From: a bacterium
Lineage (GTDB): Bacteria; J088; JAWLBW01
DNA: 64,000 bases
Direction: 5' to 3'
Assembly (NCBI GenBank): GCA_041687475.1
Contig: JAWLBW010000001.1
Location: 4,703 to 68,702 of the forward strand
Both the position numbers and the translations under genes were made by a program. Every line of letters starts with the position of its first letter. Within the stretch, counting starts at the first letter, position 1. Below the pieces are notes generated by a model that was not told the DNA's origin, ran no database searches, and worked only from the letters and a program-made list of their open reading frames with translations. Shown here piece after piece: positions 1-64,000 of the stretch.

Positions 1-252
1 GGGGCCGAGCTGCGGGTCGTCGGCCTTGACGAGCTTGGACACGTCGACCTGGGGCGGCTCTTCGGGTTCTTCGCCGGCACCGAGGGGTGGGCCATCCTGC
101 AGGGCAACCGCAACGGCACGGTCCAGTACGTTGAGTCGATTTCCGATGTAACCCGTCGAGGCGGCGACGGTCGCAATGATTACGAGCGTAGCGATAACAA
201 TCGCGGTAACGACGCCCTTCTGACTACCCGTGTTCGGGCTCTGCTCACTCAT
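1..252 (-). CDS. Hypothetical membrane-anchored protein; only the N-terminal 84 codons are in the window and the gene runs off the 5' edge
   Basis: ATG at 252-250 on the minus strand, preceded by an AGGAGA RBS 7 nt upstream. The frame stays open to position 1. The N-terminus MSEQSPNTGSQKGVVTAIVIATLVIIATVAAS has a single TM helix. Confidence 0.5.
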   Translation of the reverse strand, partial: MSEQSPNTGSQKGVVTAIVIATLVIIATVAASTGYIGNRLNVLDRAVAVALQDGPPLGAGEEPEEPPQVDVSKLVKADDPQLGP

Positions 253-345
253 GGATGGCTGTCTCCTGGAAAAGTCTTACTATACCCCGCCGCCGGTGCC
301 GCTCGCAATCGCGGTTGCGCTCTTCCTTGCCACCGCCTGCTTTGT

Positions 346-1164
346 TCAGCTTTCGGGAGCGTCGCCCAGCGGGTACTGGTAGCCGGCGACTCCGACGAAT
401 CGTTTCTGTTCTTCGGAGTAGTGCCTGTGTTCGATATGCAGCCGGGCGCCGTCGGCTTCAATCACGTTGAGACTGTTCATGCCGTGTTCGGCATGGCGCC
501 CCCTGGTGCTCATGGTCGTGCCCGAATGCACCACCAGGGTACGGTGCCTGAGCCGGGGATAGTGGTCGCGTACCTGCACGACGAACGAGTGGTGCAGATG
601 GCCCGAAAGCAGAACGTCGACACCGGCTTCGTTCAGGGCGTACGCAGCCGCGCGGGCGCGGCTTGCCACCGGATCGTACACCTGACCCGGGGCCGGCAGC
701 AGATGGTGGTGGGCGGTCGCGACACGCAGCGTTCCCCGAGGTGCGTCGGCAAAAAATGCTTTCATTGCCTGCAGCGACGATGCACGAAAAACGCCGTTCT
801 TGAGAGTGAAGCCCTTCGCGGTGTTGAGGCCGTATATCCACACGCCGTCGAGTCGAAGCGTCGGCTCGAGCTCGTCGGATAAATGGGTCCGATAGCGGCC
901 GAAGGGATCGCCGAGCCTTTCGTGCACGGCCCAGAGCGGTACGTCATGGTTGCCCGGTATGACCACCTGCGGTACCCTGAGACTCGCCAACCAATTACGG
1001 GCTTCGGTAAACTGCTCGGGTCGCGCGCGCTGGGTCAGATCTCCGCTGACGACGAGGGCATCGGGCTGTTCGTCTTCAACCAGCTTGCGCACGACTGTGT
1101 CCATCTCGGCACGGTGCGGAGGACCGAAGTGGATATCGGAAATATGCAACAGACGGACAGACAA
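346..1164 (-). CDS. Calcineurin-like metallophosphoesterase
   Basis: Motifs LLHISDIHFG, VVSGDLT and GNHD. The upstream ORF extension to 1800 is antisense to bioD and is rejected. The start is chosen as TTG near 1164, giving (M)SVRLLHISD; the exact start is uncertain. Confidence 0.65.
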   Translation of the reverse strand: MSVRLLHISDIHFGPPHRAEMDTVVRKLVEDEQPDALVVSGDLTQRARPEQFTEARNWLASLRVPQVVIPGNHDVPLWAVHERLGDPFGRYRTHLSDELEPTLRLDGVWIYGLNTAKGFTLKNGVFRASSLQAMKAFFADAPRGTLRVATAHHHLLPAPGQVYDPVASRARAAAYALNEAGVDVLLSGHLHHSFVVQVRDHYPRLRHRTLVVHSGTTMSTRGRHAEHGMNSLNVIEADGARLHIEHRHYSEEQKRFVGVAGYQYPLGDAPES

Positions 1165-1842
1165 GATATTCTCCAACACAAGGCTTTCTTCGTTACCGGT
1201 ACCGACACCGAAGTCGGTAAGACCTGGGTAGCGGCGGCCATCGCGGCTTCGGCCGAGGCGGCCGGGCTTCCGTGGCACTATTTCAAACCTGCCGAAAGCG
1301 GCGAAAACGAGCAGGACTCCGACGGCGCTCGCGTTCGCGAGTGGGCCGGCGAGCGCGTGACCGTAGGTTATCATCTCGATACGCCGCTTGCCCCGCTGTT
1401 TGCTGCCGAGGCCGCCGGCCTTTCCATCGACGTCGCCCGACTCGACGCGCAAATGGCCGAACTGCGCAACGCGCACCGACCCCTCATCGTCGAAGGCGCG
1501 GGCGGGTTGCTCACACCCTACAATGAGAATACCACGGCCCTCGACCTCATATGCCGGTGGAAGCTGCCCGCATTGGTCGTGGCCGGTAACAGACTCGGCT
1601 GCCTCAATCACACCCTGTTGACGCTTCAGGCCCTTGCGGCGGCAAATGTGCCCGTGCTGGGTGTTGTTTTCAACGATGTGGGAAGCGGGCAGAGCATGGC
1701 CCGGAACCCCCTCGACTTCCGTCGCTTCAGCGATGTTCCGGTCATTGCCTGGCTGCAAAGGCTGGCGCCTGACGCACGCCCCGACGCGACCTGGTGGCAC
1801 GCGGGCGTTGCCCGGGCCCGGGCCTTGAAGGCGACGCGCTGA
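1144..1842 (+). CDS. bioD: Dethiobiotin synthetase
   Basis: N-terminal P-loop FFVTGTDTEVGKT with typical BioD length and spacing. ATG at 1144 is chosen inside the longer ORF 883-1842. Confidence 0.8.
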   Translation: MQQTDRQDILQHKAFFVTGTDTEVGKTWVAAAIAASAEAAGLPWHYFKPAESGENEQDSDGARVREWAGERVTVGYHLDTPLAPLFAAEAAGLSIDVARLDAQMAELRNAHRPLIVEGAGGLLTPYNENTTALDLICRWKLPALVVAGNRLGCLNHTLLTLQALAAANVPVLGVVFNDVGSGQSMARNPLDFRRFSDVPVIAWLQRLAPDARPDATWWHAGVARARALKATR

Positions 1843-1910
1843 AGCCGGTGTTACCGAACACCCGGCCTCCGAAGGCAGCGAATTAAAACAGAAGCAGCGG
1901 AAACAAAAAA

Positions 1911-1942
1911 GAAGCCCCGGTACCTGTCGTACCAGGGCTTCT
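1911..1942. terminator. Bidirectional rho-independent terminator between convergent bioD and the DUF362 gene
   Basis: Hairpin GAAGCCCCGGTAC-ctgtc-GTACCAGGGCTTC with one mismatch. It is flanked by an A-run at 1901-1910 and T-containing sequence after. Confidence 0.5.
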
Positions 1943-1965
1943 CGGTATGATTGGCCTTTCAGCCG

Positions 1966-2871
1966 TCAGGCGGCAGGCAGTTGCATGGACTGCATGCGCT
2001 TGTGCGGCTGGAAGTCGACCCGTACCTCGTCGATGCTCAGCCCGCGGAACGACTCGTCTTCATAGGCATCGAGCTGTTCCGCGCGCGCCAGCTGCAGGTA
2101 AGGAATGTCGTCCGGCTCGAACCCCATCGCCTGCGCGGCGGCGAAGTCGGCGCTGAGCGCGTCATCGGAACCCAGCACCAGGTCGGTCGACTTCGGGGTA
2201 CCCCGAACGGGACCGTTGCCTTCCTGACCGTTGCCGTCAATGATGGCAAGGTCGGGCTCGATGAGGTTGTACAGACTCAGCAGGTTGCTGCTGTAGGCCC
2301 GCGCGCTCTGCGAAAGCTCGCCGTCGTTCATCTCATTGGGCTTGCGGCCGGCAAACCCGTGCAGCCGCAGCTTGTTGTCGGTGCCGACCACGCAACCGGC
2401 GAGGTTCTGAACGGCACCGGCCATGGCCACGTGGTCGTGGGTTTTCAGCAGGCTCAGGCTGATGACGAAGTCGGCATCGATGACCGTTGCCGAAACAGGC
2501 AGCGTCATGCGCTCGCCGCGCGCATCGGTGAACTCGATGTCGTAGCCCTTGTCGCGATTGCAGTCGAGAAGCTCGACCTTCGCGTCCTTCATGTTCTGTG
2601 CGAAGTCGCCGTAACCCAGCGAGCGAAAGGTTTCCCAGGTATCGCCGTGGTCATTGCTTTCGGCAATGATGATGCGGCGGGGGTTACCCCGTTCACGCAC
2701 CCAATCGATAACGGCGCGAACAAAGGAAATCTGCGTGAAGGCACCGTTGCCGGCGTCGGGGCCCGGCAGGTCGGGCTTGATGACGACAGTGCCGACGATG
2801 ACCGGGTTCAAATCGGTCAACGCATCTTTCACCGCCTGGTAACGGTCTTCATTCTTTCCAACGTAAATCAT
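1966..2871 (-). CDS. DUF362-family protein
   Basis: The overall sequence pattern resembles the DUF362 family (for example the LKTHDHV region). The start is chosen at the internal Met MIYVGKNE. Confidence 0.5.
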   Translation of the reverse strand: MIYVGKNEDRYQAVKDALTDLNPVIVGTVVIKPDLPGPDAGNGAFTQISFVRAVIDWVRERGNPRRIIIAESNDHGDTWETFRSLGYGDFAQNMKDAKVELLDCNRDKGYDIEFTDARGERMTLPVSATVIDADFVISLSLLKTHDHVAMAGAVQNLAGCVVGTDNKLRLHGFAGRKPNEMNDGELSQSARAYSSNLLSLYNLIEPDLAIIDGNGQEGNGPVRGTPKSTDLVLGSDDALSADFAAAQAMGFEPDDIPYLQLARAEQLDAYEDESFRGLSIDEVRVDFQPHKRMQSMQLPAA

Positions 2872-3045
2872 AGCTCGCACCCGTCTCCTTGATGTGTCCA
2901 TTATAACGGCGCATTTTTACAGCCTTCAATAGGCTTTGTGCATAGAAACCAAAAAAATTTGGCCCACTTGCGTGGTAACCGATACGATGTATGGACCGCC
3001 GTCACGACGCCGGCCGTCGCTTCATCTGCGGGCCGCTTCCCATTC

Positions 3046-4197
3046 ATGTTTTTCGTCTCGGCTTTTCTCTTCTTCGCCTCGTCCTACCTGCTGCTTCCGA
3101 CGCTGCCGGTCATTCTTCAGCAACGGGGCGCGACCCCCTCTGAAGTCGGCCTGGTCATGGGAGCCTTTACGGCAGCGGCCGTGCTTCTTCGCGGCCCGGT
3201 CGGCAGCCTCGTCGACGCGGTTACCCCCCGTCGCATGCTGCGCGTCGGCCTTGCGCTCACGGCCCTGGGGTTCCTGCCGTACTTTCTTCCCGGCGTGTTC
3301 GCCATGGTGCCGGGGCGAATTCTGCAGGGCCTGGGTCTCGCCGCGTTCAGCACCGCCTCGTACCTTTATCTCGACAGCCTGGGGGGCCCCGCCCGCCGGG
3401 CCGAACTCATCAGCCTGTACGGCCTCAGCGCGAACGTAGCCATGTCGATTGCGCCGGCGTTCGGCTCGTTGCTCGTCGAGCATGGAAACGAGGCGGCGCT
3501 GTACGTCACGGGCGTCGTACTGGCCCTGGGCAGCCTGTCGGTCGTACCGGTACTGCGCAAGCACGCGTCCGTCGAGCCGGTGAGCCGCGAAAGTGTCAGT
3601 GCGTCTGAAGCCGGACGCCGCGACTGGCGCGTCTGGCGCCCCGCGCTGGCCATGCTGGGGCTTGCCGTTGCCTACGGCAGCATCATGGTTTTCGTGCCCA
3701 TTGCCATCGAGCGGCAAGGCGCCGAAGATGGATGGGTTTTCTTTTCGACCTACGGCGCCGCCATCATGACAACCCGCATCTCGCTTCGCCGGCGCATCAA
3801 CGCCGGCAGCCGGTATCCGTGGATCTGGGGCGGCTGCGCAGCCATTGTATTGGCGCTGGTGTGGCTCATCTTCGCCCGGTCGCTCTTCATGTTCGCCGTC
3901 GCCGCAGTGTTCTTCGGTGCGGGGGTGGGCCTTGCCCACCCCACGCTCATGGCCCTGTGCATGGAATGGGTATCGCAGCGGGCCCGCGCACATGCCACCG
4001 CCATCGCGACCGCCGCCTTCGACGGAGGCATTGCCGGCGGCGCCGCGTTCAGCGGCTGGATAGCCGGTCTTGGCGGCGTGCGCGCGGCTTTCGTCGCCGT
4101 GGCGATACTCTTCGTTCTCGGCCTTCTGCCGCTGTTGCAGCGCGCGAAAAGACTTTACGAAGGCTCGCCCTTGCCCGGCGATGCGCCGCCGAAATAG
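3046..4197 (+). CDS. MFS transporter
   Basis: Twelve hydrophobic segments, with an MFS loop 2-3 motif region VGSLVDAVTPRRML. The ORF opens at 2938, but the first TM helix begins at MFFVSAFLFF, so 3046 is preferred. Stop codon is TAG at 4195-4197. Confidence 0.65.
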   Translation: MFFVSAFLFFASSYLLLPTLPVILQQRGATPSEVGLVMGAFTAAAVLLRGPVGSLVDAVTPRRMLRVGLALTALGFLPYFLPGVFAMVPGRILQGLGLAAFSTASYLYLDSLGGPARRAELISLYGLSANVAMSIAPAFGSLLVEHGNEAALYVTGVVLALGSLSVVPVLRKHASVEPVSRESVSASEAGRRDWRVWRPALAMLGLAVAYGSIMVFVPIAIERQGAEDGWVFFSTYGAAIMTTRISLRRRINAGSRYPWIWGGCAAIVLALVWLIFARSLFMFAVAAVFFGAGVGLAHPTLMALCMEWVSQRARAHATAIATAAFDGGIAGGAAFSGWIAGLGGVRAAFVAVAILFVLGLLPLLQRAKRLYEGSPLPGDAPPK

Positions 4198-4721
4198 CTC
4201 TCCATGAGCGTGACCAGGTCTTCGGCGTGTTCCTCTTCGTCGGCCAGCACCTGCTCCATGAGACGGCGCGTTGTCGGGTCGTTGTCGCCGATGTAGCGAA
4301 TGACTTCGCCATAGGACTCGATGGCCACGCGCTCGGCAACGAGGTTTTCACGCAGCATGTCGACGATGGTGTCGCCCTCGACATACTCGGCGTGGCTGCG
4401 CTTGCTCAGTACGTCGGGGTTGAAGTCGGGTTCGCCGCCGATCTGTACGATGCGGGCCGCAATGGCGTCGGCGTGGGCCTGTTCCTGTTCTGCGTGCTCG
4501 AGAAACTCGGCCTGTACGGCCTGGGCGTGAATGCCTTTGGCCATGTAGTAATGCCGCTTGTATCGCAAGGTACAGACCAATTCGGTGGCCAGGGCTTCAT
4601 TCAGCAGGCGAATGATCGTTTCACGGTCGCCCTGATAGTTCTCGGTTACGGCGCCCTGCTCGATGTGACGGCGAGCGCGTTCGCGCAGCTCCTGCACGCT
4701 CGAAAGAAATTCTCCAGCCAT
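4155..4721 (-). CDS. Bacterioferritin-like ferritin-family protein with an N-terminal extension of about 30 aa
   Basis: Di-iron ligand spacing typical of Bfr (EHAEQEQAHAD...RIV and DEEEHAEDLV), and LNEALATELV matches the Bfr N-terminus. Confidence 0.6.
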   Translation of the reverse strand: MAGEFLSSVQELRERARRHIEQGAVTENYQGDRETIIRLLNEALATELVCTLRYKRHYYMAKGIHAQAVQAEFLEHAEQEQAHADAIAARIVQIGGEPDFNPDVLSKRSHAEYVEGDTIVDMLRENLVAERVAIESYGEVIRYIGDNDPTTRRLMEQVLADEEEHAEDLVTLMESYFGGASPGKGEPS

Positions 4722-4867
4722 TTGTTCCTCCCTCCGGAATTTCTACCCGCGGCTTCACGCAAACCGTAGGAATGTTCTTTTCCCATTATGGGGCAACCCC
4801 CTGTCTTGGGGAACCGTATTTCTTTCCGGAAAAAATTCTCGGGAATGCGCGCTTGTCATCGCCGCCG

Positions 4868-4903
4868 AAAAGAAAAAGGCTCCGCAGATTTCTCTGCGGA
4901 GCC
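4868..4903 (-). terminator. Rho-independent terminator after the ppiD-like gene
   Basis: 10 bp stem GGCTCCGCAG/CTGCGGAGCC with a 6 nt loop, followed on the minus strand by a T-rich run. Confidence 0.55.
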
Positions 4904-4930
4904 TTGAGGTGTTGTAGCCGAAGGCCGTGC

Positions 4931-6880
4931 TCAGCCACCGAGGGGGAAACCCTGGCCCTGGGCCGCGGCGGGCTGCTGCGGCGTGATGAAGGTTTCGACC
5001 TTGGCGCGGTTGCGGGCCGTCTGAATCCACGAGGTGAAGACGGCCTCGCGCTTCGACGAGAGAAGCTCGTTCGTCAGACCCTCGCGTTCCTGGTCGAATT
5101 GCTTCATGTCGGGCGCCGAGCGGTCTTTCAGCGCGACCACGTAGTAGGTGCCGTCGACCTTGAAGAGGCGGTCGGGAAGCGGGTTTGCAGGCGTCAGGCG
5201 GAAGGCCGCCGTCAGCAGGTCGGCATCCTGGCCGATTTCGGGAACTTCACCGCCCAGGCGGTTGAATGCTCCGGTTTCCTGCACCGTCAGCCGGGTGGCG
5301 GCCTTGAGTGAACCCTTCTCGCGGGCTGCGTCGAGAATGTCGGCGGCGCGGCTGGCCGCTACCACATCGGCACGCTCGTCGCGCAGCGCCTTTTCAACGT
5401 CGGCGCGAACTTCGTTCAAGGCACGGTCGCGGGCGGGTTCGACGGCGTCGACCCGCACGGCCACCTTGGTGGCGCCGGCGTCGATGAGCTTCGAGCTCTT
5501 GCCGCTTTCGAGTCCGAAGCCGGCCTCGAGCACCTTCTGGCCTTCGAGCACGCCGGGGAAGCGGCCGTTGCGGTTGAGCTGTCCGGTCTTCTGCACCTGA
5601 ATGCCGTACGCTTCGGCGACAGCGGTCAGGTCTTCACCCTTCGCGAGGCGATCGGCAATGTCCGACTGCGCTTCTTCGAAAGCCTTGGCGCCCTTCTGCT
5701 GCTTGAGCTCCGATTCGAGAACGGCACGCACCTGTTCGAGCGGCTTGACGCCCGCTTCACGGCGGTCGGTAACCTTGATGACGTGCCAACCGAACTGCGA
5801 GCGAACAGGCGCCGAAACGTCGTTCTTCGGCAGTGAGAAAGCCGCATCTTCAAAAGGTTTCACCATGCGGCCCCGGCCGAAGAAGCCCAGGTCGCCGCCC
5901 GACGAGGCGCTTCCGTCCTGCGAGTTCTTACGGGCCAGTTCGGCGAAGTCGGCACCCGAGCGGGCCTGTTCGGCAATGCCCTCGGCCTTTTTGCGTGCGT
6001 CTTCCCAGGCGGCTTCGTCGTCGCCTTCGACCTTGAAGAGAATGTGGCTCGCGCGAACCTCTTCGTCCTGCTGGAATTCATCACGGCGGGCTTCGTAAGC
6101 GGCCTGCAGTTCTGCGTCGCTCACGGTCTGCGTCTGGGCGAACTTTGCCGGCGAGAAAACGGCGTACGAGAAGGTACGACGCTCGGGCAGGGCGTACTCC
6201 GACTTGTGCGTTTCGTAGTACTCGCCGAGGTCGGCGTCGGTAAGCTTGACATCCTTACGCACGTCATCGGCCGATACGCCGACGAAGGCAAGGTTTGCCT
6301 TGTCGTTGCGGGCGATGAAGAGTTCGCGCAGCTGTTCGTCGGTAACCAGCACCGAGCTCTCGATCATCTGACGCAGGCGATCGATGGTCAGCGATTCGCG
6401 CACTTCCTGCTCGAAAATGGTCGGGGTCAGACCCGTGCCCGCACCCATGAGCGCGCGCTTGTAAATGTCGGGGTCGAACTGCCCGTTCGCATTGCGAAAG
6501 GCTTCGATGGAAAGAATGTAGTCGCGCACTTCCTGATCGGAAACGCGAATGCCCGCTTTGGCGGCCTCGGCCAGGAGAACCTCGCGTTGAACGAGATTTT
6601 CGAGGGCAAGTTGTTCAATCGGCAGTCGATCGAGCATTGCCTGATCGATCTGGCCGCCGAACTGCTGTTTATAGCCCTCGATCATGTTGTTCATGGCGAC
6701 GGCAAGATCGCGGCGATAGATCGGCTCGCCTTCGACGCGGGCGACAATCGAAGCGGTGGCAGAAGAATCGTCCTGCACGCTCGAGAGCACGCCAAAGCCG
6801 ATAAAGAAGCTGGCCGCGATGGCAATCAGCACCACCTTCGCGCCGACGCTGTTCCGGTAACGACGGATTTCGTTCAGCAT
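4931..6880 (-). CDS. ppiD: Periplasmic chaperone/peptidyl-prolyl isomerase of the PpiD/SurA family
   Basis: N-terminal TM anchor, long SurA-like chaperone region and a parvulin domain (ASHILFKV...GGDLGFFGRGRMVKPFEDAAF). Confidence 0.75.
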   Translation of the reverse strand: MLNEIRRYRNSVGAKVVLIAIAASFFIGFGVLSSVQDDSSATASIVARVEGEPIYRRDLAVAMNNMIEGYKQQFGGQIDQAMLDRLPIEQLALENLVQREVLLAEAAKAGIRVSDQEVRDYILSIEAFRNANGQFDPDIYKRALMGAGTGLTPTIFEQEVRESLTIDRLRQMIESSVLVTDEQLRELFIARNDKANLAFVGVSADDVRKDVKLTDADLGEYYETHKSEYALPERRTFSYAVFSPAKFAQTQTVSDAELQAAYEARRDEFQQDEEVRASHILFKVEGDDEAAWEDARKKAEGIAEQARSGADFAELARKNSQDGSASSGGDLGFFGRGRMVKPFEDAAFSLPKNDVSAPVRSQFGWHVIKVTDRREAGVKPLEQVRAVLESELKQQKGAKAFEEAQSDIADRLAKGEDLTAVAEAYGIQVQKTGQLNRNGRFPGVLEGQKVLEAGFGLESGKSSKLIDAGATKVAVRVDAVEPARDRALNEVRADVEKALRDERADVVAASRAADILDAAREKGSLKAATRLTVQETGAFNRLGGEVPEIGQDADLLTAAFRLTPANPLPDRLFKVDGTYYVVALKDRSAPDMKQFDQEREGLTNELLSSKREAVFTSWIQTARNRAKVETFITPQQPAAAQGQGFPLGG

Positions 6881-7099
6881 ACTGGCTCAGTTACCCCAAA
6901 GTGACAAGCAGAAAAAAGCATCCGGCCTTCCGGATGCATGAAAAGAACATAAGTATACTCAACCGCACAGGGGTTTTCCACAGGCGCAGAGCGGCGGCAG
7001 GCCGCGGGCTCGGGAGGGCGGCTCCGGGCGACCGAAGAAAAAGGCCTGACCGGCACGCAATCATTTGAAATCGCCCGAGGCCTCTGCTACCTTGGCTTC

Positions 7100-7513
7100 A
7101 TGAGTTCTGAGCGAACCGCCCATGTTGAATTAAGCGGCGACAGTGCCTTCTCAACCGTCTCTACCGTCGGCCCCCACAAGGTGCTGAACGATGTGCCGGA
7201 AAACGTAGGCGGTCGCGATCTGGGTATCACCCCCGAAGAAATGGTCATTTCGGCCTACGGCAGCTGCACCTCGATGACGGTGTTGATGTACGCCAGGCGC
7301 AAGGAATGGCCGGTCGAAAGGGTCGACGTCGACGTCAGCATGGAGCGGCGTCCGGGTCAGACGGCCAAGCTGACACGCCGCATTCGCCTGGTGGGACCTC
7401 TCGACGAGGAACAGCGTGCGCGCCTGCTGCAGATTGCCGACAAGTGCCCCGTGCATCGCATTCTCTCGCATAACGAATTGAATACGGTTCTGGAGGAAGT
7501 CGAACATGGCTGA
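7100..7513 (+). CDS. OsmC/Ohr-family peroxiredoxin-like protein
   Basis: 137 aa, OsmC-like fold with conserved Cys pair (SAYGSCTSMT...DKCPV). Confidence 0.75.
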   Translation: MSSERTAHVELSGDSAFSTVSTVGPHKVLNDVPENVGGRDLGITPEEMVISAYGSCTSMTVLMYARRKEWPVERVDVDVSMERRPGQTAKLTRRIRLVGPLDEEQRARLLQIADKCPVHRILSHNELNTVLEEVEHG

Positions 7514-7669
7514 AGCCACTGAAAACAACCGCGGACTGACGATCAAGCCCGTACACTTTCCCATGGTGGTCAAGGTAACCGCCGCCACCGTGTGGGGCCT
7601 TGGCGTCGTCGGCTCCGTTCTGGAAATTCTTTTCCAGGCGCACTGACGAAAAGCTGATGCTGAAGAGTG

Positions 7670-7697
7670 AAAAAAGGGCGCGCAGGCGCCCTTTTTT
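7670..7697. terminator. Bidirectional terminator between osmC and the ACC-deaminase-family gene
   Basis: AAAAAA-GGGCGC-gcag-GCGCCC-TTTTTT near-perfect palindrome. Confidence 0.55.
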
Positions 7698-7772
7698 CGT
7701 TCCGGGTTTTCTTGCTTCCGTGACGCAGAGCTGTCTGCACGTCGAAGATCGTCTGCTTCAGGGTCGTGTGTT

Positions 7773-8996
7773 TCAGGCCGACGCCGAAACCAGCGCGCGC
7801 AGCTCGGGCGGCAGATCGGCGGGGTCGCCCTGGGCAACCGGAGCCGAGTTGAAGGTGTTCCAGAAGAGCAGGGCGCCGCTGCGCTCGCGTGCCCACGCGA
7901 GAAAGGCGGCCATGGCTTTGGCCGTATAGGTCTGCTCGAGGGGAAAGTGCGGCGAGGCCCACTCTGCGGCGGCCAGGCCCTCGGGGGTCGGCTTGCCATA
8001 GCCCCCGCCGTAGAACCGATTCTCGACCACCAGGTCGTCGCTTTCGAGCGGAACGTCGGGCACGCTCGGGTCAAGGCTGCGCAACGCGCCCAGGGTGCGG
8101 TTTGCAAGGCGAAGAATGTTCCACCGGTTGGCAACGATGGGTTCGGTAATGCGCACGGCGACGATGCGCGACGGCAGGCCGGCAAGACGCAGGCCCACGA
8201 GCAGGCCGGCTGCCGTACCGCAGCTGCCCGACGCGACAAACACATAATCAGGCTGCTCGATGACGCCGGCCCGTACCTGTTCGGCGAGCTCGAGGCCGGC
8301 GTTGATGTGGCCGATATTGCCGAGCGACGTCGTGGCCCCCGCCGGAATGTAGTACGGTTTTTGCTCGTTCTGCAGCGAAATGTACGAGCGCAGCCCGCGA
8401 GCCACCGACGAAACGTAACCCCCGCCGTAGGTAATGTTTGCGCCTGCCGCCACATCGGCCAGCAGGTTACGGCGCACATGCGCGGTAACGGGCTGTTCGA
8501 AGAGGCAGACATCGACCCGCATGCCCAGTCGCCCCCCGTGAATGGCCGAGGCAAGGCACTGGTTCGAACCGAGGCCGCCCACGGTAAACAGGGCGTCGTA
8601 GCCCCCGAGCCGTGCTTCGGCCAGAAGGTGTTCGAGCTTGCGAACCTTGTTTCCCCCGTAAACCGGCGAAGTCATGTCGTCGCGCTTGACGTACAGGCGC
8701 GCGTCGCGCGAAGCCCCGGTGGGCAGCGGCAGGTCGTGGGCGGGGGTGGGGTAGGTGCCCAGCGGCATCCACGCCAGTCGGCCGCGCAGGCGCGGAAAAC
8801 GGTCAAGTAGTTCGCTACTTCGGCCTTCATACAGGGCCTCGACCCGTTCAGCCGGAAACCGCAGCAGCTTGTCGACTTCGTGGTTGTACCATGCGACACC
8901 GCCCACGCCCGCGCAGGCGGCGGCGCCGAGCCCCGTGCCGATGAACGCCCGCCGCGAGATGCTGCGCCCGTGGACCTGGTTCTCTCCATCGCTCAT
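7773..8996 (-). CDS. PLP-dependent ACC deaminase/D-cysteine desulfhydrase-family enzyme with a twin-arginine signal peptide
   Basis: 407 aa. Fold-type II PLP family pattern (YGGNKVRKLE, SGSCGTAAGL). The N-terminus SRRAFIGTGLGAAACAG is Tat-like. ATG at 8996 was verified by codon counting back from the stop. Confidence 0.7.
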   Translation of the reverse strand: MSDGENQVHGRSISRRAFIGTGLGAAACAGVGGVAWYNHEVDKLLRFPAERVEALYEGRSSELLDRFPRLRGRLAWMPLGTYPTPAHDLPLPTGASRDARLYVKRDDMTSPVYGGNKVRKLEHLLAEARLGGYDALFTVGGLGSNQCLASAIHGGRLGMRVDVCLFEQPVTAHVRRNLLADVAAGANITYGGGYVSSVARGLRSYISLQNEQKPYYIPAGATTSLGNIGHINAGLELAEQVRAGVIEQPDYVFVASGSCGTAAGLLVGLRLAGLPSRIVAVRITEPIVANRWNILRLANRTLGALRSLDPSVPDVPLESDDLVVENRFYGGGYGKPTPEGLAAAEWASPHFPLEQTYTAKAMAAFLAWARERSGALLFWNTFNSAPVAQGDPADLPPELRALVSASA

Positions 8997-9100
8997 AATC
9001 GATCTCTCCCGGCCAAAGTATAGCAGGTACGAGGGATCGGTGTCGGCAATCGGAGTCGGGTTACGGCTGGCCGGCGAACTTGGGCGAATGGCTGTCGGCT

Positions 9101-10093
9101 TCAGCGAATGGCTGTCGAAGGTTCGGCGGCCGCCTGCATGGTTCCCAGGGTCTGCACCATGCCGTCGGACTCTCTTTCCCAGACGAGCACGGTGCCCGCC
9201 TGCCGTCGCAGGCGCAGAAGGTCGCCGGCCGGCAATACGGCCACCCGGCGCGACAGCGGCGACCCCATGATTTCGTCGGCCAGCCAACTCATGGGTTCGT
9301 TGGGATCTGCGGGCGACTGCCAGAAGGCGCCGTAGTGTATGGGCACCATGACCCGCGCACCCAGCATGCGAAAGGCGGCCAGAGCCTGGGGCGGGTTGAT
9401 GTGGTGTCTCTCCCAACGGGGGCTGGGCTCCCTTCCCCTGACAGGTCCGATGGGAAGCAATGCCAGATCTATATGAGGAAACCGCTTGCCGATTTCCACG
9501 AACATGTCCGGGTTGTATCCGGTATCGCCGGCGAAATAGACGGTGAAGCCTTCGGCTTCGACAATCCAACCGCCGAAGGTGCCGCTCCACAGACCGTCGA
9601 ATCCAAGGTAGCCGCCCCAATGCTGCGCGGGCACGGCGGTAATGCGCGCCGCACGACCCTCGCGGTTGATGACCAGGCGCGATTGCCACCAGTCGAAGCC
9701 GAAGGTCGGTCGGGGCGAAAGCCAGGCCTGAAATCGTTTGCTGTCGGGGGGAAAGAAGACGGGCACCCCGGGGGCGAGTTTACTCAAGCTCCACGGATCG
9801 AAGTGATCCATGTGCGAATGCGAAATGAGCGCTACGTCGATGGGGGGAAGCGCTTCCGGGTCGAGCCCCAGGGCCTCCTTCCGCAAAAAGACGCCGCCCA
9901 GCTTGTGCGTGAAGAGTGGGTCGGTAAGAAAGCGGAACCCCTTGATGTCGACCCATACCGTGGCGTGCCCGGCTCGCACGACCCGCACGCCCTCGACGGG
10001 ACTCTGGGGTATCTGCGGACGAATGATCGGATGGCTGAGGCATGCCGCGAACATCACGGCAAAGACTAGCGGAATCAGTCGCACCCCCGGCAT
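9101..10093 (-). CDS. Secreted MBL-fold metallo-hydrolase
   Basis: HxHxDH motif (SHSHMDHFD) and a signal peptide MPGVRLIPLVFAVMFAAC. Confidence 0.7.
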   Translation of the reverse strand: MPGVRLIPLVFAVMFAACLSHPIIRPQIPQSPVEGVRVVRAGHATVWVDIKGFRFLTDPLFTHKLGGVFLRKEALGLDPEALPPIDVALISHSHMDHFDPWSLSKLAPGVPVFFPPDSKRFQAWLSPRPTFGFDWWQSRLVINREGRAARITAVPAQHWGGYLGFDGLWSGTFGGWIVEAEGFTVYFAGDTGYNPDMFVEIGKRFPHIDLALLPIGPVRGREPSPRWERHHINPPQALAAFRMLGARVMVPIHYGAFWQSPADPNEPMSWLADEIMGSPLSRRVAVLPAGDLLRLRRQAGTVLVWERESDGMVQTLGTMQAAAEPSTAIR

Positions 10094-10123
10094 ACGGCTC
10101 CTCCCTTTCGCCCCAGTATGGCA

Positions 10124-10155
10124 TGAAAAAAGGCCGCCGGGTACCCGGTGGCCTT
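10124..10155 (-). terminator. Rho-independent terminator after the membrane protein gene 10181-10774
   Basis: GC-rich hairpin GGCCGCCGGGTACCCGGTGGCC followed on the minus strand by T7. Confidence 0.45.
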
Positions 10156-10180
10156 GCTTGAAAACCGATTGTCCTGCGCT

Positions 10181-10774
10181 TCAGGGCCGCACGGGCGGCA
10201 AGAGGCCGGCCCCGCTTTCGCGTAGATTGCGAATCACAAGAAACAGCAGCGGCACACCGACGAAGACCCCCATGCCCAGCATGGTAAGCACCCAGGTCGT
10301 ATCGTGCCAGACCCATGGCTTATCGCCCAGCGCGCGTGTCGCCGCTTCGGGATAATCGGCATGGCGTACCAGCACGAGAAAGCGCTGCAGCGCCGCTGCC
10401 GTGACGCCCACGAGCAAGACTGCCCCGACGGCCGGTACGGCCAGGGCCGACCGCGGCGTGTCGCCACGCACCAACGCCGCCGTGAGGCCGAACCCGAACA
10501 GAACGGCGAGGGGATACGACAACATGGTCAGCGCCGCCGCCCAGCCGGGCACCTGCGATGCATCCACATAGTACAGCCATGACCAGTCGGGCCACTGGGT
10601 GTAGAAGAACACCCCGGTGGGCAGAAAGATCAGAAAGGCGAAGAGCGCCGTCTCACGAAACCAGCGGTTCAGCCAGAGCGATCCGGCGCCGGCAAGCTGC
10701 CGGTGCGCGCTCAGGGCAAGAACGGCCCCACAGATGAGGCAAAGTGGTAAATCCTGGAAGACTGTGGGAATCAC
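10181..10774 (-). CDS. Hypothetical polytopic membrane protein
   Basis: Four or five hydrophobic helices. No motif recognised. Confidence 0.45.
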   Translation of the reverse strand: MIPTVFQDLPLCLICGAVLALSAHRQLAGAGSLWLNRWFRETALFAFLIFLPTGVFFYTQWPDWSWLYYVDASQVPGWAAALTMLSYPLAVLFGFGLTAALVRGDTPRSALAVPAVGAVLLVGVTAAALQRFLVLVRHADYPEAATRALGDKPWVWHDTTWVLTMLGMGVFVGVPLLFLVIRNLRESGAGLLPPVRP

Positions 10775-10858
10775 CCCCCGGCGTGACGGAGCGAACCGTC
10801 GTCAAACGTTGCGGAAATGAGGGGAAGGGCTGAGTCGGGCCTCTTCCCCGTTGAAAAA

Positions 10859-11722
10859 TCAGGCCGAGACTTCGGCCACGCCGTCCTTGACGACCTCTTC
10901 GCCCTGGTCGTTGAGCACGACGAAGTCGTACACCGTGTTGCCGTTTTCGGTGCCGGTTTTCCAGCCCTTGACGGTAACGGTCTGCTCGGGAAGCACGGGC
11001 TTCGAGAAGCGAACCTTGAAGCGCTTGAGTTTTGTCGGATCGCCGCCGGCGGCCTTGTCGATGAAGCCCTTGCTGGCGATGGCCATGGTGCACAGGCCGT
11101 GAACGATAATGCCGGGCAGGCCGGCCATCTGGGCCATGTTGGGGTCGGTGTGAATCGGGTTGTGATCGCCCGAGGCTTCGGCGTAGCGATGGGTCTGGTC
11201 GGGGTCGATCTTCTGCGAGTATACGAGGTCGGGCTCGCCGCGCTGCGGAGCTTCGGCTTCGGGCTTCTTTTCGCCGCCGGGGCCTTTGCTCTTGCCGCGA
11301 ATGAACATGGTGCCCGAACCGTCGAGTACCGTTTCGCCGTTCTGATTCACGCTCTTGAGGCCGATTTTGAGAATGTCGCCGCTTTCCTTTTCCTCAATGG
11401 TGGCCACGCTGGCGGTGGTGCTGATAGTATCGCCCGGACGCACCGGCACACCGTAGCGCATGTCCTGCTCGCCGTGCAGCAGGCGCATCAGGTTGCGGCC
11501 CTGCGCCTCTTCGCTGCCGTGTACGTCGACGTCGAACATCGGCTGACCGAGGGCCATCCACGCGTACACGACCCCGAACTGCGGCGGCGCGATGGCGTTC
11601 TCGCCGAAGAAGGCCGGGTTGTCTTCATTGTATGAGCGGGCGTACTTTTCGGTTGCCTCGGCCGTGACATTGTATTCCTGCGACGGATAACTTTTGCCGA
11701 CCACTGCCGTATTCAGCGCCAT
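10859..11722 (-). CDS. Double-hotdog MaoC-like (R)-specific enoyl-CoA hydratase/dehydratase
   Basis: C-terminal MaoC motif GDHNPIHTD...IVHGL. The N-terminal half is a second hotdog-like domain. Confidence 0.7.
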   Translation of the reverse strand: MALNTAVVGKSYPSQEYNVTAEATEKYARSYNEDNPAFFGENAIAPPQFGVVYAWMALGQPMFDVDVHGSEEAQGRNLMRLLHGEQDMRYGVPVRPGDTISTTASVATIEEKESGDILKIGLKSVNQNGETVLDGSGTMFIRGKSKGPGGEKKPEAEAPQRGEPDLVYSQKIDPDQTHRYAEASGDHNPIHTDPNMAQMAGLPGIIVHGLCTMAIASKGFIDKAAGGDPTKLKRFKVRFSKPVLPEQTVTVKGWKTGTENGNTVYDFVVLNDQGEEVVKDGVAEVSA

Positions 11723-11956
11723 GAGGTACCTCTCTGGAGTAAAGTATCCTTATAGCGGAAGAAGCGCCATCTTCGCAAGCGCCTGCCTACCGTAAGGTCG
11801 GTAATCAGGGGTCTGCTTGCCGGGCCCCCCGATACCCTAAGCGGAAACCAAAAAGTGCCCTTGTATCCGTTATTTATCCTGCCTGCCGCATTTGACACGG
11901 ACGCCCGCCCTTCGGTATTCTGAGTGCGTTTTCGCTCTCACGAAGGAACCCGGCAC

Positions 11957-12598
11957 ATGGCGAAGAAAAAGAAGCGGGCAGCAGGTGCGCGCCAGGACAA
12001 GGTAACGCTTTCCGAACCACATCGGCCGCTCGGCACCGGCATTCTATGGTCGACGGCGGCAGCCGGGCTGCTCGTGTTCCTGCTCTTTCTCGCCATGCCC
12101 TGGGTAAACGTGCAGGGCGCGTCGAAGTCGGCGCTCACGCTTGTCGGCGAGGCCTTCGCGAACCGCAGCTGGTTCGTTGCCGGTTCGCTCTTGTTCCTGC
12201 TTGTGCCCGCTCTGCTTGCCATCGGCCTGGCTTTTCTGCCGCCGCGATTGTGGATGCGCGACCTCTTCGCCACCGCGACCGCCCTGTCGGGTGGGTTTGC
12301 CCTGCTCGTCGCGAACATTCTGACCCGCAGCACGCGCAATCTGCTGGTCTTCGGCAGCGGCCGCCAGAGCGCCGAGGCCGGCGTGGCCGCCATTTACTTC
12401 GGTCTGCTGGCCGTTACCGTGGGGGCGCTTGCATGGCTGGTGCGCTTCGACACGCAGGTTCAGCGTCGCAGCGAACAGTTCGAATGGTTCGGCGCCTTTG
12501 TGTTCATCCTGCTTCTGGTGCTCTTCTTCAACTACCAGGTCATTCCCCACTCGATCGTTCCCCCGCCTGAAGTCATCAGGCAGCGGCTGGGATGGTAA
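11957..12598 (+). CDS. Hypothetical membrane protein
   Basis: MAKKKKRAAG N-terminus followed by four or five TM segments. ATG at 11957. Confidence 0.45.
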   Translation: MAKKKKRAAGARQDKVTLSEPHRPLGTGILWSTAAAGLLVFLLFLAMPWVNVQGASKSALTLVGEAFANRSWFVAGSLLFLLVPALLAIGLAFLPPRLWMRDLFATATALSGGFALLVANILTRSTRNLLVFGSGRQSAEAGVAAIYFGLLAVTVGALAWLVRFDTQVQRRSEQFEWFGAFVFILLLVLFFNYQVIPHSIVPPPEVIRQRLGW

Positions 12599-12615
12599 TC
12601 GCGCAGCGTTCGCCA

Positions 12616-13152
12616 ATGCGGTGGTTGCCGGCATTACTGCTCGTCCTTGCGCTTCTTCCCGCCGGAAAGGTGTTTGCCTGGGAACCGCCCATGAAGGTCG
12701 AGCAGAGTATTCTCGGCAATGTCATCGTTTACCGTGACGGCGAACAGCAGCCCTATTGGGCAATGACCGGCTATAAGCTCGACCGTGCTTTCGAGGGTTC
12801 GCCTCGCGCGGTGGCGCTGGCAAAGCAATACCAGTTCTGGTCTACCGTGGGGTTGGCGTCTACGGCCGTAGGAAACGCCCTGTTTCTCGGTGGAGTCTAC
12901 TACCGGTTGGCACATGAATACCGGCGCAACGATCACCCCGCGTCGTGGGCGTTCGTGATCAGCGGCGGCTTGCTGAGCATGGGTGGTTCGTTCATCAACA
13001 TGAATTCGAAGCGTCTGATCTTTCAGGCGGTCAACGCTTTCAATGAAGACTACGACCCCCAACAGATACCGAAGCTTCGTATCGAAGCCGGTTGGGAAGC
13101 CGCGCCCGAAGGCCGGCTGGTTCTGGATTTTCCGCTGGGAGGAATACGGTGA
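12616..13152 (+). CDS. Hypothetical exported/membrane protein
   Basis: Signal-like N-terminus MRWLPALLLVLALLPAG and two further hydrophobic stretches. Its stop overlaps the next gene's GTG start (GTGA). Confidence 0.4.
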   Translation: MRWLPALLLVLALLPAGKVFAWEPPMKVEQSILGNVIVYRDGEQQPYWAMTGYKLDRAFEGSPRAVALAKQYQFWSTVGLASTAVGNALFLGGVYYRLAHEYRRNDHPASWAFVISGGLLSMGGSFINMNSKRLIFQAVNAFNEDYDPQQIPKLRIEAGWEAAPEGRLVLDFPLGGIR

Positions 13153-14642
13153 GGAGGCGCGTACCGACATATCTGGCCGCGCAGCGGCAACGACGCAAGC
13201 AGCGTGCCCGCAGGCGGCTGGCATTGATTGTGACCTCGATTGTCGGCGTACTGCTTCTGGTCGTCGGAGTCGCCCGCCTGCTCGAATCGGATTCCGATGA
13301 TGCGTTTTCGGCGCGTGTCGCCGACGAAACGCCTGCCGAGCATGAAGATGCGGCTTCCGAAGAGTCGGTCGACGCCGAAACGCCTGCCGCCGAACCAGCG
13401 CCTGTTGCCGCCGATTCACCTGCCGAAGTGCCCGAAGAAGACTTTGAAGAGAGCGAGATTTCGCGAGGGGCCACCCAGGAGCCCGTTGTCGAAGCCGAAC
13501 TCTGGGGGCCGCCCGACCCGTTTGTGCGTTATGTCGGTAGCATCAAGCCGGGCGATGCATTCGGCACGGCGCTCGACACCGTGGGCGTGCCGCCCGATAT
13601 TTCTCAACAGATCATACGCACGCTGCGCGGAACGCTCGACTTCCGGCGCATACGTCCGCACGATGCGTTTTCTGCCCTGGTATCGCGAGAAGGCGAGTTG
13701 CTCGAGTTTACCTACGAGCGGGGTTCGGCCGAAGTCTATTCCATCGAAGTCGTCGACGGCAAGTGGATTCCTCTGAAAAAGCAGAAGGAATACGAGCGGC
13801 GCCTTGCGCTGGTACAGGGCGAGGTGTCGTCGACGCTTTTCGAGGCTGTCGTTGCCGCCGGCGAGTCGCCCGAGCTCATCATGAACTTCGTCGATATCTT
13901 CGCCTGGGAAATCGACTTCTCCATCATGACGCGAAAGGGCGACCGATTTCTCGTCCTTGTCGAAAAGCTTTTCGACCGTGGGTCGTTCTTCGGTTACGGC
14001 CGCATCTACCACGCCCGCTATGTGAACCAGGGCCAGGAGCACGCCGCCACGTACTTCGAGGCGCCCGACGGGTTTTCGGGCTACTTCGACCGTGAAGGGC
14101 GTAACCTGCGCAAAGCCTTCCTGCGCGCGCCCCTCAACTTCCGTTACATCTCTTCGGGCTTTACTTCGAGCCGGTTTCACCCGGTGCTCGGCAAGAAGCG
14201 TTCGCACCGGGCCATCGATTACGCCGCGCCCACCGGCACGCCGATCTGGTCGGTGGCCGACGGCGTGATTACCGATATCGGGTGGATGGGCGGCGCCGGT
14301 CGAGCCATTCGCATTCGCCACGCCAACGGCTATACCACGAGCTACAGCCACCTTTCCCGCTTCGCCAAGGGAATGCGCAAGGGCACGAAGGTGCGCCAGC
14401 AGCAGATCATCGGCTACGTGGGCGCCACGGGGCTGGCCACCGGCCCCCACCTGCATTACGTGCTCAAGGTAAACGGTACGCCCGTGAACCCGGCCAGGGT
14501 AAAGCTGCCTGCCGGCGATCCGGTTCCGCGTAAGTACCTGACACGCTTCCAGGAAGAGCGTGGACAGTGGGAAAACGAAGTGGTACGCCGGCTTGAGGGC
14601 ACGCAGCCGCAGGTTCTTCCGGCGGCGGCCACGGCCGACTGA
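13149..14642 (+). CDS. M23-family metallopeptidase (MepM/EnvC-like)
   Basis: C-terminal LytM motifs HRAIDYAAPTGTP and GATGLATGPHLHYV. N-terminal TM anchor plus an acidic low-complexity linker. GTG start chosen at 13149. Confidence 0.7.
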   Translation: MRRRVPTYLAAQRQRRKQRARRRLALIVTSIVGVLLLVVGVARLLESDSDDAFSARVADETPAEHEDAASEESVDAETPAAEPAPVAADSPAEVPEEDFEESEISRGATQEPVVEAELWGPPDPFVRYVGSIKPGDAFGTALDTVGVPPDISQQIIRTLRGTLDFRRIRPHDAFSALVSREGELLEFTYERGSAEVYSIEVVDGKWIPLKKQKEYERRLALVQGEVSSTLFEAVVAAGESPELIMNFVDIFAWEIDFSIMTRKGDRFLVLVEKLFDRGSFFGYGRIYHARYVNQGQEHAATYFEAPDGFSGYFDREGRNLRKAFLRAPLNFRYISSGFTSSRFHPVLGKKRSHRAIDYAAPTGTPIWSVADGVITDIGWMGGAGRAIRIRHANGYTTSYSHLSRFAKGMRKGTKVRQQQIIGYVGATGLATGPHLHYVLKVNGTPVNPARVKLPAGDPVPRKYLTRFQEERGQWENEVVRRLEGTQPQVLPAAATAD

Positions 14643-14723
14643 TCCCGTTTTTCGTTGGACGGGCGTGCTTCGGCTGCTATGATGGAGCTTTTCGGCCCCA
14701 TCATCGCCTACGGAAGCAACAGC

Positions 14724-15794
14724 ATGAAAGAGCCCATTCTACTGCTTGGAGCCACCGGGTTTACCGGAAGGATGACGGCGGCGGCCATGTGCCGGCGCGG
14801 TCTTCCGTTCGCCATCGCCGGCCGCAATGCGGGCAGGCTCGAAGAGCTTGCGCGCGCGCTGCCCTGGCGTCCCTCCATCGTAACGGTCGATGTCGAGAAC
14901 GACGACAGCCTGCGCCACGCCTTCGAAGGCCGAAAGGCCATCGTCAACTGCGTCGGGCCGTTCATGCGCTACGGCATCAGGGTGGTGCGGGCTGCCGTCG
15001 CGTGCGGCGCCCATTATGTCGACTCGACCGGCGAGGTACCCTACATGCGTGACGTGGCCGTGCGCTTCGATCGTGCGGCCAGGGAGGCCGGGGTGTCCAT
15101 CACGCCCGCCACCGCCTACGAGGTCGCGTTGGCCGACTGCGCGGCCGGAAGGCTTGCTTCAGAATTGGGCGGCGCCGACGAGGTCGAAGTGCTTTACAGT
15201 CTCGACAAGGTGCGGATATCGGCCGGAACGGCGCTCTCGGCGCTCGAGGTGCTCAGGCACGGCGGTCTGGCCTATGAGAACAGCCGGTGGATCACCGAAC
15301 GGGCCTTCCGTGAAATGCGCCGCATTCCCCTGCCCGGGGGCAAGGTAACCGGCCTGGGCTTTCCGTCGGGCGAGATTGCTTCCATTCCCCTGCACGTGCA
15401 GACCCCCAGCGTGAAAACCTTCATGGCGCTTCCGCTGCCGCTTGCCTTGGGCGGGTTTGCAAGCGGGCCCGCCATCGACCTGCTGTCGAAACGCATTGCC
15501 CGCGCGCTCGAAAAGACCGCCGGCCGGCTCGCGCCCGACGAACGGCAGACCCGTCGCACCGAGTTCGTGATATCGGTACGCTTCCGGCGACAGCGGCGGT
15601 ACGTGCAGTCGGTGGTGCAGGGGCGCGACATGTACGGCGTTACGGCGTGGATTCTCGCTTACGCGGCCGACCGGTTGCTGAACGGCGACCGTCTCCCGGC
15701 GGGCGTGCTTGCGCCGTCGCAGCTGCTCGACCCGGTACGCTTCTTCCAGGACATTCGCTCGCAATGGATTACCGAGTTCGAGCGCAGTCTGTAG
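14724..15794 (+). CDS. Saccharopine-dehydrogenase-like NAD(P)-binding protein
   Basis: Rossmann motif LLLGATGFTGR at the N-terminus and the family's overall length. Confidence 0.6.
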   Translation: MKEPILLLGATGFTGRMTAAAMCRRGLPFAIAGRNAGRLEELARALPWRPSIVTVDVENDDSLRHAFEGRKAIVNCVGPFMRYGIRVVRAAVACGAHYVDSTGEVPYMRDVAVRFDRAAREAGVSITPATAYEVALADCAAGRLASELGGADEVEVLYSLDKVRISAGTALSALEVLRHGGLAYENSRWITERAFREMRRIPLPGGKVTGLGFPSGEIASIPLHVQTPSVKTFMALPLPLALGGFASGPAIDLLSKRIARALEKTAGRLAPDERQTRRTEFVISVRFRRQRRYVQSVVQGRDMYGVTAWILAYAADRLLNGDRLPAGVLAPSQLLDPVRFFQDIRSQWITEFERSL

Positions 15795-15805
15795 CCGTCT
15801 GCATC

Positions 15806-16516
15806 GTGGGCGACGTGGCGCCCGAAGCCGACCCCGAGGCGCTTGCAGCCTTCGCCCTTCGTGTCGGCGCCGACGGTATCGACCTGCGAACCGGGTTGGG
15901 GCTGCCGCAGGCCCTTGTTCCCGGCAACGTGTCACGCTGGCGCCGGATATTGCAAACGACCGGACTTACGGCGCCGATTCTCGCGTCGCAATTCGAGTTG
16001 ACCGAAGCAGCACCCGACCCGAAGGCCGTAGAGGCGCTGGTTGGCTTGGCCGATGGCGTGGGTATCACAGCGGTCAGGCTCATTCCCCTGACGCGCGATA
16101 CGGCCGCCTTGGCGGTGCACGTGAGGCACTTGCGCGAGCGTTTTCCCCATGTGGGGTGGATGATTGAAACCACCGGCGCCTGGGCGGGCGAGACCGGTGG
16201 TCTCGAAGGTGCCTGGCCCTCGGGTGCCTCGGAATGGCTGTGGGATATGGCGCATACCCTGGCGGCAGGCGAGACGGCGGTCGAGACGCTCGATCGCCTG
16301 GGACTTCCCCGTCACGTTCACGTCGGACATTTTGACGCGGCGCCGCTGGGGCGTCGGATGCTTCCCCCCGAGATGGTGCAGGAAGCCGTGCAGGAGCTTC
16401 TGCGGCGAGGTTACGACGGGGCGTTTTCGGGCGAGTGGCTGGGTTGGCCCGAGAGTCGTCGCGAGACCGAAGTCGGACGCAGCATCGCCGCTCTGCGGGC
16501 GTTCGTCGGCTCGTAG
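15806..16516 (+). CDS. Possible TIM-barrel sugar-phosphate isomerase/epimerase-like protein
   Basis: Weak resemblance only. The start is uncertain; the ORF opens at 15647 and overlaps the upstream gene. Confidence 0.35.
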   Translation: MGDVAPEADPEALAAFALRVGADGIDLRTGLGLPQALVPGNVSRWRRILQTTGLTAPILASQFELTEAAPDPKAVEALVGLADGVGITAVRLIPLTRDTAALAVHVRHLRERFPHVGWMIETTGAWAGETGGLEGAWPSGASEWLWDMAHTLAAGETAVETLDRLGLPRHVHVGHFDAAPLGRRMLPPEMVQEAVQELLRRGYDGAFSGEWLGWPESRRETEVGRSIAALRAFVGS

Positions 16517-16563
16517 GGTCGGGCAACCTTCGGCGAAGGGGCGCCGCCCGCCTTCCCCCGTAT

Positions 16564-17223
16564 TCAGAGCGACAGATTCTGTTTCGCCGGCATGCCGAGG
16601 GCGCGGGCAATGTCGGTGAACACCTGGTCGTAGGCCAGCTCGGGTTCGCTGAACATTTCGCGCAGATCGTCGAATACGATCAGCGAACGGTGAGCGTGCG
16701 CGCGTTCTCCCAGCAATGTCAGGTCGGGAATGAAGGGAATGTCGTTTTCGCGCAGGATGTCTTTGATCTCGGCCGGGTCTTCGGTAATGACGCGCAGGGT
16801 CTTGTGCTCGTCAATGAAGACTTCGCGAAAGAAGCCGGTGTCGTCGTTACGGCCGGCCAGCCCGGCCCCCAGCATGCCGTCGTTCTGAATCTGGAAGGCA
16901 TGTTTCTGGAAAAGGGCCATGATGTCGTGGCGTTTCATGTAACGCCCGAGCGAGGCGTAACGCCCCTGCGGCCATGCCGGCAGATCCTCGCCTTCTTCGG
17001 GCGGTCGTTCCATAACCGGATAGACCATGTCCGACAGGTGCTCGGTCAGGCTGCGAAAGACGTTAAACAGCTCGGGAACCGGCAGCGAGAGTTCGAAGAA
17101 GTAAGGCGAACGGCTGTGACGGTAAATCGTGAGTCGAAAACCACGCTCGGGCTGAAACGGTGGTTCGTCGTCGCCGGCGATGGGAATGACACCGAGAGGG
17201 GTACGGAAGCTTTGCATACCCAC
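16564..17223 (-). CDS. Hypothetical cytoplasmic protein
   Basis: 219 aa ORF downstream of the large lipoprotein gene. No recognisable motif. Confidence 0.4.
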   Translation of the reverse strand: MGMQSFRTPLGVIPIAGDDEPPFQPERGFRLTIYRHSRSPYFFELSLPVPELFNVFRSLTEHLSDMVYPVMERPPEEGEDLPAWPQGRYASLGRYMKRHDIMALFQKHAFQIQNDGMLGAGLAGRNDDTGFFREVFIDEHKTLRVITEDPAEIKDILRENDIPFIPDLTLLGERAHAHRSLIVFDDLREMFSEPELAYDQVFTDIARALGMPAKQNLSL

Positions 17224-17334
17224 CCATGCTAGCCGTCGATGCGACTCAGCCGCAAGATACGATAGGCTCTGCTTACCGGAGCGCTTGTAAACGATACGAC
17301 TCCCGCGCGACTTCCGGGCGACAGGGCCCGTGTG

Positions 17335-19626
17335 CTACCAGGTCGAAAGCGGGCGGAATGAACCGCGACCGTCGTATTCGAAGAGCATGTCGTCACGATG
17401 GTCGAACGAGAGAATGGCGTCGTAATTTCCGTCGAGCGTGTTCTGGTCGCCGGTGGGGTGGCGCAGACGATGCGAAATGAGCAGCCGGTCGCCGGCTTCC
17501 CACTCGCGATAGGCCTGCGCGCGAAGATCGTCGCTCGTGCCGCAGATACCGTCGGCGCCCGGTTTCACGGCCGTACGGTCGGTCGAGGGCGGCGAGACGA
17601 GCACGAGGGTCGTGGGCTGACGATCGTAGTGCGCGCCGTTGCGGAAGAGGTCAAGTTGTATCGTCACACCGGTAACCGCTGCGGCGAGGGCATGCGGCTC
17701 GCCGTTTTCCAGGCGAACGATAGAAAGATTCGAATCGTTCACCGACGCGGCGTCGAGCAACTCGTCGCGACCGATGGCGCCGGTGGTGCCGTCGGGTGTC
17801 GCGAACACCAGGCCCAGTTCCTCGTATCGGCTGACCGGCTTACCGGCTTCGCAGCGGGTGACGGAGCGGGCGTATATGCCGTGCGAGAGATGGGTGAAGG
17901 TGCCGTACGGCATGAAGGAAACCGTCTGCCCCGGCGTCGGCGGCTCGGGCGTGAGCTGGTACCACCGGCCGTCGTTCAGCTGCAGCGTGGGCGGAATGGG
18001 CATGGTCGAAATATCGCCGCCGGGCACGAGCCCGCTCCAGCGATCGTCGGCCTCACCGGTCTGCTCGTTTCCGTCTTCACGACCGTCGACTAGGGGAAAG
18101 CCGTGCTCGTCTACGATCAGCTCTTCGCCGATGTTGAGGCGCACGGAATACACCTGCCCGTCGGGACGCCGATCGGTCGTGATGTAGACATGTTCGGGTA
18201 CGATCTCGAAGGGCGCGTTTTCAAGGCCCATCTTCACGAGATCGACGTGAACGGAATAGTCGCAGGTCTTCGCTTTCCAGTAAGCGGCACAGTTGATGAC
18301 GCCTGTTTCGATGTTGACCTGCTGGCCGCGGTTGCTGCCGACGGTAAGCACTTCATCCCAGACGCCGCTTGTGGTTATCTTGAGCCCCACGAGTTCATTC
18401 GGGCGGAAAGCGCCGTTGTGAAAAACGAGAGCCTTGAATTTGTCAGGCTGCGCATCTTCGGCGCCGCCCGCGGCCGGATCGGTGAAGTAGATTTCGGAAA
18501 CCGTTACCGTGCCCGCCGTTCCGTTGTTGTCGACGATGGGCAGGCTGTAGCGATAGCCGTTCGAAGACAGGGCCACCAGCCAGGCCCCGGTAAGGCTGCC
18601 GTCGGGAATGCCCTTGAGAGCGTCGGCCGTAAGTATCGTTGCCGTGGCCGAGCCGGCCGTACCCACCAGGGGGGCGGGAATGCGCAGTCGATTGTCGAGA
18701 AACAACCGGCCGTTGAAGCTGCGTTCGTTTTCGTCGAACACGTCGAAAGCATTGACCAGCCTCGAGGGGGCAACCGGAATGGAACCCCAGCGTTGACCGA
18801 AGCCATGGGTGGGTGCGGTGTTGGGGGCCGCCACGCGCATACGCAGAACGCCCTTGGCCGGAAGCGGCAACGTTACCCGATAATCGCCGTCGGTAACAGC
18901 ATAGCTGTAGACGTCGCTGCCGGTACCGGGCAGGTATCGGGGCGGGTTTTCGTTATTCGGCATGACGCCGATGAGTTCGAGCACCCGCGGACGTGCGTTG
19001 TTGAGGGGCGTGCGCCAGATAGCCGGCGAGAAACGGTCGTCGCAGGCGAAAACGGGCAAGGACAGAAAGGGCACGGGCTTGGCTATGAAGTCGTTGTCGA
19101 CGCGCGCGTACTGATGCTCGTCCCGGGAAATATCGACGATGCCGTCGCCGTCGATGTCGGCCCCCACCAGGCCGTCGAGACCGCGCCCAAGTTCATCCGT
19201 TACCGTTTCAGGAAGTTGCAGTACGTACTGGGTATGATCGGGCAGGGCAACGCTGAAACTCACGAGGCGGTTACCGTCTTCCCAGCGAAAAGAGCCGGGT
19301 TGCGGTTCGACCGGGCTTTCGCGATTCAGGGGAACGTCATAGCCGACCGCGTCGCCCATGACTTCGTAGAAGGCGAGTCCGGCTTCGACATTGCCGCGGT
19401 TCATCGGGCGCGTGAAGCGCAGCGTAAAGCTCAAATCCGTATTCCTGTCGCACGACGAGCGGCGAAGATCGGACACGGCAGGAAGCAGACCCTCGCCCCC
19501 GGTCGTGATGGAAACCGGTTGCGGCTCGTACGACTGAGCCGAGGGTAATTCGCACGCAGCCAGCCCCAGTGCCGCCGAAAACGCGATGTGCGCTCTACGT
19601 TGCAGCCCCTTGCGTGTCATGCGCAT
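17335..19626 (-). CDS. Large lipoprotein (763 aa) with an Ig-like (Big_5/SbsA-type) N-terminal domain
   Basis: Lipobox AALGLAAC. Ig-like pattern LSFTLRFTRPM...FRWEDGNRLVSFSV...YVLQLPETVTDELGRGLDG and a Ca-binding-like DIDGDGIVD. There is a 9 nt gap from the upstream outer-membrane gene, and an AGGAGA RBS. Confidence 0.6.
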   Translation of the reverse strand: MRMTRKGLQRRAHIAFSAALGLAACELPSAQSYEPQPVSITTGGEGLLPAVSDLRRSSCDRNTDLSFTLRFTRPMNRGNVEAGLAFYEVMGDAVGYDVPLNRESPVEPQPGSFRWEDGNRLVSFSVALPDHTQYVLQLPETVTDELGRGLDGLVGADIDGDGIVDISRDEHQYARVDNDFIAKPVPFLSLPVFACDDRFSPAIWRTPLNNARPRVLELIGVMPNNENPPRYLPGTGSDVYSYAVTDGDYRVTLPLPAKGVLRMRVAAPNTAPTHGFGQRWGSIPVAPSRLVNAFDVFDENERSFNGRLFLDNRLRIPAPLVGTAGSATATILTADALKGIPDGSLTGAWLVALSSNGYRYSLPIVDNNGTAGTVTVSEIYFTDPAAGGAEDAQPDKFKALVFHNGAFRPNELVGLKITTSGVWDEVLTVGSNRGQQVNIETGVINCAAYWKAKTCDYSVHVDLVKMGLENAPFEIVPEHVYITTDRRPDGQVYSVRLNIGEELIVDEHGFPLVDGREDGNEQTGEADDRWSGLVPGGDISTMPIPPTLQLNDGRWYQLTPEPPTPGQTVSFMPYGTFTHLSHGIYARSVTRCEAGKPVSRYEELGLVFATPDGTTGAIGRDELLDAASVNDSNLSIVRLENGEPHALAAAVTGVTIQLDLFRNGAHYDRQPTTLVLVSPPSTDRTAVKPGADGICGTSDDLRAQAYREWEAGDRLLISHRLRHPTGDQNTLDGNYDAILSFDHRDDMLFEYDGRGSFRPLSTW

Positions 19627-19635
19627 TCTTTTCTC

Positions 19636-21318
19636 CTAGAATACAAGAAGCGCCGAAACCCCGAAGGCCGGGTCGGAAAGGTCTATGAACCCTTCGCCGG
19701 CAGGTTCGGCCGAGAGTATGAAGTCGATTTTTGCGCTGCGGGTAAACCAGTAGCCCGCGCCGGCCCGAAGCGTGGCGGTAACGCCGATTTCACGGACCTC
19801 GTCGACTCCGCCCGCCGGCAGAAGCGCGTTGCCGTAGCGCGTGGGCGACGATTCGCCGCTACCGGAGAAGGAGCGTCCCGAGGGCACCACCACACCCGAT
19901 AGCTCTTCGGTCTGCCGATACCAGAGGTTGCGGTAACGCAGTTCGCTGCCGAGCCGCCATTCGAGACCGGCGTTACCTTCGCTCAGCATCGTGAATGCAA
20001 GCGGAAGCCTGATGTCGAGGTCGCGCATGGCGGTTTCACGCAGGAATCGGGTCTGACCCCGGGCCTGCGAACGAACGTCGCCGTCGCTGAAGGTACCGTC
20101 GCCGTCGGCGTCGAAAAATTCGGTCACTTCATAACTCGAGGCCAGCGTTCGGGTGTCGGTGGCCTGGCGCCAGGTTACGTTGAGGCCCCATCCGAGTTGC
20201 AGCAGCGTATCGATCTGCGAGATGTGACGAAAGCCGGCCGTCGCTCGCAGCCGCTCGCCTACCGTGCCTGTCTGTACGTCGACACGCCTTTCTTCACGCT
20301 GGTAGGAGCGGTCGATACCGCCGGTGGTAACGGTTACATTGCGTGTGCCCGTGGTATCGCCGCCGAGCTCCGACAACCCGATGCCCGGCGAATACTCGCC
20401 GCCCAGGTCGAAGTAGGTGAGGCCGCTGCCCAATCGCATGAGCGTCAGGGCGATGCCGCCGAAAGGACTGGTACCCGACCATTCGCTGCGTCCCTGGAAC
20501 GTGGTCTCGGCGGTGCCGCCGGCCACGCTGGTCGACTCGACGGTTGAGACCTTGCTCAGTTTCTAGAGACGCTCGACGCCGCCGAGAACGTCGACCCCCC
20601 AACCCCACCCCGGCTCGCGGGGTGCCTTGAGGTAGCCGGTAACAAGGCCGGCCCGCAGCGATTCGCTGTCGGTACGTGGGTCGCTTGTCAGGCTGACGGT
20701 CTGGCTGCCGCCGTCACGCTCGATGAGGCTCGATAATTCTGTGCTTTCGGCCGCGCCGCCCGCCGGCGACGTAAAGGTGAACAGCCCCGGACCCACCGAA
20801 GCATCGCCCACTGAAACATCGGACCAGAGCGCCTGCAGACCGATGCCGAACTGCCCCCCGCCAAGCTCGGAACCCAGTCCGACGGCAAGCCGGGCTTCAC
20901 CTTCGCTGCGGGGGGTCGCGCCGGGTAGCCGTGTGCTCTGCTGGGTCTGAAGCAGTCCGTTGTCGGTTTCGAGAAGGCGCAGGCTGTCGACCCGCTCGCC
21001 GGAGTTCTCATATCGGTAGCCGCCCGAGCCCAGCACGGTCAACGACCAGGCGTCCGTCGAAGCATTGCCGTAGCCCAGTGCGGCGTTTCCTTCCGGCGCC
21101 AGGTTGGCCAGTTGGGTGATCATGCGGTCGGCATCCCACCGTGTGCTCCTGCGCGGTTGAATGAAACCTTCATAATCGTCGGCGAACAGACCGAAGCTGG
21201 TCTGGTAGCGCAGGCTTCGTTCGGGCAGCAGCACGGCTTCGTACTGTGCGGCCGAGGCAGGTGCGGCCAGAGGCAACAGGCCCGCCAACAGAATAGGTAT
21301 GGCTGTCAAACGTCTCAT
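19636..21318 (-). pseudogene. Outer-membrane beta-barrel protein interrupted by one in-frame TAG at 20563-20565
   Basis: ORFs 20563-21378 and 19636-20526 are in the same frame and 12 sense codons apart. The N-terminal half has a signal peptide MRRLTAIPILLAGLLPLAAPASA. The C-terminal half has none and ends in the beta-barrel signature LLVF. Confidence 0.5.
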
Positions 21319-21412
21319 AACGGCCCGAACATTGTTGCAAGTACCCTGCGACCTGTCAACGATGGACCGCCAACCCACCGAAGCACTCGTTGCAGAGAAA
21401 ACCTATCGCAGA

Positions 21413-22651
21413 TCAATGGCGGCTGAGTATGGCCAGGGTTTCGACATGATGCGTCTGCGGAAACATATCAAAACAGCCGACCTGCGCGAGACGGTAGCCG
21501 GCTTGGGCAAGCGTACGCAGATCGCGCGCCAGCGTCGAGGGCTCGCAGCTTACGTACACGATACGATCGGGCAAAAGACCGTCGGCAAGCATACCCTCGA
21601 TAAATCGGCGTGCGCCTGCGCGTGGCGGGTCGAGAAGGAGAACGGCATTCGGTGAAAAGCCTTTCTCACGCCACACCCGCATCATGGCGACCTCGTCGGC
21701 AACTTCCCACGCGGCTTCGATGCCGAGACGAGCGGCGTTGCTGCGGGCGTCGGCGATGGCGGCGGCGTTTCCTTCCATACCCAGCACACGGCAACCCCGG
21801 TGCATGGCAAGGGGAAGCGAAAAGTTGCCCATTCCACAGAAGGCGTCGACGACTTCGGCGTTTTCAGGAACCGCCGAAAGCACGCTTCGGACAAGCAGAT
21901 CGTTGATCGCCAGGTTTATCTGCACGAAGGACCAGGGGCCTGCCTCGAGCGGAACATCGGCGGCTTCGAAGGGCAGGGTGCAATCGCCCACGGTCTCACG
22001 GTTGGCCGCCACGCCCCGCGCCCAGTCAAGCCGGGGCAGGGGGCCCTTGCCCTTTCCCCGCAGAATGGCGATGGGTTTCTCGTCGGAGTCTGTGGCACGC
22101 AGTTCGACTTCGGTGTACCCCGCGGTGGTGAGGCCAGGCAGGTCGGCGCGCAGCGAACCGATGGCTCGGCTTATTGCGCCGGCGGCGACAAGACATTCGG
22201 TAATGGGCACGAAGTCATGGGTGCCTGCCGCGAAGTATCCGACATTCCGCTTCTTGAGCTTCAGGCTGACCCGGCAACGGTATGCCGCGTTCTCGGGCGA
22301 GGGCACCGGATCTTGCCACCAGCCTTCCTTCGCGTCGGGAAATCCGCGCTCGAGCTCGCGCTTTACGAGCGCTGACTTGGCGTGCAAGGCTTCGTCGGGG
22401 CGCCAGCGCATCCAGTCACAACCGCCGCAGGCTTCGGCATGGATGCAGGGCGCTTTGCCGTGCAGAGACGCGAGACGCTCGACAACCCGGGCTTCGTCGA
22501 AGCTCTTGTGCCTGCGTGTGATTTCGACGAGCACACGTTCGCCCGGCAATGCGCCGCCGATGAAGGTGGCTTTTCCGTTGATACGGGCAAAGCCCCGGCC
22601 ACCCTGGGCAACGGACTCGACCGTCAATTCGAGTTGGTCGGGCGCGGCCAT
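21413..22651 (-). CDS. rlmD: 23S rRNA (uracil-C5)-methyltransferase, RlmD/RumA family
   Basis: TRAM-like N-terminus, 4-Cys cluster (CIHAEACGGCDW) and SAM-MTase motifs (DAFCGMGNFSLPLA, LLLDPPRAG). Confidence 0.7.
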   Translation of the reverse strand: MAAPDQLELTVESVAQGGRGFARINGKATFIGGALPGERVLVEITRRHKSFDEARVVERLASLHGKAPCIHAEACGGCDWMRWRPDEALHAKSALVKRELERGFPDAKEGWWQDPVPSPENAAYRCRVSLKLKKRNVGYFAAGTHDFVPITECLVAAGAISRAIGSLRADLPGLTTAGYTEVELRATDSDEKPIAILRGKGKGPLPRLDWARGVAANRETVGDCTLPFEAADVPLEAGPWSFVQINLAINDLLVRSVLSAVPENAEVVDAFCGMGNFSLPLAMHRGCRVLGMEGNAAAIADARSNAARLGIEAAWEVADEVAMMRVWREKGFSPNAVLLLDPPRAGARRFIEGMLADGLLPDRIVYVSCEPSTLARDLRTLAQAGYRLAQVGCFDMFPQTHHVETLAILSRH

Positions 22652-22656
22652 GGGCG

Positions 22657-23346
22657 TTACCGATGGGTCGTTACGCCGCGGCGGGGGCACAGGTCGGCCA
22701 CCGGGCAGCGTGAGCAGAGCGGAGAGATGGGTTTGCAGATGGTCTGCCCCAGCGCCACCAGGTGCGAGTTGAAGAGCTTCCAGTACTCCTGGGGCAGCTT
22801 GGCCCGCAGCTGCATTTCGGTTTCTTCGGGCGTCTCGGTACGTAGGTAATCCCAGCGATTGGAGATACGATGCACGTGCGTATCGACACAGATGGCCGGC
22901 TTACCGAACCCCTCGCCGACGACAAGGTTGGCCGTCTTGCGTCCCACTCCGGGCAGACTGAGCAGCGTATCGAGATCGTCGGGCACCTGCCCACCGAAGC
23001 GCTCGACCAGCTCACGACAGACCGCGCGAATGGTCTTCGCCTTGTTGCGATAGAAGCCGGCCGGATAAATGAGCTTGGCGATTTCTTCTTCAGGCAACGC
23101 AAGCATGGCATCGGGTGTCTCGGCACGTGCGAACAGGCGCTGCGAGGCAGGCCCGGTCGTTTCGTCTTTCGTGCGCAGGCTGATCAGGGTCGCGATCAGC
23201 AGGTGAAACGGCGTCTGGCCTGCCTGGGCCATGAAGGTGATGACCGGCGCATTCCAATTGGGAAAGTCGGCGGCGAGGCGACGCACGATTTCATGAATGC
23301 GTTCATCGCCTTTGGGGGCTTGGGTTTCCTTCACGGGGGCCGGCAT
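22657..23346 (-). CDS. nth: Endonuclease III
   Basis: HhH-GPD motif [12 protein letters not shown] and C-terminal 4Fe-4S Cys cluster [17 protein letters not shown]. Confidence 0.8.
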
Positions 23347-23370
23347 CAGACGAATCGGGGAAAAAAGGGT

Positions 23371-24141
23371 TCAGGATGCAAGCTCGTACGCGACGATGCC
23401 TGCGGTAATGCCTACGTTCAGCGACTCGGCCGGCCCCGGCATGGGAATGTGAAAGGCATCGTCGACGAGTTGGCCGAGTTCGCCGCGCACCCCGTGCGCT
23501 TCGTTGCCGAGCACAACGGCCACCCGCTCGCGTTCGGTAAGATTGTATACAGGTGTGCCCTGGCCGGCTTCGGCGCGCAGAATCGTGAACCCTTCGTCTC
23601 GGAGCAGGCCGACGGCCTCGGCTACGCCGCCATAGACAAGCGGCACGCGGAAGAGGCTGCCCATCGCCCCACGAATCACTTTCTGATTATAGGCGTCGAC
23701 CGTATCGTCGGTGGCGATGACGCCGCCCAGGTCGAAGGCGTCGGCAATGCGTAGAATGGTGCCCAGGTTGCCGGGGTCGCGCACGCCGTCGAGAATAAAG
23801 ACCGGGTGACCGGGCGAGATGATGTCTTCCAGCGTCCACCCGAGTTTCGGCACTACGGCGATCACGCCCTGGTCCTGCTCGGTTGCCGTTACCTTTCCGA
23901 GCGCCGACTCGGAAACGTGCACCTTTTCGGCCCCCCGGCGCACCAGGCTGTCGAGCAGGGTAAGACCCCGCGGTGTAGCCTCGAGGCGGTCGGAGTAGAA
24001 GACCGATTCGACGCGAACGCCGGCACGTACGGCTTCTTCCAGGGCGCGTACGCCTTCAACGGCGAAGACCGGCCACTCGCGCGGCTCGCGAATTACCTTC
24101 CGCAGATTCTGTATCCGGGTGTTCGAGGGGCTCGTAATCAT
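23371..24141 (-). CDS. SpoU/TrmH-family RNA 2'-O-methyltransferase
   Basis: SPOUT motifs ILDGVRDPGNLGTILR and LGNEAHGV. Confidence 0.7.
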   Translation of the reverse strand: MITSPSNTRIQNLRKVIREPREWPVFAVEGVRALEEAVRAGVRVESVFYSDRLEATPRGLTLLDSLVRRGAEKVHVSESALGKVTATEQDQGVIAVVPKLGWTLEDIISPGHPVFILDGVRDPGNLGTILRIADAFDLGGVIATDDTVDAYNQKVIRGAMGSLFRVPLVYGGVAEAVGLLRDEGFTILRAEAGQGTPVYNLTERERVAVVLGNEAHGVRGELGQLVDDAFHIPMPGPAESLNVGITAGIVAYELAS

Positions 24142-24286
24142 TTCTATACTGTAGCAGACCATGGCCGCCACGCGCCGCAGGGCGAGTCAGTGAGAAAGCC
24201 CCTCGGTTACCTCGAGGAGGCCGGCCCTTCGCCCACAGGGGCTTTCGGTGACAGGCTGTACGGAAAATCTTTCTGCGAAAAAAGAA

Positions 24287-24306
24287 AAGCGGGTCGGAAC
24301 CCGCTT
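24287..24306 (-). terminator. Rho-independent terminator after lon
   Basis: AAGCGGG-tcggaa-CCCGCTT hairpin followed on the minus strand by TTTTCTTTTTT. Confidence 0.5.
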
Positions 24307-24328
24307 TTCTGCATCTGCATTCTTCTTG

Positions 24329-26812
24329 TCAGTGCGCCGCTGTCGGCGCCCGGTGCCCGAAGATGTTGATGTCGAGGTAGTTTTCACGGGGTCGGGTTTT
24401 ACCGCCACCCGAGGTTTTGGCTACCTTGGTCGACTTCGGCGCCGCCTTCTTGTCGAGGGCGATGTTGAGCACCTCGTCCATGCGGTTGACGAAGTGGAAG
24501 GTCACACCCTTGATGACTTCCTTGGGAATTTCGTCGACGTGCGCCTTGTTTCGCTCGGGCAGGATGATGGTCTTCACTCCGGCCCGCTTGGCCGCAATGA
24601 CTTTCTCCTTGATGCCGCCGACGGGCAGAACCGCGCCACGCAGGGTAATTTCACCCGTCATGGCCAGTTTCTCGCGCACCGGAATACCCGACAGCAGGCT
24701 CGTCAGGGCCGTGAGCAGGGTCACGCCGGCACTCGGGCCGTCCTTGGGAATGGCGCCGGCAGGCACGTGAATGTGCAGGTCGATGTCGTCGAAAATGTCT
24801 TCGTTGACATGAAACTCACGTGCCTTGCTCTTGATGTAGCTCATGGCGGCCTGGGCGCTTTCCTTCATGACGTCGCCGAGCTGGCCCGTGAGCTGCAGGT
24901 TGCCCTTGCCCTTCATCTTGGTGGCCTCGATGAAGAGAATGTCGCCGCCCACCGGTGTCCACGCAAGGCCCACGGCCACGCCGGGCACCTGCACCCGGTC
25001 GACAATGTCGGGGTGATACTTGCGGGGGCCCAGGTAATTCGGCACGTCATCGGCCGATACCTTGGTGCGGCCACGCTTGCCTTCGGCCACCCGCTTGGCG
25101 ACGCCGCGGCAAATGGCGGCGATTTCGCGCTTCAGCCCGCGTACGCCGCTTTCCTTGCTGTAGCCGTCGATGATGGCGGCAAGCGCGTCGTCGGTGAGGT
25201 CGAGGTTCTTGGGCACCAGACCATGCTCGTCGAGCTGTTCGGGCAGCAGGAATTCGCGTGCGATACGCATCTTCTCTTCCTGCGTGTAGCCGGGCACTTC
25301 GATGATTTCCATACGGTCGCGCAGGGGCGACGGAATGGTGTCGAGCTGGTTGGCCGTGGCGATGAAGAGAACCTTGGAAAGGTCGTACGGCACCTCGAGG
25401 TAATGGTCCTGGAAGGTGTTGTTCTGTTCCGGATCGAGCACTTCGAGCATGGCCGAGCTGGGGTCGCCGCGGAAGTCGCTGCCCAGCTTGTCGATTTCGT
25501 CGAGCATGAACACGGGGTTGCCGCTGCCGGCGCGCTTCATGCCCTGCACGATGCGACCGGGCAAGGCGCCTACGTATGTGCGGCGATGTCCGCGCACTTC
25601 GGCTTCGTCACGTACGCCGCCGAGACTCATGCGAACAAACTTGCGCCCCAGGGCGCGGGCCACGCTTTTTCCAAGCGAGGTCTTGCCCACTCCGGGTGGA
25701 CCCACCAGACACAGAATCGGACCCTTGAGGTCGTTCTTGAGTTTGAGTACGGCAAGGTACTCGAGAATGCGTTTCTTGACTTTTTCCAGACCGTAGTGGT
25801 CTTCATTGAGAATCGCCTCGGCGGCCGCAATGTCGAGCTGATCCTCGGTATACGATTCCCAGGGAAGCTCGACAATCCAATCGAGGTACGTGCGGGTGAT
25901 CGCATGTTCCGGCGAGTGAGGCGAGATGCGTTCGAGGCGGTTGAGCTCCTTGAAGGCGACCTTCTTTGCCGTTTCCGGCATCGGTTTGTCGTCAATGGCC
26001 CGCCGCAGCTCTTCCATCTCATCGGCTTCGTCTTCGCTGTCGCCGAGTTCCTTTTTGATGACCTTCAGCTGTTCGCGCAGGTAATACTCACGGTGGCTCT
26101 TGTCGATTTCGCCCTTGACCTGACTCTGAATCTTGTTCGAGAGTTCGAGAACGTGAATTTCCTTGAGCAGGTGATCGGTGACCCGCTTCAGCCGTTCATT
26201 GGTCGACAGAGTTTCGAGAATATCCTGCTTTTCGGCGACCCCCAGCTTCAGATTACTGGCGATGAGATCGGCCAGAATGCTGGGGTTGTCGAGATTCTGC
26301 ACGACGAAGGCGGCCTCTTCGGGCACGGCCGGCGACAGGTCTATGGCCCGCTTCGCCATGTTTTTCAGATTGACCATCAGGGCTTCGGCCTCGATGGTGT
26401 TCTCCGTCGTTTCGTCGAGAGGGTCGACAGCGACCTTGACGTACGGCTCCTTGTGCAGGAGCTCGCGAATGCGGAAGCGGGTGAAACCCTGCACCACGAT
26501 ATTCTGCGAGCCGTCGGGCAGCTTGATGAGCTTCAGAATCTTGGCAATGACACCGATATCATATAAATCTTCGTGATCGGGGTCTTCGGTTTCCGGATCC
26601 CGCTGGGTCACAATGCCGACGACCTTGTTGTTGAGCAGGGCCTCTTCCAGGGCGGCCAGGCTCTTCTCGCGGCCAACGGTGAGCGGAATCGTCAGAACCG
26701 GGAAGACGACCGTGTTGCGCAGCGGTATGATCGGAATCTCACGGGGGAAATCGCCCGCGAATTCGCCGCGCAGGTCACGTTCAATCATTTCCTTGTTGAC
26801 TTTCTCATCCAT
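24329..26812 (-). CDS. lon: ATP-dependent Lon protease
   Basis: LON N-terminal domain, Walker A GPPGVGKTS, and Ser-Lys protease dyad region DGPSAGVTLLTAL...K. Confidence 0.95.
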   Translation of the reverse strand: MDEKVNKEMIERDLRGEFAGDFPREIPIIPLRNTVVFPVLTIPLTVGREKSLAALEEALLNNKVVGIVTQRDPETEDPDHEDLYDIGVIAKILKLIKLPDGSQNIVVQGFTRFRIRELLHKEPYVKVAVDPLDETTENTIEAEALMVNLKNMAKRAIDLSPAVPEEAAFVVQNLDNPSILADLIASNLKLGVAEKQDILETLSTNERLKRVTDHLLKEIHVLELSNKIQSQVKGEIDKSHREYYLREQLKVIKKELGDSEDEADEMEELRRAIDDKPMPETAKKVAFKELNRLERISPHSPEHAITRTYLDWIVELPWESYTEDQLDIAAAEAILNEDHYGLEKVKKRILEYLAVLKLKNDLKGPILCLVGPPGVGKTSLGKSVARALGRKFVRMSLGGVRDEAEVRGHRRTYVGALPGRIVQGMKRAGSGNPVFMLDEIDKLGSDFRGDPSSAMLEVLDPEQNNTFQDHYLEVPYDLSKVLFIATANQLDTIPSPLRDRMEIIEVPGYTQEEKMRIAREFLLPEQLDEHGLVPKNLDLTDDALAAIIDGYSKESGVRGLKREIAAICRGVAKRVAEGKRGRTKVSADDVPNYLGPRKYHPDIVDRVQVPGVAVGLAWTPVGGDILFIEATKMKGKGNLQLTGQLGDVMKESAQAAMSYIKSKAREFHVNEDIFDDIDLHIHVPAGAIPKDGPSAGVTLLTALTSLLSGIPVREKLAMTGEITLRGAVLPVGGIKEKVIAAKRAGVKTIILPERNKAHVDEIPKEVIKGVTFHFVNRMDEVLNIALDKKAAPKSTKVAKTSGGGKTRPRENYLDINIFGHRAPTAAH

Positions 26813-26842
26813 TAAGACAGTACTCCTTCTTATCCGATCTTC

Positions 26843-26871
26843 AATCTAATACCTGCCCATCGGCTTTGCAA
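26843..26871 (-). promoter_or_regulatory. Candidate sigma70-type promoter of lon
   Basis: On the minus strand: TTGCAA, then 17 nt, then TAGATT, about 25 nt upstream of the AAGGAG RBS and ATG. Not a sigma32 consensus. Confidence 0.25.
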
Positions 26872-27022
26872 GGATGATAGGCTCACTTTTCCCCTCGTGA
26901 CGGTCTTTTCGCCGATTTGGCCGAAAAACTCATCAAAAGCCCGTCCTTTCGCCGGTTTCGACGAGAACCCGCGCCACAACGGCGATTTGCCCGGATTCAC
27001 CCGCGCGTGATAGTTTGAGTGC

Positions 27023-27793
27023 ATGGCCGATGCGCCCACCATAAGCCCCGGCGAAAAGGGAGTCCGGCCCCGCCGTGAGCTGAAGGGCGACCTGGGTGAC
27101 GTTCCTCTTGCGGTAATCCTGCAGGCGGTCAAGGAACGCCACCTCACGGGTAGTCTGTTTTTCCGTAGAGGTGCCGACGAAGTTACCGTCGAGGTCGCCA
27201 ACGGCGAAGTTGTTTTCGCCCACTCGACCGATCCAGCCACTCGCCTCGGCGAGTGGCTGCTCATGCGGGGGGCCATATCCGTTTCCCAGTATGAAGAAAG
27301 CGTGCGACGACTACGCGAATCGGGCAAGCGGCAGGGAACCATTCTGCTCGAGATGGGGTGTATTCCTCCGCTCGAGCTTGAACGGGCCGTCCGACAGCAG
27401 GTGGCCGACATCATCATGGACCTGTTTTCGTGGAGCACCGGCGAATACCGTTTCAGCCCCAAGGAAACCAGCGACGAGGCCATCACGCTCGATCTGAGCA
27501 TTTCCGAGGTCATCATTAAAGGAATCGGTCGCGTGCGCAACTGGCCCCTGATTCAGCGCGGCCTGCAGCCCTTTACCGAAGTGCTGCAGATTAACCGGGC
27601 GTTCGATCTCACCGAAGCCCGACGGGTGAGACTCAGTCGCGAAGAAGATTCCGTTCTCCAGCTTGTCGACGGCAAGCGAAGCATCGAACAGATTGCCGCG
27701 GCCTCGCCTTTCCGGGCATACGCAACCTATCGTACGCTATACGCCTTCAAGGCCGCCCACGTACTCGTTCGCGCGCAACCTCCCGGAAGATAG
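27023..27793 (+). CDS. DUF4388 (PATAN-like) plus MshEN-type (GspE-N-like) putative c-di-GMP-binding protein
   Basis: N-terminal DUF4388 pattern LKGDLGDVPLAVILQAV...TGSLFF...GEVVFA. Residues 74-126 carry two 24-residue RLGxxLLxxG(L/I)Ixxxx(L)xxx(L)xxQ motifs separated by exactly 5 residues. Confidence 0.6.
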   Translation: MADAPTISPGEKGVRPRRELKGDLGDVPLAVILQAVKERHLTGSLFFRRGADEVTVEVANGEVVFAHSTDPATRLGEWLLMRGAISVSQYEESVRRLRESGKRQGTILLEMGCIPPLELERAVRQQVADIIMDLFSWSTGEYRFSPKETSDEAITLDLSISEVIIKGIGRVRNWPLIQRGLQPFTEVLQINRAFDLTEARRVRLSREEDSVLQLVDGKRSIEQIAAASPFRAYATYRTLYAFKAAHVLVRAQPPGR

Positions 27794-27907
27794 CCATAGC
27801 CCATTCGATTGCGCGTAATTCCGGCCCCGACTCTTTGCGGGGCGTAGCCGGGTGGCCCCACGCAAGACGGCAGAGCCTGCGCAAACGGTCATTTCTCGGC
27901 TCGGCAA

Positions 27908-27942
27908 ACAAAAAAGGGCCGCCCTGATGGCGGCCCCGAATC
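27908..27942 (-). terminator. Rho-independent terminator ending the polysaccharide-export operon
   Basis: 8 bp GC stem GGGCCGCC/GGCGGCCC with a 5 nt loop, preceded on the plus strand by A6 (T6 on the transcribed strand). Confidence 0.5.
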
Positions 27943-27956
27943 GACGGCGCGCGTTT

Positions 27957-30047
27957 TCACGCCGCAGGCTCCTCGTCGTCGGAACCATAATAGTACTGGT
28001 ACTGGTAGGCATATGCCCCGTCGGTGACGTCGAGGCCGTTCAGAACGACGCCCAGCACATTGGTGTCGACCTCGACCAGACGCCGCCGGGCTTCGGCCAC
28101 CAGGTCGCGGCTGACCTTGCCGGACTTGACCACGTATAGTACGCCGTCTACCTTTCGGCCGAGTACGATGGCATCGGTCACCGGAATCACCGGGGGACTG
28201 TCGAAGACCACCCGATCGAATTCCTGTTCGAGCATCTTGAGCACTTCGTCCATGCGGGCGCTCGTCAACAGTTCGCTGGGATTCGGCGGCAATGGACCGC
28301 TGGGAATGACCCACAGATTGGGTATGTCGGTGGGCAGCATGACCGATGCGACGTCGTTCGAACCCAGAAGAAGCGTCGAGAAGCCTGCGTCGTTACGAAG
28401 GCCGAAGGTCTTGTGCAGCCTGCTTCGGCGCAGATCGGCGTCGACCAGGACCACGCGCTGTCCGGCCTGGGCCAGGGTGATACCCAGGTTGCAGGTGGTC
28501 GTCGATTTGCCCTCGAGCGGGGTCGCACTCGTGACGATGAAGGAGTGCAGCGGTTTTTCAGCCCCCAGGAACATGAGGTTCGTACGGATCGAACGGCAGC
28601 TTTCGGCGATCGTGCTCTTTGGGTGAGTGTGCACGAACAGGTCACGGTCGGTCGATTCTTCGTTAGCGTCGGCCATGTCCGGAATGACGCCGAGTAGCGG
28701 CAGCTGAACGTGACGTTCGATATCTTCGGTAGTCTTGATCGTGTTGTCGACGTACTCGAAGAAGAAGGCAAGGCCGATACCTCCGACGAGTCCCACGAGA
28801 ACGGCCAGGGCCATGTTGACCTGCACCCGCGGCTTCACGGGCCGGCTGGGTTCGAGCGCGCTGTCGATGATGCGCAGGTTGTTGGCGCGCAGCGAGCTTG
28901 TGAGATCGGCCTCCTTCAGCCGACCGAGCAGAATGTCGTACAGCTGCTGGTTTTTTTCGGCATCTTGTTGAATGGCCATGTGGCTGATGAATTTCTTGTG
29001 CAACTCGAGGGCTTCCTGTTTGGCGGTTTCGAGCTCGGCGCCCAGCGAGTTTTCTTCGGCACGCTTGAGCACGTACTCGGTACGGGCCGCTTCCAGAATC
29101 TTGGTTATCTCGCCCTCGATGCGCTGATTCACGAAGGAAATCTGGTCGTGCAGTCGGCGCATTTTCGGATGCTCGGGCAGGTAACGGGCCGAAAGCTGGC
29201 TGTGTTCGCGTTGCATGTCGATGAGTTGCTGCTTGAGATTCTGCACGAGCTGGCTCGAAAGAACCTCGACCAGTGCCTCTCGGTCGGTACCCGCCCGCAC
29301 GAGGCGGTCAAGGCGCTTCCAGCGTGCTTCTACCTCGATGCGTTCGGCCCGGGCGCGTGAATAGGCGGTGTTCAGATCGACCAGCTTCTGCAGCATCAGG
29401 TTCTGCTTGTCGTCGAGCCCCACAAGCCTGTTCTTGTTCTTGAACTCGAACATCTTCTGCTCGCTTTCGACGACCTGGTTTTTCAATTCGGCCAATCGCT
29501 CGCTCAGCCAGTCAACCGCCTGCTTGGTAAGACTCAGGCGCTGTTCGAGGTTATCTTCGATATATACTTCGGCAATTGCGTTGGCCACCCGGGTGGCTTC
29601 GGCAGGATCCGGATGATTGTAGGAAATCTTGACCAGCTGGCTTTCCTTGATTGGTGTGACCTCCAGGTGCGCAAGGAAGTAGCCCGGAGTCATGGTGACC
29701 TCCTTACCCTCCTTGCCTTCCTGCTTGAGCCCGAGCCGATCGATAACCCGGCGTGCGATGTGGTTGCTCTGGATAATGCGGTTCTGGGTGTTGTAGTAGT
29801 CCTGGTACATGTAGTAGTTGCCCGAACCGAAATCGTCGATGGACTGAAAGTTCAGTACCTTCGGCGTATCGGGCAGAATGGCGATGGTCGTCGTCGCACG
29901 ATAGATCGGCGTCTGGCTCAGGGTACCGATGAGTACGACCGTAACCAGAACGACGAAGAAGGTGGCAACGACCCAGCGTCGCTTGCGAATGACCTCCCAG
30001 AGGTCCTTGAGATGAAATGCGTTCTGCTGTGTTCCTTCCTGGCCCAC
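27957..30047 (-). CDS. wzc: Polysaccharide co-polymerase/bacterial tyrosine autokinase (Wzc/BY-kinase family)
   Basis: Two TM segments flanking a long coiled-coil periplasmic domain. Walker A GKSTTT, A' VVLVDADLRR, B VVFDSPPV. Tyr-rich tail YAYQYQYYYG. Confidence 0.85.
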   Translation of the reverse strand: MGQEGTQQNAFHLKDLWEVIRKRRWVVATFFVVLVTVVLIGTLSQTPIYRATTTIAILPDTPKVLNFQSIDDFGSGNYYMYQDYYNTQNRIIQSNHIARRVIDRLGLKQEGKEGKEVTMTPGYFLAHLEVTPIKESQLVKISYNHPDPAEATRVANAIAEVYIEDNLEQRLSLTKQAVDWLSERLAELKNQVVESEQKMFEFKNKNRLVGLDDKQNLMLQKLVDLNTAYSRARAERIEVEARWKRLDRLVRAGTDREALVEVLSSQLVQNLKQQLIDMQREHSQLSARYLPEHPKMRRLHDQISFVNQRIEGEITKILEAARTEYVLKRAEENSLGAELETAKQEALELHKKFISHMAIQQDAEKNQQLYDILLGRLKEADLTSSLRANNLRIIDSALEPSRPVKPRVQVNMALAVLVGLVGGIGLAFFFEYVDNTIKTTEDIERHVQLPLLGVIPDMADANEESTDRDLFVHTHPKSTIAESCRSIRTNLMFLGAEKPLHSFIVTSATPLEGKSTTTCNLGITLAQAGQRVVLVDADLRRSRLHKTFGLRNDAGFSTLLLGSNDVASVMLPTDIPNLWVIPSGPLPPNPSELLTSARMDEVLKMLEQEFDRVVFDSPPVIPVTDAIVLGRKVDGVLYVVKSGKVSRDLVAEARRRLVEVDTNVLGVVLNGLDVTDGAYAYQYQYYYGSDDEEPAA

Positions 30048-30059
30048 CGTTACCCCCTG

Positions 30060-30899
30060 TCAGAAGAAGCTTTGCGGAACTACGACGATATCTTCGGGCT
30101 GCAGGCGCAGGTCGCTTTCCTTGTTGTCGACGACCTTGCCCAGATTGATACGCATCTTGCGCTCTTTGCCGTTCTGCGAGCGTATTACCTGAACCTTGCC
30201 GTCGTTGGCCTTGTTGGTGAGACCTTCTGCCAGACTGACCGCCTGAAGAACGGTCAGGCCCTCGCGGTAGGGAACGACCCCCGGTTTTTTCACCTCGCCG
30301 TACACGTAGACGCCGTCGGAGCGCGGAACGAACAGAATGTCGCCGTCGCCCACGACGAGATTCAGGGTCGCTTCTCCGAAGCGCAGAAGTCGGTGGGCGT
30401 CAATGAGCACAGGTTCGGTTTCACTGGTGATGGCCGGGGGACCCGAGGTGCGATTTCCGCCCCGCACGAGAACAAGGCTCCGGGCCGCGTTCTCGAGAAC
30501 GCCACCGGCCTGCGAAACCAGATCGAGCACCGTGGTTCTACCGCTTAGCGAGTAGGGCCCGGGTTCCTTCACCATGCCGAGTACCACGGCCTTCCGGCTG
30601 CGGTATTCCTTGACCTGAACGAACACCTGCGGGTCGACGAGATAGCGCTCGGCCAACCGCGTGCGAATCAACTGCTCGATTTCGGCCGACGTATGTCCCG
30701 TGACCGCTACGGCCCCGATTAGAGGAAACCCGATGGTGCCGTTTTCGTGAACGACCGCTTCCTTGCTCAGGTCTTCTTCATCGAATACGCGAATTTCGAG
30801 CACGTCTCGTGCTCCGACCCGGTATTCGTCTGCCGCCTCGGAAATCGACGGCAACAGCATCAAGGCAATCAGGCTGCAGGTAAGCGCTATCAGTCGCAT
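30060..30899 (-). CDS. wza: Short outer-membrane polysaccharide export (OPX/Wza-family) protein lacking the C-terminal OM-spanning helix
   Basis: Signal peptide. Poly_export motif YRVGARDVLEIRVF...NGTIGFPLIG plus SLBB-like repeats. Only 279 aa, ending right after the last SLBB repeat. Confidence 0.8.
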   Translation of the reverse strand: MRLIALTCSLIALMLLPSISEAADEYRVGARDVLEIRVFDEEDLSKEAVVHENGTIGFPLIGAVAVTGHTSAEIEQLIRTRLAERYLVDPQVFVQVKEYRSRKAVVLGMVKEPGPYSLSGRTTVLDLVSQAGGVLENAARSLVLVRGGNRTSGPPAITSETEPVLIDAHRLLRFGEATLNLVVGDGDILFVPRSDGVYVYGEVKKPGVVPYREGLTVLQAVSLAEGLTNKANDGKVQVIRSQNGKERKMRINLGKVVDNKESDLRLQPEDIVVVPQSFF

Positions 30900-32161
30900 C
30901 AGAGCATTGCCTCCACTTCAAGAAAGACCTGATTGGTTTCGTAGCTGAACCAGTCGAAATCACTCTCGCGCTGCTCGCGGTTGTACCCGAGGTTTACCTT
31001 GAGCCAGTCTTCGCTTAGGGGCCGGAACTCTCCCTTTACCGAAGCGAGAAACCCCCAGTCGGTACGCGCATACGGCTCGGAATAGCGGTTGCTGAAGACA
31101 TTGCCGCCTACCGCCGCAGCCACGATGGGGGTGAAGGCGTGCCAGAATTCGGCGTAGCCCCGGTTGGAAACATAGTAGCTTGTGCTGTATGAATCGTAGA
31201 GTTCACGGGCGCCGCCGACGGTGAGGCGCGTGCGTTCACTGAATTTTTCGTTGAACTCCAGCTTGCCCAGCCAGGTGCTGGCGCGGGCGGCTGAGTTCTC
31301 GTAATCGAGGCGGCCCCACCCCAGGGCGAGAATGGCCGTCATGCGGCTCGTTACCGCACCCTGAGCGCCCAGCCAGGCTTTCCACCCGTCGGCGTCATTC
31401 TTCTGAATGGTCGAGGCGGCTTCCGAATCGAGATAACGAACGAAGTAGCCTTCACCCTCGACAAAAGCAGCCGTTTTGGGAAAGAAGCGATACGAAATGC
31501 GCCCGCGAGGGGCATGAATGTTCTTGTCGAGATACGTATAGGTCTGGGCCGAAAAACGCTCGCTGCTGAGTATGTAGCCGGCGTCGAACTGCAGGTTGCT
31601 GTCTTCCAGGTTATAGACGAGGGTCGGTTTGAATTCGTTGTGAACCAACCCGATGGGTCGGAGGTCGGCCTGCTCGTCGAAGGTGAGCTCGGTGGCCGTT
31701 ACGAAGAGGTTTTTTCGCACCAGATCGTCGCGCAGGCCAATACCGAAACCGTTGTTGAGCCGGAGGCTGAACTCGCCGAATACTTCGTGGTTGTTGAAGG
31801 TATCCCAGATGGTGGTATCGATGTTGCCATCGAAACCACCGGTGTATTTGACGCCCTGCCATGCATAGCCGGCTGACGCATGACTGTTCGTACCGAAAGG
31901 CAGGCGCAGGTTGAGCTGTGGGTTCAGCGTGAAGTAGATGTCTTCTACGGGGTCGACGCTGAAGCTGCCCGAGTCGTTTACCTTGAATACGTTGTCGTCG
32001 TAGATGGCCGAAAACGTGACCGATGGCCTTACCTCGACAGGTCCGGCCTGAAGCCGTGCCGGGCCGTCGGCCGCCTGGCTCGCGCCCGGAATAAGCGCTG
32101 CTAACAGCGCGCCTGCCGCGGCTGCAGTGATGATCCTGCTCACGATGTTCCCCCCAAACAA
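30899..32161 (-). CDS. Outer-membrane beta-barrel protein, candidate translocon partner of the short OPX
   Basis: Signal peptide IITAAAAGALLAALIPGASQA and alternating amphipathic beta-strand pattern rich in aromatic residues. It overlaps the wza start by 1 nt. Confidence 0.6.
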   Translation of the reverse strand: MFGGNIVSRIITAAAAGALLAALIPGASQAADGPARLQAGPVEVRPSVTFSAIYDDNVFKVNDSGSFSVDPVEDIYFTLNPQLNLRLPFGTNSHASAGYAWQGVKYTGGFDGNIDTTIWDTFNNHEVFGEFSLRLNNGFGIGLRDDLVRKNLFVTATELTFDEQADLRPIGLVHNEFKPTLVYNLEDSNLQFDAGYILSSERFSAQTYTYLDKNIHAPRGRISYRFFPKTAAFVEGEGYFVRYLDSEAASTIQKNDADGWKAWLGAQGAVTSRMTAILALGWGRLDYENSAARASTWLGKLEFNEKFSERTRLTVGGARELYDSYSTSYYVSNRGYAEFWHAFTPIVAAAVGGNVFSNRYSEPYARTDWGFLASVKGEFRPLSEDWLKVNLGYNREQRESDFDWFSYETNQVFLEVEAML

Positions 32162-32192
32162 GTAAGTGACCCGCCGAAGCGAGCCGGTGCGC

Positions 32193-32762
32193 TTAGCGCA
32201 CCGGCGTCGCCGGCTTTTTCGGCACGATATGATCGGCCGGTTTGTCCTTCGGCTCTACCGTTTCACCCGGTTCGATGTCGCCGTCGAGATTCTTTTCCGA
32301 GACCAGTTGTCCCGAATTGATGCGCACACAGGCGCGGGCCTGGGTAGCGAGATCGCGTACGCGTTCGGTCGCCGCCGACAGGGTTTTGGCCTCGATGTTC
32401 AGCGACTCGATATCGCCCGTGGGAATCGAAGACAGCCGCTTGGCGGCCTGACTGGCCGCATTGCGAAGATTCTGCGCCGGAACGAGCTTCTGCTCGACGC
32501 ACGAAGCGGCAAGGGAATCATTGCGTCGGCGGGCGTCGGTACGCAGCCGCGTCATGGACTCGATATGGCCGGCGATATTGTCGAGGTACTGTGTTTCTAC
32601 CTCCTGGATCCGACCCGCCAGGATCTGGCTCATCAGGGTTTCGACCCCACCAATGGCCGCCTGGGCCTGGTTCGGGTGCGCGTGCGTGAACCCGAGTTCG
32701 TGCGCGTGCGCGACACCGGGCGCAAGGCTTGCGGCCAGTATAAACATAAGCATCCGTGTCAT
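32193..32762 (-). CDS. Hypothetical secreted protein
   Basis: Signal peptide MTRMLMFILAASLAPGVAHA. His-rich HELGFTHAHPN, then a helical region. Confidence 0.45.
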   Translation of the reverse strand: MTRMLMFILAASLAPGVAHAHELGFTHAHPNQAQAAIGGVETLMSQILAGRIQEVETQYLDNIAGHIESMTRLRTDARRRNDSLAASCVEQKLVPAQNLRNAASQAAKRLSSIPTGDIESLNIEAKTLSAATERVRDLATQARACVRINSGQLVSEKNLDGDIEPGETVEPKDKPADHIVPKKPATPVR

Positions 32763-32874
32763 AAGTCACCCCAAAGACAAAAGCGTCTATCTCCAGCCTA
32801 GGAACCCGGAAGCAAACGGTCAACGGCCCGTCTCTGCAGACCTGGAACCCTCTTGCACAACCACCGCGCCTGTG

Positions 32875-33135
32875 TCACTGCGCCGTCGACCGGGTGTCGC
32901 GTTCTGCCAGCTTTACGGCGTCTTTCACAATCTCGTCGAGCAGGGGCGAGCGCAGGCGTTCTACGCCGGGTGTCGGTGGCCCTTTCTGACTTCGCTCCAG
33001 GATGAACATGACCTCGGGCTTGTGAATCTCACCCTCGACGGCCAACTGATCCATACGTATGGTCTCTGCGGCCGCCGTAATGCCGAGGAGCGACAAAAAT
33101 GCCACTGCCAGTCCCAGGAAAATGGATAGACGCAT
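32875..33135 (-). CDS. Small hypothetical secreted protein (86 aa)
   Basis: Signal peptide MRLSIFLGLAVAFLSLLGITAAA. Sits within the operon. Confidence 0.4.
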   Translation of the reverse strand: MRLSIFLGLAVAFLSLLGITAAAETIRMDQLAVEGEIHKPEVMFILERSQKGPPTPGVERLRSPLLDEIVKDAVKLAERDTRSTAQ

Positions 33136-33137
33136 GA

Positions 33138-34511
33138 TTACTTCACCGATGGTAGATAACGTTCGAGTTCACTGGGTTGTTCCCGTCGAGAAGAGCCGTT
33201 GCGCTCGTCGTCTGCAGGCGCGGAAGCCGGAGGTGATTCGGGCGCGGGTCGAATATGGTCGGAGTCTGCCTGTTCGCCGGCTCCGTCGTTGTTGCCAGCA
33301 GCCGAGTCGCCACTTTCCGTTTCAACGTCGGTCACGGGAATCGAGCCGCCTGTCTCGATGGGTGCCGGCAGTGATTTCAGCTTTTCGATGGCCCGTTGCA
33401 CCTCACCGCGTTTTCCATGCGTCAATAAATCGAGCGCTTTCTCGAGATAGGCCAATGCTCTGGCCCTTCCCGTAGAGGTCGAGGCATCCAGGGCGTAGTA
33501 CCTTCCGGCTGCGAGGGCATACGCGGGCTCCTCGACGCCGGAAGCGGCTGCCTCCTTGAGTGACGGCAATGCCTGCGACGCGAGATCGCGGTCAATGAGT
33601 AAGTTCGCCAGGTTGAGATGGGCTTCGCCGAGGCGAGGGGCGCTGGCAGCGGCCGAACGGAAATCTGTTTCGGCTTCGTCCCAGCGTTGCAGCACGGCAA
33701 ATACGTAACCTCTATCGTTGAGGGCAGGTGCGAACGTCGAACGCATTTCGAGCGATTCATTCAGGTGTTCAAGGGCAAGCGCCCATTCCTCTTTCTCCAA
33801 AGCCAGTCGAGCCAGTTGCCAGAAGACAACCCCCTTATCTACGGTGGGCGAATCGGTAAGGGTGGTCAGCAACTCTTCGGCGAGGGTGGTGTTGCCCTGT
33901 TGTGCGTGCACGCGGGCAACGACCAGGCGGGCCTCATCCTGGCGTTGATCGAGCAGCAGCGCGCGGCTCGCCGACTCGAGCGCCTTGTCGAAGTCGTCGG
34001 CGCGACGGGATACCTCGGCGAGAAACACCCACCGGCTGGCGTCGGATGGTCGGTCGTCGACGAGTTGGACGGCGAGTTTAGCCGCTTCGTCTGCACGACC
34101 CGACCGAATCAGGGCATCGGCCAGGACGGCCACGGCCGCAGGGTGGCCCGGTCGTAGAAACAGGGCATCGCGCACGGGGGCGATGGCAAGCGCCGGGTAG
34201 CCGTGATTCAGCAGCAGGCGCCCCAACTCGACCCGCAGTTCGACATCATCGGGCACCCGGCCCAGGCGTTCGATCAGGTGCCTTGCCTTCTCGTGCACGT
34301 CGGTATCGTCGAGGCCGCGTAGGGCTTCGGCGTAAAGGTTTGTCCTCTCGCTTTCAGGACCGGTCGCCCGCGTCACCGCGTCGGCATGGTTCTCCATGGC
34401 AACGGGTGCTTCCGGCGCCGGCTTTGTGACTTCGGCAACATCGAGCTTTCGCGAGGGCGATGAGGTGGCGCAGCCGGCTGCCGCCAGACAGAGGACTATG
34501 AGTTTTTTCAC
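33138..34511 (-). CDS. TPR-repeat lipoprotein (457 aa) with an acidic, Pro-rich C-terminal tail
   Basis: GTG start overlapping the upstream stop (GTGA). Lipobox LCLAAAGC. At least 8 TPR-like 34-residue units. Confidence 0.65.
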   Translation of the reverse strand: MKKLIVLCLAAAGCATSSPSRKLDVAEVTKPAPEAPVAMENHADAVTRATGPESERTNLYAEALRGLDDTDVHEKARHLIERLGRVPDDVELRVELGRLLLNHGYPALAIAPVRDALFLRPGHPAAVAVLADALIRSGRADEAAKLAVQLVDDRPSDASRWVFLAEVSRRADDFDKALESASRALLLDQRQDEARLVVARVHAQQGNTTLAEELLTTLTDSPTVDKGVVFWQLARLALEKEEWALALEHLNESLEMRSTFAPALNDRGYVFAVLQRWDEAETDFRSAAASAPRLGEAHLNLANLLIDRDLASQALPSLKEAAASGVEEPAYALAAGRYYALDASTSTGRARALAYLEKALDLLTHGKRGEVQRAIEKLKSLPAPIETGGSIPVTDVETESGDSAAGNNDGAGEQADSDHIRPAPESPPASAPADDERNGSSRREQPSELERYLPSVK

Positions 34512-37500
34512 TGGAGCGCCTCCCTGCCTTCTGCCGTGCGAAATACCAGATCGTCGTCATGAAAGAAGGTATGCTGCTCGCGAAGGACCTTTCCGAGAAG
34601 GCCGCGCAGGCGTTTGGTGCCGACCATGTTTCCGTCGAGGCCGTCGGCGGCAACCTCTTCCGAGCTTGTGCGTACTGCCGCAATCATGGGCACCGGCTCG
34701 TGACCCTTGTCTTTTGCAGCCAACAGATGTGGCGACAGTCCGTCGGTAAGCAGGCGTACGCGGCTGGGTTGGGTACTGAGGGCCGCTCTGATGCGGCCTG
34801 TCCACTCGTTTTCCATCTTGAGGTCGCCGGCCCGTTCAAGGGCGAGGTTCCAGGCTTCGAAAGCTTTGTCCTCGACGGGCAGCGCCTTTTCTTCAAGTTC
34901 GAATTTGTAGATTTCGGCTTCCTCGGAACTCAGGCCGTCTGGCGTGGGGGCCGAAAAGAGCGACTCGGCAAAGTGGGCGTACGCCTCGCCTATACGGAAA
35001 AGCGCCGCGACGGCCCAGTGTGGGTGACCGGCCTCTACGACACGCGTATACGACGCCTGTAGATTCTTGAGACGTGTGGCCTTGTTCTCGAGAATGCTCG
35101 CCAGACGGTCCATATTGCGTGGGAGCACGATGGCGCGGTATCGCTCACGCTCGAGTTCGGCAAGAGCGAAGCGGGCAGCCCCCGCCGTCCAGAGGTCGGG
35201 TTCGCCCTGATCACGCAGCCGGTTTTCAAGAGCGACCGCCTGCTGTAGAAGCCGCTTTTGTTCGCCCCCCTTTACCAGCATGGCCGCGCTGTAGGCTGCA
35301 AAGGGGGCCTTTTTGTCGTCTGAGCGACTGGCAGCGAACGATTTATAGCGCTCGACCGCCTGAGCGGTTTCTCCGGCCGCTTCCCACTGCACGGCGGCAC
35401 GAAGCAGGGTGTCGCTGGCCTCGGTCGCCGACCTTCCGTAGTTGTTCCAATGCTGTTCGAAAAACCTGGCCGCTTGCCTGTGTTCTCCGATCAGACCGCT
35501 CAGCGAGGCCACGTTGAAGAGGGCGTCTGCCGCCTCTTCGGAACGCGGATACTTTTCTACGACGAGAGCGTAGGCCGCGATGGCGCGCCGGTGATCGAGT
35601 GCGTTCTGCAGAATATGCCCGCGGCGAAAGGCGGCGCGGGAAGCGAATTTTTCCTTGCCGTGTCGTTCCAGTATTGACGCGTACAAATCGAGTGCCTTGA
35701 TCGTGTGACCGGCCTTTTCGTAGTTATAGGCTGCGTTGAACAGAGCCGCCACGCCGGCGGGTGTCGCAGGATACCGTCGGTAAACGGCAAGGTACCTGGT
35801 TGCTGCTTCCTCGGCGTCGCCCAGTCTGTCCTTGGCATGCGCTTCCCTGAACATGGCGCCACCCACCATGTCAAGCACGTATCGCCGGGCGACCTTGTCG
35901 GCGGGTAGACCCCTTTCGAGAAGCCGGTCGGCCCAATCGGCGAGATCTCCGTAGCGTTCTTCCTTCGCATAAGAGTCAATGACCGTTCGGATGGCATCGA
36001 GCACGAGGGGCGAATAAGGGTACGATTCGATCATGGCCGACAGGCTGCCGCGACAGGCGTCCTCCAGACCTTGCCTGCAAAGCTCGTGCCCTGCGTGATA
36101 GAGCACCCGTGGCGTATTCTCATCCGTCGGCAGCAAGTCGGCATACTGTCGACTGACTTCGACCAGTCGGTCGATGTTGGTCGGGTTCTGCTCGTAGAGC
36201 CGCCGGGCTGCAAGGACCGAGTTGTAGGCGGCGGTGTGCGCGATACCGGTCGTCGGGTCGGGGGCCGTTCGTGCGACCAGTGTATAGTGGCTCAGGGCAT
36301 CGGCGTAGGCTTTGCGATCATACAGAAGTTCGGCCAGATAGAAATTGATCTGACCTGCCCGGGCGTGCTCGGGAAAGTGTGCCAGATACAGCCGGTAACC
36401 CTCTTCGGCGGGCTTGCGGCTGGCATCGTTTCCATCACCCCATTGCTCGTGATGAAAGGTCGAGTACTCGAACAGATAGCGCTCGACCAGTGCATCGGCT
36501 TTTTCACGCAGGGTCGCCCGGGTGGCATTGGCAGCGTACCAGGCCGAGCCCGGAAGGAACTGCGTGGCAAGCCGTCGGCGTTCATTGACGGCCGTTACCT
36601 TTTCCCGCATCTGATGAAGCGATTGAACCTTGCGGCCTGCAGCACGTAGGTTTTCGGGGGCTTCGGGCCACCGTGCTTGTGCAACGGTGTAGGCGCTTAC
36701 CGCCGACATGAAGTCGGTGCTCTCGTAGAAAATGTCGGCTATGCGTCGCAGCAGCCTGTCGTCGTAGGACCGCTGCCCCCGATTTTCCATATCTTCAAGA
36801 GCCTGGGATAACCCCATGCCTTCAACGTAGCTGATGGCAAGGTACTGCATGGCCTCGTTCAACAGATCGGGGCGTTCACGGCCCATGTCGGCCAGCCGGG
36901 TAAAGGTCGAAATTGCCTCTGCATAAGCGTTCTGGCGATAGAGAGACCAGGCCAGCTTGTAGATGGCGCGATCCATCCAGGGGCCCTCTTCGGCAAGGGC
37001 GGCTTCATAGAAACGCGCGGCAGAGGCAATCCGGTGTCGGTCGAAGTGATAGTCGCCGATTCGAACGAGAATTTCTGCTCGCAGCCTGCTTTCTGCCGAC
37101 TCGGCCAGGAGCTCTTCGAAAGCGAGTACGGCTCTTCGTTCCTCGCCCATTTCCTGTAGTGCGTAGCCCTTCAGGTACCATGCAATCGCGCGGTTGTCTG
37201 CACCGCCCTTTCCGGCTAGCAAGCGCTCAAGGGTGGCGAGGGCAGTGCCGTAGTTCTTGCGGGGCTGCCTCTTCTCCGTTTCATCGGGAAGGGCCAGGTA
37301 ACGATTCATCTGCTCGGCGTAATGTTGATCGGCAGACTCCATTTGAAGCACCGCGAGGCGCAACAAGGCTTCAGAAACCTGGGGTGAGTCTGCGTGATTG
37401 GAGACGAAGCTTTCGAGGCGTGCCTCGGCCACCCGGCGCTGCTTCGCGGTTTCCGTTTCCAGCGGTACCCTTAGTGCCTCATAGCGCTTTTCTATCGCGT

Positions 37501-37696
37501 TGCGGCTTTGCGTGTGTTGCTTCGTCAGAACTGCGCCAATCTGCTTCTCGGCCGCATCAAGGTTACGCTCGGTAAGCAGCAATCTGAGCTCGGTTTCATC
37601 GTACGAAATCCGTGCCGAAGGTTCGTAGGCGGCGAGCCGTAGTGGCGGAGATGCCAGGAAAATCGCTACGCTCAAGAAGACACGGCGCACGATCAT
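34508..37696 (-). CDS. Large TPR-repeat protein (1062 aa), exported
   Basis: N-terminal signal/anchor MIVRRVFLSVAIFLASPPLRLAA. TPR-like repeats throughout (W/Y-L-G-A-Y-A spacing). ATGA overlap with the upstream gene. Confidence 0.65.
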   Translation of the reverse strand: MIVRRVFLSVAIFLASPPLRLAAYEPSARISYDETELRLLLTERNLDAAEKQIGAVLTKQHTQSRNAIEKRYEALRVPLETETAKQRRVAEARLESFVSNHADSPQVSEALLRLAVLQMESADQHYAEQMNRYLALPDETEKRQPRKNYGTALATLERLLAGKGGADNRAIAWYLKGYALQEMGEERRAVLAFEELLAESAESRLRAEILVRIGDYHFDRHRIASAARFYEAALAEEGPWMDRAIYKLAWSLYRQNAYAEAISTFTRLADMGRERPDLLNEAMQYLAISYVEGMGLSQALEDMENRGQRSYDDRLLRRIADIFYESTDFMSAVSAYTVAQARWPEAPENLRAAGRKVQSLHQMREKVTAVNERRRLATQFLPGSAWYAANATRATLREKADALVERYLFEYSTFHHEQWGDGNDASRKPAEEGYRLYLAHFPEHARAGQINFYLAELLYDRKAYADALSHYTLVARTAPDPTTGIAHTAAYNSVLAARRLYEQNPTNIDRLVEVSRQYADLLPTDENTPRVLYHAGHELCRQGLEDACRGSLSAMIESYPYSPLVLDAIRTVIDSYAKEERYGDLADWADRLLERGLPADKVARRYVLDMVGGAMFREAHAKDRLGDAEEAATRYLAVYRRYPATPAGVAALFNAAYNYEKAGHTIKALDLYASILERHGKEKFASRAAFRRGHILQNALDHRRAIAAYALVVEKYPRSEEAADALFNVASLSGLIGEHRQAARFFEQHWNNYGRSATEASDTLLRAAVQWEAAGETAQAVERYKSFAASRSDDKKAPFAAYSAAMLVKGGEQKRLLQQAVALENRLRDQGEPDLWTAGAARFALAELERERYRAIVLPRNMDRLASILENKATRLKNLQASYTRVVEAGHPHWAVAALFRIGEAYAHFAESLFSAPTPDGLSSEEAEIYKFELEEKALPVEDKAFEAWNLALERAGDLKMENEWTGRIRAALSTQPSRVRLLTDGLSPHLLAAKDKGHEPVPMIAAVRTSSEEVAADGLDGNMVGTKRLRGLLGKVLREQHTFFHDDDLVFRTAEGREALQ

Positions 37697-40269
37697 TGCT
37701 TTCCTCCCTCGACTGCGATACCGAATGCCGGCGCCCCCTGGTCATCGGTTTTCAGGTCCAGCCGATAGCGGCGACCACGTACGAATTCGTAATACAACGA
37801 CCCGGCCACCCGCACTTCTTCGGCTCCGTCGTCGAAGACGAGTAGAATGTTGACCGTGTGTGGACCAGGTTGGAGGAACGTCGCCTCTGCGACCCCTCGC
37901 TCTACTGTGAGGGGGCGGTGGTCTACCGTTATCCGCGCTCCCGTGAGATTGCCCCAGGGTGCATCTGCAGGCGCGTAAAAACGGAGGGCGGTTGCGTCGT
38001 GCCTGGCCATGTCGCGGTCCATCTCCAGTGCATTCCGGAGATGTCGGTTCAGGCGGGCCTGAAAAATGCGCTGTTCCGACAGGGCCTGCGCCTGTGCCGA
38101 TGCGCGTCGATCGGCGGCCTCGATGCGGGGTTGCAGTCGAGACGGCGCTTCCGTTTCGCCCGAAACGGAAGCAGGACTCCGTATGGCGGCCTGAAGCTCA
38201 CGGTGTGTCTCGCCAATCGCCTCCAGGTCATTCTGCTCGAGTGCCGAGAGGGCCCTTACCCGCTCGACCGACTGTTCGCGTGCCTTCCAGGCTACGTCTA
38301 CGCTGCCGAGTTTGGCGTCGGCCACAAGACTACCGACCGCATCGTTGATGGCGAGCGCGGCGGCCAGAGTCATTTCGCCTCGAAGTTCCTGCGCATCGAC
38401 GGAGAGCGTGGCGGCCTGCCCACGCATTTCCTGCAGTTCGGCATACATTCTGACGACATGCGGGCGCATCTGCTCGGCCGATGCACGACGCCGGGTCTCG
38501 AGAGTGGCCCGGACCGCTCCCAACTCATAGTGCGCACTCTGCAGCTGGTTGTGCAGTTTACGCAGACCGGCTATTTGGGCCCGGCTGTACGCCTGTTCGA
38601 GAACATCGAGCAGGGTGCCGATTACCTGCATCGAACTACCCGCCAGCGCGCGCCGAGCATCGTTGATTCGCACTTCGTTGCTGTCCATCTGTGAGAATAT
38701 GGCATTGACGGCATCGGCGGCAGGCATGCCGTCTCGACCGGAACGGCCGGTTTCCATGGTCAGGGCCTGCATGTATCGACTTCCTTCGGCGTATTGCAGA
38801 AGATGGATCAGGTCGCGCCGCTTCTCGGTCGTTTTCTCGCCCAGATGCGCCAGCTCGGCTCGCTGGATGTCGAGGTCGGACAACAAGGTCAATGCCTCCT
38901 GGAATCGCAGTGCATCGCGACCGCCCAGCCTTGCTCCGAGCCGTTTGGCGGTGCGCACCAATTCGCTCTCCATGCCGGACACCGAGCGGGAAAGCTCTTG
39001 CTGACGCGCCAGTAGACGTTGCGCGCTCTTCGGCTCACCCCAGGTGTTTTCGGCAAGGAGCTGCACGGCGTGCAATGTCGTCATAACGTCGAAGAGCTGC
39101 CGGTTCAGGTTGTCCATGCCGCGAACGAGTCTGTCGGCTTCCTGAACCTGCGGCTGCTCACGCAGCCAGGCCAGCAGTTCGATGTCCTGCCGTGCCTCTT
39201 CCGAAAAGTCTCCCGTGAGGTTGTCGAGCAGCATGTCGTAGATTTCGGCCGGCCGTTCGTGGGCCTGCAGATCGACAATGCGGTCGTTCACGGCTCCGTA
39301 GTGGGCGATGTAGGACGCGAATCTCTGTTGTGCCTGGGTGAAGGCTTCACCCTCGAGCAGAAGGTACCCATACAGAAGGCGTGCCTTCGGCAGAAGTCGG
39401 CTGAGCGGTCTGTCGAGCGCGAGCCGCAGTAGTTGTGTCTGGGCTCTTTCCGTCTCGCCGCGTGCCAGTTCGACCCATGCTCCTTCGTAAAGCGCACGAT
39501 CGTAGTAGGGAGATTTTTCTTCAAGAGTCGAGTACCACGCATGGGCCTGAGCGTAATCGCCCGCTTTGAAATACAGCCTGCCCAGAGCCAATACCGAAAG
39601 GTCGAAGAGGTCTGAATTGGGTGCGGTTTTTTGGGTAACCGTCGTGAAACGGTCTGCGGCGGCTTGCGCCGATCCGTCGAGCAGGGCTAAAACGCCCAGG
39701 AAGTATTCGGCTTCGGCATCGGCATCGGCGCTGGCCAGCTCGGCGAATACGGTCTGGGCATGTTCCGTCGCACCGTGGGAAAAAGCGGTACGGGCTGCCT
39801 CCAGAAGAAGGGAGCGCTCCGTTTCGTCGGTGGCCTGCCTGCGATACGCAGCCAACGCTTCGAATGCCGGTTCGATTCTTCCGGTGCGCAGTTCGAGCCT
39901 CGTCAGTGCCGCCAGGGCCTGGAGCCTGAGGGGGCCACTTGCGAGCGACAGGTCTTCGAGCAGTCTTCGGGCGCTGCCGTAAAGGCCGCTTTCGAGGTAG
40001 GCCTGCGCAAGCGTCCAGCGGGCAGTTTCTCCGGTGGCCGTTCCGGCGTAGGTAGATTCCCGCAACACGTTCAGCAGCGGCGCGATGGCCTGCACGGGTT
40101 CTCCGCCGGCGAGGTAGCTTCGCGCAAGACGAATCTGGTCATCGCCGTAATATGGTGGCGGAGCAGCCTTCGTGTGCCCCGGGAACACGAGTACTCCAGC
40201 CAGTGAGATGGCGACGGCAGCCAGAAAGTATGTCACTCTTTGCCTTCGCGACATGCTGCATCTCCACAT
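37693..40269 (-). CDS. TPR plus long coiled-coil plus C-terminal beta-domain protein (858 aa)
   Basis: N-terminal TM/signal. About 350 aa of TPR, then about 350 aa of heptad-rich Q/E/R/A/L sequence. The last ~100 aa are beta-rich with LQPGPHTVNILLVF...YRLDL. Confidence 0.6.
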   Translation of the reverse strand: MWRCSMSRRQRVTYFLAAVAISLAGVLVFPGHTKAAPPPYYGDDQIRLARSYLAGGEPVQAIAPLLNVLRESTYAGTATGETARWTLAQAYLESGLYGSARRLLEDLSLASGPLRLQALAALTRLELRTGRIEPAFEALAAYRRQATDETERSLLLEAARTAFSHGATEHAQTVFAELASADADAEAEYFLGVLALLDGSAQAAADRFTTVTQKTAPNSDLFDLSVLALGRLYFKAGDYAQAHAWYSTLEEKSPYYDRALYEGAWVELARGETERAQTQLLRLALDRPLSRLLPKARLLYGYLLLEGEAFTQAQQRFASYIAHYGAVNDRIVDLQAHERPAEIYDMLLDNLTGDFSEEARQDIELLAWLREQPQVQEADRLVRGMDNLNRQLFDVMTTLHAVQLLAENTWGEPKSAQRLLARQQELSRSVSGMESELVRTAKRLGARLGGRDALRFQEALTLLSDLDIQRAELAHLGEKTTEKRRDLIHLLQYAEGSRYMQALTMETGRSGRDGMPAADAVNAIFSQMDSNEVRINDARRALAGSSMQVIGTLLDVLEQAYSRAQIAGLRKLHNQLQSAHYELGAVRATLETRRRASAEQMRPHVVRMYAELQEMRGQAATLSVDAQELRGEMTLAAALAINDAVGSLVADAKLGSVDVAWKAREQSVERVRALSALEQNDLEAIGETHRELQAAIRSPASVSGETEAPSRLQPRIEAADRRASAQAQALSEQRIFQARLNRHLRNALEMDRDMARHDATALRFYAPADAPWGNLTGARITVDHRPLTVERGVAEATFLQPGPHTVNILLVFDDGAEEVRVAGSLYYEFVRGRRYRLDLKTDDQGAPAFGIAVEGGKQ

Positions 40270-40272
40270 GGG

Positions 40273-40953
40273 TCACTGCACCGCAAACCTGAGAACGGGG
40301 CGTTCCCGCAGGTTCTTGCTTCCGCCCTGATCGACGGCTTCGACGCTCAGTTCGACCGCTTTTCCGCGGGGCGTCGAAAAGTGATACTGGCTTCGCATGT
40401 CGAAAGAGTACTGTTCCATATAGGTGAAGACGCCGTAACCGGTGGCCCTGAGGGTGTAGATGGCGTCAATGGTATGGTTACCGGGTAGCACGCTCGCATC
40501 GAAAACGACGAACTGTGGGTTGGCGCCGATACGCTTGGGGTCGTTGTTCGTGTATACGGTAAAGCCGTCAAGCTTGTATTCGATGCTTTCGATTTCGAAG
40601 GCGCCGCCGAGTTGGTTGTCGTGCACGATCAGAAGTTTGGTGCCCGTGACGAAACCCTGAGAGATGTCTTCTCCCAGGGTCAGAATTCGGCTCTTCAAAT
40701 CCTGAATCTGGCCCTGCAGGGCATGCATGCGCTCTTCGACGTTTTCGAGTCTGGGATGCGAGTCTCGTTTCTTCACGCTCTCGCCCAGCTCGGAACTGAC
40801 CCTGACATTCTCCAGCCCGGCCGTTTCAGGATCGCTCGTCGACGTGACGCCCGCAGAGTGCGGCTCGGCGCGGGCGCTGTCGGGAATACGGGCTCCAAGG
40901 CTCAGGAGAACGGCAAGAACGGCCAGAATGAAAATGCTACGGCTGAAAGTCAT
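40273..40953 (-). CDS. Membrane-anchored coiled-coil protein whose C-terminal beta-domain is related to that of the 858 aa protein
   Basis: TM anchor MTFSRSIFILAVLAVLLSLG. Coiled coil ENVEERMHALQGQIQDLKSRIL. C-terminal LPGNHTIDAIYTL...YHFST. First gene of the operon. Confidence 0.5.
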   Translation of the reverse strand: MTFSRSIFILAVLAVLLSLGARIPDSARAEPHSAGVTSTSDPETAGLENVRVSSELGESVKKRDSHPRLENVEERMHALQGQIQDLKSRILTLGEDISQGFVTGTKLLIVHDNQLGGAFEIESIEYKLDGFTVYTNNDPKRIGANPQFVVFDASVLPGNHTIDAIYTLRATGYGVFTYMEQYSFDMRSQYHFSTPRGKAVELSVEAVDQGGSKNLRERPVLRFAVQ

Positions 40954-41099
40954 GAATCCCCCCCAGAGACTAACCCGGCGGCCACCCATAAGGCAGCCAC
41001 ACACTCTCCAGCTTACGCCCGGCTTGCCGTTTCGTCAATAACTTGACCGATGACGGGGCGTCGTTTTAAGCTGGCTGAAGATAAGACTTTGGAGGAAGC

Positions 41100-42047
41100 A
41101 TGCATCTGGTAACAGGCGGGGCGGGATTCATAGGCTCGCATCTGGTAGAGGCGCTCCTGAAGGAAGGAAAGCGGGTCAGGGTGGTCGACAACTTCTCCAG
41201 CGGTCGTGTCGAGAACCTGCGGCCTTTCCTCAAGGACATTGAATTGCTGACAGGCGACGTTTCCGATGAAAGCGCGGCACGTGCGGCGGCTAAGGGAGTC
41301 GAGGTGGTGTTTCACCAGGCGGCTCTGCCCTCGGTACCTCGGTCCATTCAGCAACCCGTGGCTTCGCACCAGGCCAATGCCACCGGCACGCTGCAGATGC
41401 TGCAGGCCGCAACGCAGGCCGGGGTACGGCGTTTCGTCTATGCAGCCAGCTCGTCGGCCTACGGCGACACGCCCACGCTTCCGAAAATCGAAACCATGCC
41501 GCCCCGGCCCCGCTCGCCCTATGTGGCCGCCAAGCTTACGGGCGAACTCTACTGCCAGTCCTATTATCATGTGCACGGTCTGGAAACAGTCTGCCTGCGC
41601 TACTTCAACATCTTCGGGCCGAGACAAGATCCGGAATCGCCTTATGCCGCCGTAATTCCGCGTTTTCTCGAAGCTCTGCTGTCGGGGCACTCACCCGTCA
41701 TCTTCGGCGACGGAAACCAGACGCGTGATTTCACCTTTATCGAAAATGCCGTCCAGGCCAACCTGCGGGCGGCCGAAGCCGAAGGGGTTGGCGGAGAGGT
41801 ATTCAACGTCGCATGCGGAAAGCGGGTGTCATTGAACCACTTGCTCGAAATGCTTCAGGTTGAAACCGGCGTTCGCATCTCGGCCACCTTCGGCGAGCCG
41901 CGCCCGGGCGACGTTCGAGACTCCCTGGCTTCGATCGACAAGGCCCGCGAAAGGTTGGGCTACCGGCCTTCCATTGATGTCAAAGAAGGCATTGCCCGCA
42001 CGGTTGCGTGGTTCACGCAGACCACGGGGCTGCGCAGGGCTGCTTGA
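41100..42047 (+). CDS. NAD-dependent sugar epimerase/dehydratase (UDP-hexose 4-epimerase-like)
   Basis: GGAGFIGSHL Rossmann motif, catalytic S..YxxxK (YVAAK), 315 aa. Confidence 0.8.
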   Translation: MHLVTGGAGFIGSHLVEALLKEGKRVRVVDNFSSGRVENLRPFLKDIELLTGDVSDESAARAAAKGVEVVFHQAALPSVPRSIQQPVASHQANATGTLQMLQAATQAGVRRFVYAASSSAYGDTPTLPKIETMPPRPRSPYVAAKLTGELYCQSYYHVHGLETVCLRYFNIFGPRQDPESPYAAVIPRFLEALLSGHSPVIFGDGNQTRDFTFIENAVQANLRAAEAEGVGGEVFNVACGKRVSLNHLLEMLQVETGVRISATFGEPRPGDVRDSLASIDKARERLGYRPSIDVKEGIARTVAWFTQTTGLRRAA

Positions 42048-42071
42048 GGCCTTGCCTTTCGACTCGGAGTC

Positions 42072-42108
42072 AATCCGGCCGCCGGGATAGCCCGGGGCCG
42101 GATTTTCA
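42072..42108. terminator. GC-rich hairpin between the convergent epimerase and MshEN genes
   Basis: AATCCGGCCGCCGGG-atag-CCCGGGGCCGGATT followed by TTT. Confidence 0.4.
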
Positions 42109-43128
42109 GGCTTGAACGGCGGCCTTCATCGGGTAATGACGCTCGATGAGGGTACGCACGATGGCGCGGGGGCTCACAATAGGCATGATGTTGTAGCCGC
42201 TTTCCCTGCCCGCGACCTGGGAGACGAGCCTGTTTTCCGGGTCGGCCGTGAGTACGAGCAGGTTGCCTTCGTGAATCGCCAGCGGAAGAATGAGCAGTTT
42301 ACGCGCCGTGCCCGGAAGAATCAGCTTCAGAATGTCCGGTGAAACCGCGATCGGGTGATACGGATCAACAGTCGCGCACTGTGCATGACGGCTGAGGTAA
42401 CGCGACACCGTTCTCGCGTCGATAAGGTTGTCTTCCATCAGCGCTTCGCCTACATGCATGCGAGGGTGCTTCGCCCGGGCGTTTTCGATCTCGGCCTGGG
42501 TGACCAGGCCATCTTCGATCAGCATGTCGCCGAGACGTTCGGCACTCGAGCCCTTGCGCCGACGCACGTACGCGAGGGTGATGCCTCCGGCGGTGAAGAG
42601 AATCAGGTCGCGGCCGACCTCATCCTTGAACCCTTCAAGAAAAGGCCGTTCCTCGACCTTGGAGGGGTCGACATGGTTCGAGAAGAAGTCGGTCGGAACC
42701 TGCAGAAGATCGCGGCGATACTGGTGATACAGCGACTCGGGAAGAATGCGCACAATGACTTCCTTGCGCATCAGGTCGGCAACGTCGCTGACGGTTGAGG
42801 CCTGAGGAAGGTCCATCGCGCCGATCAGAAGCCGCTTGGGAGACGCCGCTATGGGCACGATGTTCTTCTGCAGGGCAAACTGACGGGGAAACATGGCGAC
42901 TACGTTGAGTCGGGCGTTGATTTCCTCACCCATGCGCAGCAGGGGCAAGCCATGAGCGCGATTCAGAAGGTTTGCCAGCGTATAGCGGCTGATCACACCC
43001 ATGTCGAACAGGTGGGTTCCAAGGCGTCCGCCGATTTCGCGCTGACGGGCAAGGGCCTGTTGAAGAACATCATCGGTAATGAGGTTCTGTGAGAGAAGCC
43101 GTTCTCCGGTTTTCAACGCGTATCCCAT
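42106..43128 (-). CDS. Protein built from tandem GspE-N/MshEN-type modules, a putative c-di-GMP receptor
   Basis: Residues 6-58: KTGERLLSQNLITDDVLQQALARQ, REIGG, then RLGTHLFDMGVISRYTLANLLNRA (24+5+24). A second, more degenerate module follows at 198-248 (RLGDMLIEDGLVTQAEIENARAKH ... HVGEALMEDNLIDARTVSRYLSRH). Confidence 0.6.
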   Translation of the reverse strand: MGYALKTGERLLSQNLITDDVLQQALARQREIGGRLGTHLFDMGVISRYTLANLLNRAHGLPLLRMGEEINARLNVVAMFPRQFALQKNIVPIAASPKRLLIGAMDLPQASTVSDVADLMRKEVIVRILPESLYHQYRRDLLQVPTDFFSNHVDPSKVEERPFLEGFKDEVGRDLILFTAGGITLAYVRRRKGSSAERLGDMLIEDGLVTQAEIENARAKHPRMHVGEALMEDNLIDARTVSRYLSRHAQCATVDPYHPIAVSPDILKLILPGTARKLLILPLAIHEGNLLVLTADPENRLVSQVAGRESGYNIMPIVSPRAIVRTLIERHYPMKAAVQA

Positions 43129-43146
43129 TCCTAACCTCCCCTGTTC

Positions 43147-43908
43147 TTACCTTGCCGTCTGGCCGCCGTCGATGAGCAGGACTTCACCGGTCATGTAGTC
43201 GCTTGCCTGCGAGGCGAGGTAAACTGCAAGAGGGCCGAGTTCCGCGTCGCGCCCGAACCTTCTGGCCGGAATCTTTCGCAGCATCGCCGTTGAAACGGCT
43301 TCGCTTTCCCGACCCTCTGCCGTCATCTCGGTTTCAAAGTAGCCTGGTGCGATGGCGTTTACCTGAATGTTATACCTGGCCCATTCAATTGCCAAGGTAC
43401 GGGTGAGTTGAATCAGGCCGCCTTTGGTGGCACAGTAGGCGGCGAGTCCGGGCTCGCCCACGGTTCCGAACATCGAGGCGACCTGAATGATCTTGCCCCT
43501 GCCTGCCTGGCGCATCGGCTTGAATGCCGCCTGGCTGAAAAGGAACGGAGCCGTCAGATTGACTCCGAGGGTGCGTTCCCATTCTGTAAGAGGCATTTCA
43601 TGCGAGGGTGCGGTTACCGCAATTCCCGCATTATTGACGAGAACGTCCAGGGCCCCGAAGGCTTGAAGACAGGCTGAAACCGCCTTCTCAGGAAAAGACG
43701 TATCGGCGACGTCTCCGGTCACAAATTCGGCGGTGCTACCCCGTGCGCGTATTTCCCGGGCCGTTTCCTCGAGCCCCTCGCTGCTCCGGGCGACAAGAAA
43801 AAGGCGGGCGCCCGCTTCGGCAAGGGAAAGGGCCATGCTTTTTCCGAGACCGCGGCTGGCCCCGGTAACAAGCGCCGTCTTACCCGATAAATCGATTGTA
43901 AAAGCCAT
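43147..43908 (-). CDS. Short-chain dehydrogenase/reductase (KduD/FabG-like)
   Basis: TGASRGLGKS glycine motif, NNAG, catalytic YxxxK (YCATK). Confidence 0.75.
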   Translation of the reverse strand: MAFTIDLSGKTALVTGASRGLGKSMALSLAEAGARLFLVARSSEGLEETAREIRARGSTAEFVTGDVADTSFPEKAVSACLQAFGALDVLVNNAGIAVTAPSHEMPLTEWERTLGVNLTAPFLFSQAAFKPMRQAGRGKIIQVASMFGTVGEPGLAAYCATKGGLIQLTRTLAIEWARYNIQVNAIAPGYFETEMTAEGRESEAVSTAMLRKIPARRFGRDAELGPLAVYLASQASDYMTGEVLLIDGGQTAR

Positions 43909-43954
43909 CGACGAGAGTATAGCCGAAAGCAGGAGCGGGTGAAACCCGAGCGGG

Positions 43955-44347
43955 TCAGTTCGAAGCCGGCTCGGCCTCGGCAAGGTGGCGCCGAATCGTA
44001 GCAAGGAACTGATCGATGTCGATGGGCTTGGTTACGTAGTCGTTGGCGCCGCAGGCGAGTCCCGCCTCAATTTCTTCCGGACTGTTGCGTACGGATACGA
44101 AAACGACGGGTATGCGACGATATTCGGGGTGCGCCTTGATGGCCTTGCAGAGTTCGTAGCCGTCGACCCAGGGCAGCATGATGTCGAGCAGAATCAGGTC
44201 GGGACGGTCGACGCGTATGCGCGAGATGAGCTTGATGCCGTTGGCGGCCGTAAGCACGTCGTATTGCTCACTCTCGAGGGTGGCCCGCAGAAATTCGCGC
44301 ACGTCCGGGTCGTCTTCGACCAGCAATATTTTTTTGGGGTTCGACAT
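43955..44347 (-). CDS. Stand-alone response-regulator receiver domain protein
   Basis: 130 aa REC domain: acidic pocket LLVEDD, phospho-acceptor LILLDIMLP, S/T FVSV, K in VTKP. ATG at 44347 verified. Confidence 0.75.
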   Translation of the reverse strand: MSNPKKILLVEDDPDVREFLRATLESEQYDVLTAANGIKLISRIRVDRPDLILLDIMLPWVDGYELCKAIKAHPEYRRIPVVFVSVRNSPEEIEAGLACGANDYVTKPIDIDQFLATIRRHLAEAEPASN

Positions 44348-44631
44348 TATCCTGCAATCTGCCCTGACGAAAGATAGAACAACATAGTCTCTGCCTTTCC
44401 CTTTGTCAACCGGAATCGCCGAAACCTCGACGGCGATGCCGATGAAGGCTGTTGTATTCCGCCCCGCAAGCGGGTAGAATTCACCTGCAGAGACGATACC
44501 TCGGGCAATCGGGCCCGGCTGCCCGGCGGGCAGGTGCAAGGGGGCCGGGCGGCCATGAGCGCAATGGGGTCATCGTCACTCGTCAGTACCCTATAATGCA
44601 CTTAGGTGGGGAAACCCGCAGGAGACGACCG

Positions 44632-45180
44632 ATGGAATGGGTCATGCTCGCAATCATCGCTTTCGGTGTCATCGCCGTGGTTGTCATGTACAACCGCCTG
44701 GTGGCAGCTCGGAATCAGGTGCGGAATCTCTGGCGTCAGATTGATGTGCAGCTCAAGCGACGCTACGACCTGATTCCCAATCTGGTCAACGCCGTTCGCG
44801 ACGTCATGTCATTCGAGCAGGACACGCTTACGCAGGTCATCGAAGCGCGCGGCAAGGCGGTGCAGGCCCGGAACCCGGGCGAAAAGGCGCAAGCCGATTC
44901 GTTGGTGACCCAGGCCCTCGGAAGTCTGCTTGCGGTGGTAGAACGGTATCCCGAACTCAAGAGCCATCAGAACGTGCAGCAACTGACGGCCGAACTCTCG
45001 ACCACGGAAAACCTCATTGCAGGCGTACGGGTGCAATACAACAACGCGGTGCGCGATTACACGAACATGCGTGAGGTTGTTCCCTCGAACTTCGTGGCCG
45101 CCCTCTTCAAGTTCGAGCCCGAAGCCTACTTCGAGGCAAGTGAACAGGATAAAGCGACGCCGAGAGTGGCTCTGCGCTGA
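44632..45180 (+). CDS. lemA: LemA-family membrane protein
   Basis: N-terminal TM followed by LemA pattern YNRLV..RNQV...W.QIDVQLKRRYDLIPNLV. Confidence 0.75.
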   Translation: MEWVMLAIIAFGVIAVVVMYNRLVAARNQVRNLWRQIDVQLKRRYDLIPNLVNAVRDVMSFEQDTLTQVIEARGKAVQARNPGEKAQADSLVTQALGSLLAVVERYPELKSHQNVQQLTAELSTTENLIAGVRVQYNNAVRDYTNMREVVPSNFVAALFKFEPEAYFEASEQDKATPRVALR

Positions 45181-45237
45181 GTTTCGCGCCGTTCGCACCC
45201 CGCCCTGGCCTTACAGGACTACGGGTAGCGACATCGA

Positions 45238-45924
45238 ATGATTGAATCGGGGCTGGGTGAACTCTATGAGTTCTGGGGTATTGTCGTCTCGACACTTTTG
45301 CTGGGCATCGGACGCCTGCACGGTCAGAAATCGAGCGGCAACGGCGAAGCCGATGAAGATGCCCTGCTGGTCGAGCGGGCGCGAGAGGGCGATCAGTATG
45401 CGTTCGACCGCCTGATACATAAGTACCAGAGCCGTATCTATCAGTTCTGCTATCGCATGCTGAGCGATCCTGATGAAGCCGAAGAGCTGACGCAGGACGT
45501 CTTCGTCAAGCTGTATCGCAACCTCAAGCGATTCCGGTACGAGTCCAAGTTCAGCACCTGGCTCTTTCAGATTGCCAAGAACCTCACTCTCAATAAGCTT
45601 AAATACCTGAAGCGCAGGCACTTTTTCGCCAACCAGAGTCTCGATGAACCTCGCCGAACCGGCGACGGCGAAATCAGGTTCGAGGTGGCCGACGAAACCT
45701 GCGATCTCGAGGCGGCTTATGAAAACCTCGAGTTGCAGCAGCTGGTACAGACAAAAATCGCACAGTTGCGGCCCGAGCACAGGGTCGCACTGGTCCTTCG
45801 CGACATGGAGGGCCTGCGCTATGATGAGATAGCGCGAATCCTCAACCTTGCCGAGGGTACGGTCAAGAGCCGGATTCACCGGGCGCGCCTCGAGCTACGC
45901 GACAGCCTCGAAGGGCACATTTAG
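45238..45924 (+). CDS. ECF-type RNA polymerase sigma factor
   Basis: Region 2 (LTQDVFVKLYRNLKRF) and region 4 HTH (LRDMEGLRYDEIARILNLAEGTVKSRIHRAR). The true start may be downstream of 45238. Confidence 0.75.
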   Translation: MIESGLGELYEFWGIVVSTLLLGIGRLHGQKSSGNGEADEDALLVERAREGDQYAFDRLIHKYQSRIYQFCYRMLSDPDEAEELTQDVFVKLYRNLKRFRYESKFSTWLFQIAKNLTLNKLKYLKRRHFFANQSLDEPRRTGDGEIRFEVADETCDLEAAYENLELQQLVQTKIAQLRPEHRVALVLRDMEGLRYDEIARILNLAEGTVKSRIHRARLELRDSLEGHI

Positions 45925-45936
45925 GGAGGAGTCGGA

Positions 45937-46620
45937 GTGGATTGCCGAACCGTTCGGGAAATCTTTTTCGAGCAGCTGGACGACCCTGCCGCCTCTCGCC
46001 CCGCGCTTGCCGCTCATCTGCAGCGCTGTGCGGGCTGTCGCCGTGAGTGGGAAGCTTACCGGCAAACCGTGAAGCTTCTCGGCCGGATACCTGCTCCTGC
46101 CTTGTCGCGCGATCTCAGCGATGGGATACACCAGAGACTTAGCGCGACGACGCCCCTGCGAGAGCTGCTTCGTCCCCTGCATGCGGGAATTCTCGCCGCC
46201 GCGGGGCTGGCTGTTATTCTGCTCCTGGTTGCGCTGCCTCTTCCGGGCGAGGGGCTCGTGTCTGTCTGGCCCAGGGCCTTCGTCGACCGCGATGCCGACG
46301 TGACGGTTCTCGCCGACCCGTCTTCCGACGTTTTCTCTCTCGTTACGTGGAAGCCGGTGGCTTCACGGAAAGAGCTCCTGGCCGAATTGGGCGCTGACCG
46401 CCTGGAATCGTGGCCGAAGCAGGCGGGCGAACTCGATGCATGGCCCGCCCTGCTTCTCGTTCCGGTAGAGGGCGCCGGTGGGTTGCCTGATGCTGCAGAA
46501 ACCGCGTTTCTCATGGCAATGGCCCGGAGTCTGTTTCAGGCAGACGGCAACAGGGTGATGGTCGGCGATGCCGAAACGGGAGCCGAAGACGGTGTGCGGC
46601 TTTACGGGCTTGCTTATTGA
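45937..46620 (+). CDS. Putative anti-sigma factor (zf-HC2 type, single TM)
   Basis: GTG start 9 nt after the sigma factor stop. HLQRCAGCRREW zinc-finger-like motif and TM helix GILAAAGLAVILLLVAL. Confidence 0.55.
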   Translation: MDCRTVREIFFEQLDDPAASRPALAAHLQRCAGCRREWEAYRQTVKLLGRIPAPALSRDLSDGIHQRLSATTPLRELLRPLHAGILAAAGLAVILLLVALPLPGEGLVSVWPRAFVDRDADVTVLADPSSDVFSLVTWKPVASRKELLAELGADRLESWPKQAGELDAWPALLLVPVEGAGGLPDAAETAFLMAMARSLFQADGNRVMVGDAETGAEDGVRLYGLAY

Positions 46621-47675
46621 CTGAGGGCCGAGCGACGGGCGGTATCGGCAAGATCGCGCAGCATGCGCCGGACCACGACCTGCCCGTTGCCTTCATAGGC
46701 CGTAAACCGAACGGTACTGGCGTCGTCTGCGCTTCCAACCCACTCGCCGCGAATCTGAACGACGCCGTACTCGTTCGGCAGCATCAGTTTCAGATGCACG
46801 GGGGTGCCGGGTTCGGGCTTGCGTGCCGGAACGAAGCGCAGGCGTGCGCCCAGGGCGTGCAGGCTGGCAAGACGGGTTTGAAACTCACCCTGGCCGCCGA
46901 TTCGAATCGTCGCCGGCAGAGCCAGGCTCAGCGTCAACGGGTTCTCGGCGATATCTTCGATGAGTGTCTGCAGCGTCTGGGTTGATACCGGGCGCTCGAG
47001 TACTTTGTTGGCGCCTGCCCTGAGAAACTTCTCGGAAAGGTGGGCATCGTCGGCCGAAAGCAGGGCGATGGCCTGGGTTGCCTTGAGCCGCCCCACTTTC
47101 TTGAGCTGTTCGAGCAGGCCGAGGTCGCGCGGGTTACCGTCGAGCATGACGATTTCCGGCAGTTCGAGACGGCAGGTTTCGAGCAGATTGGCCGCGCTTA
47201 CCGAGCGAACGGCAAAAACCCCGTTGTCGAGCAGACGTGCAAGCGCGCCGGCTTCTTCTTCGTCCAGCGCCGTAACGACGAGCAGGCGTGCGGGCAGCAT
47301 GTTCGTGGTGCGAATGACGATGCGAAAACGTGTGTCGCCCGCCTGAAAACTGTCGCCGTCTTTCATGTTGGCCACGGTGACCCAGCGACCGCGGAAAATC
47401 GTGCCGTTGGCGCTTGCCAGATCGTGCAGCACGACACCGCCGCGCACCACTTCGACCTGGAAGTGCTTCCGGCTCATCGTCGGATCTTCGACGACCACGT
47501 CGGCGTCGCCGCGACCGAAAATGGTGCGCCGACGCTGGAGCGTCACGATTTCCTGGCGCCCGGCATGCTGCACGACCACCTGCACGTCGATTTCCTGCGG
47601 CAGGGTATCGAGGTCGGGGCGTGCTGCTTTCAGGGCAGTGGTATAGTCACCGGCCATAAGTTCGTATTCTACCAA
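46614..47675 (-). CDS. FHA domain plus receiver-like domain protein with an uncharacterised C-terminal domain
   Basis: FHA signature TIFGRGDADVVVEDPTMSRKHFQV...ASANGT. The middle segment is REC-like (LLVVTALDEEE...IVMLD...ALLSADD...K). Confidence 0.6.
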   Translation of the reverse strand: MVEYELMAGDYTTALKAARPDLDTLPQEIDVQVVVQHAGRQEIVTLQRRRTIFGRGDADVVVEDPTMSRKHFQVEVVRGGVVLHDLASANGTIFRGRWVTVANMKDGDSFQAGDTRFRIVIRTTNMLPARLLVVTALDEEEAGALARLLDNGVFAVRSVSAANLLETCRLELPEIVMLDGNPRDLGLLEQLKKVGRLKATQAIALLSADDAHLSEKFLRAGANKVLERPVSTQTLQTLIEDIAENPLTLSLALPATIRIGGQGEFQTRLASLHALGARLRFVPARKPEPGTPVHLKLMLPNEYGVVQIRGEWVGSADDASTVRFTAYEGNGQVVVRRMLRDLADTARRSALSQ

Positions 47676-47723
47676 TCAGCCGTGACGGGCCACAAGCGGC
47701 GAAGCGCTCTGCCCGGCGGCAAC

Positions 47724-48428
47724 TCACGCGACGAAGGAGCGTACCCTCTGCGCCGCCGCCGCCACGCGTTGCGCTTCGCGGCCTTCGATGGTGATGCGCA
47801 CCTGGCTGCGGTCATCGTCACCGGTTCCCGGATAGGAGCCGATTGCGACCTGCGGAAACTCATCCTGCACACGGCGAAGAAAGCCGGCGATTTCTCCCTC
47901 GTCGCGATTGCAGACGACTTCTTCGAGATACACAGGGTCGCCTCGGAATAGCTTGGCCAGGTGTTCCAGCGCGATCTGAAACAGGGCCGGAATCCCGGGA
48001 AGCACGTAGACGTTCTCGACCGAGGCGATGGGAATGGGCAGGTCGGGGTCCAGGTGGACATGGGTGTTTTCAGGAAAGCGGGCCATTCGCAGGTGGTCGT
48101 CGGTCAGGCGTTCGCCGAAATAGCGCTCGAGAAGCGATGCCACGTGGGTATCTTCGGTCAGGGCGGTCCCGAAGGCCTGCGACACTCCCTCGTAGGTCAC
48201 ATCGTCATGGGTCGGGCCCACGCCCCCCGAGGTGATGACGACGTCGAAATTCCGCGCGCAGGCGCGTACCTCATCGGCAATAAGGTTTACCTCGTCTGGT
48301 ACGATGGCAACGCGACGAAGGTCGGCTCCGACGCGGCGCAGCAGGCCGATGGCGAACTGCGCATTCCGTTCCTGCACCTTTCCGCTGAGAATTTCGTTTC
48401 CGATAACGACGATGGCGACACTGGGCAT
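47724..48428 (-). CDS. CinA N-terminal-like/MoCF-binding (molybdopterin-binding fold) protein
   Basis: VAIVVIGNEILSGKVQERNAQF and ITSGGVGPTHDDVT motifs of the MoaB/MogA/CinA fold. Confidence 0.6.
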   Translation of the reverse strand: MPSVAIVVIGNEILSGKVQERNAQFAIGLLRRVGADLRRVAIVPDEVNLIADEVRACARNFDVVITSGGVGPTHDDVTYEGVSQAFGTALTEDTHVASLLERYFGERLTDDHLRMARFPENTHVHLDPDLPIPIASVENVYVLPGIPALFQIALEHLAKLFRGDPVYLEEVVCNRDEGEIAGFLRRVQDEFPQVAIGSYPGTGDDDRSQVRITIEGREAQRVAAAAQRVRSFVA

Positions 48429-48530
48429 GGTGCACTCATTCTACCAAGCACGCGAACGGGCCGAAACGGTGGGGCGGCAAAGGTGAAGCAAGACCGGCCG
48501 ACAAGAATGCTGCGACGCGGTGGCGCTGCT

Positions 48531-48539
48531 TGTTATAAT
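48531..48539 (+). promoter_or_regulatory. Extended -10 promoter element TGTTATAAT upstream of rng
   Basis: A perfect TGnTATAAT on the plus strand about 200 nt upstream of the rng ATG, in an otherwise GC-rich intergenic region. Confidence 0.35.
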
Positions 48540-48741
48540 GGTCGTTTCGGGCTTTCTAGGCCCAACAGTTTTCATATTTTGCGGTATTCGGTATGGCCTG
48601 CCGAACGCAGCCGAATGTCAGCAGGCCACCGGGTAGAAGCCGCACCGCTTTGACGCCAGTTCGTCATTCTGCAAGCGGATACAGCCTCCCGAATCTGCCG
48701 ACTCCTGCGTGCGGTCGCTCGTGCAGTTTGCAGAGGACATC

Positions 48742-50247
48742 ATGACCCCCAGTGAAATCATTATCAACGCCAACCCGATCGAGACGCGCGTCGCCTTGAT
48801 GGAAGGCGGTGCCGTAGTCGAGCTTTTTGTCGAGCGTCCCGGCGAGGCGGGCGGCTCGGTCATCGGCAACATTTACAAGGGCCGCGTTTCACGCGTGTTG
48901 CCGGGCATGCAGGCCGCCTTCGTCGACATCGGGCTCGAGCGGGCGGCCTTTCTGTACGTGAGCGACATTCTGGAGGAACTCGAGCGTTACAAGGACGACG
49001 ACGCCGAGAGCAGCCAGGTCATGGAGCGCGAAAAGGACAAGGAAAAAGAGCGCATTCAGGATCTGCTGAAGGAAGGTCAGGAAGTGCTCGTTCAGATTGC
49101 CAAGGATCCGATCAGCACGAAGGGTGCCCGCATCACGAGCTACCTTTCGATACCCGGTCGGTACCTGGTGCTGATGCCCACGGTCAACCACGTCGGTGTC
49201 AGCCGGCGAATCGACGACCCGCAGGAGCGCGGACGGCTGAAGAGCATCGTAAACCGACACCGTGAAGACGGCATCGGGTTCATCGTGCGCACTGCCGCCG
49301 AAGGTCGACCCGAAGAAGACATTCGCAGCGATGTCGAGTACCTGACCCGCACCTGGCACACCATTCAGGAAAAGTTCCAGCGTCAGAAGGCGCCCAGCGT
49401 GATTTTCAGCGATCTCGATCTCTCGCTGCGCGCCGTGCGTGATCTTTTCGGGCCCGATGTGGCGCGAATCGTAATCGACGACGATCGTGAGTATGCAAAG
49501 GTGAAGGGCTTTGTCGATCGCATGCTGCCTCATCGCTCGGCCGACATCATTCACTATCAGGGACGCGAGCCCATTTACGAGAAATACCAGATCGAACCGG
49601 CTCTGAACGAAGCGCTGGGCACCAAGGTCTGGCTGAAGAGCGGCGGTTACCTCATCATCGAGCAGGCCGAGGCGCTGACGGCCATCGACGTCAATACCGG
49701 CAAGTTCGTCGGCAAGCGAAATCTTGAAGAAACCATTCTCAAGACGAACCTCGAAGCAGCCAAGGAAGTCGTATACCAGCTGCGCCTGCGTAACATGGGC
49801 GGCCTCATCATCATCGACTTCATCGACATGAACAAGGCCGCCAACCGCGACAAGGTGTACGGCGCGCTGCGCGATGCCCTTCGTCGCGACAAGGCCAAGA
49901 GCAACATTCTCAAGATCAGCGAGCTCGGGCTTGTCGAAATGACCCGCAAGCGCACGCGTGAAAGCCTCATGCGCACGCTTGCCGATGCATGCCCGTATTG
50001 TGACGGTAAGGGTTACGTCAAGAGCGAGAAAACGGTATGCGCCGACATTTTCAGGGCGCTGGCGAAGGAGTTGCCTACGTTGCGCGACCGTAAGGTGACC
50101 GTGAACGTCAATCCGGCCATTGCCGACCGCCTGTACGACGAAGAACGCCGTGCGATTGAAGAGCTCGAGAAACGGTTCAACAAACGAATAACCGTGCGAA
50201 AGAAGGAGCTGCATCGCGAACAGTTCGAAATCGAGAACCTTCTCTGA
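48742..50247 (+). CDS. rng: Ribonuclease G (RNase E/G family catalytic domain)
   Basis: S1 domain, RNase E/G family catalytic domain with conserved acidic residues, and the Zn-link-like CPYCDGKG. Confidence 0.85.
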   Translation: MTPSEIIINANPIETRVALMEGGAVVELFVERPGEAGGSVIGNIYKGRVSRVLPGMQAAFVDIGLERAAFLYVSDILEELERYKDDDAESSQVMEREKDKEKERIQDLLKEGQEVLVQIAKDPISTKGARITSYLSIPGRYLVLMPTVNHVGVSRRIDDPQERGRLKSIVNRHREDGIGFIVRTAAEGRPEEDIRSDVEYLTRTWHTIQEKFQRQKAPSVIFSDLDLSLRAVRDLFGPDVARIVIDDDREYAKVKGFVDRMLPHRSADIIHYQGREPIYEKYQIEPALNEALGTKVWLKSGGYLIIEQAEALTAIDVNTGKFVGKRNLEETILKTNLEAAKEVVYQLRLRNMGGLIIIDFIDMNKAANRDKVYGALRDALRRDKAKSNILKISELGLVEMTRKRTRESLMRTLADACPYCDGKGYVKSEKTVCADIFRALAKELPTLRDRKVTVNVNPAIADRLYDEERRAIEELEKRFNKRITVRKKELHREQFEIENLL

Positions 50248-50267
50248 AGTCTCGGGAGATTCATCGC

Positions 50268-50894
50268 ATGCTGCTGCTTGATCTCGACGGAACGCTTGTC
50301 GACTCGTTGCACGACCTTGCCGTCTCGCTGAACCATACCCTGCACACCTTCGGCCTGCCCGAACGCAGCCTGGCCGAGGTGCGTGCCTTCATCGGCGAAG
50401 GCGTAACCGTTCTTCTCGGGCGCGCGTTGGCAACCGAAGATGCCGCCACGCTGGAAGAGGGTCGAAGGCGGTTTTTCGAACACTACCGTGAACATTGCCT
50501 CGACGACACACGTGTCTTTGCCGGTTGGGAGCCGGTTCTCGAAAGCGATCTGCCCCTGGCGGTGCTGACGAATAAACCCGAAAGGTTCGCCCGGCGAATT
50601 CTCGAAGGGCTTGGGCTGCACAAGCGGCTGGCCATGATCGTCGGCGGCGACACGCTTCCGGTACGCAAGCCCGACCTGGGGGTGCTCGACCACATGACCG
50701 AGGCCCTGGGTGTGGCGCGTGAGCGCTGCATCATGGTAGGCGACGGTCTACCCGATGGACGCATCGCGCAGGCTGCAGGCATTCCGTTCTGGGCCGTTCG
50801 CTGGGGTTACGGAAGTGAAGAGAGCCTCGCTCCGTATGCCACGCGATGGCTCGCTGATCCGCGGGAGATCATCGAACTCACGGAAACCCGCTGA
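50268..50894 (+). CDS. HAD-superfamily hydrolase (phosphoglycolate phosphatase-like)
   Basis: Motif I LLLDLDGTLVDS, motif II LTNK, motif IV GDGLPD. Confidence 0.7.
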   Translation: MLLLDLDGTLVDSLHDLAVSLNHTLHTFGLPERSLAEVRAFIGEGVTVLLGRALATEDAATLEEGRRRFFEHYREHCLDDTRVFAGWEPVLESDLPLAVLTNKPERFARRILEGLGLHKRLAMIVGGDTLPVRKPDLGVLDHMTEALGVARERCIMVGDGLPDGRIAQAAGIPFWAVRWGYGSEESLAPYATRWLADPREIIELTETR

Positions 50895-52250
50895 ATGTTT
50901 CGACCTCGATCGGTACCGATTGCCTCGGCCCTGCGCCGAGTCATTGCCTCGGGCGATCGCAGCCGCCTCGAAAAGGCCCTGGCGATACTGCACCCCGCCG
51001 ACCTTGCGCAGATTGTTCCCGAGCTTGCGGCCGACCAGCGCAAAAACGTCATCGAGGTTTTGCTGAAGCTTCGGAAGGCGGGAGCCACGCTGAGCGAGCT
51101 TCCCGAGGGCTGCCTGCACGACATTCTCGAAGAACTCGACGACGCGGTCGTACTCGAGGTCGTCAAGCGGCTTCCTCCCGACGATGCGGTCGACCTGATT
51201 CAGGACCTGCCCGAAGAGCGCTCGCTGCGCATTCTCAACGGACTCAATATCGGAGCAGCCAGAGAGCTGCGCGAATTGCTGGTCTATTCGCCGGAAACAG
51301 CCGGCGGCATCATGACCACCAAGTTTTTCGCGCTGCGCGAAGCCGACACCGCCGGTCATGCCGTCGCGGCACTGCGTGGTTCACGACAGGAAAGCGGCCT
51401 GTATTATCTTTATGTGCTCGACGAAGAGGGGCGGTTACGCGGTATTCTCTCGTTGCACCAGTTGCTGCTGGCCGAAGAAGATACGCGCGTATCCGAGCTG
51501 ATGAACGAGCGGGTGACCACCATTCATCCCCGAGCCTCGCAGGAAGAGGCCGCCCGCCTCATCGCCAGATACAACCTGCTGGCGTTGCCGGTCGTAGACG
51601 ATGCCGGTTACATGCTCGGGGTAATCACGGTCGACGACGTGGTCGATGTCATTCAGGAAGAGGCCACCGAAGACATTTACCGCATGGCCGGTATTTCCGA
51701 GGGCGACAATGTCTTCACCGGCTGGAACGAGTCGGTTCGCCTCAGACTACCCTGGCTGACGCTGAACCTGGCCACCGCAGTGCTCGCCAGTCGCGTCGTG
51801 GCCCTGTTTGAGCCGGCGCTCGAGGCCGTCGCGGCCTTGGCGGTCTTCATGCCCATCGTCGCCGGCATGGGTGGCAATGCGGCAACCCAGACAATCACCA
51901 TCGTTGTGCGTGCCATTGCCCTTGGCCAGCTTGACTCAGGCGTGCGGCGCACGGTAGCGAAGGAAGTTCTCGTCGGTCTGGTCAACGGTGTGTTTGTAGG
52001 CATCGCGGGGGGAATCATCGCGTGGCTGTTGACCGATAAAATCATCTTCGGAGTGGTTCTCTGCCTGGCGATGATTGTGAACACCCTGGTGGCGGCCCTG
52101 GCCGGAACGCTCATTCCCTTCACCCTGCGCGCGCTGCGCCTTGATCCGGCCATTGCCAGCAGTATTTTCGTAACCACCTTGACCGACATTTTCGGCTTTT
52201 TCGCCTTTCTCGGCCTGGCCACGGTTTTCCTGCAATATCTGACGGGGTAG
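50895..52250 (+). CDS. mgtE: Magnesium transporter MgtE
   Basis: MgtE N-domain, tandem CBS domains, C-terminal 5-TM MgtE domain. Confidence 0.85.
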   Translation: MFRPRSVPIASALRRVIASGDRSRLEKALAILHPADLAQIVPELAADQRKNVIEVLLKLRKAGATLSELPEGCLHDILEELDDAVVLEVVKRLPPDDAVDLIQDLPEERSLRILNGLNIGAARELRELLVYSPETAGGIMTTKFFALREADTAGHAVAALRGSRQESGLYYLYVLDEEGRLRGILSLHQLLLAEEDTRVSELMNERVTTIHPRASQEEAARLIARYNLLALPVVDDAGYMLGVITVDDVVDVIQEEATEDIYRMAGISEGDNVFTGWNESVRLRLPWLTLNLATAVLASRVVALFEPALEAVAALAVFMPIVAGMGGNAATQTITIVVRAIALGQLDSGVRRTVAKEVLVGLVNGVFVGIAGGIIAWLLTDKIIFGVVLCLAMIVNTLVAALAGTLIPFTLRALRLDPAIASSIFVTTLTDIFGFFAFLGLATVFLQYLTG

Positions 52251-52306
52251 GCGCCGAAAGTGCCGCGCCGTACCCGCCCGTGCCAGAATGGTCAAGAGGT
52301 ACGTCG

Positions 52307-52549
52307 ATGTTTCTGGAAGTCGTCATTTTTGTCACGGCGCTTCTCGGCCTTGCCCTGGTGGCCTGGTTTCTGTGGCAGCCCTGGCGGCGGGGCGAAGAAG
52401 ACCTGCCCGAAACCTTTCTGCGACCGCATTCGCAGGAAGGCTTTGAGAACCTGTCTGCAGGCGATCTGCATCAGGTCGAAGACGAAGACAACGAGAGATT
52501 GCGCGAAGCAGGGCATACGCCTGCATCGCCGCCGACCGCCGAGCCTTGA
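52307..52549 (+). CDS. Small single-TM protein (80 aa) with an acidic tail
   Basis: MFLEVVIFVTALLGLALVAWFLW followed by an acidic C-terminus. Weak call. Confidence 0.3.
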   Translation: MFLEVVIFVTALLGLALVAWFLWQPWRRGEEDLPETFLRPHSQEGFENLSAGDLHQVEDEDNERLREAGHTPASPPTAEP

Positions 52550-52597
52550 GGCTTCGTTCCCTTGCGGCTGTGCGGGGCAGGCGGTACTCTGACTTGA

Positions 52598-53473
52598 ATG
52601 GCAGCCTACCGCTCGGTTTACCTCGAATCACCCCAAGGCCGTTACCACGCTCTGCAATCGGAATCGTTGCCGGCGCGGTTACTCATGCTGCACGCCAACG
52701 GCTTCAACGGTGGAACGTACCTTCCTCTGCTGCAGCGCATAGCGCCTGAAGGCGACTGGGTTGCGCCCGACTTTCGCGGCCACGGCGCCTCGTTCACGCC
52801 TCGCCGGCTACGTAACTGGAATGCTTTCGTCGACGACGTGCTTACCTGGAAGGACGCAGGCTGGTTCGAGAAACCGGTTGTAATGGGGCATTCCTTCGGC
52901 GGCGTAACGGCCATACAGACCGAGGCGGCGGCGCCGGGCACCTTCCGGGCCATCGTGCTGCTCGACCCGGTGGTGTTTCATCCGCGCATGCTGCCGGTGC
53001 TTTCCCTTGCCGTCTTCCCGTTCATGGCGCGCCGGGTGCCCATCGTCAAAGGGGCGATGGCGCGGCGCATGGAATTTCCCAGTCGCGAGGCCATCGTGGC
53101 ATCGTATGCGCGCAAGCGCACCTTCGCCGCATGGCAGCGGGAGTTTCTTGAAGCCTACGTCGAATGGGGCACGCGTGAGATAGACGACGGCGTGCGTCTT
53201 TCGTGCGACAAACGAATCGAGGCCCGGATTTTTTCAACCTGGCCGCTTCTGTTCTGGACGCGCCTGCGGCGGGTACGCTGCCCCGTGCTCATCCTGCGCG
53301 GAGAAACCAGCGATGCCTTCTCTCGCGATACGGCACGGCTTCTTGCCCGGCGTCTGCCAACGGCAAGGCTCATCGAGATTCCGCAATCGGGGCATTTTCT
53401 TCCCATGGAACAACCCCAGGCGGTGGTGGAAGAAGTACAGCGCTTTTTCCGCGAACTGGATCCGGCCGCCTGA
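52598..53473 (+). CDS. Alpha/beta-fold hydrolase
   Basis: Nucleophile elbow GHSFGG, acid D and His (GHF) in canonical order. Confidence 0.7.
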   Translation: MAAYRSVYLESPQGRYHALQSESLPARLLMLHANGFNGGTYLPLLQRIAPEGDWVAPDFRGHGASFTPRRLRNWNAFVDDVLTWKDAGWFEKPVVMGHSFGGVTAIQTEAAAPGTFRAIVLLDPVVFHPRMLPVLSLAVFPFMARRVPIVKGAMARRMEFPSREAIVASYARKRTFAAWQREFLEAYVEWGTREIDDGVRLSCDKRIEARIFSTWPLLFWTRLRRVRCPVLILRGETSDAFSRDTARLLARRLPTARLIEIPQSGHFLPMEQPQAVVEEVQRFFRELDPAA

Positions 53474-53503
53474 GGCGGCTTCGATTTCTTAAAGGAGTAC
53501 CCA

Positions 53504-54274
53504 ATGAATCTGAAAGATACGGTTGCCATCGTTACCGGCGGCGCCTCCGGACTCGGTCAGGCGACGGTTCGTCGCATCGTGCAGGAAGGCGGACGCGTCG
53601 GCATTCTCGACCGCGAAAATTCCGACGGCGCCAAGCTTGCAGAGGAACTGGGCGATGCCGCCCGTTTCGTGCCGGCCGACGTTACCGATCCCGCCGCTGT
53701 CGAAAAGGCCGTCGATGCCGTGGTCGAAGCTTTCGGAAAGCTTACCGCAGCCGTGAACTGCGCCGGCGTGGGCATGGCCGGCCGCGTACTCTCACGCGAC
53801 GGAGCGCCGCATGATTTCAACGTCTTCACGACGGTCATCCAGATCAATCTGATCGGTACCTTCAACGTACTTCGTATTGCCGCTTCGCGTATGGCCCGGA
53901 ATGAGCCCGACGCCAACGGTGAACGGGGCGTGGTCGTGAACACGGCATCCATTGCCGCGTACGACGGCCAGATTGGCCAGGTTGCCTATGCCGCTTCGAA
54001 AGGCGGTGTCGTGTCCATGACCCTGCCCATTGCCCGTGACCTTGCCAAGTGGGGCATTCGCTGCTGCACCGTGGCCCCGGGCACCTTCAGCACGCCGATG
54101 ATGGCCATGGTGACCGATGAGTTCAAGAAGGAGCTCGAGGGCAACATTCCCTTTCCCAGTCGCATGGGCGATCCGGCCGAATTCGGCCATCTGGTTTCAC
54201 ACATTATCGCGAACCCGTACATCAACGGCGAAACCATTCGCATCGACGGCGCTCTGCGCATGCCGCCGAAATAA
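53504..54274 (+). CDS. SDR, 3-hydroxyacyl-CoA dehydrogenase type-2-like
   Basis: TGGASGLG, NCAG, catalytic YAASK. The overall pattern resembles HSD10/FadB2-type enzymes. Confidence 0.75.
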   Translation: MNLKDTVAIVTGGASGLGQATVRRIVQEGGRVGILDRENSDGAKLAEELGDAARFVPADVTDPAAVEKAVDAVVEAFGKLTAAVNCAGVGMAGRVLSRDGAPHDFNVFTTVIQINLIGTFNVLRIAASRMARNEPDANGERGVVVNTASIAAYDGQIGQVAYAASKGGVVSMTLPIARDLAKWGIRCCTVAPGTFSTPMMAMVTDEFKKELEGNIPFPSRMGDPAEFGHLVSHIIANPYINGETIRIDGALRMPPK

Positions 54275-54345
54275 AAATGCAGTATCCGGGGGGAAGCCGA
54301 AAATGCTTCCCCCTTTTTGTATCCCTCCCGCCTTCAGAGGCTGCC

Positions 54346-55110
54346 ATGGTCAGAGTAGAAAAGAGCGGACCGGTGACGACCGTCATTCTGCACCGGCCCG
54401 AACATCGCAATGCCGTCGACGGACCTACGGCGCAGGCGCTGGCCGATTCCTTTCGCTCCTTTGAAAACGACGGTGACGCAAGGGTTGCCGTACTCTGGGG
54501 CGAGGGCGGCACCTTCTGTGCCGGCGCCGATCTCAAGGCTTTCGGCACGGAGAGAATGAACCGTATCGACGCCGACGCAGACGGGCCCATGGGGCCTTCA
54601 CGCATGCTTCTCTCGAAGCCGGTTATCGCTGCCGTTTCGGGGCATGCCGTGGCGGGGGGACTCGAGCTGGCCGCCTGGTGCGATCTGCGCGTCGTCGAAG
54701 AAGACGCGGTCATGGGGGTCTTTTGCCGCCGATGGGGCGTGCCTCTCATCGATGGGGGAACCGTTCGGTTACCACGCTTGATCGGTCTTTCGCGTGCGCT
54801 CGACCTCATTCTTACCGGGCGCCCTGTCACGGCACGCGAGGCCGAGGCCATGGGCCTTGCCAATCGTGTGGTTCCGCAGGGGCGGTCGCGTCAGGTCGCC
54901 GAAGAGTTGGCCGCCGAAATCGCGTCGTTTCCGCAGACATGCCTGCGCAACGATCGTCGCTCGGCGTGGGAACAGGATGGGCGAGACCTTTCCGCCGCGC
55001 TGGAACGCGAATTCGAGCTGGGACTCGATTCGCTCAACAGCCCCGAGATTCAGGAAGGCGTGGGTCGTTTCCGCCAAGGGGCGGGTCGCCACGGAAAGTT
55101 CAGCGAGTGA
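54346..55110 (+). CDS. Enoyl-CoA hydratase/isomerase (crotonase fold)
   Basis: Oxyanion-hole region FCAGADL and AAVSGHAVAGGLELA. Confidence 0.75.
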   Translation: MVRVEKSGPVTTVILHRPEHRNAVDGPTAQALADSFRSFENDGDARVAVLWGEGGTFCAGADLKAFGTERMNRIDADADGPMGPSRMLLSKPVIAAVSGHAVAGGLELAAWCDLRVVEEDAVMGVFCRRWGVPLIDGGTVRLPRLIGLSRALDLILTGRPVTAREAEAMGLANRVVPQGRSRQVAEELAAEIASFPQTCLRNDRRSAWEQDGRDLSAALEREFELGLDSLNSPEIQEGVGRFRQGAGRHGKFSE

Positions 55111-55119
55111 GAACCGGGC

Positions 55120-55764
55120 TCAGCGGGTGAGCCGTGAGAACCGGTAAATGACACCCGGTTCATTGCAGTCGAGCGCCCGCAGAGTGCCGTCGGCGACTTC
55201 TTCAACGCTGCGCAGGCAGCTGACTTCCGGACCCTCGGTGGTCTGTGCTCGGAAAACCGCCACGTCGCCGAATCGCCAACAGCGAACGTCTGTATAGCGA
55301 TACTCTTCTCCGGGCCTCACGAGAAAGCCCTGCACGCCTTCTTCGGCTTCGCACCAACGCAGGCGCATCGGTTCTTCGGTCAACGTCAGGGTGTCGAGGC
55401 GAATTCCCTCGAGAATGTCGTCTGTCCGGGGCTGGGGCGGGCGCCGTGCCTCACGCAGCTTCTTACGCACATCTTGAAGATCGTTCTGTACGCGCCGTCC
55501 CAGGTTCTCGACGTCGGCAACCCGAACATCCTGTTCCTGCACGGTGTCGGCCAGTACATTGAAACCGTCGCCCATTGCATCGAACCCGGTCTGCAGCAGG
55601 CGGGTTTCGTGGGTGTTTTCTTCAACGCGGGCCTCTGTTACGGTTTGGCGCCGCTCGACGGTGTCGACCTTACGCGACAGGGCTTCGACCCGCTCGGCGG
55701 GGGCATAGTCGCAGGCAAGCAGAAAAACGACGGTGACGACGGCAGGGCGCATGCCCGTCAGCAT
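55120..55764 (-). CDS. Hypothetical lipoprotein
   Basis: Lipobox VVFLLAC followed by a coiled-coil-like segment. The start is at 55764 or 55752. Confidence 0.45.
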   Translation of the reverse strand: MLTGMRPAVVTVVFLLACDYAPAERVEALSRKVDTVERRQTVTEARVEENTHETRLLQTGFDAMGDGFNVLADTVQEQDVRVADVENLGRRVQNDLQDVRKKLREARRPPQPRTDDILEGIRLDTLTLTEEPMRLRWCEAEEGVQGFLVRPGEEYRYTDVRCWRFGDVAVFRAQTTEGPEVSCLRSVEEVADGTLRALDCNEPGVIYRFSRLTR

Positions 55765-55814
55765 ACCGCTTCGTGGGCGAACAGCGCAACGATACCCCCG
55801 GGCAGTACCGGCTC

Positions 55815-56504
55815 TCAGTGATTGATGAAAATGCGGTCGGCCGAAACCCCGTGGTCTGCGAGGCAACGACCTACCTTTTCGACCATGCCCGGATGGCCGC
55901 ATAGAAAAACGGAAAGGCGTTCGGGCGATTCGAGATAGGTGGGCACGGCATCCTGCACATAACCCCGAAAGCCCTGCCAGCTCTTGCGGGGCCGGCTCAG
56001 ACAGAGGCACAACTCGACATCCATGCCCTGCCAGTCGTCGTATTCGTCGCGAAAGGCCAACGACTCTTCGTCTACCGAACCGTACACCAGCGATATTCGG
56101 CCGAAACGGGTACGGTCGGCGGAGATCTGACGCAGAACGACGCGCAGCGGGGCGATGCCCGTACCGGTGGCGACCATGAGCAGGTCGCGACCTTCCTGCT
56201 CGAAGACCGGGTAGCCTGGCCCGCTTGCGCGGCTCATGAGAACAGTGTCGCCCGGCTGCAGTTCGGCCAGAGGGCCGGTCTTGGCCTTGTGAGGCTGATG
56301 CCTGATGAGAAACCGCAGCACCGGTTCGCCCGGCTGCGAGGCAATACTGAAGTAACCGGGCGCCGAATGCTCGGTCGACAGGGTCACGTACTGGCCGGCC
56401 CGCTCATAGGAGGCGGCAATGGGCGTGTCCCGCGTATCGACCGACAGCAGAATGAGCTCTCGGCCGACATGTTCGACGCCGATGACTCTCGTGCTGAAGG
56501 TCAT
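55815..56504 (-). CDS. FNR-type FAD/NAD(P)-binding oxidoreductase
   Basis: RxYS-like FAD motif (QYVTLS...YFSIAS) and NAD(P) motif MVATGTGIAP. Confidence 0.6.
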   Translation of the reverse strand: MTFSTRVIGVEHVGRELILLSVDTRDTPIAASYERAGQYVTLSTEHSAPGYFSIASQPGEPVLRFLIRHQPHKAKTGPLAELQPGDTVLMSRASGPGYPVFEQEGRDLLMVATGTGIAPLRVVLRQISADRTRFGRISLVYGSVDEESLAFRDEYDDWQGMDVELCLCLSRPRKSWQGFRGYVQDAVPTYLESPERLSVFLCGHPGMVEKVGRCLADHGVSADRIFINH

Positions 56505-58000
56505 GTAGGCGTCGATTCAGAATCGGGAGTCGACTTTTCCTGTGATTTCTCGGAAGCACCGGCCTCTTGCTTCGGCTTTCGCGAGCGGCGGCGCGAGGGG
56601 CGGCGACGTTTTCGGGGCTCACCTTCGACAGGTGCGGCTTCGGACGACATCGGTCGGCTATCGGGCCGCTTGGCTTCTTCGTCGCCGGCGGTCGTTTCGG
56701 CTCGCCGAGGGGGCCGGTCTCTGCGGTCTTCGCTGCGCGGGCCGCGGCGGTCTGAACGTTCGCCGCGTCCACGACCGCGACCATCACGTTCTCCGCGACC
56801 CCGACCGCGGCCGTCACGTTCGTCACGGTACTGTCGAGGGCGTCGGGGGGCCGGTACTTCCTCGACTTCAGGAAGTTCGTCGGCCCAGATAACGGGAATT
56901 TCCTGGTCGATGTACTTCTGCACGCCCTCGAGATTGAAGGCCGAGTCTTCATCGACCAGAGCGAAGGCTTTACCGGTGGCGCCGGCGCGGGCCGTGCGGC
57001 CGATGCGATGCACGTAGTCTTCGGAGTCTGCCGGCAGGTCGTAATTGACGACGTGTGAAATGTCGTCGACGTGAAGGCCGCGCGAGGCGACATCGGTTGC
57101 CACGAGTATCTGCAGATCGCCCTGGGCGAACTCGACCACCATTTTCAAGCGTTTGCGCTGCGGCACATCGCCCGACAGTACGCCGACCTTGTAGCCGTTG
57201 GCTTCAAGCCTGCGCGCCACCATTTCGACCGCGCCCTTGGTGTTGGCGAAGATGATGGTACGCTCGGGCTTTTCCTGCGCCAGCAGCCGCAGCAGGGTGT
57301 GAAATTTCTGGGTACCTTCGACGTGAAAGAGAAACTGCTCGACACCTTCCGCCGTGATTTTCTCGGGTGTGACCGAGACCTCGGTGGGGGCGTTCATATG
57401 TTCGTAGGCCAGCTCGAGTACGTCAAAGCTCATCGTCGCGCTGAAGAGCATGCTCTGACGTTTGTCCCACGAGGGCAATCGCTTGAGAATGAAGCGAATG
57501 TCCTTGATGAAGCCCATGTCGAACATGCGGTCGGCCTCGTCGACCACCACAATTTCGATATTCTTCAGAATGAGAATTTTCTGACGATAATAATCCATCA
57601 GGCGGCCGGGCGTCGCGATGACGATGTCGGCGCCGGTGCGAATCGATTCTTTCTGCTTCTGGTAGTCCATGCCGCCGAAAATGACGGTCATGTTGAGGCC
57701 CACATGCTTGCCGAGAAGCTCGGCGTCGCGGTGAATCTGAAGCGCCAACTCTCGCGTGGGCGCCAGAACCAGCGCTCGCGGCAGGCCGTCGCCTTTCGAG
57801 GGATTACGCAGCAGTCGGCTGAAGATTGCTATGAGAAAGGCTGCCGTCTTGCCCGTGCCGGTCTGGGCCTGGCCGGCCACATCCTGCCCCCCGAGGGCGA
57901 TGGGAAGGGTCTTTTCCTGAATGGGGGTGGGGTTTACGAAGCCGGCTTCGCGTACGCCGGCCCGAACTGCTTCGGGAAGATCGAGATCATCAAATGTCAT
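56501..58000 (-). CDS. DEAD-box ATP-dependent RNA helicase with an RG-rich C-terminal tail
   Basis: Q motif, AQTGTGKT, DEAD, SAT, HRIGRTARAG. Tail ERDGRGRGRGERDGRGRGRGERSDRR. Confidence 0.9.
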   Translation of the reverse strand: MTFDDLDLPEAVRAGVREAGFVNPTPIQEKTLPIALGGQDVAGQAQTGTGKTAAFLIAIFSRLLRNPSKGDGLPRALVLAPTRELALQIHRDAELLGKHVGLNMTVIFGGMDYQKQKESIRTGADIVIATPGRLMDYYRQKILILKNIEIVVVDEADRMFDMGFIKDIRFILKRLPSWDKRQSMLFSATMSFDVLELAYEHMNAPTEVSVTPEKITAEGVEQFLFHVEGTQKFHTLLRLLAQEKPERTIIFANTKGAVEMVARRLEANGYKVGVLSGDVPQRKRLKMVVEFAQGDLQILVATDVASRGLHVDDISHVVNYDLPADSEDYVHRIGRTARAGATGKAFALVDEDSAFNLEGVQKYIDQEIPVIWADELPEVEEVPAPRRPRQYRDERDGRGRGRGERDGRGRGRGERSDRRGPRSEDRRDRPPRRAETTAGDEEAKRPDSRPMSSEAAPVEGEPRKRRRPSRRRSRKPKQEAGASEKSQEKSTPDSESTPT

Positions 58001-58099
58001 ATTTATTTTTTTCCTAATGCAACATTCTACATAACGATACCACCGGTAACAATCGGTTTTCGGCCCCCGAGCGCCCTTGCGAATGGACGGTTCGACAGT

Positions 58100-59695
58100 C
58101 TAGCGCTTCGATGAAAACCCGGCTTCGACGAGACCGCGGTAGTCTCCGCCGGGGTATAGAACGAAGTTTACGAGGCGGCTATCGTAAACGGCGATGTCGT
58201 CCTGATGCCAGAGGGTGATGTAGGGTAATTCCGTTGCGAGGGTCTGTTGTATATCGGCGTAAAGCCTGTTGCGCCGGTCTTCGTCTGTCTCGCTTCGGGC
58301 CTGTTCCAGCCAGCCGTCGACCTGGGGGGCGGCAAATCTTCCACGGTTGGCTCCCGCGGGCGGAACACTTGCCGAGTGAAAAATCTGGTACAGCACATCG
58401 GGCTCGACGATACCGACCCAGGTCAGGCTGAAGAGTTGAAAGTTTCCCTTTCTGATGTCTTCGAAAAAGGTGGCGAACTCGTAGGAGCGTACGTTGACGC
58501 CGATGCCGACCTGGCCGAGTTGCGCGGCAAAGGCCTCGGCCATACGCCGGCGCAGCGGGTTGGTCGACGTCTTGTATTCGATTTCGAAACGGACGCGTGG
58601 CCCCTCGTCATCGGGGTCCGGAAATCCGCCTTCGTCTAGCAGGCGACGGGCCAGAGCCTGGTCATGTCGATGGGGGGCAAGGCCCGAGGCATGGGCGGCC
58701 AGAAGCGGTGAGAGAATGGTTTCGGTCGGTGTTGCCGTTCCCCCCAGAAGGTGTCGGATGATTGCTTCCCGGTCTATCGCGTAGGCAATGGCCCGTCTCA
58801 CTCTGCGATGCGCCAGCACGGGGTCTTGGAGGTTGAATCCCAGGTAGGTCGCGTTCAGGCCGGGCTGCCGTACGACCTGCAACCGGTCGATGCCGGCGAG
58901 CGACGGCAGCGCATCGGGCGGAATGCTGTTGATCAACAGCTGCACGCTGCCCTTTCGAAGCTCGAGTAGCCGGGTAACGTCGTTGGGCACGGCTTTGATG
59001 ACGAGGCGTTCAATCCGGGCCCGCGTGCCGTGATATTGATTCCATGCGCCGAGTGTCGTTCGGGCGCCCGGTTCGAAATCGATGAGGCGATAGGGACCGG
59101 CGCCCACGGGCCGGCGTGAGAGTGCGCGCCCGCTGCCGTGGGGAACGATGCCCAGGGTAAGCGACTGCAGGAAGGGGGCGAAGGGCCGCTTCAGGTAGAA
59201 GCGAACGGTGTGGCTGTCGACGGCTTCGAGGCCGACCAGATGTTTGAATTGTTCACGCTTGGGGCTGCGAACCGTGGGGTCGGTTATTGAGCGGTAGGTA
59301 AAGACGACGTCTTCGGCCGTAAGCGGACGGCCGTCGTGAAATCGTGCATCGGTGCGCAGCCTGAACTCCCAGGTGCGGTCATCGCGCCGGCGCCACGACC
59401 GCGCGATGTCGGGACGAATGCGTAATTGCGCGTCGCGGGAAACAAGGCCCGCATACAGCAACCCGTTGATCCGCTCGGAGTAGGCATCGAGGGCAAAGCG
59501 AGGGTCGAAGTCGGAGGGCGCGCCCTCTTCGGCCAGTACGAGCGTACCCGGTGTGGCGCGGGGCGTGCACCCGTTGGTCCCTGCAATCGCAATCGCCAGG
59601 AAAAGTGCACTCGCGAGGCGGCCGAGTACACGCCATTTTCCCCTGACGGAGCCGATCGGCAGCCGGCCGTCAGATGGAGAGGGCCGCTTCGGCAT
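58100..59695 (-). CDS. ABC transporter substrate-binding lipoprotein, family 5 (peptide/nickel type)
   Basis: Cluster C SBP pattern across about 520 aa and lipobox IAGTNGC. The start is uncertain (59695 or 59761). Confidence 0.6.
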   Translation of the reverse strand: MPKRPSPSDGRLPIGSVRGKWRVLGRLASALFLAIAIAGTNGCTPRATPGTLVLAEEGAPSDFDPRFALDAYSERINGLLYAGLVSRDAQLRIRPDIARSWRRRDDRTWEFRLRTDARFHDGRPLTAEDVVFTYRSITDPTVRSPKREQFKHLVGLEAVDSHTVRFYLKRPFAPFLQSLTLGIVPHGSGRALSRRPVGAGPYRLIDFEPGARTTLGAWNQYHGTRARIERLVIKAVPNDVTRLLELRKGSVQLLINSIPPDALPSLAGIDRLQVVRQPGLNATYLGFNLQDPVLAHRRVRRAIAYAIDREAIIRHLLGGTATPTETILSPLLAAHASGLAPHRHDQALARRLLDEGGFPDPDDEGPRVRFEIEYKTSTNPLRRRMAEAFAAQLGQVGIGVNVRSYEFATFFEDIRKGNFQLFSLTWVGIVEPDVLYQIFHSASVPPAGANRGRFAAPQVDGWLEQARSETDEDRRNRLYADIQQTLATELPYITLWHQDDIAVYDSRLVNFVLYPGGDYRGLVEAGFSSKR

Positions 59696-60347
59696 TACGC
59701 CGCAGGGCTCCGATGGTTTCCCGGTAATTCTTGCTGTTGAAGACCGCCGAACCGGCAACAATCATGCTGGCGCCGGCTTTGGCGACATCGGCAATGTTGT
59801 CGACCTTCACGCCGCCGTCGACTTCGATGGGCACGTCACTGCGCCCCCGGCTGTCGAGCAATTGCCGCACGGCGCGAATTTTGCCCAGCGCAGAGGGAAT
59901 GAAGGCCTGGCCGCCGAAACCCGGATTCACGCTCATGATAAGTACGTAGTCGAGGTCGTCGATAACGTATTCGATGGCGTCTACCGGCGTTGCCGGATTG
60001 AGAACCACGCCGGCCCTGGCGCCGTTGTCCTTGATGAGGTGCAGGGTACGATGCAGGTGAAAACCGGCTTCGGGATGCACGGAAATCATGGCGGCGCCCT
60101 GTTTCGCAAACTCGGGAATAAGCAAATCTGGCTCGACCATCATAAGATGACAATCGATTGGAAGCGTGGTCGAGCGGCGCACGGCGTCGACCAGCATGGG
60201 GCCGATGGTCAGGTTCGGAACGAAGCGACCGTCCATCACGTCGAAATGAATGATATCGGCGCCTGCTTCTTCACAGGCCTTCACTTCCTCGCCCAGGCGC
60301 GAGAAGTCGGCAGAAAGAATACTTGGTGCAATCTTGATGGGGTGCAT
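59670..60347 (-). CDS. rpe: Ribulose-phosphate 3-epimerase
   Basis: Canonical PSILSADF N-terminus, HFDVMDGRFVPN, and Rpe C-terminal pattern. Confidence 0.85.
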   Translation of the reverse strand: MHPIKIAPSILSADFSRLGEEVKACEEAGADIIHFDVMDGRFVPNLTIGPMLVDAVRRSTTLPIDCHLMMVEPDLLIPEFAKQGAAMISVHPEAGFHLHRTLHLIKDNGARAGVVLNPATPVDAIEYVIDDLDYVLIMSVNPGFGGQAFIPSALGKIRAVRQLLDSRGRSDVPIEVDGGVKVDNIADVAKAGASMIVAGSAVFNSKNYRETIGALRRNAEAALSI

Positions 60348-60402
60348 CGCTAACCTGAAAGTTTACAGTGTAACCGTGTCGCCGCGCCCGTACCACCACG
60401 GG

Positions 60403-61089
60403 CTACGTCTCGCGTTGTCCGAAGATGGCCGTGCCGACCCTGACCCAGGTGGCTCCTTCGGCAATGGCCGTCTCGAAATCGCCGCTCATGCCCATGGACA
60501 GGTCGGGCAGGGCAACATGGAATTCACCGGCAAGCCTGTCGCGAAGCAGGCGCAGTTCACGAAACCAGTGCCGTGTTTCTTTGGGAGATCCCTCGGGCGG
60601 AATGGTCATGAGCCCGCGCCATGCAAGGCCCTGCGAATCGTGCAGCAGCGTGCCCAGGCGTGTTGCCTCGGCAACCGAAGCCCCCGACTTCGAAGCTTCG
60701 CCGGCAATGTTGATCTGCAGAAAAACATCGAGCTTTGCCTGGCGGGCGTCGGCCGCCGCCTGCAAACGGCGGATGGAAGATTCGGAGTCGACCCCGTGAA
60801 CCCATGCGCGACGCCGGCTCAGCTCGTTGGCCTTGCGAGACTGCACGTGGCCGATGAAATGCCAGGTAATGTCGTCGAGATCGGCGAGGGCTTCCTGCTT
60901 TCCGGCCAGCTCCTGCAGGTAGTTTTCGCCGAAGTGGCGCTGCCCGGCCATGTAAGCTTCGCGAATGGCCTCGACCGGTTGTCGCTTGCTCACGGCAATG
61001 AGGTGCACGTCGGCGGGGTCACGACCGGCAGCCGTCGCGGCGGTGGCCATGCGATGCCTGATTGCTTCAAGTCGCTCGGCGGTATTCAT
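60403..61089 (-). CDS. yggS: YggS-family pyridoxal-phosphate homeostasis protein
   Basis: AVSKRQP (PLP lysine), HFIGHVQSRK. ATG at 61089 verified. Confidence 0.8.
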   Translation of the reverse strand: MNTAERLEAIRHRMATAATAAGRDPADVHLIAVSKRQPVEAIREAYMAGQRHFGENYLQELAGKQEALADLDDITWHFIGHVQSRKANELSRRRAWVHGVDSESSIRRLQAAADARQAKLDVFLQINIAGEASKSGASVAEATRLGTLLHDSQGLAWRGLMTIPPEGSPKETRHWFRELRLLRDRLAGEFHVALPDLSMGMSGDFETAIAEGATWVRVGTAIFGQRET

Positions 61090-61679
61090 GCCGTCACGCC
61101 CCGGGTGGCGACGGGCAGCCCGAATACACGAAGCAACTGCACCACTTCGGACAGGGGTAGACCGATGACATTGGTTACCGACCCCTCGATACGTGGAATG
61201 AAGTGTGCCGCCCGTCCCTGAATGGCGTAACCGCCGGCCTTGTCGAACGGCTCGCCCGTACCGACATACCACTCGATTTCATCGAGCGAAAGCTCGCGAA
61301 AGGTCACGTTTGTGGTCACGCTACCGGTCACGACCCTCCCACCCGGCGTGGCAAGCGCATAGCCTGTGGTCACCGCGTGTTCCCCACCCGAAAGTCTGCG
61401 AAGCATGAAGACCGCCTCGTCGTGATCGGCCGGTTTTCCGAAGATGTGGCCGTGTATGCTCACGGTAGTGTCGGCTCCCAGTACGAACGCGTCGAGGTTA
61501 CGACGGGCGGCGACCGCCGACGCTTTTGCCTGCGCGAGGCGGCGTACGTAGATTTCGGGCTCTTCTCCCGGACGCACCGATTCGTCGACGTCTGCCGCAT
61601 CGACGTCGAATGTCAGTGCTACCGAATCGAGCAGCTCGCGCCGTCGCGGCGATTGGGATGCAAGTATGAAAAGCGCCAT
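61086..61679 (-). CDS. maf: Maf-like nucleoside triphosphate pyrophosphatase
   Basis: LILASQSPRRREL N-terminus and GADTTV. ATGA overlap with yggS. Confidence 0.8.
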   Translation of the reverse strand: MALFILASQSPRRRELLDSVALTFDVDAADVDESVRPGEEPEIYVRRLAQAKASAVAARRNLDAFVLGADTTVSIHGHIFGKPADHDEAVFMLRRLSGGEHAVTTGYALATPGGRVVTGSVTTNVTFRELSLDEIEWYVGTGEPFDKAGGYAIQGRAAHFIPRIEGSVTNVIGLPLSEVVQLLRVFGLPVATRGVTA

Positions 61680-61904
61680 GGGCCGTCGAGGAAAGAGGTC
61701 ATGCCGAAAAGGTTCATTATACAAAACGCGGTGCGGTGGGCCCAGCAGCCCGACAATCATGTGTCCTCTCAGCGCCCGCAAGGCGCACGCCCGCCTCCAA
61801 TGCGGCTTCCGGAGTTGGTGCGCGTATTCTCGACCGATACCGAGGCGGCTGGAATTCTGGGATGTCTGCCGATAGAATGACGAGATCCCATTTCGTACAT
61901 TCTG

Positions 61905-64000
61905 GTGAAAAAAGCAGGAGACAAGAAAACCAGCCGCACGCAGGCGGCTTCGCGGCGCAAGAAGGCCGGCAAGCCCAAACGGTCACGCAGGCCACAGGCG
62001 CCAGGGGCGCTGTGGCTGGCATCGGCCGTCGTCGGGCTTACCTTGCTTGTTGCGGGCGTCTTTTACCTGTGGACGCTGGACCGGAGTGTGGTGCGCCGTT
62101 TCGAGAGCAACCGCTTCTCAATTCCCTCGTCTGTTTTCAGCCGCCCGGTCGAGTATTTTCGCGGCAGCACGATCGAGCGCGACCAGGTGGTCGCCCTGTT
62201 GCGTGAACTCGATTACGCCTCGACGCGTGAACGCCGGGTGCGTACCGGCGAATACAGACTCGATGCGGGCGAGCGCATCGTGGTTCGAACGCACGAGTTC
62301 GTTCTGCCGGGTGAGCCGACCTTCGACAGCCGCACCTATCAGCTCGACTTCGTCGACGGCAAGCTCACCCGCATTCGGAATGCAGACACCGGCGAATTGC
62401 TCGAGGTGGCGCGATTCGAGCCTCTTCTGCTCGGGCGTTTCTACGGCCCCGACAGAGAAACCCGCGAACTCGTCAGTTTCGCCGATGTGAGCGAGCGTTT
62501 CGTGCCGGCTCTTCTGGCCGCCGAAGATGCGCGGTTCTTCGACCATCCGGGCATCGATATTCTCGGCCTCATGCGGGCAGCCATCGTCAACCTGCGCCAC
62601 GGAGGCGTGCGGCAGGGCGGCAGCACGATTACGCAGCAGCTGGTCAAGAATCTCTGGTTGACGCCCGAGCGCACCTTCCGGCGAAAATTCAATGAAATAC
62701 TCATGTCGCTGCTGCTCGAGCGGCATTACGAGAAGAGCCAGATTCTCGAAACCTATGCCAACGCCATTTATCTCGGGCAGCGGGGCAGCGTTTCCATCAT
62801 TGGAGTAGGCCAGGCTTCTCGCTACTATTTCGGAAAGCCGGTAAACGAGTTGACCTGGGGTGAAGCCGCAACGTTGGCGGGTCTCATCCGTTCTCCGGCA
62901 AGGTACAACCCCTTTTCCGCGCCCGAACGCTCACGCGGAAGGCGTGACGATGTTCTGTCTGCGCTTCACCAGATGGGCTTTCTCGACCAGGACGCTCTGG
63001 CAAAGGCCAAAGCCGAGACCCTTCGCACCGAGCCGCCTGCTGAAAAATCGCGTCGCGCAGCCTACTTCGTCGATCACCTCTCGAAGACCATCGCCGATGA
63101 ATTCGACGCCGAAGAGTTGCAGACGGCGGGCCTCGAGGTCTACACCACAGTCTCGGCGCCGCTGCAGCTAGCCGCCGAACAGGCGGTCTACAACGGGCTT
63201 GCGTATCTGACAAAACGCTACGATTTGCAGAATCTGAATCTCCAGGCTGCGCTCGTTTCCGTCGAACCCCGTTCCGGGCGAATCGTGGCTTACGTGGGCG
63301 GGCGCAATTATGCCGAGTCGCAGTTTGATCGGGTGTCGCAGGCCAAGCGCCAGATAGGCTCACTCATCAAACCCTTTGTTTTCTATGCGGCGGTGCGTAA
63401 CGGTTACCCCGTGACCTCGAAACTGAGCAATGAGCCGCTCGAGATTCCGACGAGCCAGGGTATCTGGAAACCTCAGAACTACGACAACAAATCAGGCGGC
63501 ATGGTTACCGTGCGCGATGCCCTGACCCGCTCGCTCAACCTTCCGACCGTGCGCATTGCCATGGAAGTCGGGCTGCAGGAGATTCGCACGGTACTCGAAG
63601 ACGCCGGCTTTGATTCGACCATTCCGCTGTACCCGGCGCTGGCCCTGGGCGCCCTTGAAGCCTCTCCGCTGGAAGTGGCGCAGGCCTACGCATCGCTTGC
63701 CGCTCTTGGCGAAAGATTCGAACCGTCGGGCCTCGATCTTATCGCCGATCAGGAACGGAAGGTTCTCAAGTCCGTGGTTCGCGACGGCCGGCTCATGCTT
63801 GATCCGGCCTCGGTCTATGTACTCGAGCAACTGCTCGTTGGTGTCGTGAACGAGGGTACCGGGCAGGAGGCGCTACGCATCGGGTACGAGGGCGATCTTG
63901 CCGGCAAGACAGGTACGACCAGCGACTACCGCGACGCCTGGTTTGCCGGCTTCACGCCGAATCTCGTAACCGTGGTCTGGGTGGGAACCGACGACAACAA
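61905..64000 (+). CDS. Class-A penicillin-binding protein (GT51 transglycosylase plus transpeptidase); the 5' part only, running off the window
   Basis: GTG at 61905, N-terminal TM, GT51 motifs EDARFFDHPGID, GGSTITQQL, RKFNEIL. The frame is open to 64000. Confidence 0.8.
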   Translation, partial: MKKAGDKKTSRTQAASRRKKAGKPKRSRRPQAPGALWLASAVVGLTLLVAGVFYLWTLDRSVVRRFESNRFSIPSSVFSRPVEYFRGSTIERDQVVALLRELDYASTRERRVRTGEYRLDAGERIVVRTHEFVLPGEPTFDSRTYQLDFVDGKLTRIRNADTGELLEVARFEPLLLGRFYGPDRETRELVSFADVSERFVPALLAAEDARFFDHPGIDILGLMRAAIVNLRHGGVRQGGSTITQQLVKNLWLTPERTFRRKFNEILMSLLLERHYEKSQILETYANAIYLGQRGSVSIIGVGQASRYYFGKPVNELTWGEAATLAGLIRSPARYNPFSAPERSRGRRDDVLSALHQMGFLDQDALAKAKAETLRTEPPAEKSRRAAYFVDHLSKTIADEFDAEELQTAGLEVYTTVSAPLQLAAEQAVYNGLAYLTKRYDLQNLNLQAALVSVEPRSGRIVAYVGGRNYAESQFDRVSQAKRQIGSLIKPFVFYAAVRNGYPVTSKLSNEPLEIPTSQGIWKPQNYDNKSGGMVTVRDALTRSLNLPTVRIAMEVGLQEIRTVLEDAGFDSTIPLYPALALGALEASPLEVAQAYASLAALGERFEPSGLDLIADQERKVLKSVVRDGRLMLDPASVYVLEQLLVGVVNEGTGQEALRIGYEGDLAGKTGTTSDYRDAWFAGFTPNLVTVVWVGTDDN

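Follow-up and report, generated by a model that had tools for sequence, protein, structure and literature searches.

A free-standing tandem MshEN protein encoded beside a single-domain response regulator and a dehydrogenase

The gene, its product and its neighbours in the operon

The window, which is the whole stretch of 64,000 nucleotides analysed here (contig JAWLBW010000001.1), contains at positions 42106..43128 a gene for a free-standing protein with two MshEN modules, referred to below as (MshEN)2. The original prediction had placed the gene correctly, and had given no strand. The open reading frame was found on the minus strand, where it runs from ATG to stop over 340 codons, encoding a protein of 340 amino acids (aa), and the plus strand of the same interval is interrupted by many stops in that frame.

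The product had been described as a tandem MshEN protein, and this description is borne out by the profile searches, in which it matches the Pfam family MshEN (PF05157) at E 2.5e-15 and the NCBIfam model NF053729 (“c-di-GMP_motif”, a model of 53 positions with a curated cut-off of 38 bits) at 78.3 bits, in each case over two stretches. All the peptides quoted in support of the description are found at the residues given for them. The motifs were also scored against the published strict pattern, at 11 key positions per 24-mer (22 in total), and in 2000 shuffles of the 340-aa protein, a strict score of 17/22 was never reached, with 13/22 being reached twice (0.1%). The MshEN match of the protein is far beyond chance.

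The protein had further been held not to be a GspE/PilB secretion ATPase, which agrees with the Pfam and NCBIfam scans, in which no T2SSE (PF00437) ATPase domain was found. The PilB equivalog TIGR02538 matches the protein only over residues 3-124 of the model, and no catalytic or other output domain was found in the scans. The product of 42106..43128 is a tandem MshEN protein that lacks an ATPase, and as such adds an uncharacterised member to a well-known domain family.

The (MshEN)2 gene is the last of three minus-strand genes in head-to-tail order. The first of these (43955..44347) encodes a single-domain response regulator (REC) of 130 aa (Response_reg, E 6e-29), and the second (43147..43908) encodes a classical short-chain dehydrogenase/reductase (SDR) of 253 aa, as counted from Met33 of the listed open reading frame (adh_short, E 3e-62, together with NCBIfam SDR subfamilies). 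The gap between the REC and SDR genes is 46 nt, and that between the SDR and (MshEN)2 genes is 18 nt, including a GGGGAGG ribosome-binding site. A promoter-like TTGACA-17-TATGTT sequence, which is a pattern match only (10/12 in a consensus scan), is located upstream of the REC gene, at 44381..44409 on the minus strand. At the other end, the (MshEN)2 gene converges on a gene for a sugar epimerase, and the gap of 58 nt between them contains a GC-rich hairpin of 14 bp (42072..42104), with MFE values of -31.7 and -34.7 kcal/mol (z -3.0 and -3.8 against shuffles), which is likely to be a bidirectional terminator.

The possibility of a truncated PilB/GspE pseudogene was ruled out, because all nine sequences, those of the window protein and of eight full-length orthologs (336-354 aa), agree in length and in both ends, and a stable hairpin followed by a convergent gene closes off the (MshEN)2 gene.

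Five orthologous loci (L001-L005) were compared by tblastn, and the REC-SDR-(MshEN)2 triad is kept in all four of those that extend upstream of (MshEN)2 (L001-L004). The REC is 72-84% identical in these four loci, and the SDR orthologs, of 251-253 aa, are always encoded directly upstream of (MshEN)2. L001 is equally diverged (59% identity) and retains only the triad, with flanks that are entirely different and no export cluster. Because L001 keeps these three genes while everything else differs, the conserved unit is, on the evidence of gene order, the triad itself, a predicted three-gene operon. Wang et al. 2016 (PMC5013675) list, in their Supplementary Table 4, fusions of the types MshEN-REC, REC-MshEN_N, and REC-MshEN-T2SSE, and these fused architectures provide a domain-fusion argument for a partnership between the REC and (MshEN)2.

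Two unequal modules and a conserved linker

The AF2 model, which was built from the nine-sequence family alignment (mean pLDDT 78, pTM 0.51), has, besides two copies of a four-helix bundle with an alpha/beta subdomain, a beta-hairpin at residues 175-188. The top Foldseek match is 5HTL (MshE with c-di-GMP), at a target-normalised TM of 0.73, and the search also places the modules on the c-di-GMP complexes of PilF GSPII-B, with 5HTL and 8PKZ/8PDK all recovered at a probability of 1.0. The PDB sequence matches are solely the N-domains of PilF, PilB, and MshE, with PilF being the best (E 2.3e-19). Both modules share the MshEN fold and domain identity. The first 20 residues of the model are of low confidence, so the occlusion of the module 1 site cannot be judged from it.

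Module 1 (residues 6-140; 42709..43113, minus strand) combines, in the AF2 secondary structure, a four-helix bundle that carries the motif with an alpha/beta subdomain of the T2SSE_N type, and it scores 54.8 bits when scanned alone against NF053729, above the cut-off. Its motif of 24+5+24 residues (residues 6-58; 42955-43113) reads KTGERLLSQNLITDDVLQQALARQ, then the five-residue spacer REIGG, and then RLGTHLFDMGVISRYTLANLLNRA. This motif had been said to match almost perfectly, which is correct for 17 of the 22 key positions under the strict pattern (8+9), or 19/22 under the relaxed one, and overstated for the rest, given K6 in place of R, T7 in place of L, N15 in place of G, F41, and A58 in place of Q. 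The departure at F41, a Phe where the strict pattern permits L, V, or I, is conservative, and the other four are clear. Module 1 retains Q29 and R35, its Leu clusters, and, in each of the two motifs, the critical Gly at position 3.

Module 1 of three orthologs scores 62.4, 50.8, and 45.4 bits, which means that it exceeds the NF053729 cut-off of 38 in these three and in the window protein. The invariant residues of motif II in the family are R35, G37, L40, G44, V45, L51, and L55 (positions 1, 3, 6, 10, 11, 17, and 21), and Q29 of motif I is also invariant. Position 1 of motif I drifts among the orthologs (K/R/E/H/P/Q), as does position 24 of motif II (A/H/Q/Y/R), and one ortholog, P0008, has an Asp at position 3 of motif I, the site of the critical Gly.

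Published mutational and binding data offer a guide to these substitutions. The Gly at position 3 of the MshEN motif is critical, and the L10A change at position 2 of motif I impairs the function of MshE (PMC5013675). A Lys at position 1 is found in PilF GSPII-B, which binds with a KD of 6 nM. A single change from Gln to Glu weakens binding 77- to 158-fold, with only the double change abolishing it (PMC11731258). Module 1 may plausibly bind c-di-GMP, to judge from its residues, with an affinity that T7 and A58 perhaps lower in the window protein. [quoted passage not shown] Of the six positions at which GSPII-A departs from the consensus, five carry the consensus residue in the window protein (Q29, R35, G37, L51, and L55), and by inspection of the sequence, only five residues precede motif I, without the T/S/D...E/Q/D N-cap pattern that blocks GSPII-A.

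Module 2 (residues 198-335; 42124..42537, minus strand; pLDDT of about 78-94) is a degenerate MshEN domain, as had been anticipated for the second copy of the motif. This copy, at residues 198-248 (42385-42537), reads RLGDMLIEDGLVTQAEIENARAKH, PRM, and HVGEALMEDNLIDARTVSRYLSRH, with a spacer of three residues rather than five, and has 13/22 strict key positions (8+5), that is, nine departures. Scanned alone against NF053729, module 2 fails to reach the cut-off of 38 bits, with a score of 31.3, and the values for three orthologs are 26.9, 19.5, and 48.1 bits. The positions of the motif II Arg and Gln are occupied by His residues (H225 and H248) that are invariant in the family, and position 221, that of the motif I Gln, varies among H, N, and F, so that both Gln positions are His in the window protein. 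In the PDB sequence search, module 2 aligns to residues 4-142 of Myxococcus xanthus PilB, with a gap of two residues exactly in the spacer between the motifs. These substitutions and the shortened spacer suggest that module 2 has probably lost canonical c-di-GMP binding. The two modules are not equivalent, the site of module 1 being intact-looking and that of module 2 degenerate.

The original prediction had considered the protein to be built only of MshEN modules, which needs to be amended, as the modules are separated by a family-specific linker of 57 residues (residues 141-197; 42538..42708, minus strand), for which no Pfam match was found when it was scanned alone. In the nine-sequence alignment, its invariant residues are T146, F149, H152, D154, E160, P162, F163, E165, G166, and R173 in the first part, and L175, I176, F178, L185, A186, R189, K192, S194, and A196 in the second, where AF2 predicts two strands (175-180 and 183-188) that form the beta-hairpin of residues 175-188. 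The linker signature is partly common to two distant relatives, P0017 and P0031.

A DUF4388 match over residues 175-231 was rejected as an extra domain, given that it falls below the cut-off (E 0.009), and the linker alone matches nothing. This match is most likely explained by the MshEN_N-like helical insert of the PATAN domain.

A possible adaptor and its genomic context

The reading preferred here, which is given roughly an even chance of being correct, is that the (MshEN)2 product would be a cytoplasmic signalling adaptor with no enzymatic part, in which module 1 binds c-di-GMP, module 2 and the linker offer an interaction surface, and the protein acts together with the co-transcribed receiver. 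Module 1 would bind one extended monomer of c-di-GMP in the manner of MshE, with K6 and R35 stacking on the guanines, the Leu clusters packing on one guanine (L22, L26, and L36) and on the other (L51, L55, and position 2), the backbone amides at G8 and G37 forming hydrogen bonds with the ligand, and Q29 contacting the ribose-phosphate. Module 2 and the conserved beta-hairpin linker would form a surface for protein interactions, through which the protein would relay to a partner, by protein-protein contact, whether c-di-GMP is bound and probably also whether the receiver is phosphorylated. The REC and the SDR are the best-supported candidates for this partner, and the Wzc-type export machinery is a weaker one.

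The main rival, which is possible and distinctly less probable, is a scaffold that is blind to the nucleotide, in which neither module binds c-di-GMP at physiological concentrations, and the MshEN/GSPII fold serves for protein contacts, as in XpsE-N and PilF GSPII-A. Much of what favors the scaffold also speaks against the adaptor, beginning with GSPII-A itself, the closest solved relative of module 1 and a proven non-binder. In the window protein, T7 at position 2 of motif I, the N at position 10, and A58 all count against ligand binding, and the four clear departures of module 1, the conservative F41, and the nine departures of module 2 may be compared with XpsE, which lost binding through comparable substitutions. 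The variation at position 1 of motif I and the change from Gly to Asp at position 3 in P0008 point the same way. The scaffold is less easily reconciled with the scores of module 1, which lie above the NF053729 cut-off in all four members tested, with the near-invariance of motif II, which argues for constraint on the site, or with the consensus residues that module 1 has where GSPII-A deviates and the short, five-residue N-terminus that lacks a GSPII-A-like N-cap pattern.

Two further points count against the adaptor. The first is the lack of any nearby gene for c-di-GMP turnover, given that no GGDEF, EAL, or HD-GYP genes were found in the window, either among the scanned open reading frames or in a six-frame motif search. 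The second is that the role of the SDR is left unexplained. A c-di-GMP riboswitch was not detected in the window, and neither the scanned open reading frames nor the six-frame search yielded a credible PilZ domain, the C-terminus of an FHA protein showing nothing recognisable as PilZ.

The genes on the other side of (MshEN)2 are arranged as had been claimed. The NAD-dependent sugar epimerase/dehydratase (41100..42047, plus strand; Epimerase, E 1.7e-63; TviC/GalE-like, below the equivalog cut-offs) is transcribed toward (MshEN)2 and away from an export operon on the minus strand (27957..41004). This operon comprises orf243, genes for three TPR proteins (858, 1062, and 457 aa), and orf189, together with genes for a BBP2_2/EpsL-like beta-barrel, a Wza/EpsE-like protein, and a Wzc-like PCP and tyrosine kinase. 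The Wzc-like protein has Wzz, GNVR, and AAA_31 domains (the cytoplasmic kinase part covering about residues 460-696), with no MshEN_N, and aligns to EpsG over residues 63-273 only. A PATAN protein encoded at 27023-27793 is also MshEN_N-like, and is nearer to wzc than (MshEN)2 is.

From this arrangement, the original prediction had derived a local input of c-di-GMP and phosphorelay signals to polysaccharide export, with (MshEN)2 acting on the adjacent Wza/Wzc/TPR machine, by docking on the Wzc kinase domain, for example. This model now appears doubtful, somewhat more so than the scaffold. It is favored by the epimerase and TPR/export genes that adjoin (MshEN)2 in the window and in L003, L004, and L005 (with a partial epimerase in L002), and by the nature of the export genes, which are EpsE/EpsF/EpsG/EpsL-like, given that the EpsG kinase of the Methylobacillus type carries a fused MshEN_N. 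The window Wzc, to judge from its alignment with EpsG, lacks this N-terminal piece, for which an MshEN acting in trans could substitute, and NfrB shows that MshEN can gate polysaccharide synthesis.

Against this model, the (MshEN)2 transcription unit is a separate one, cut off from the export operon by the convergent epimerase gene and the strong hairpin. The neighborhood of L002-L005 is collinear with the window through RNase G, CinA, FHA, ECF sigma, LemA, REC, SDR, (MshEN)2, epimerase, orf243, and the TPR genes, and because the collinearity spans the whole region, the adjacency to the export cluster is part of a lineage-wide gene order. The collinear block exceeds 20 kb and includes housekeeping genes (RNase G and CinA), and in L001, the triad occurs without the cluster. 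Module 1 has only a generic likeness to the N-terminus of EpsG (E 0.002-0.16), the (MshEN)2 protein has no kinase domain and is no fusion of the EpsG type, and the PATAN protein is the closer of the two MshEN-like neighbors of wzc. The scan of window open reading frames did not recover a glycosyltransferase, flippase, or polymerase, and the literature searched contains no link between MshEN and a Wzc-type kinase beyond the table of Wang et al. The link between (MshEN)2 and polysaccharide export is positional only.

It is improbable that the protein regulates, or acts as a decoy for, the motor of a type IV pilus or a type II secretion system whose genes lie elsewhere, by competing or co-assembling with PilB/GspE-type ATPases or with PilM/GspL/PilZ partners. 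All the solved relatives are N-domains of PilB, PilF, MshE, and XpsE, and domains of this type mediate contacts with PilZ and GspL (7LKM and 4PHT), but the scanned window open reading frames and the called genes of the orthologous loci yielded no pil or gsp genes, and (MshEN)2 belongs to no gsp/pil/msh operon, its conserved operon partners being the REC and the SDR. Least probable of all is an adaptor with two inputs, in which module 1 would sense c-di-GMP and module 2 would bind another ligand or the phosphorylated receiver, having been repurposed, as might be read from the invariant His225 and His248, the shortened spacer, and the conserved beta-hairpin linker, with their joint state gating Wzc-type export in trans in place of the MshEN_N that is fused to EpsG.

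The family and its relation to known MshEN systems

The exact family is rare, with about 10 sequences recovered by a word-indexed search: the window protein, eight full-length orthologs (55-59% identity), and one fragment. One of the metagenome-assembled genomes in which the family occurs is GCA_041690355.1. An exhaustive profile search gave a single 50%-identity cluster at E 5.7e-183, beyond which the values fall off to 1e-37. The scan of genome contigs yielded one true ortholog locus, L006, on the same contig as L001, and two weak partial matches (L008 and L009, 23-26% identity). A further match, L007, lies within an open reading frame of 565 aa, and was ruled out as a free-standing homolog. 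The nearest distant relative, P0017, is encoded on a contig of 3.3 kb, where it adjoins bacA, an uninformative context, and a homolog search returned P0017 alone.

The architecture is far more widespread than the family. Among the best 150 representatives of the profile search, 74 are of no more than 400 aa, and about 29 of these 74 have two 53-residue motifs, roughly 145-210 residues apart according to a table of motif spacing. When ten representatives were scanned with Pfam, eight had two MshEN stretches and no other clear domain, and the other Pfam matches in the ten fell below the cut-offs, except for two weak DUF4388 matches without a qualifying stretch. The window protein conforms to this architecture, being no longer than 400 aa and having no other clear domain. 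The free-standing arrangement of two MshEN modules is common among the database representatives, and is not new. The catalogue of Wang et al. 2016 (PMC5013675) already includes (MshEN)n-T2SSE, PA3740 as a free-standing protein, and (MshEN_N)2, as well as 22 MshEN genes in Myxococcus xanthus.

The (MshEN)2 protein by itself reveals no new mechanism, and is not a new kind of protein. [quoted passage not shown] The databases contain many MshEN proteins without an output domain, and no study characterising a free-standing protein with two MshEN modules was found in the literature searched. Free-standing MshEN proteins may be the counterpart of the single-domain PilZ adaptors, and the family described here is a compact test case, with an intact-looking site, a degenerate site, and a fixed operon shared with a receiver and a dehydrogenase.

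One close likeness is to the uncharacterised free-standing (MshEN)2 proteins of the databases, such as P0020, P0023, P0053, and P0066, which, like the window protein, are of about 300-370 aa and have two MshEN stretches with no further clear domain. Most of these proteins differ from it in having both motifs intact, with spacers of five residues, and the linker signature is absent except in P0017 and P0031. The five distant relatives that were aligned (P0017, P0031, P0104, P0018, and P0065) are 21-27% identical to the window protein. PA3740 of Pseudomonas aeruginosa (MshEN - xT2SSE_N1; PMC5013675, Supplementary Table 4) is also free-standing, and lacks an ATPase, but has one 53-residue motif and a divergent T2SSE_N1, whereas the window protein contains two complete modules and is encoded in another genomic setting.

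In polysaccharide production, NfrB (GT2-MshEN) and EpsG (MshEN_N-AAA_31 tyrosine kinase) are precedents for control of the MshEN type, although in both of these the sensor is fused to the output enzyme, whereas in the window, it is a separate protein, encoded in a different transcription unit. The MshE of Vibrio cholerae (MshEN, 5HTL; PMC5013675) resembles the window protein in the four-helix bundle and alpha/beta subdomain of each module, and in the 24+5+24 logic of module 1. In MshE, however, the MshEN domain is the N-terminus of a T2SSE ATPase, whereas two copies stand alone in the window protein, in which four consensus positions of module 1 are occupied by K, T, N, and A, and module 2 has a three-residue spacer and His substitutions. 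In the GSPII-A/B/C array of Thermus thermophilus PilF (6F8L, 9G1W, and 8PDK), binding-competent and degenerate copies are also mixed in tandem, but there, three modules are fused to an ATPase and it is the first that is dead, whereas in the window protein, it is the second that looks degenerate, and nothing in the PilF alignment corresponds to its long, conserved beta-hairpin linker.

An MshEN_N-like motif beside the export operon

The DUF4388/PATAN protein (256 aa; 27023-27793, + strand; DUF4388 87.3 bits, cut-off 25) contains, at residues 74-126, an MshEN_N-like 53-residue tandem motif, which is matched by the c-di-GMP motif model NF053729 at 32.7 bits (E 4.6e-8), with 15 of the 22 key positions retained under the strict reading, and 19 of the 22 under the relaxed one. 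The gene is convergent with the Wzc-like gene and lies approximately 164 nt from its stop, which places it nearer to the export operon than the gene of the two-MshEN-domain protein, (MshEN)2. The family search gave no match for orf236 (26830-27540, - strand), which overlaps the PATAN gene and is probably not a real gene.

Genes around the REC-SDR-(MshEN)2 operon

An ECF sigma factor gene, a gene for a putative anti-sigma factor of the zf-HC2 type (a weak match, E 0.035), and a LemA gene (45238-46620 and 44635-45180, + strand) are divergent from REC-SDR-(MshEN)2, and are kept in synteny in most of the orthologous loci. The gene of a 353-aa protein with an N-terminal FHA domain (46614-47675, - strand) is syntenic across L002-L004; the middle region of this protein has a weak receiver-like match below the cut-off (E 0.009), and its last ~110 residues have no assigned domain. 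In one orthologous locus, L003, an acyl-CoA dehydrogenase gene (6755-7921) is inserted between the response regulator (REC) and the dehydrogenase/reductase (SDR), a hint that the SDR substrate may be an acyl group rather than a sugar.

The export operon and its known counterparts

Elsewhere in the window, Pfam at E <= 1e-4 matches none of three consecutive ORFs of 763, 296, and 271 aa (17335-21378, - strand). The export operon (27957-41004, - strand) comprises Wza-, Wzc-, and EpsL-like genes, together with two unknown ORFs and three genes for large TPR proteins (858, 1062, and 457 aa). The scan of ORFs in the window detected no glycosyltransferase, flippase, polymerase, or priming transferase, and the biosynthesis genes must therefore be situated elsewhere. 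The Wzc-like protein resembles a fusion of EpsF and EpsG that lacks the first ~62 residues of EpsG.
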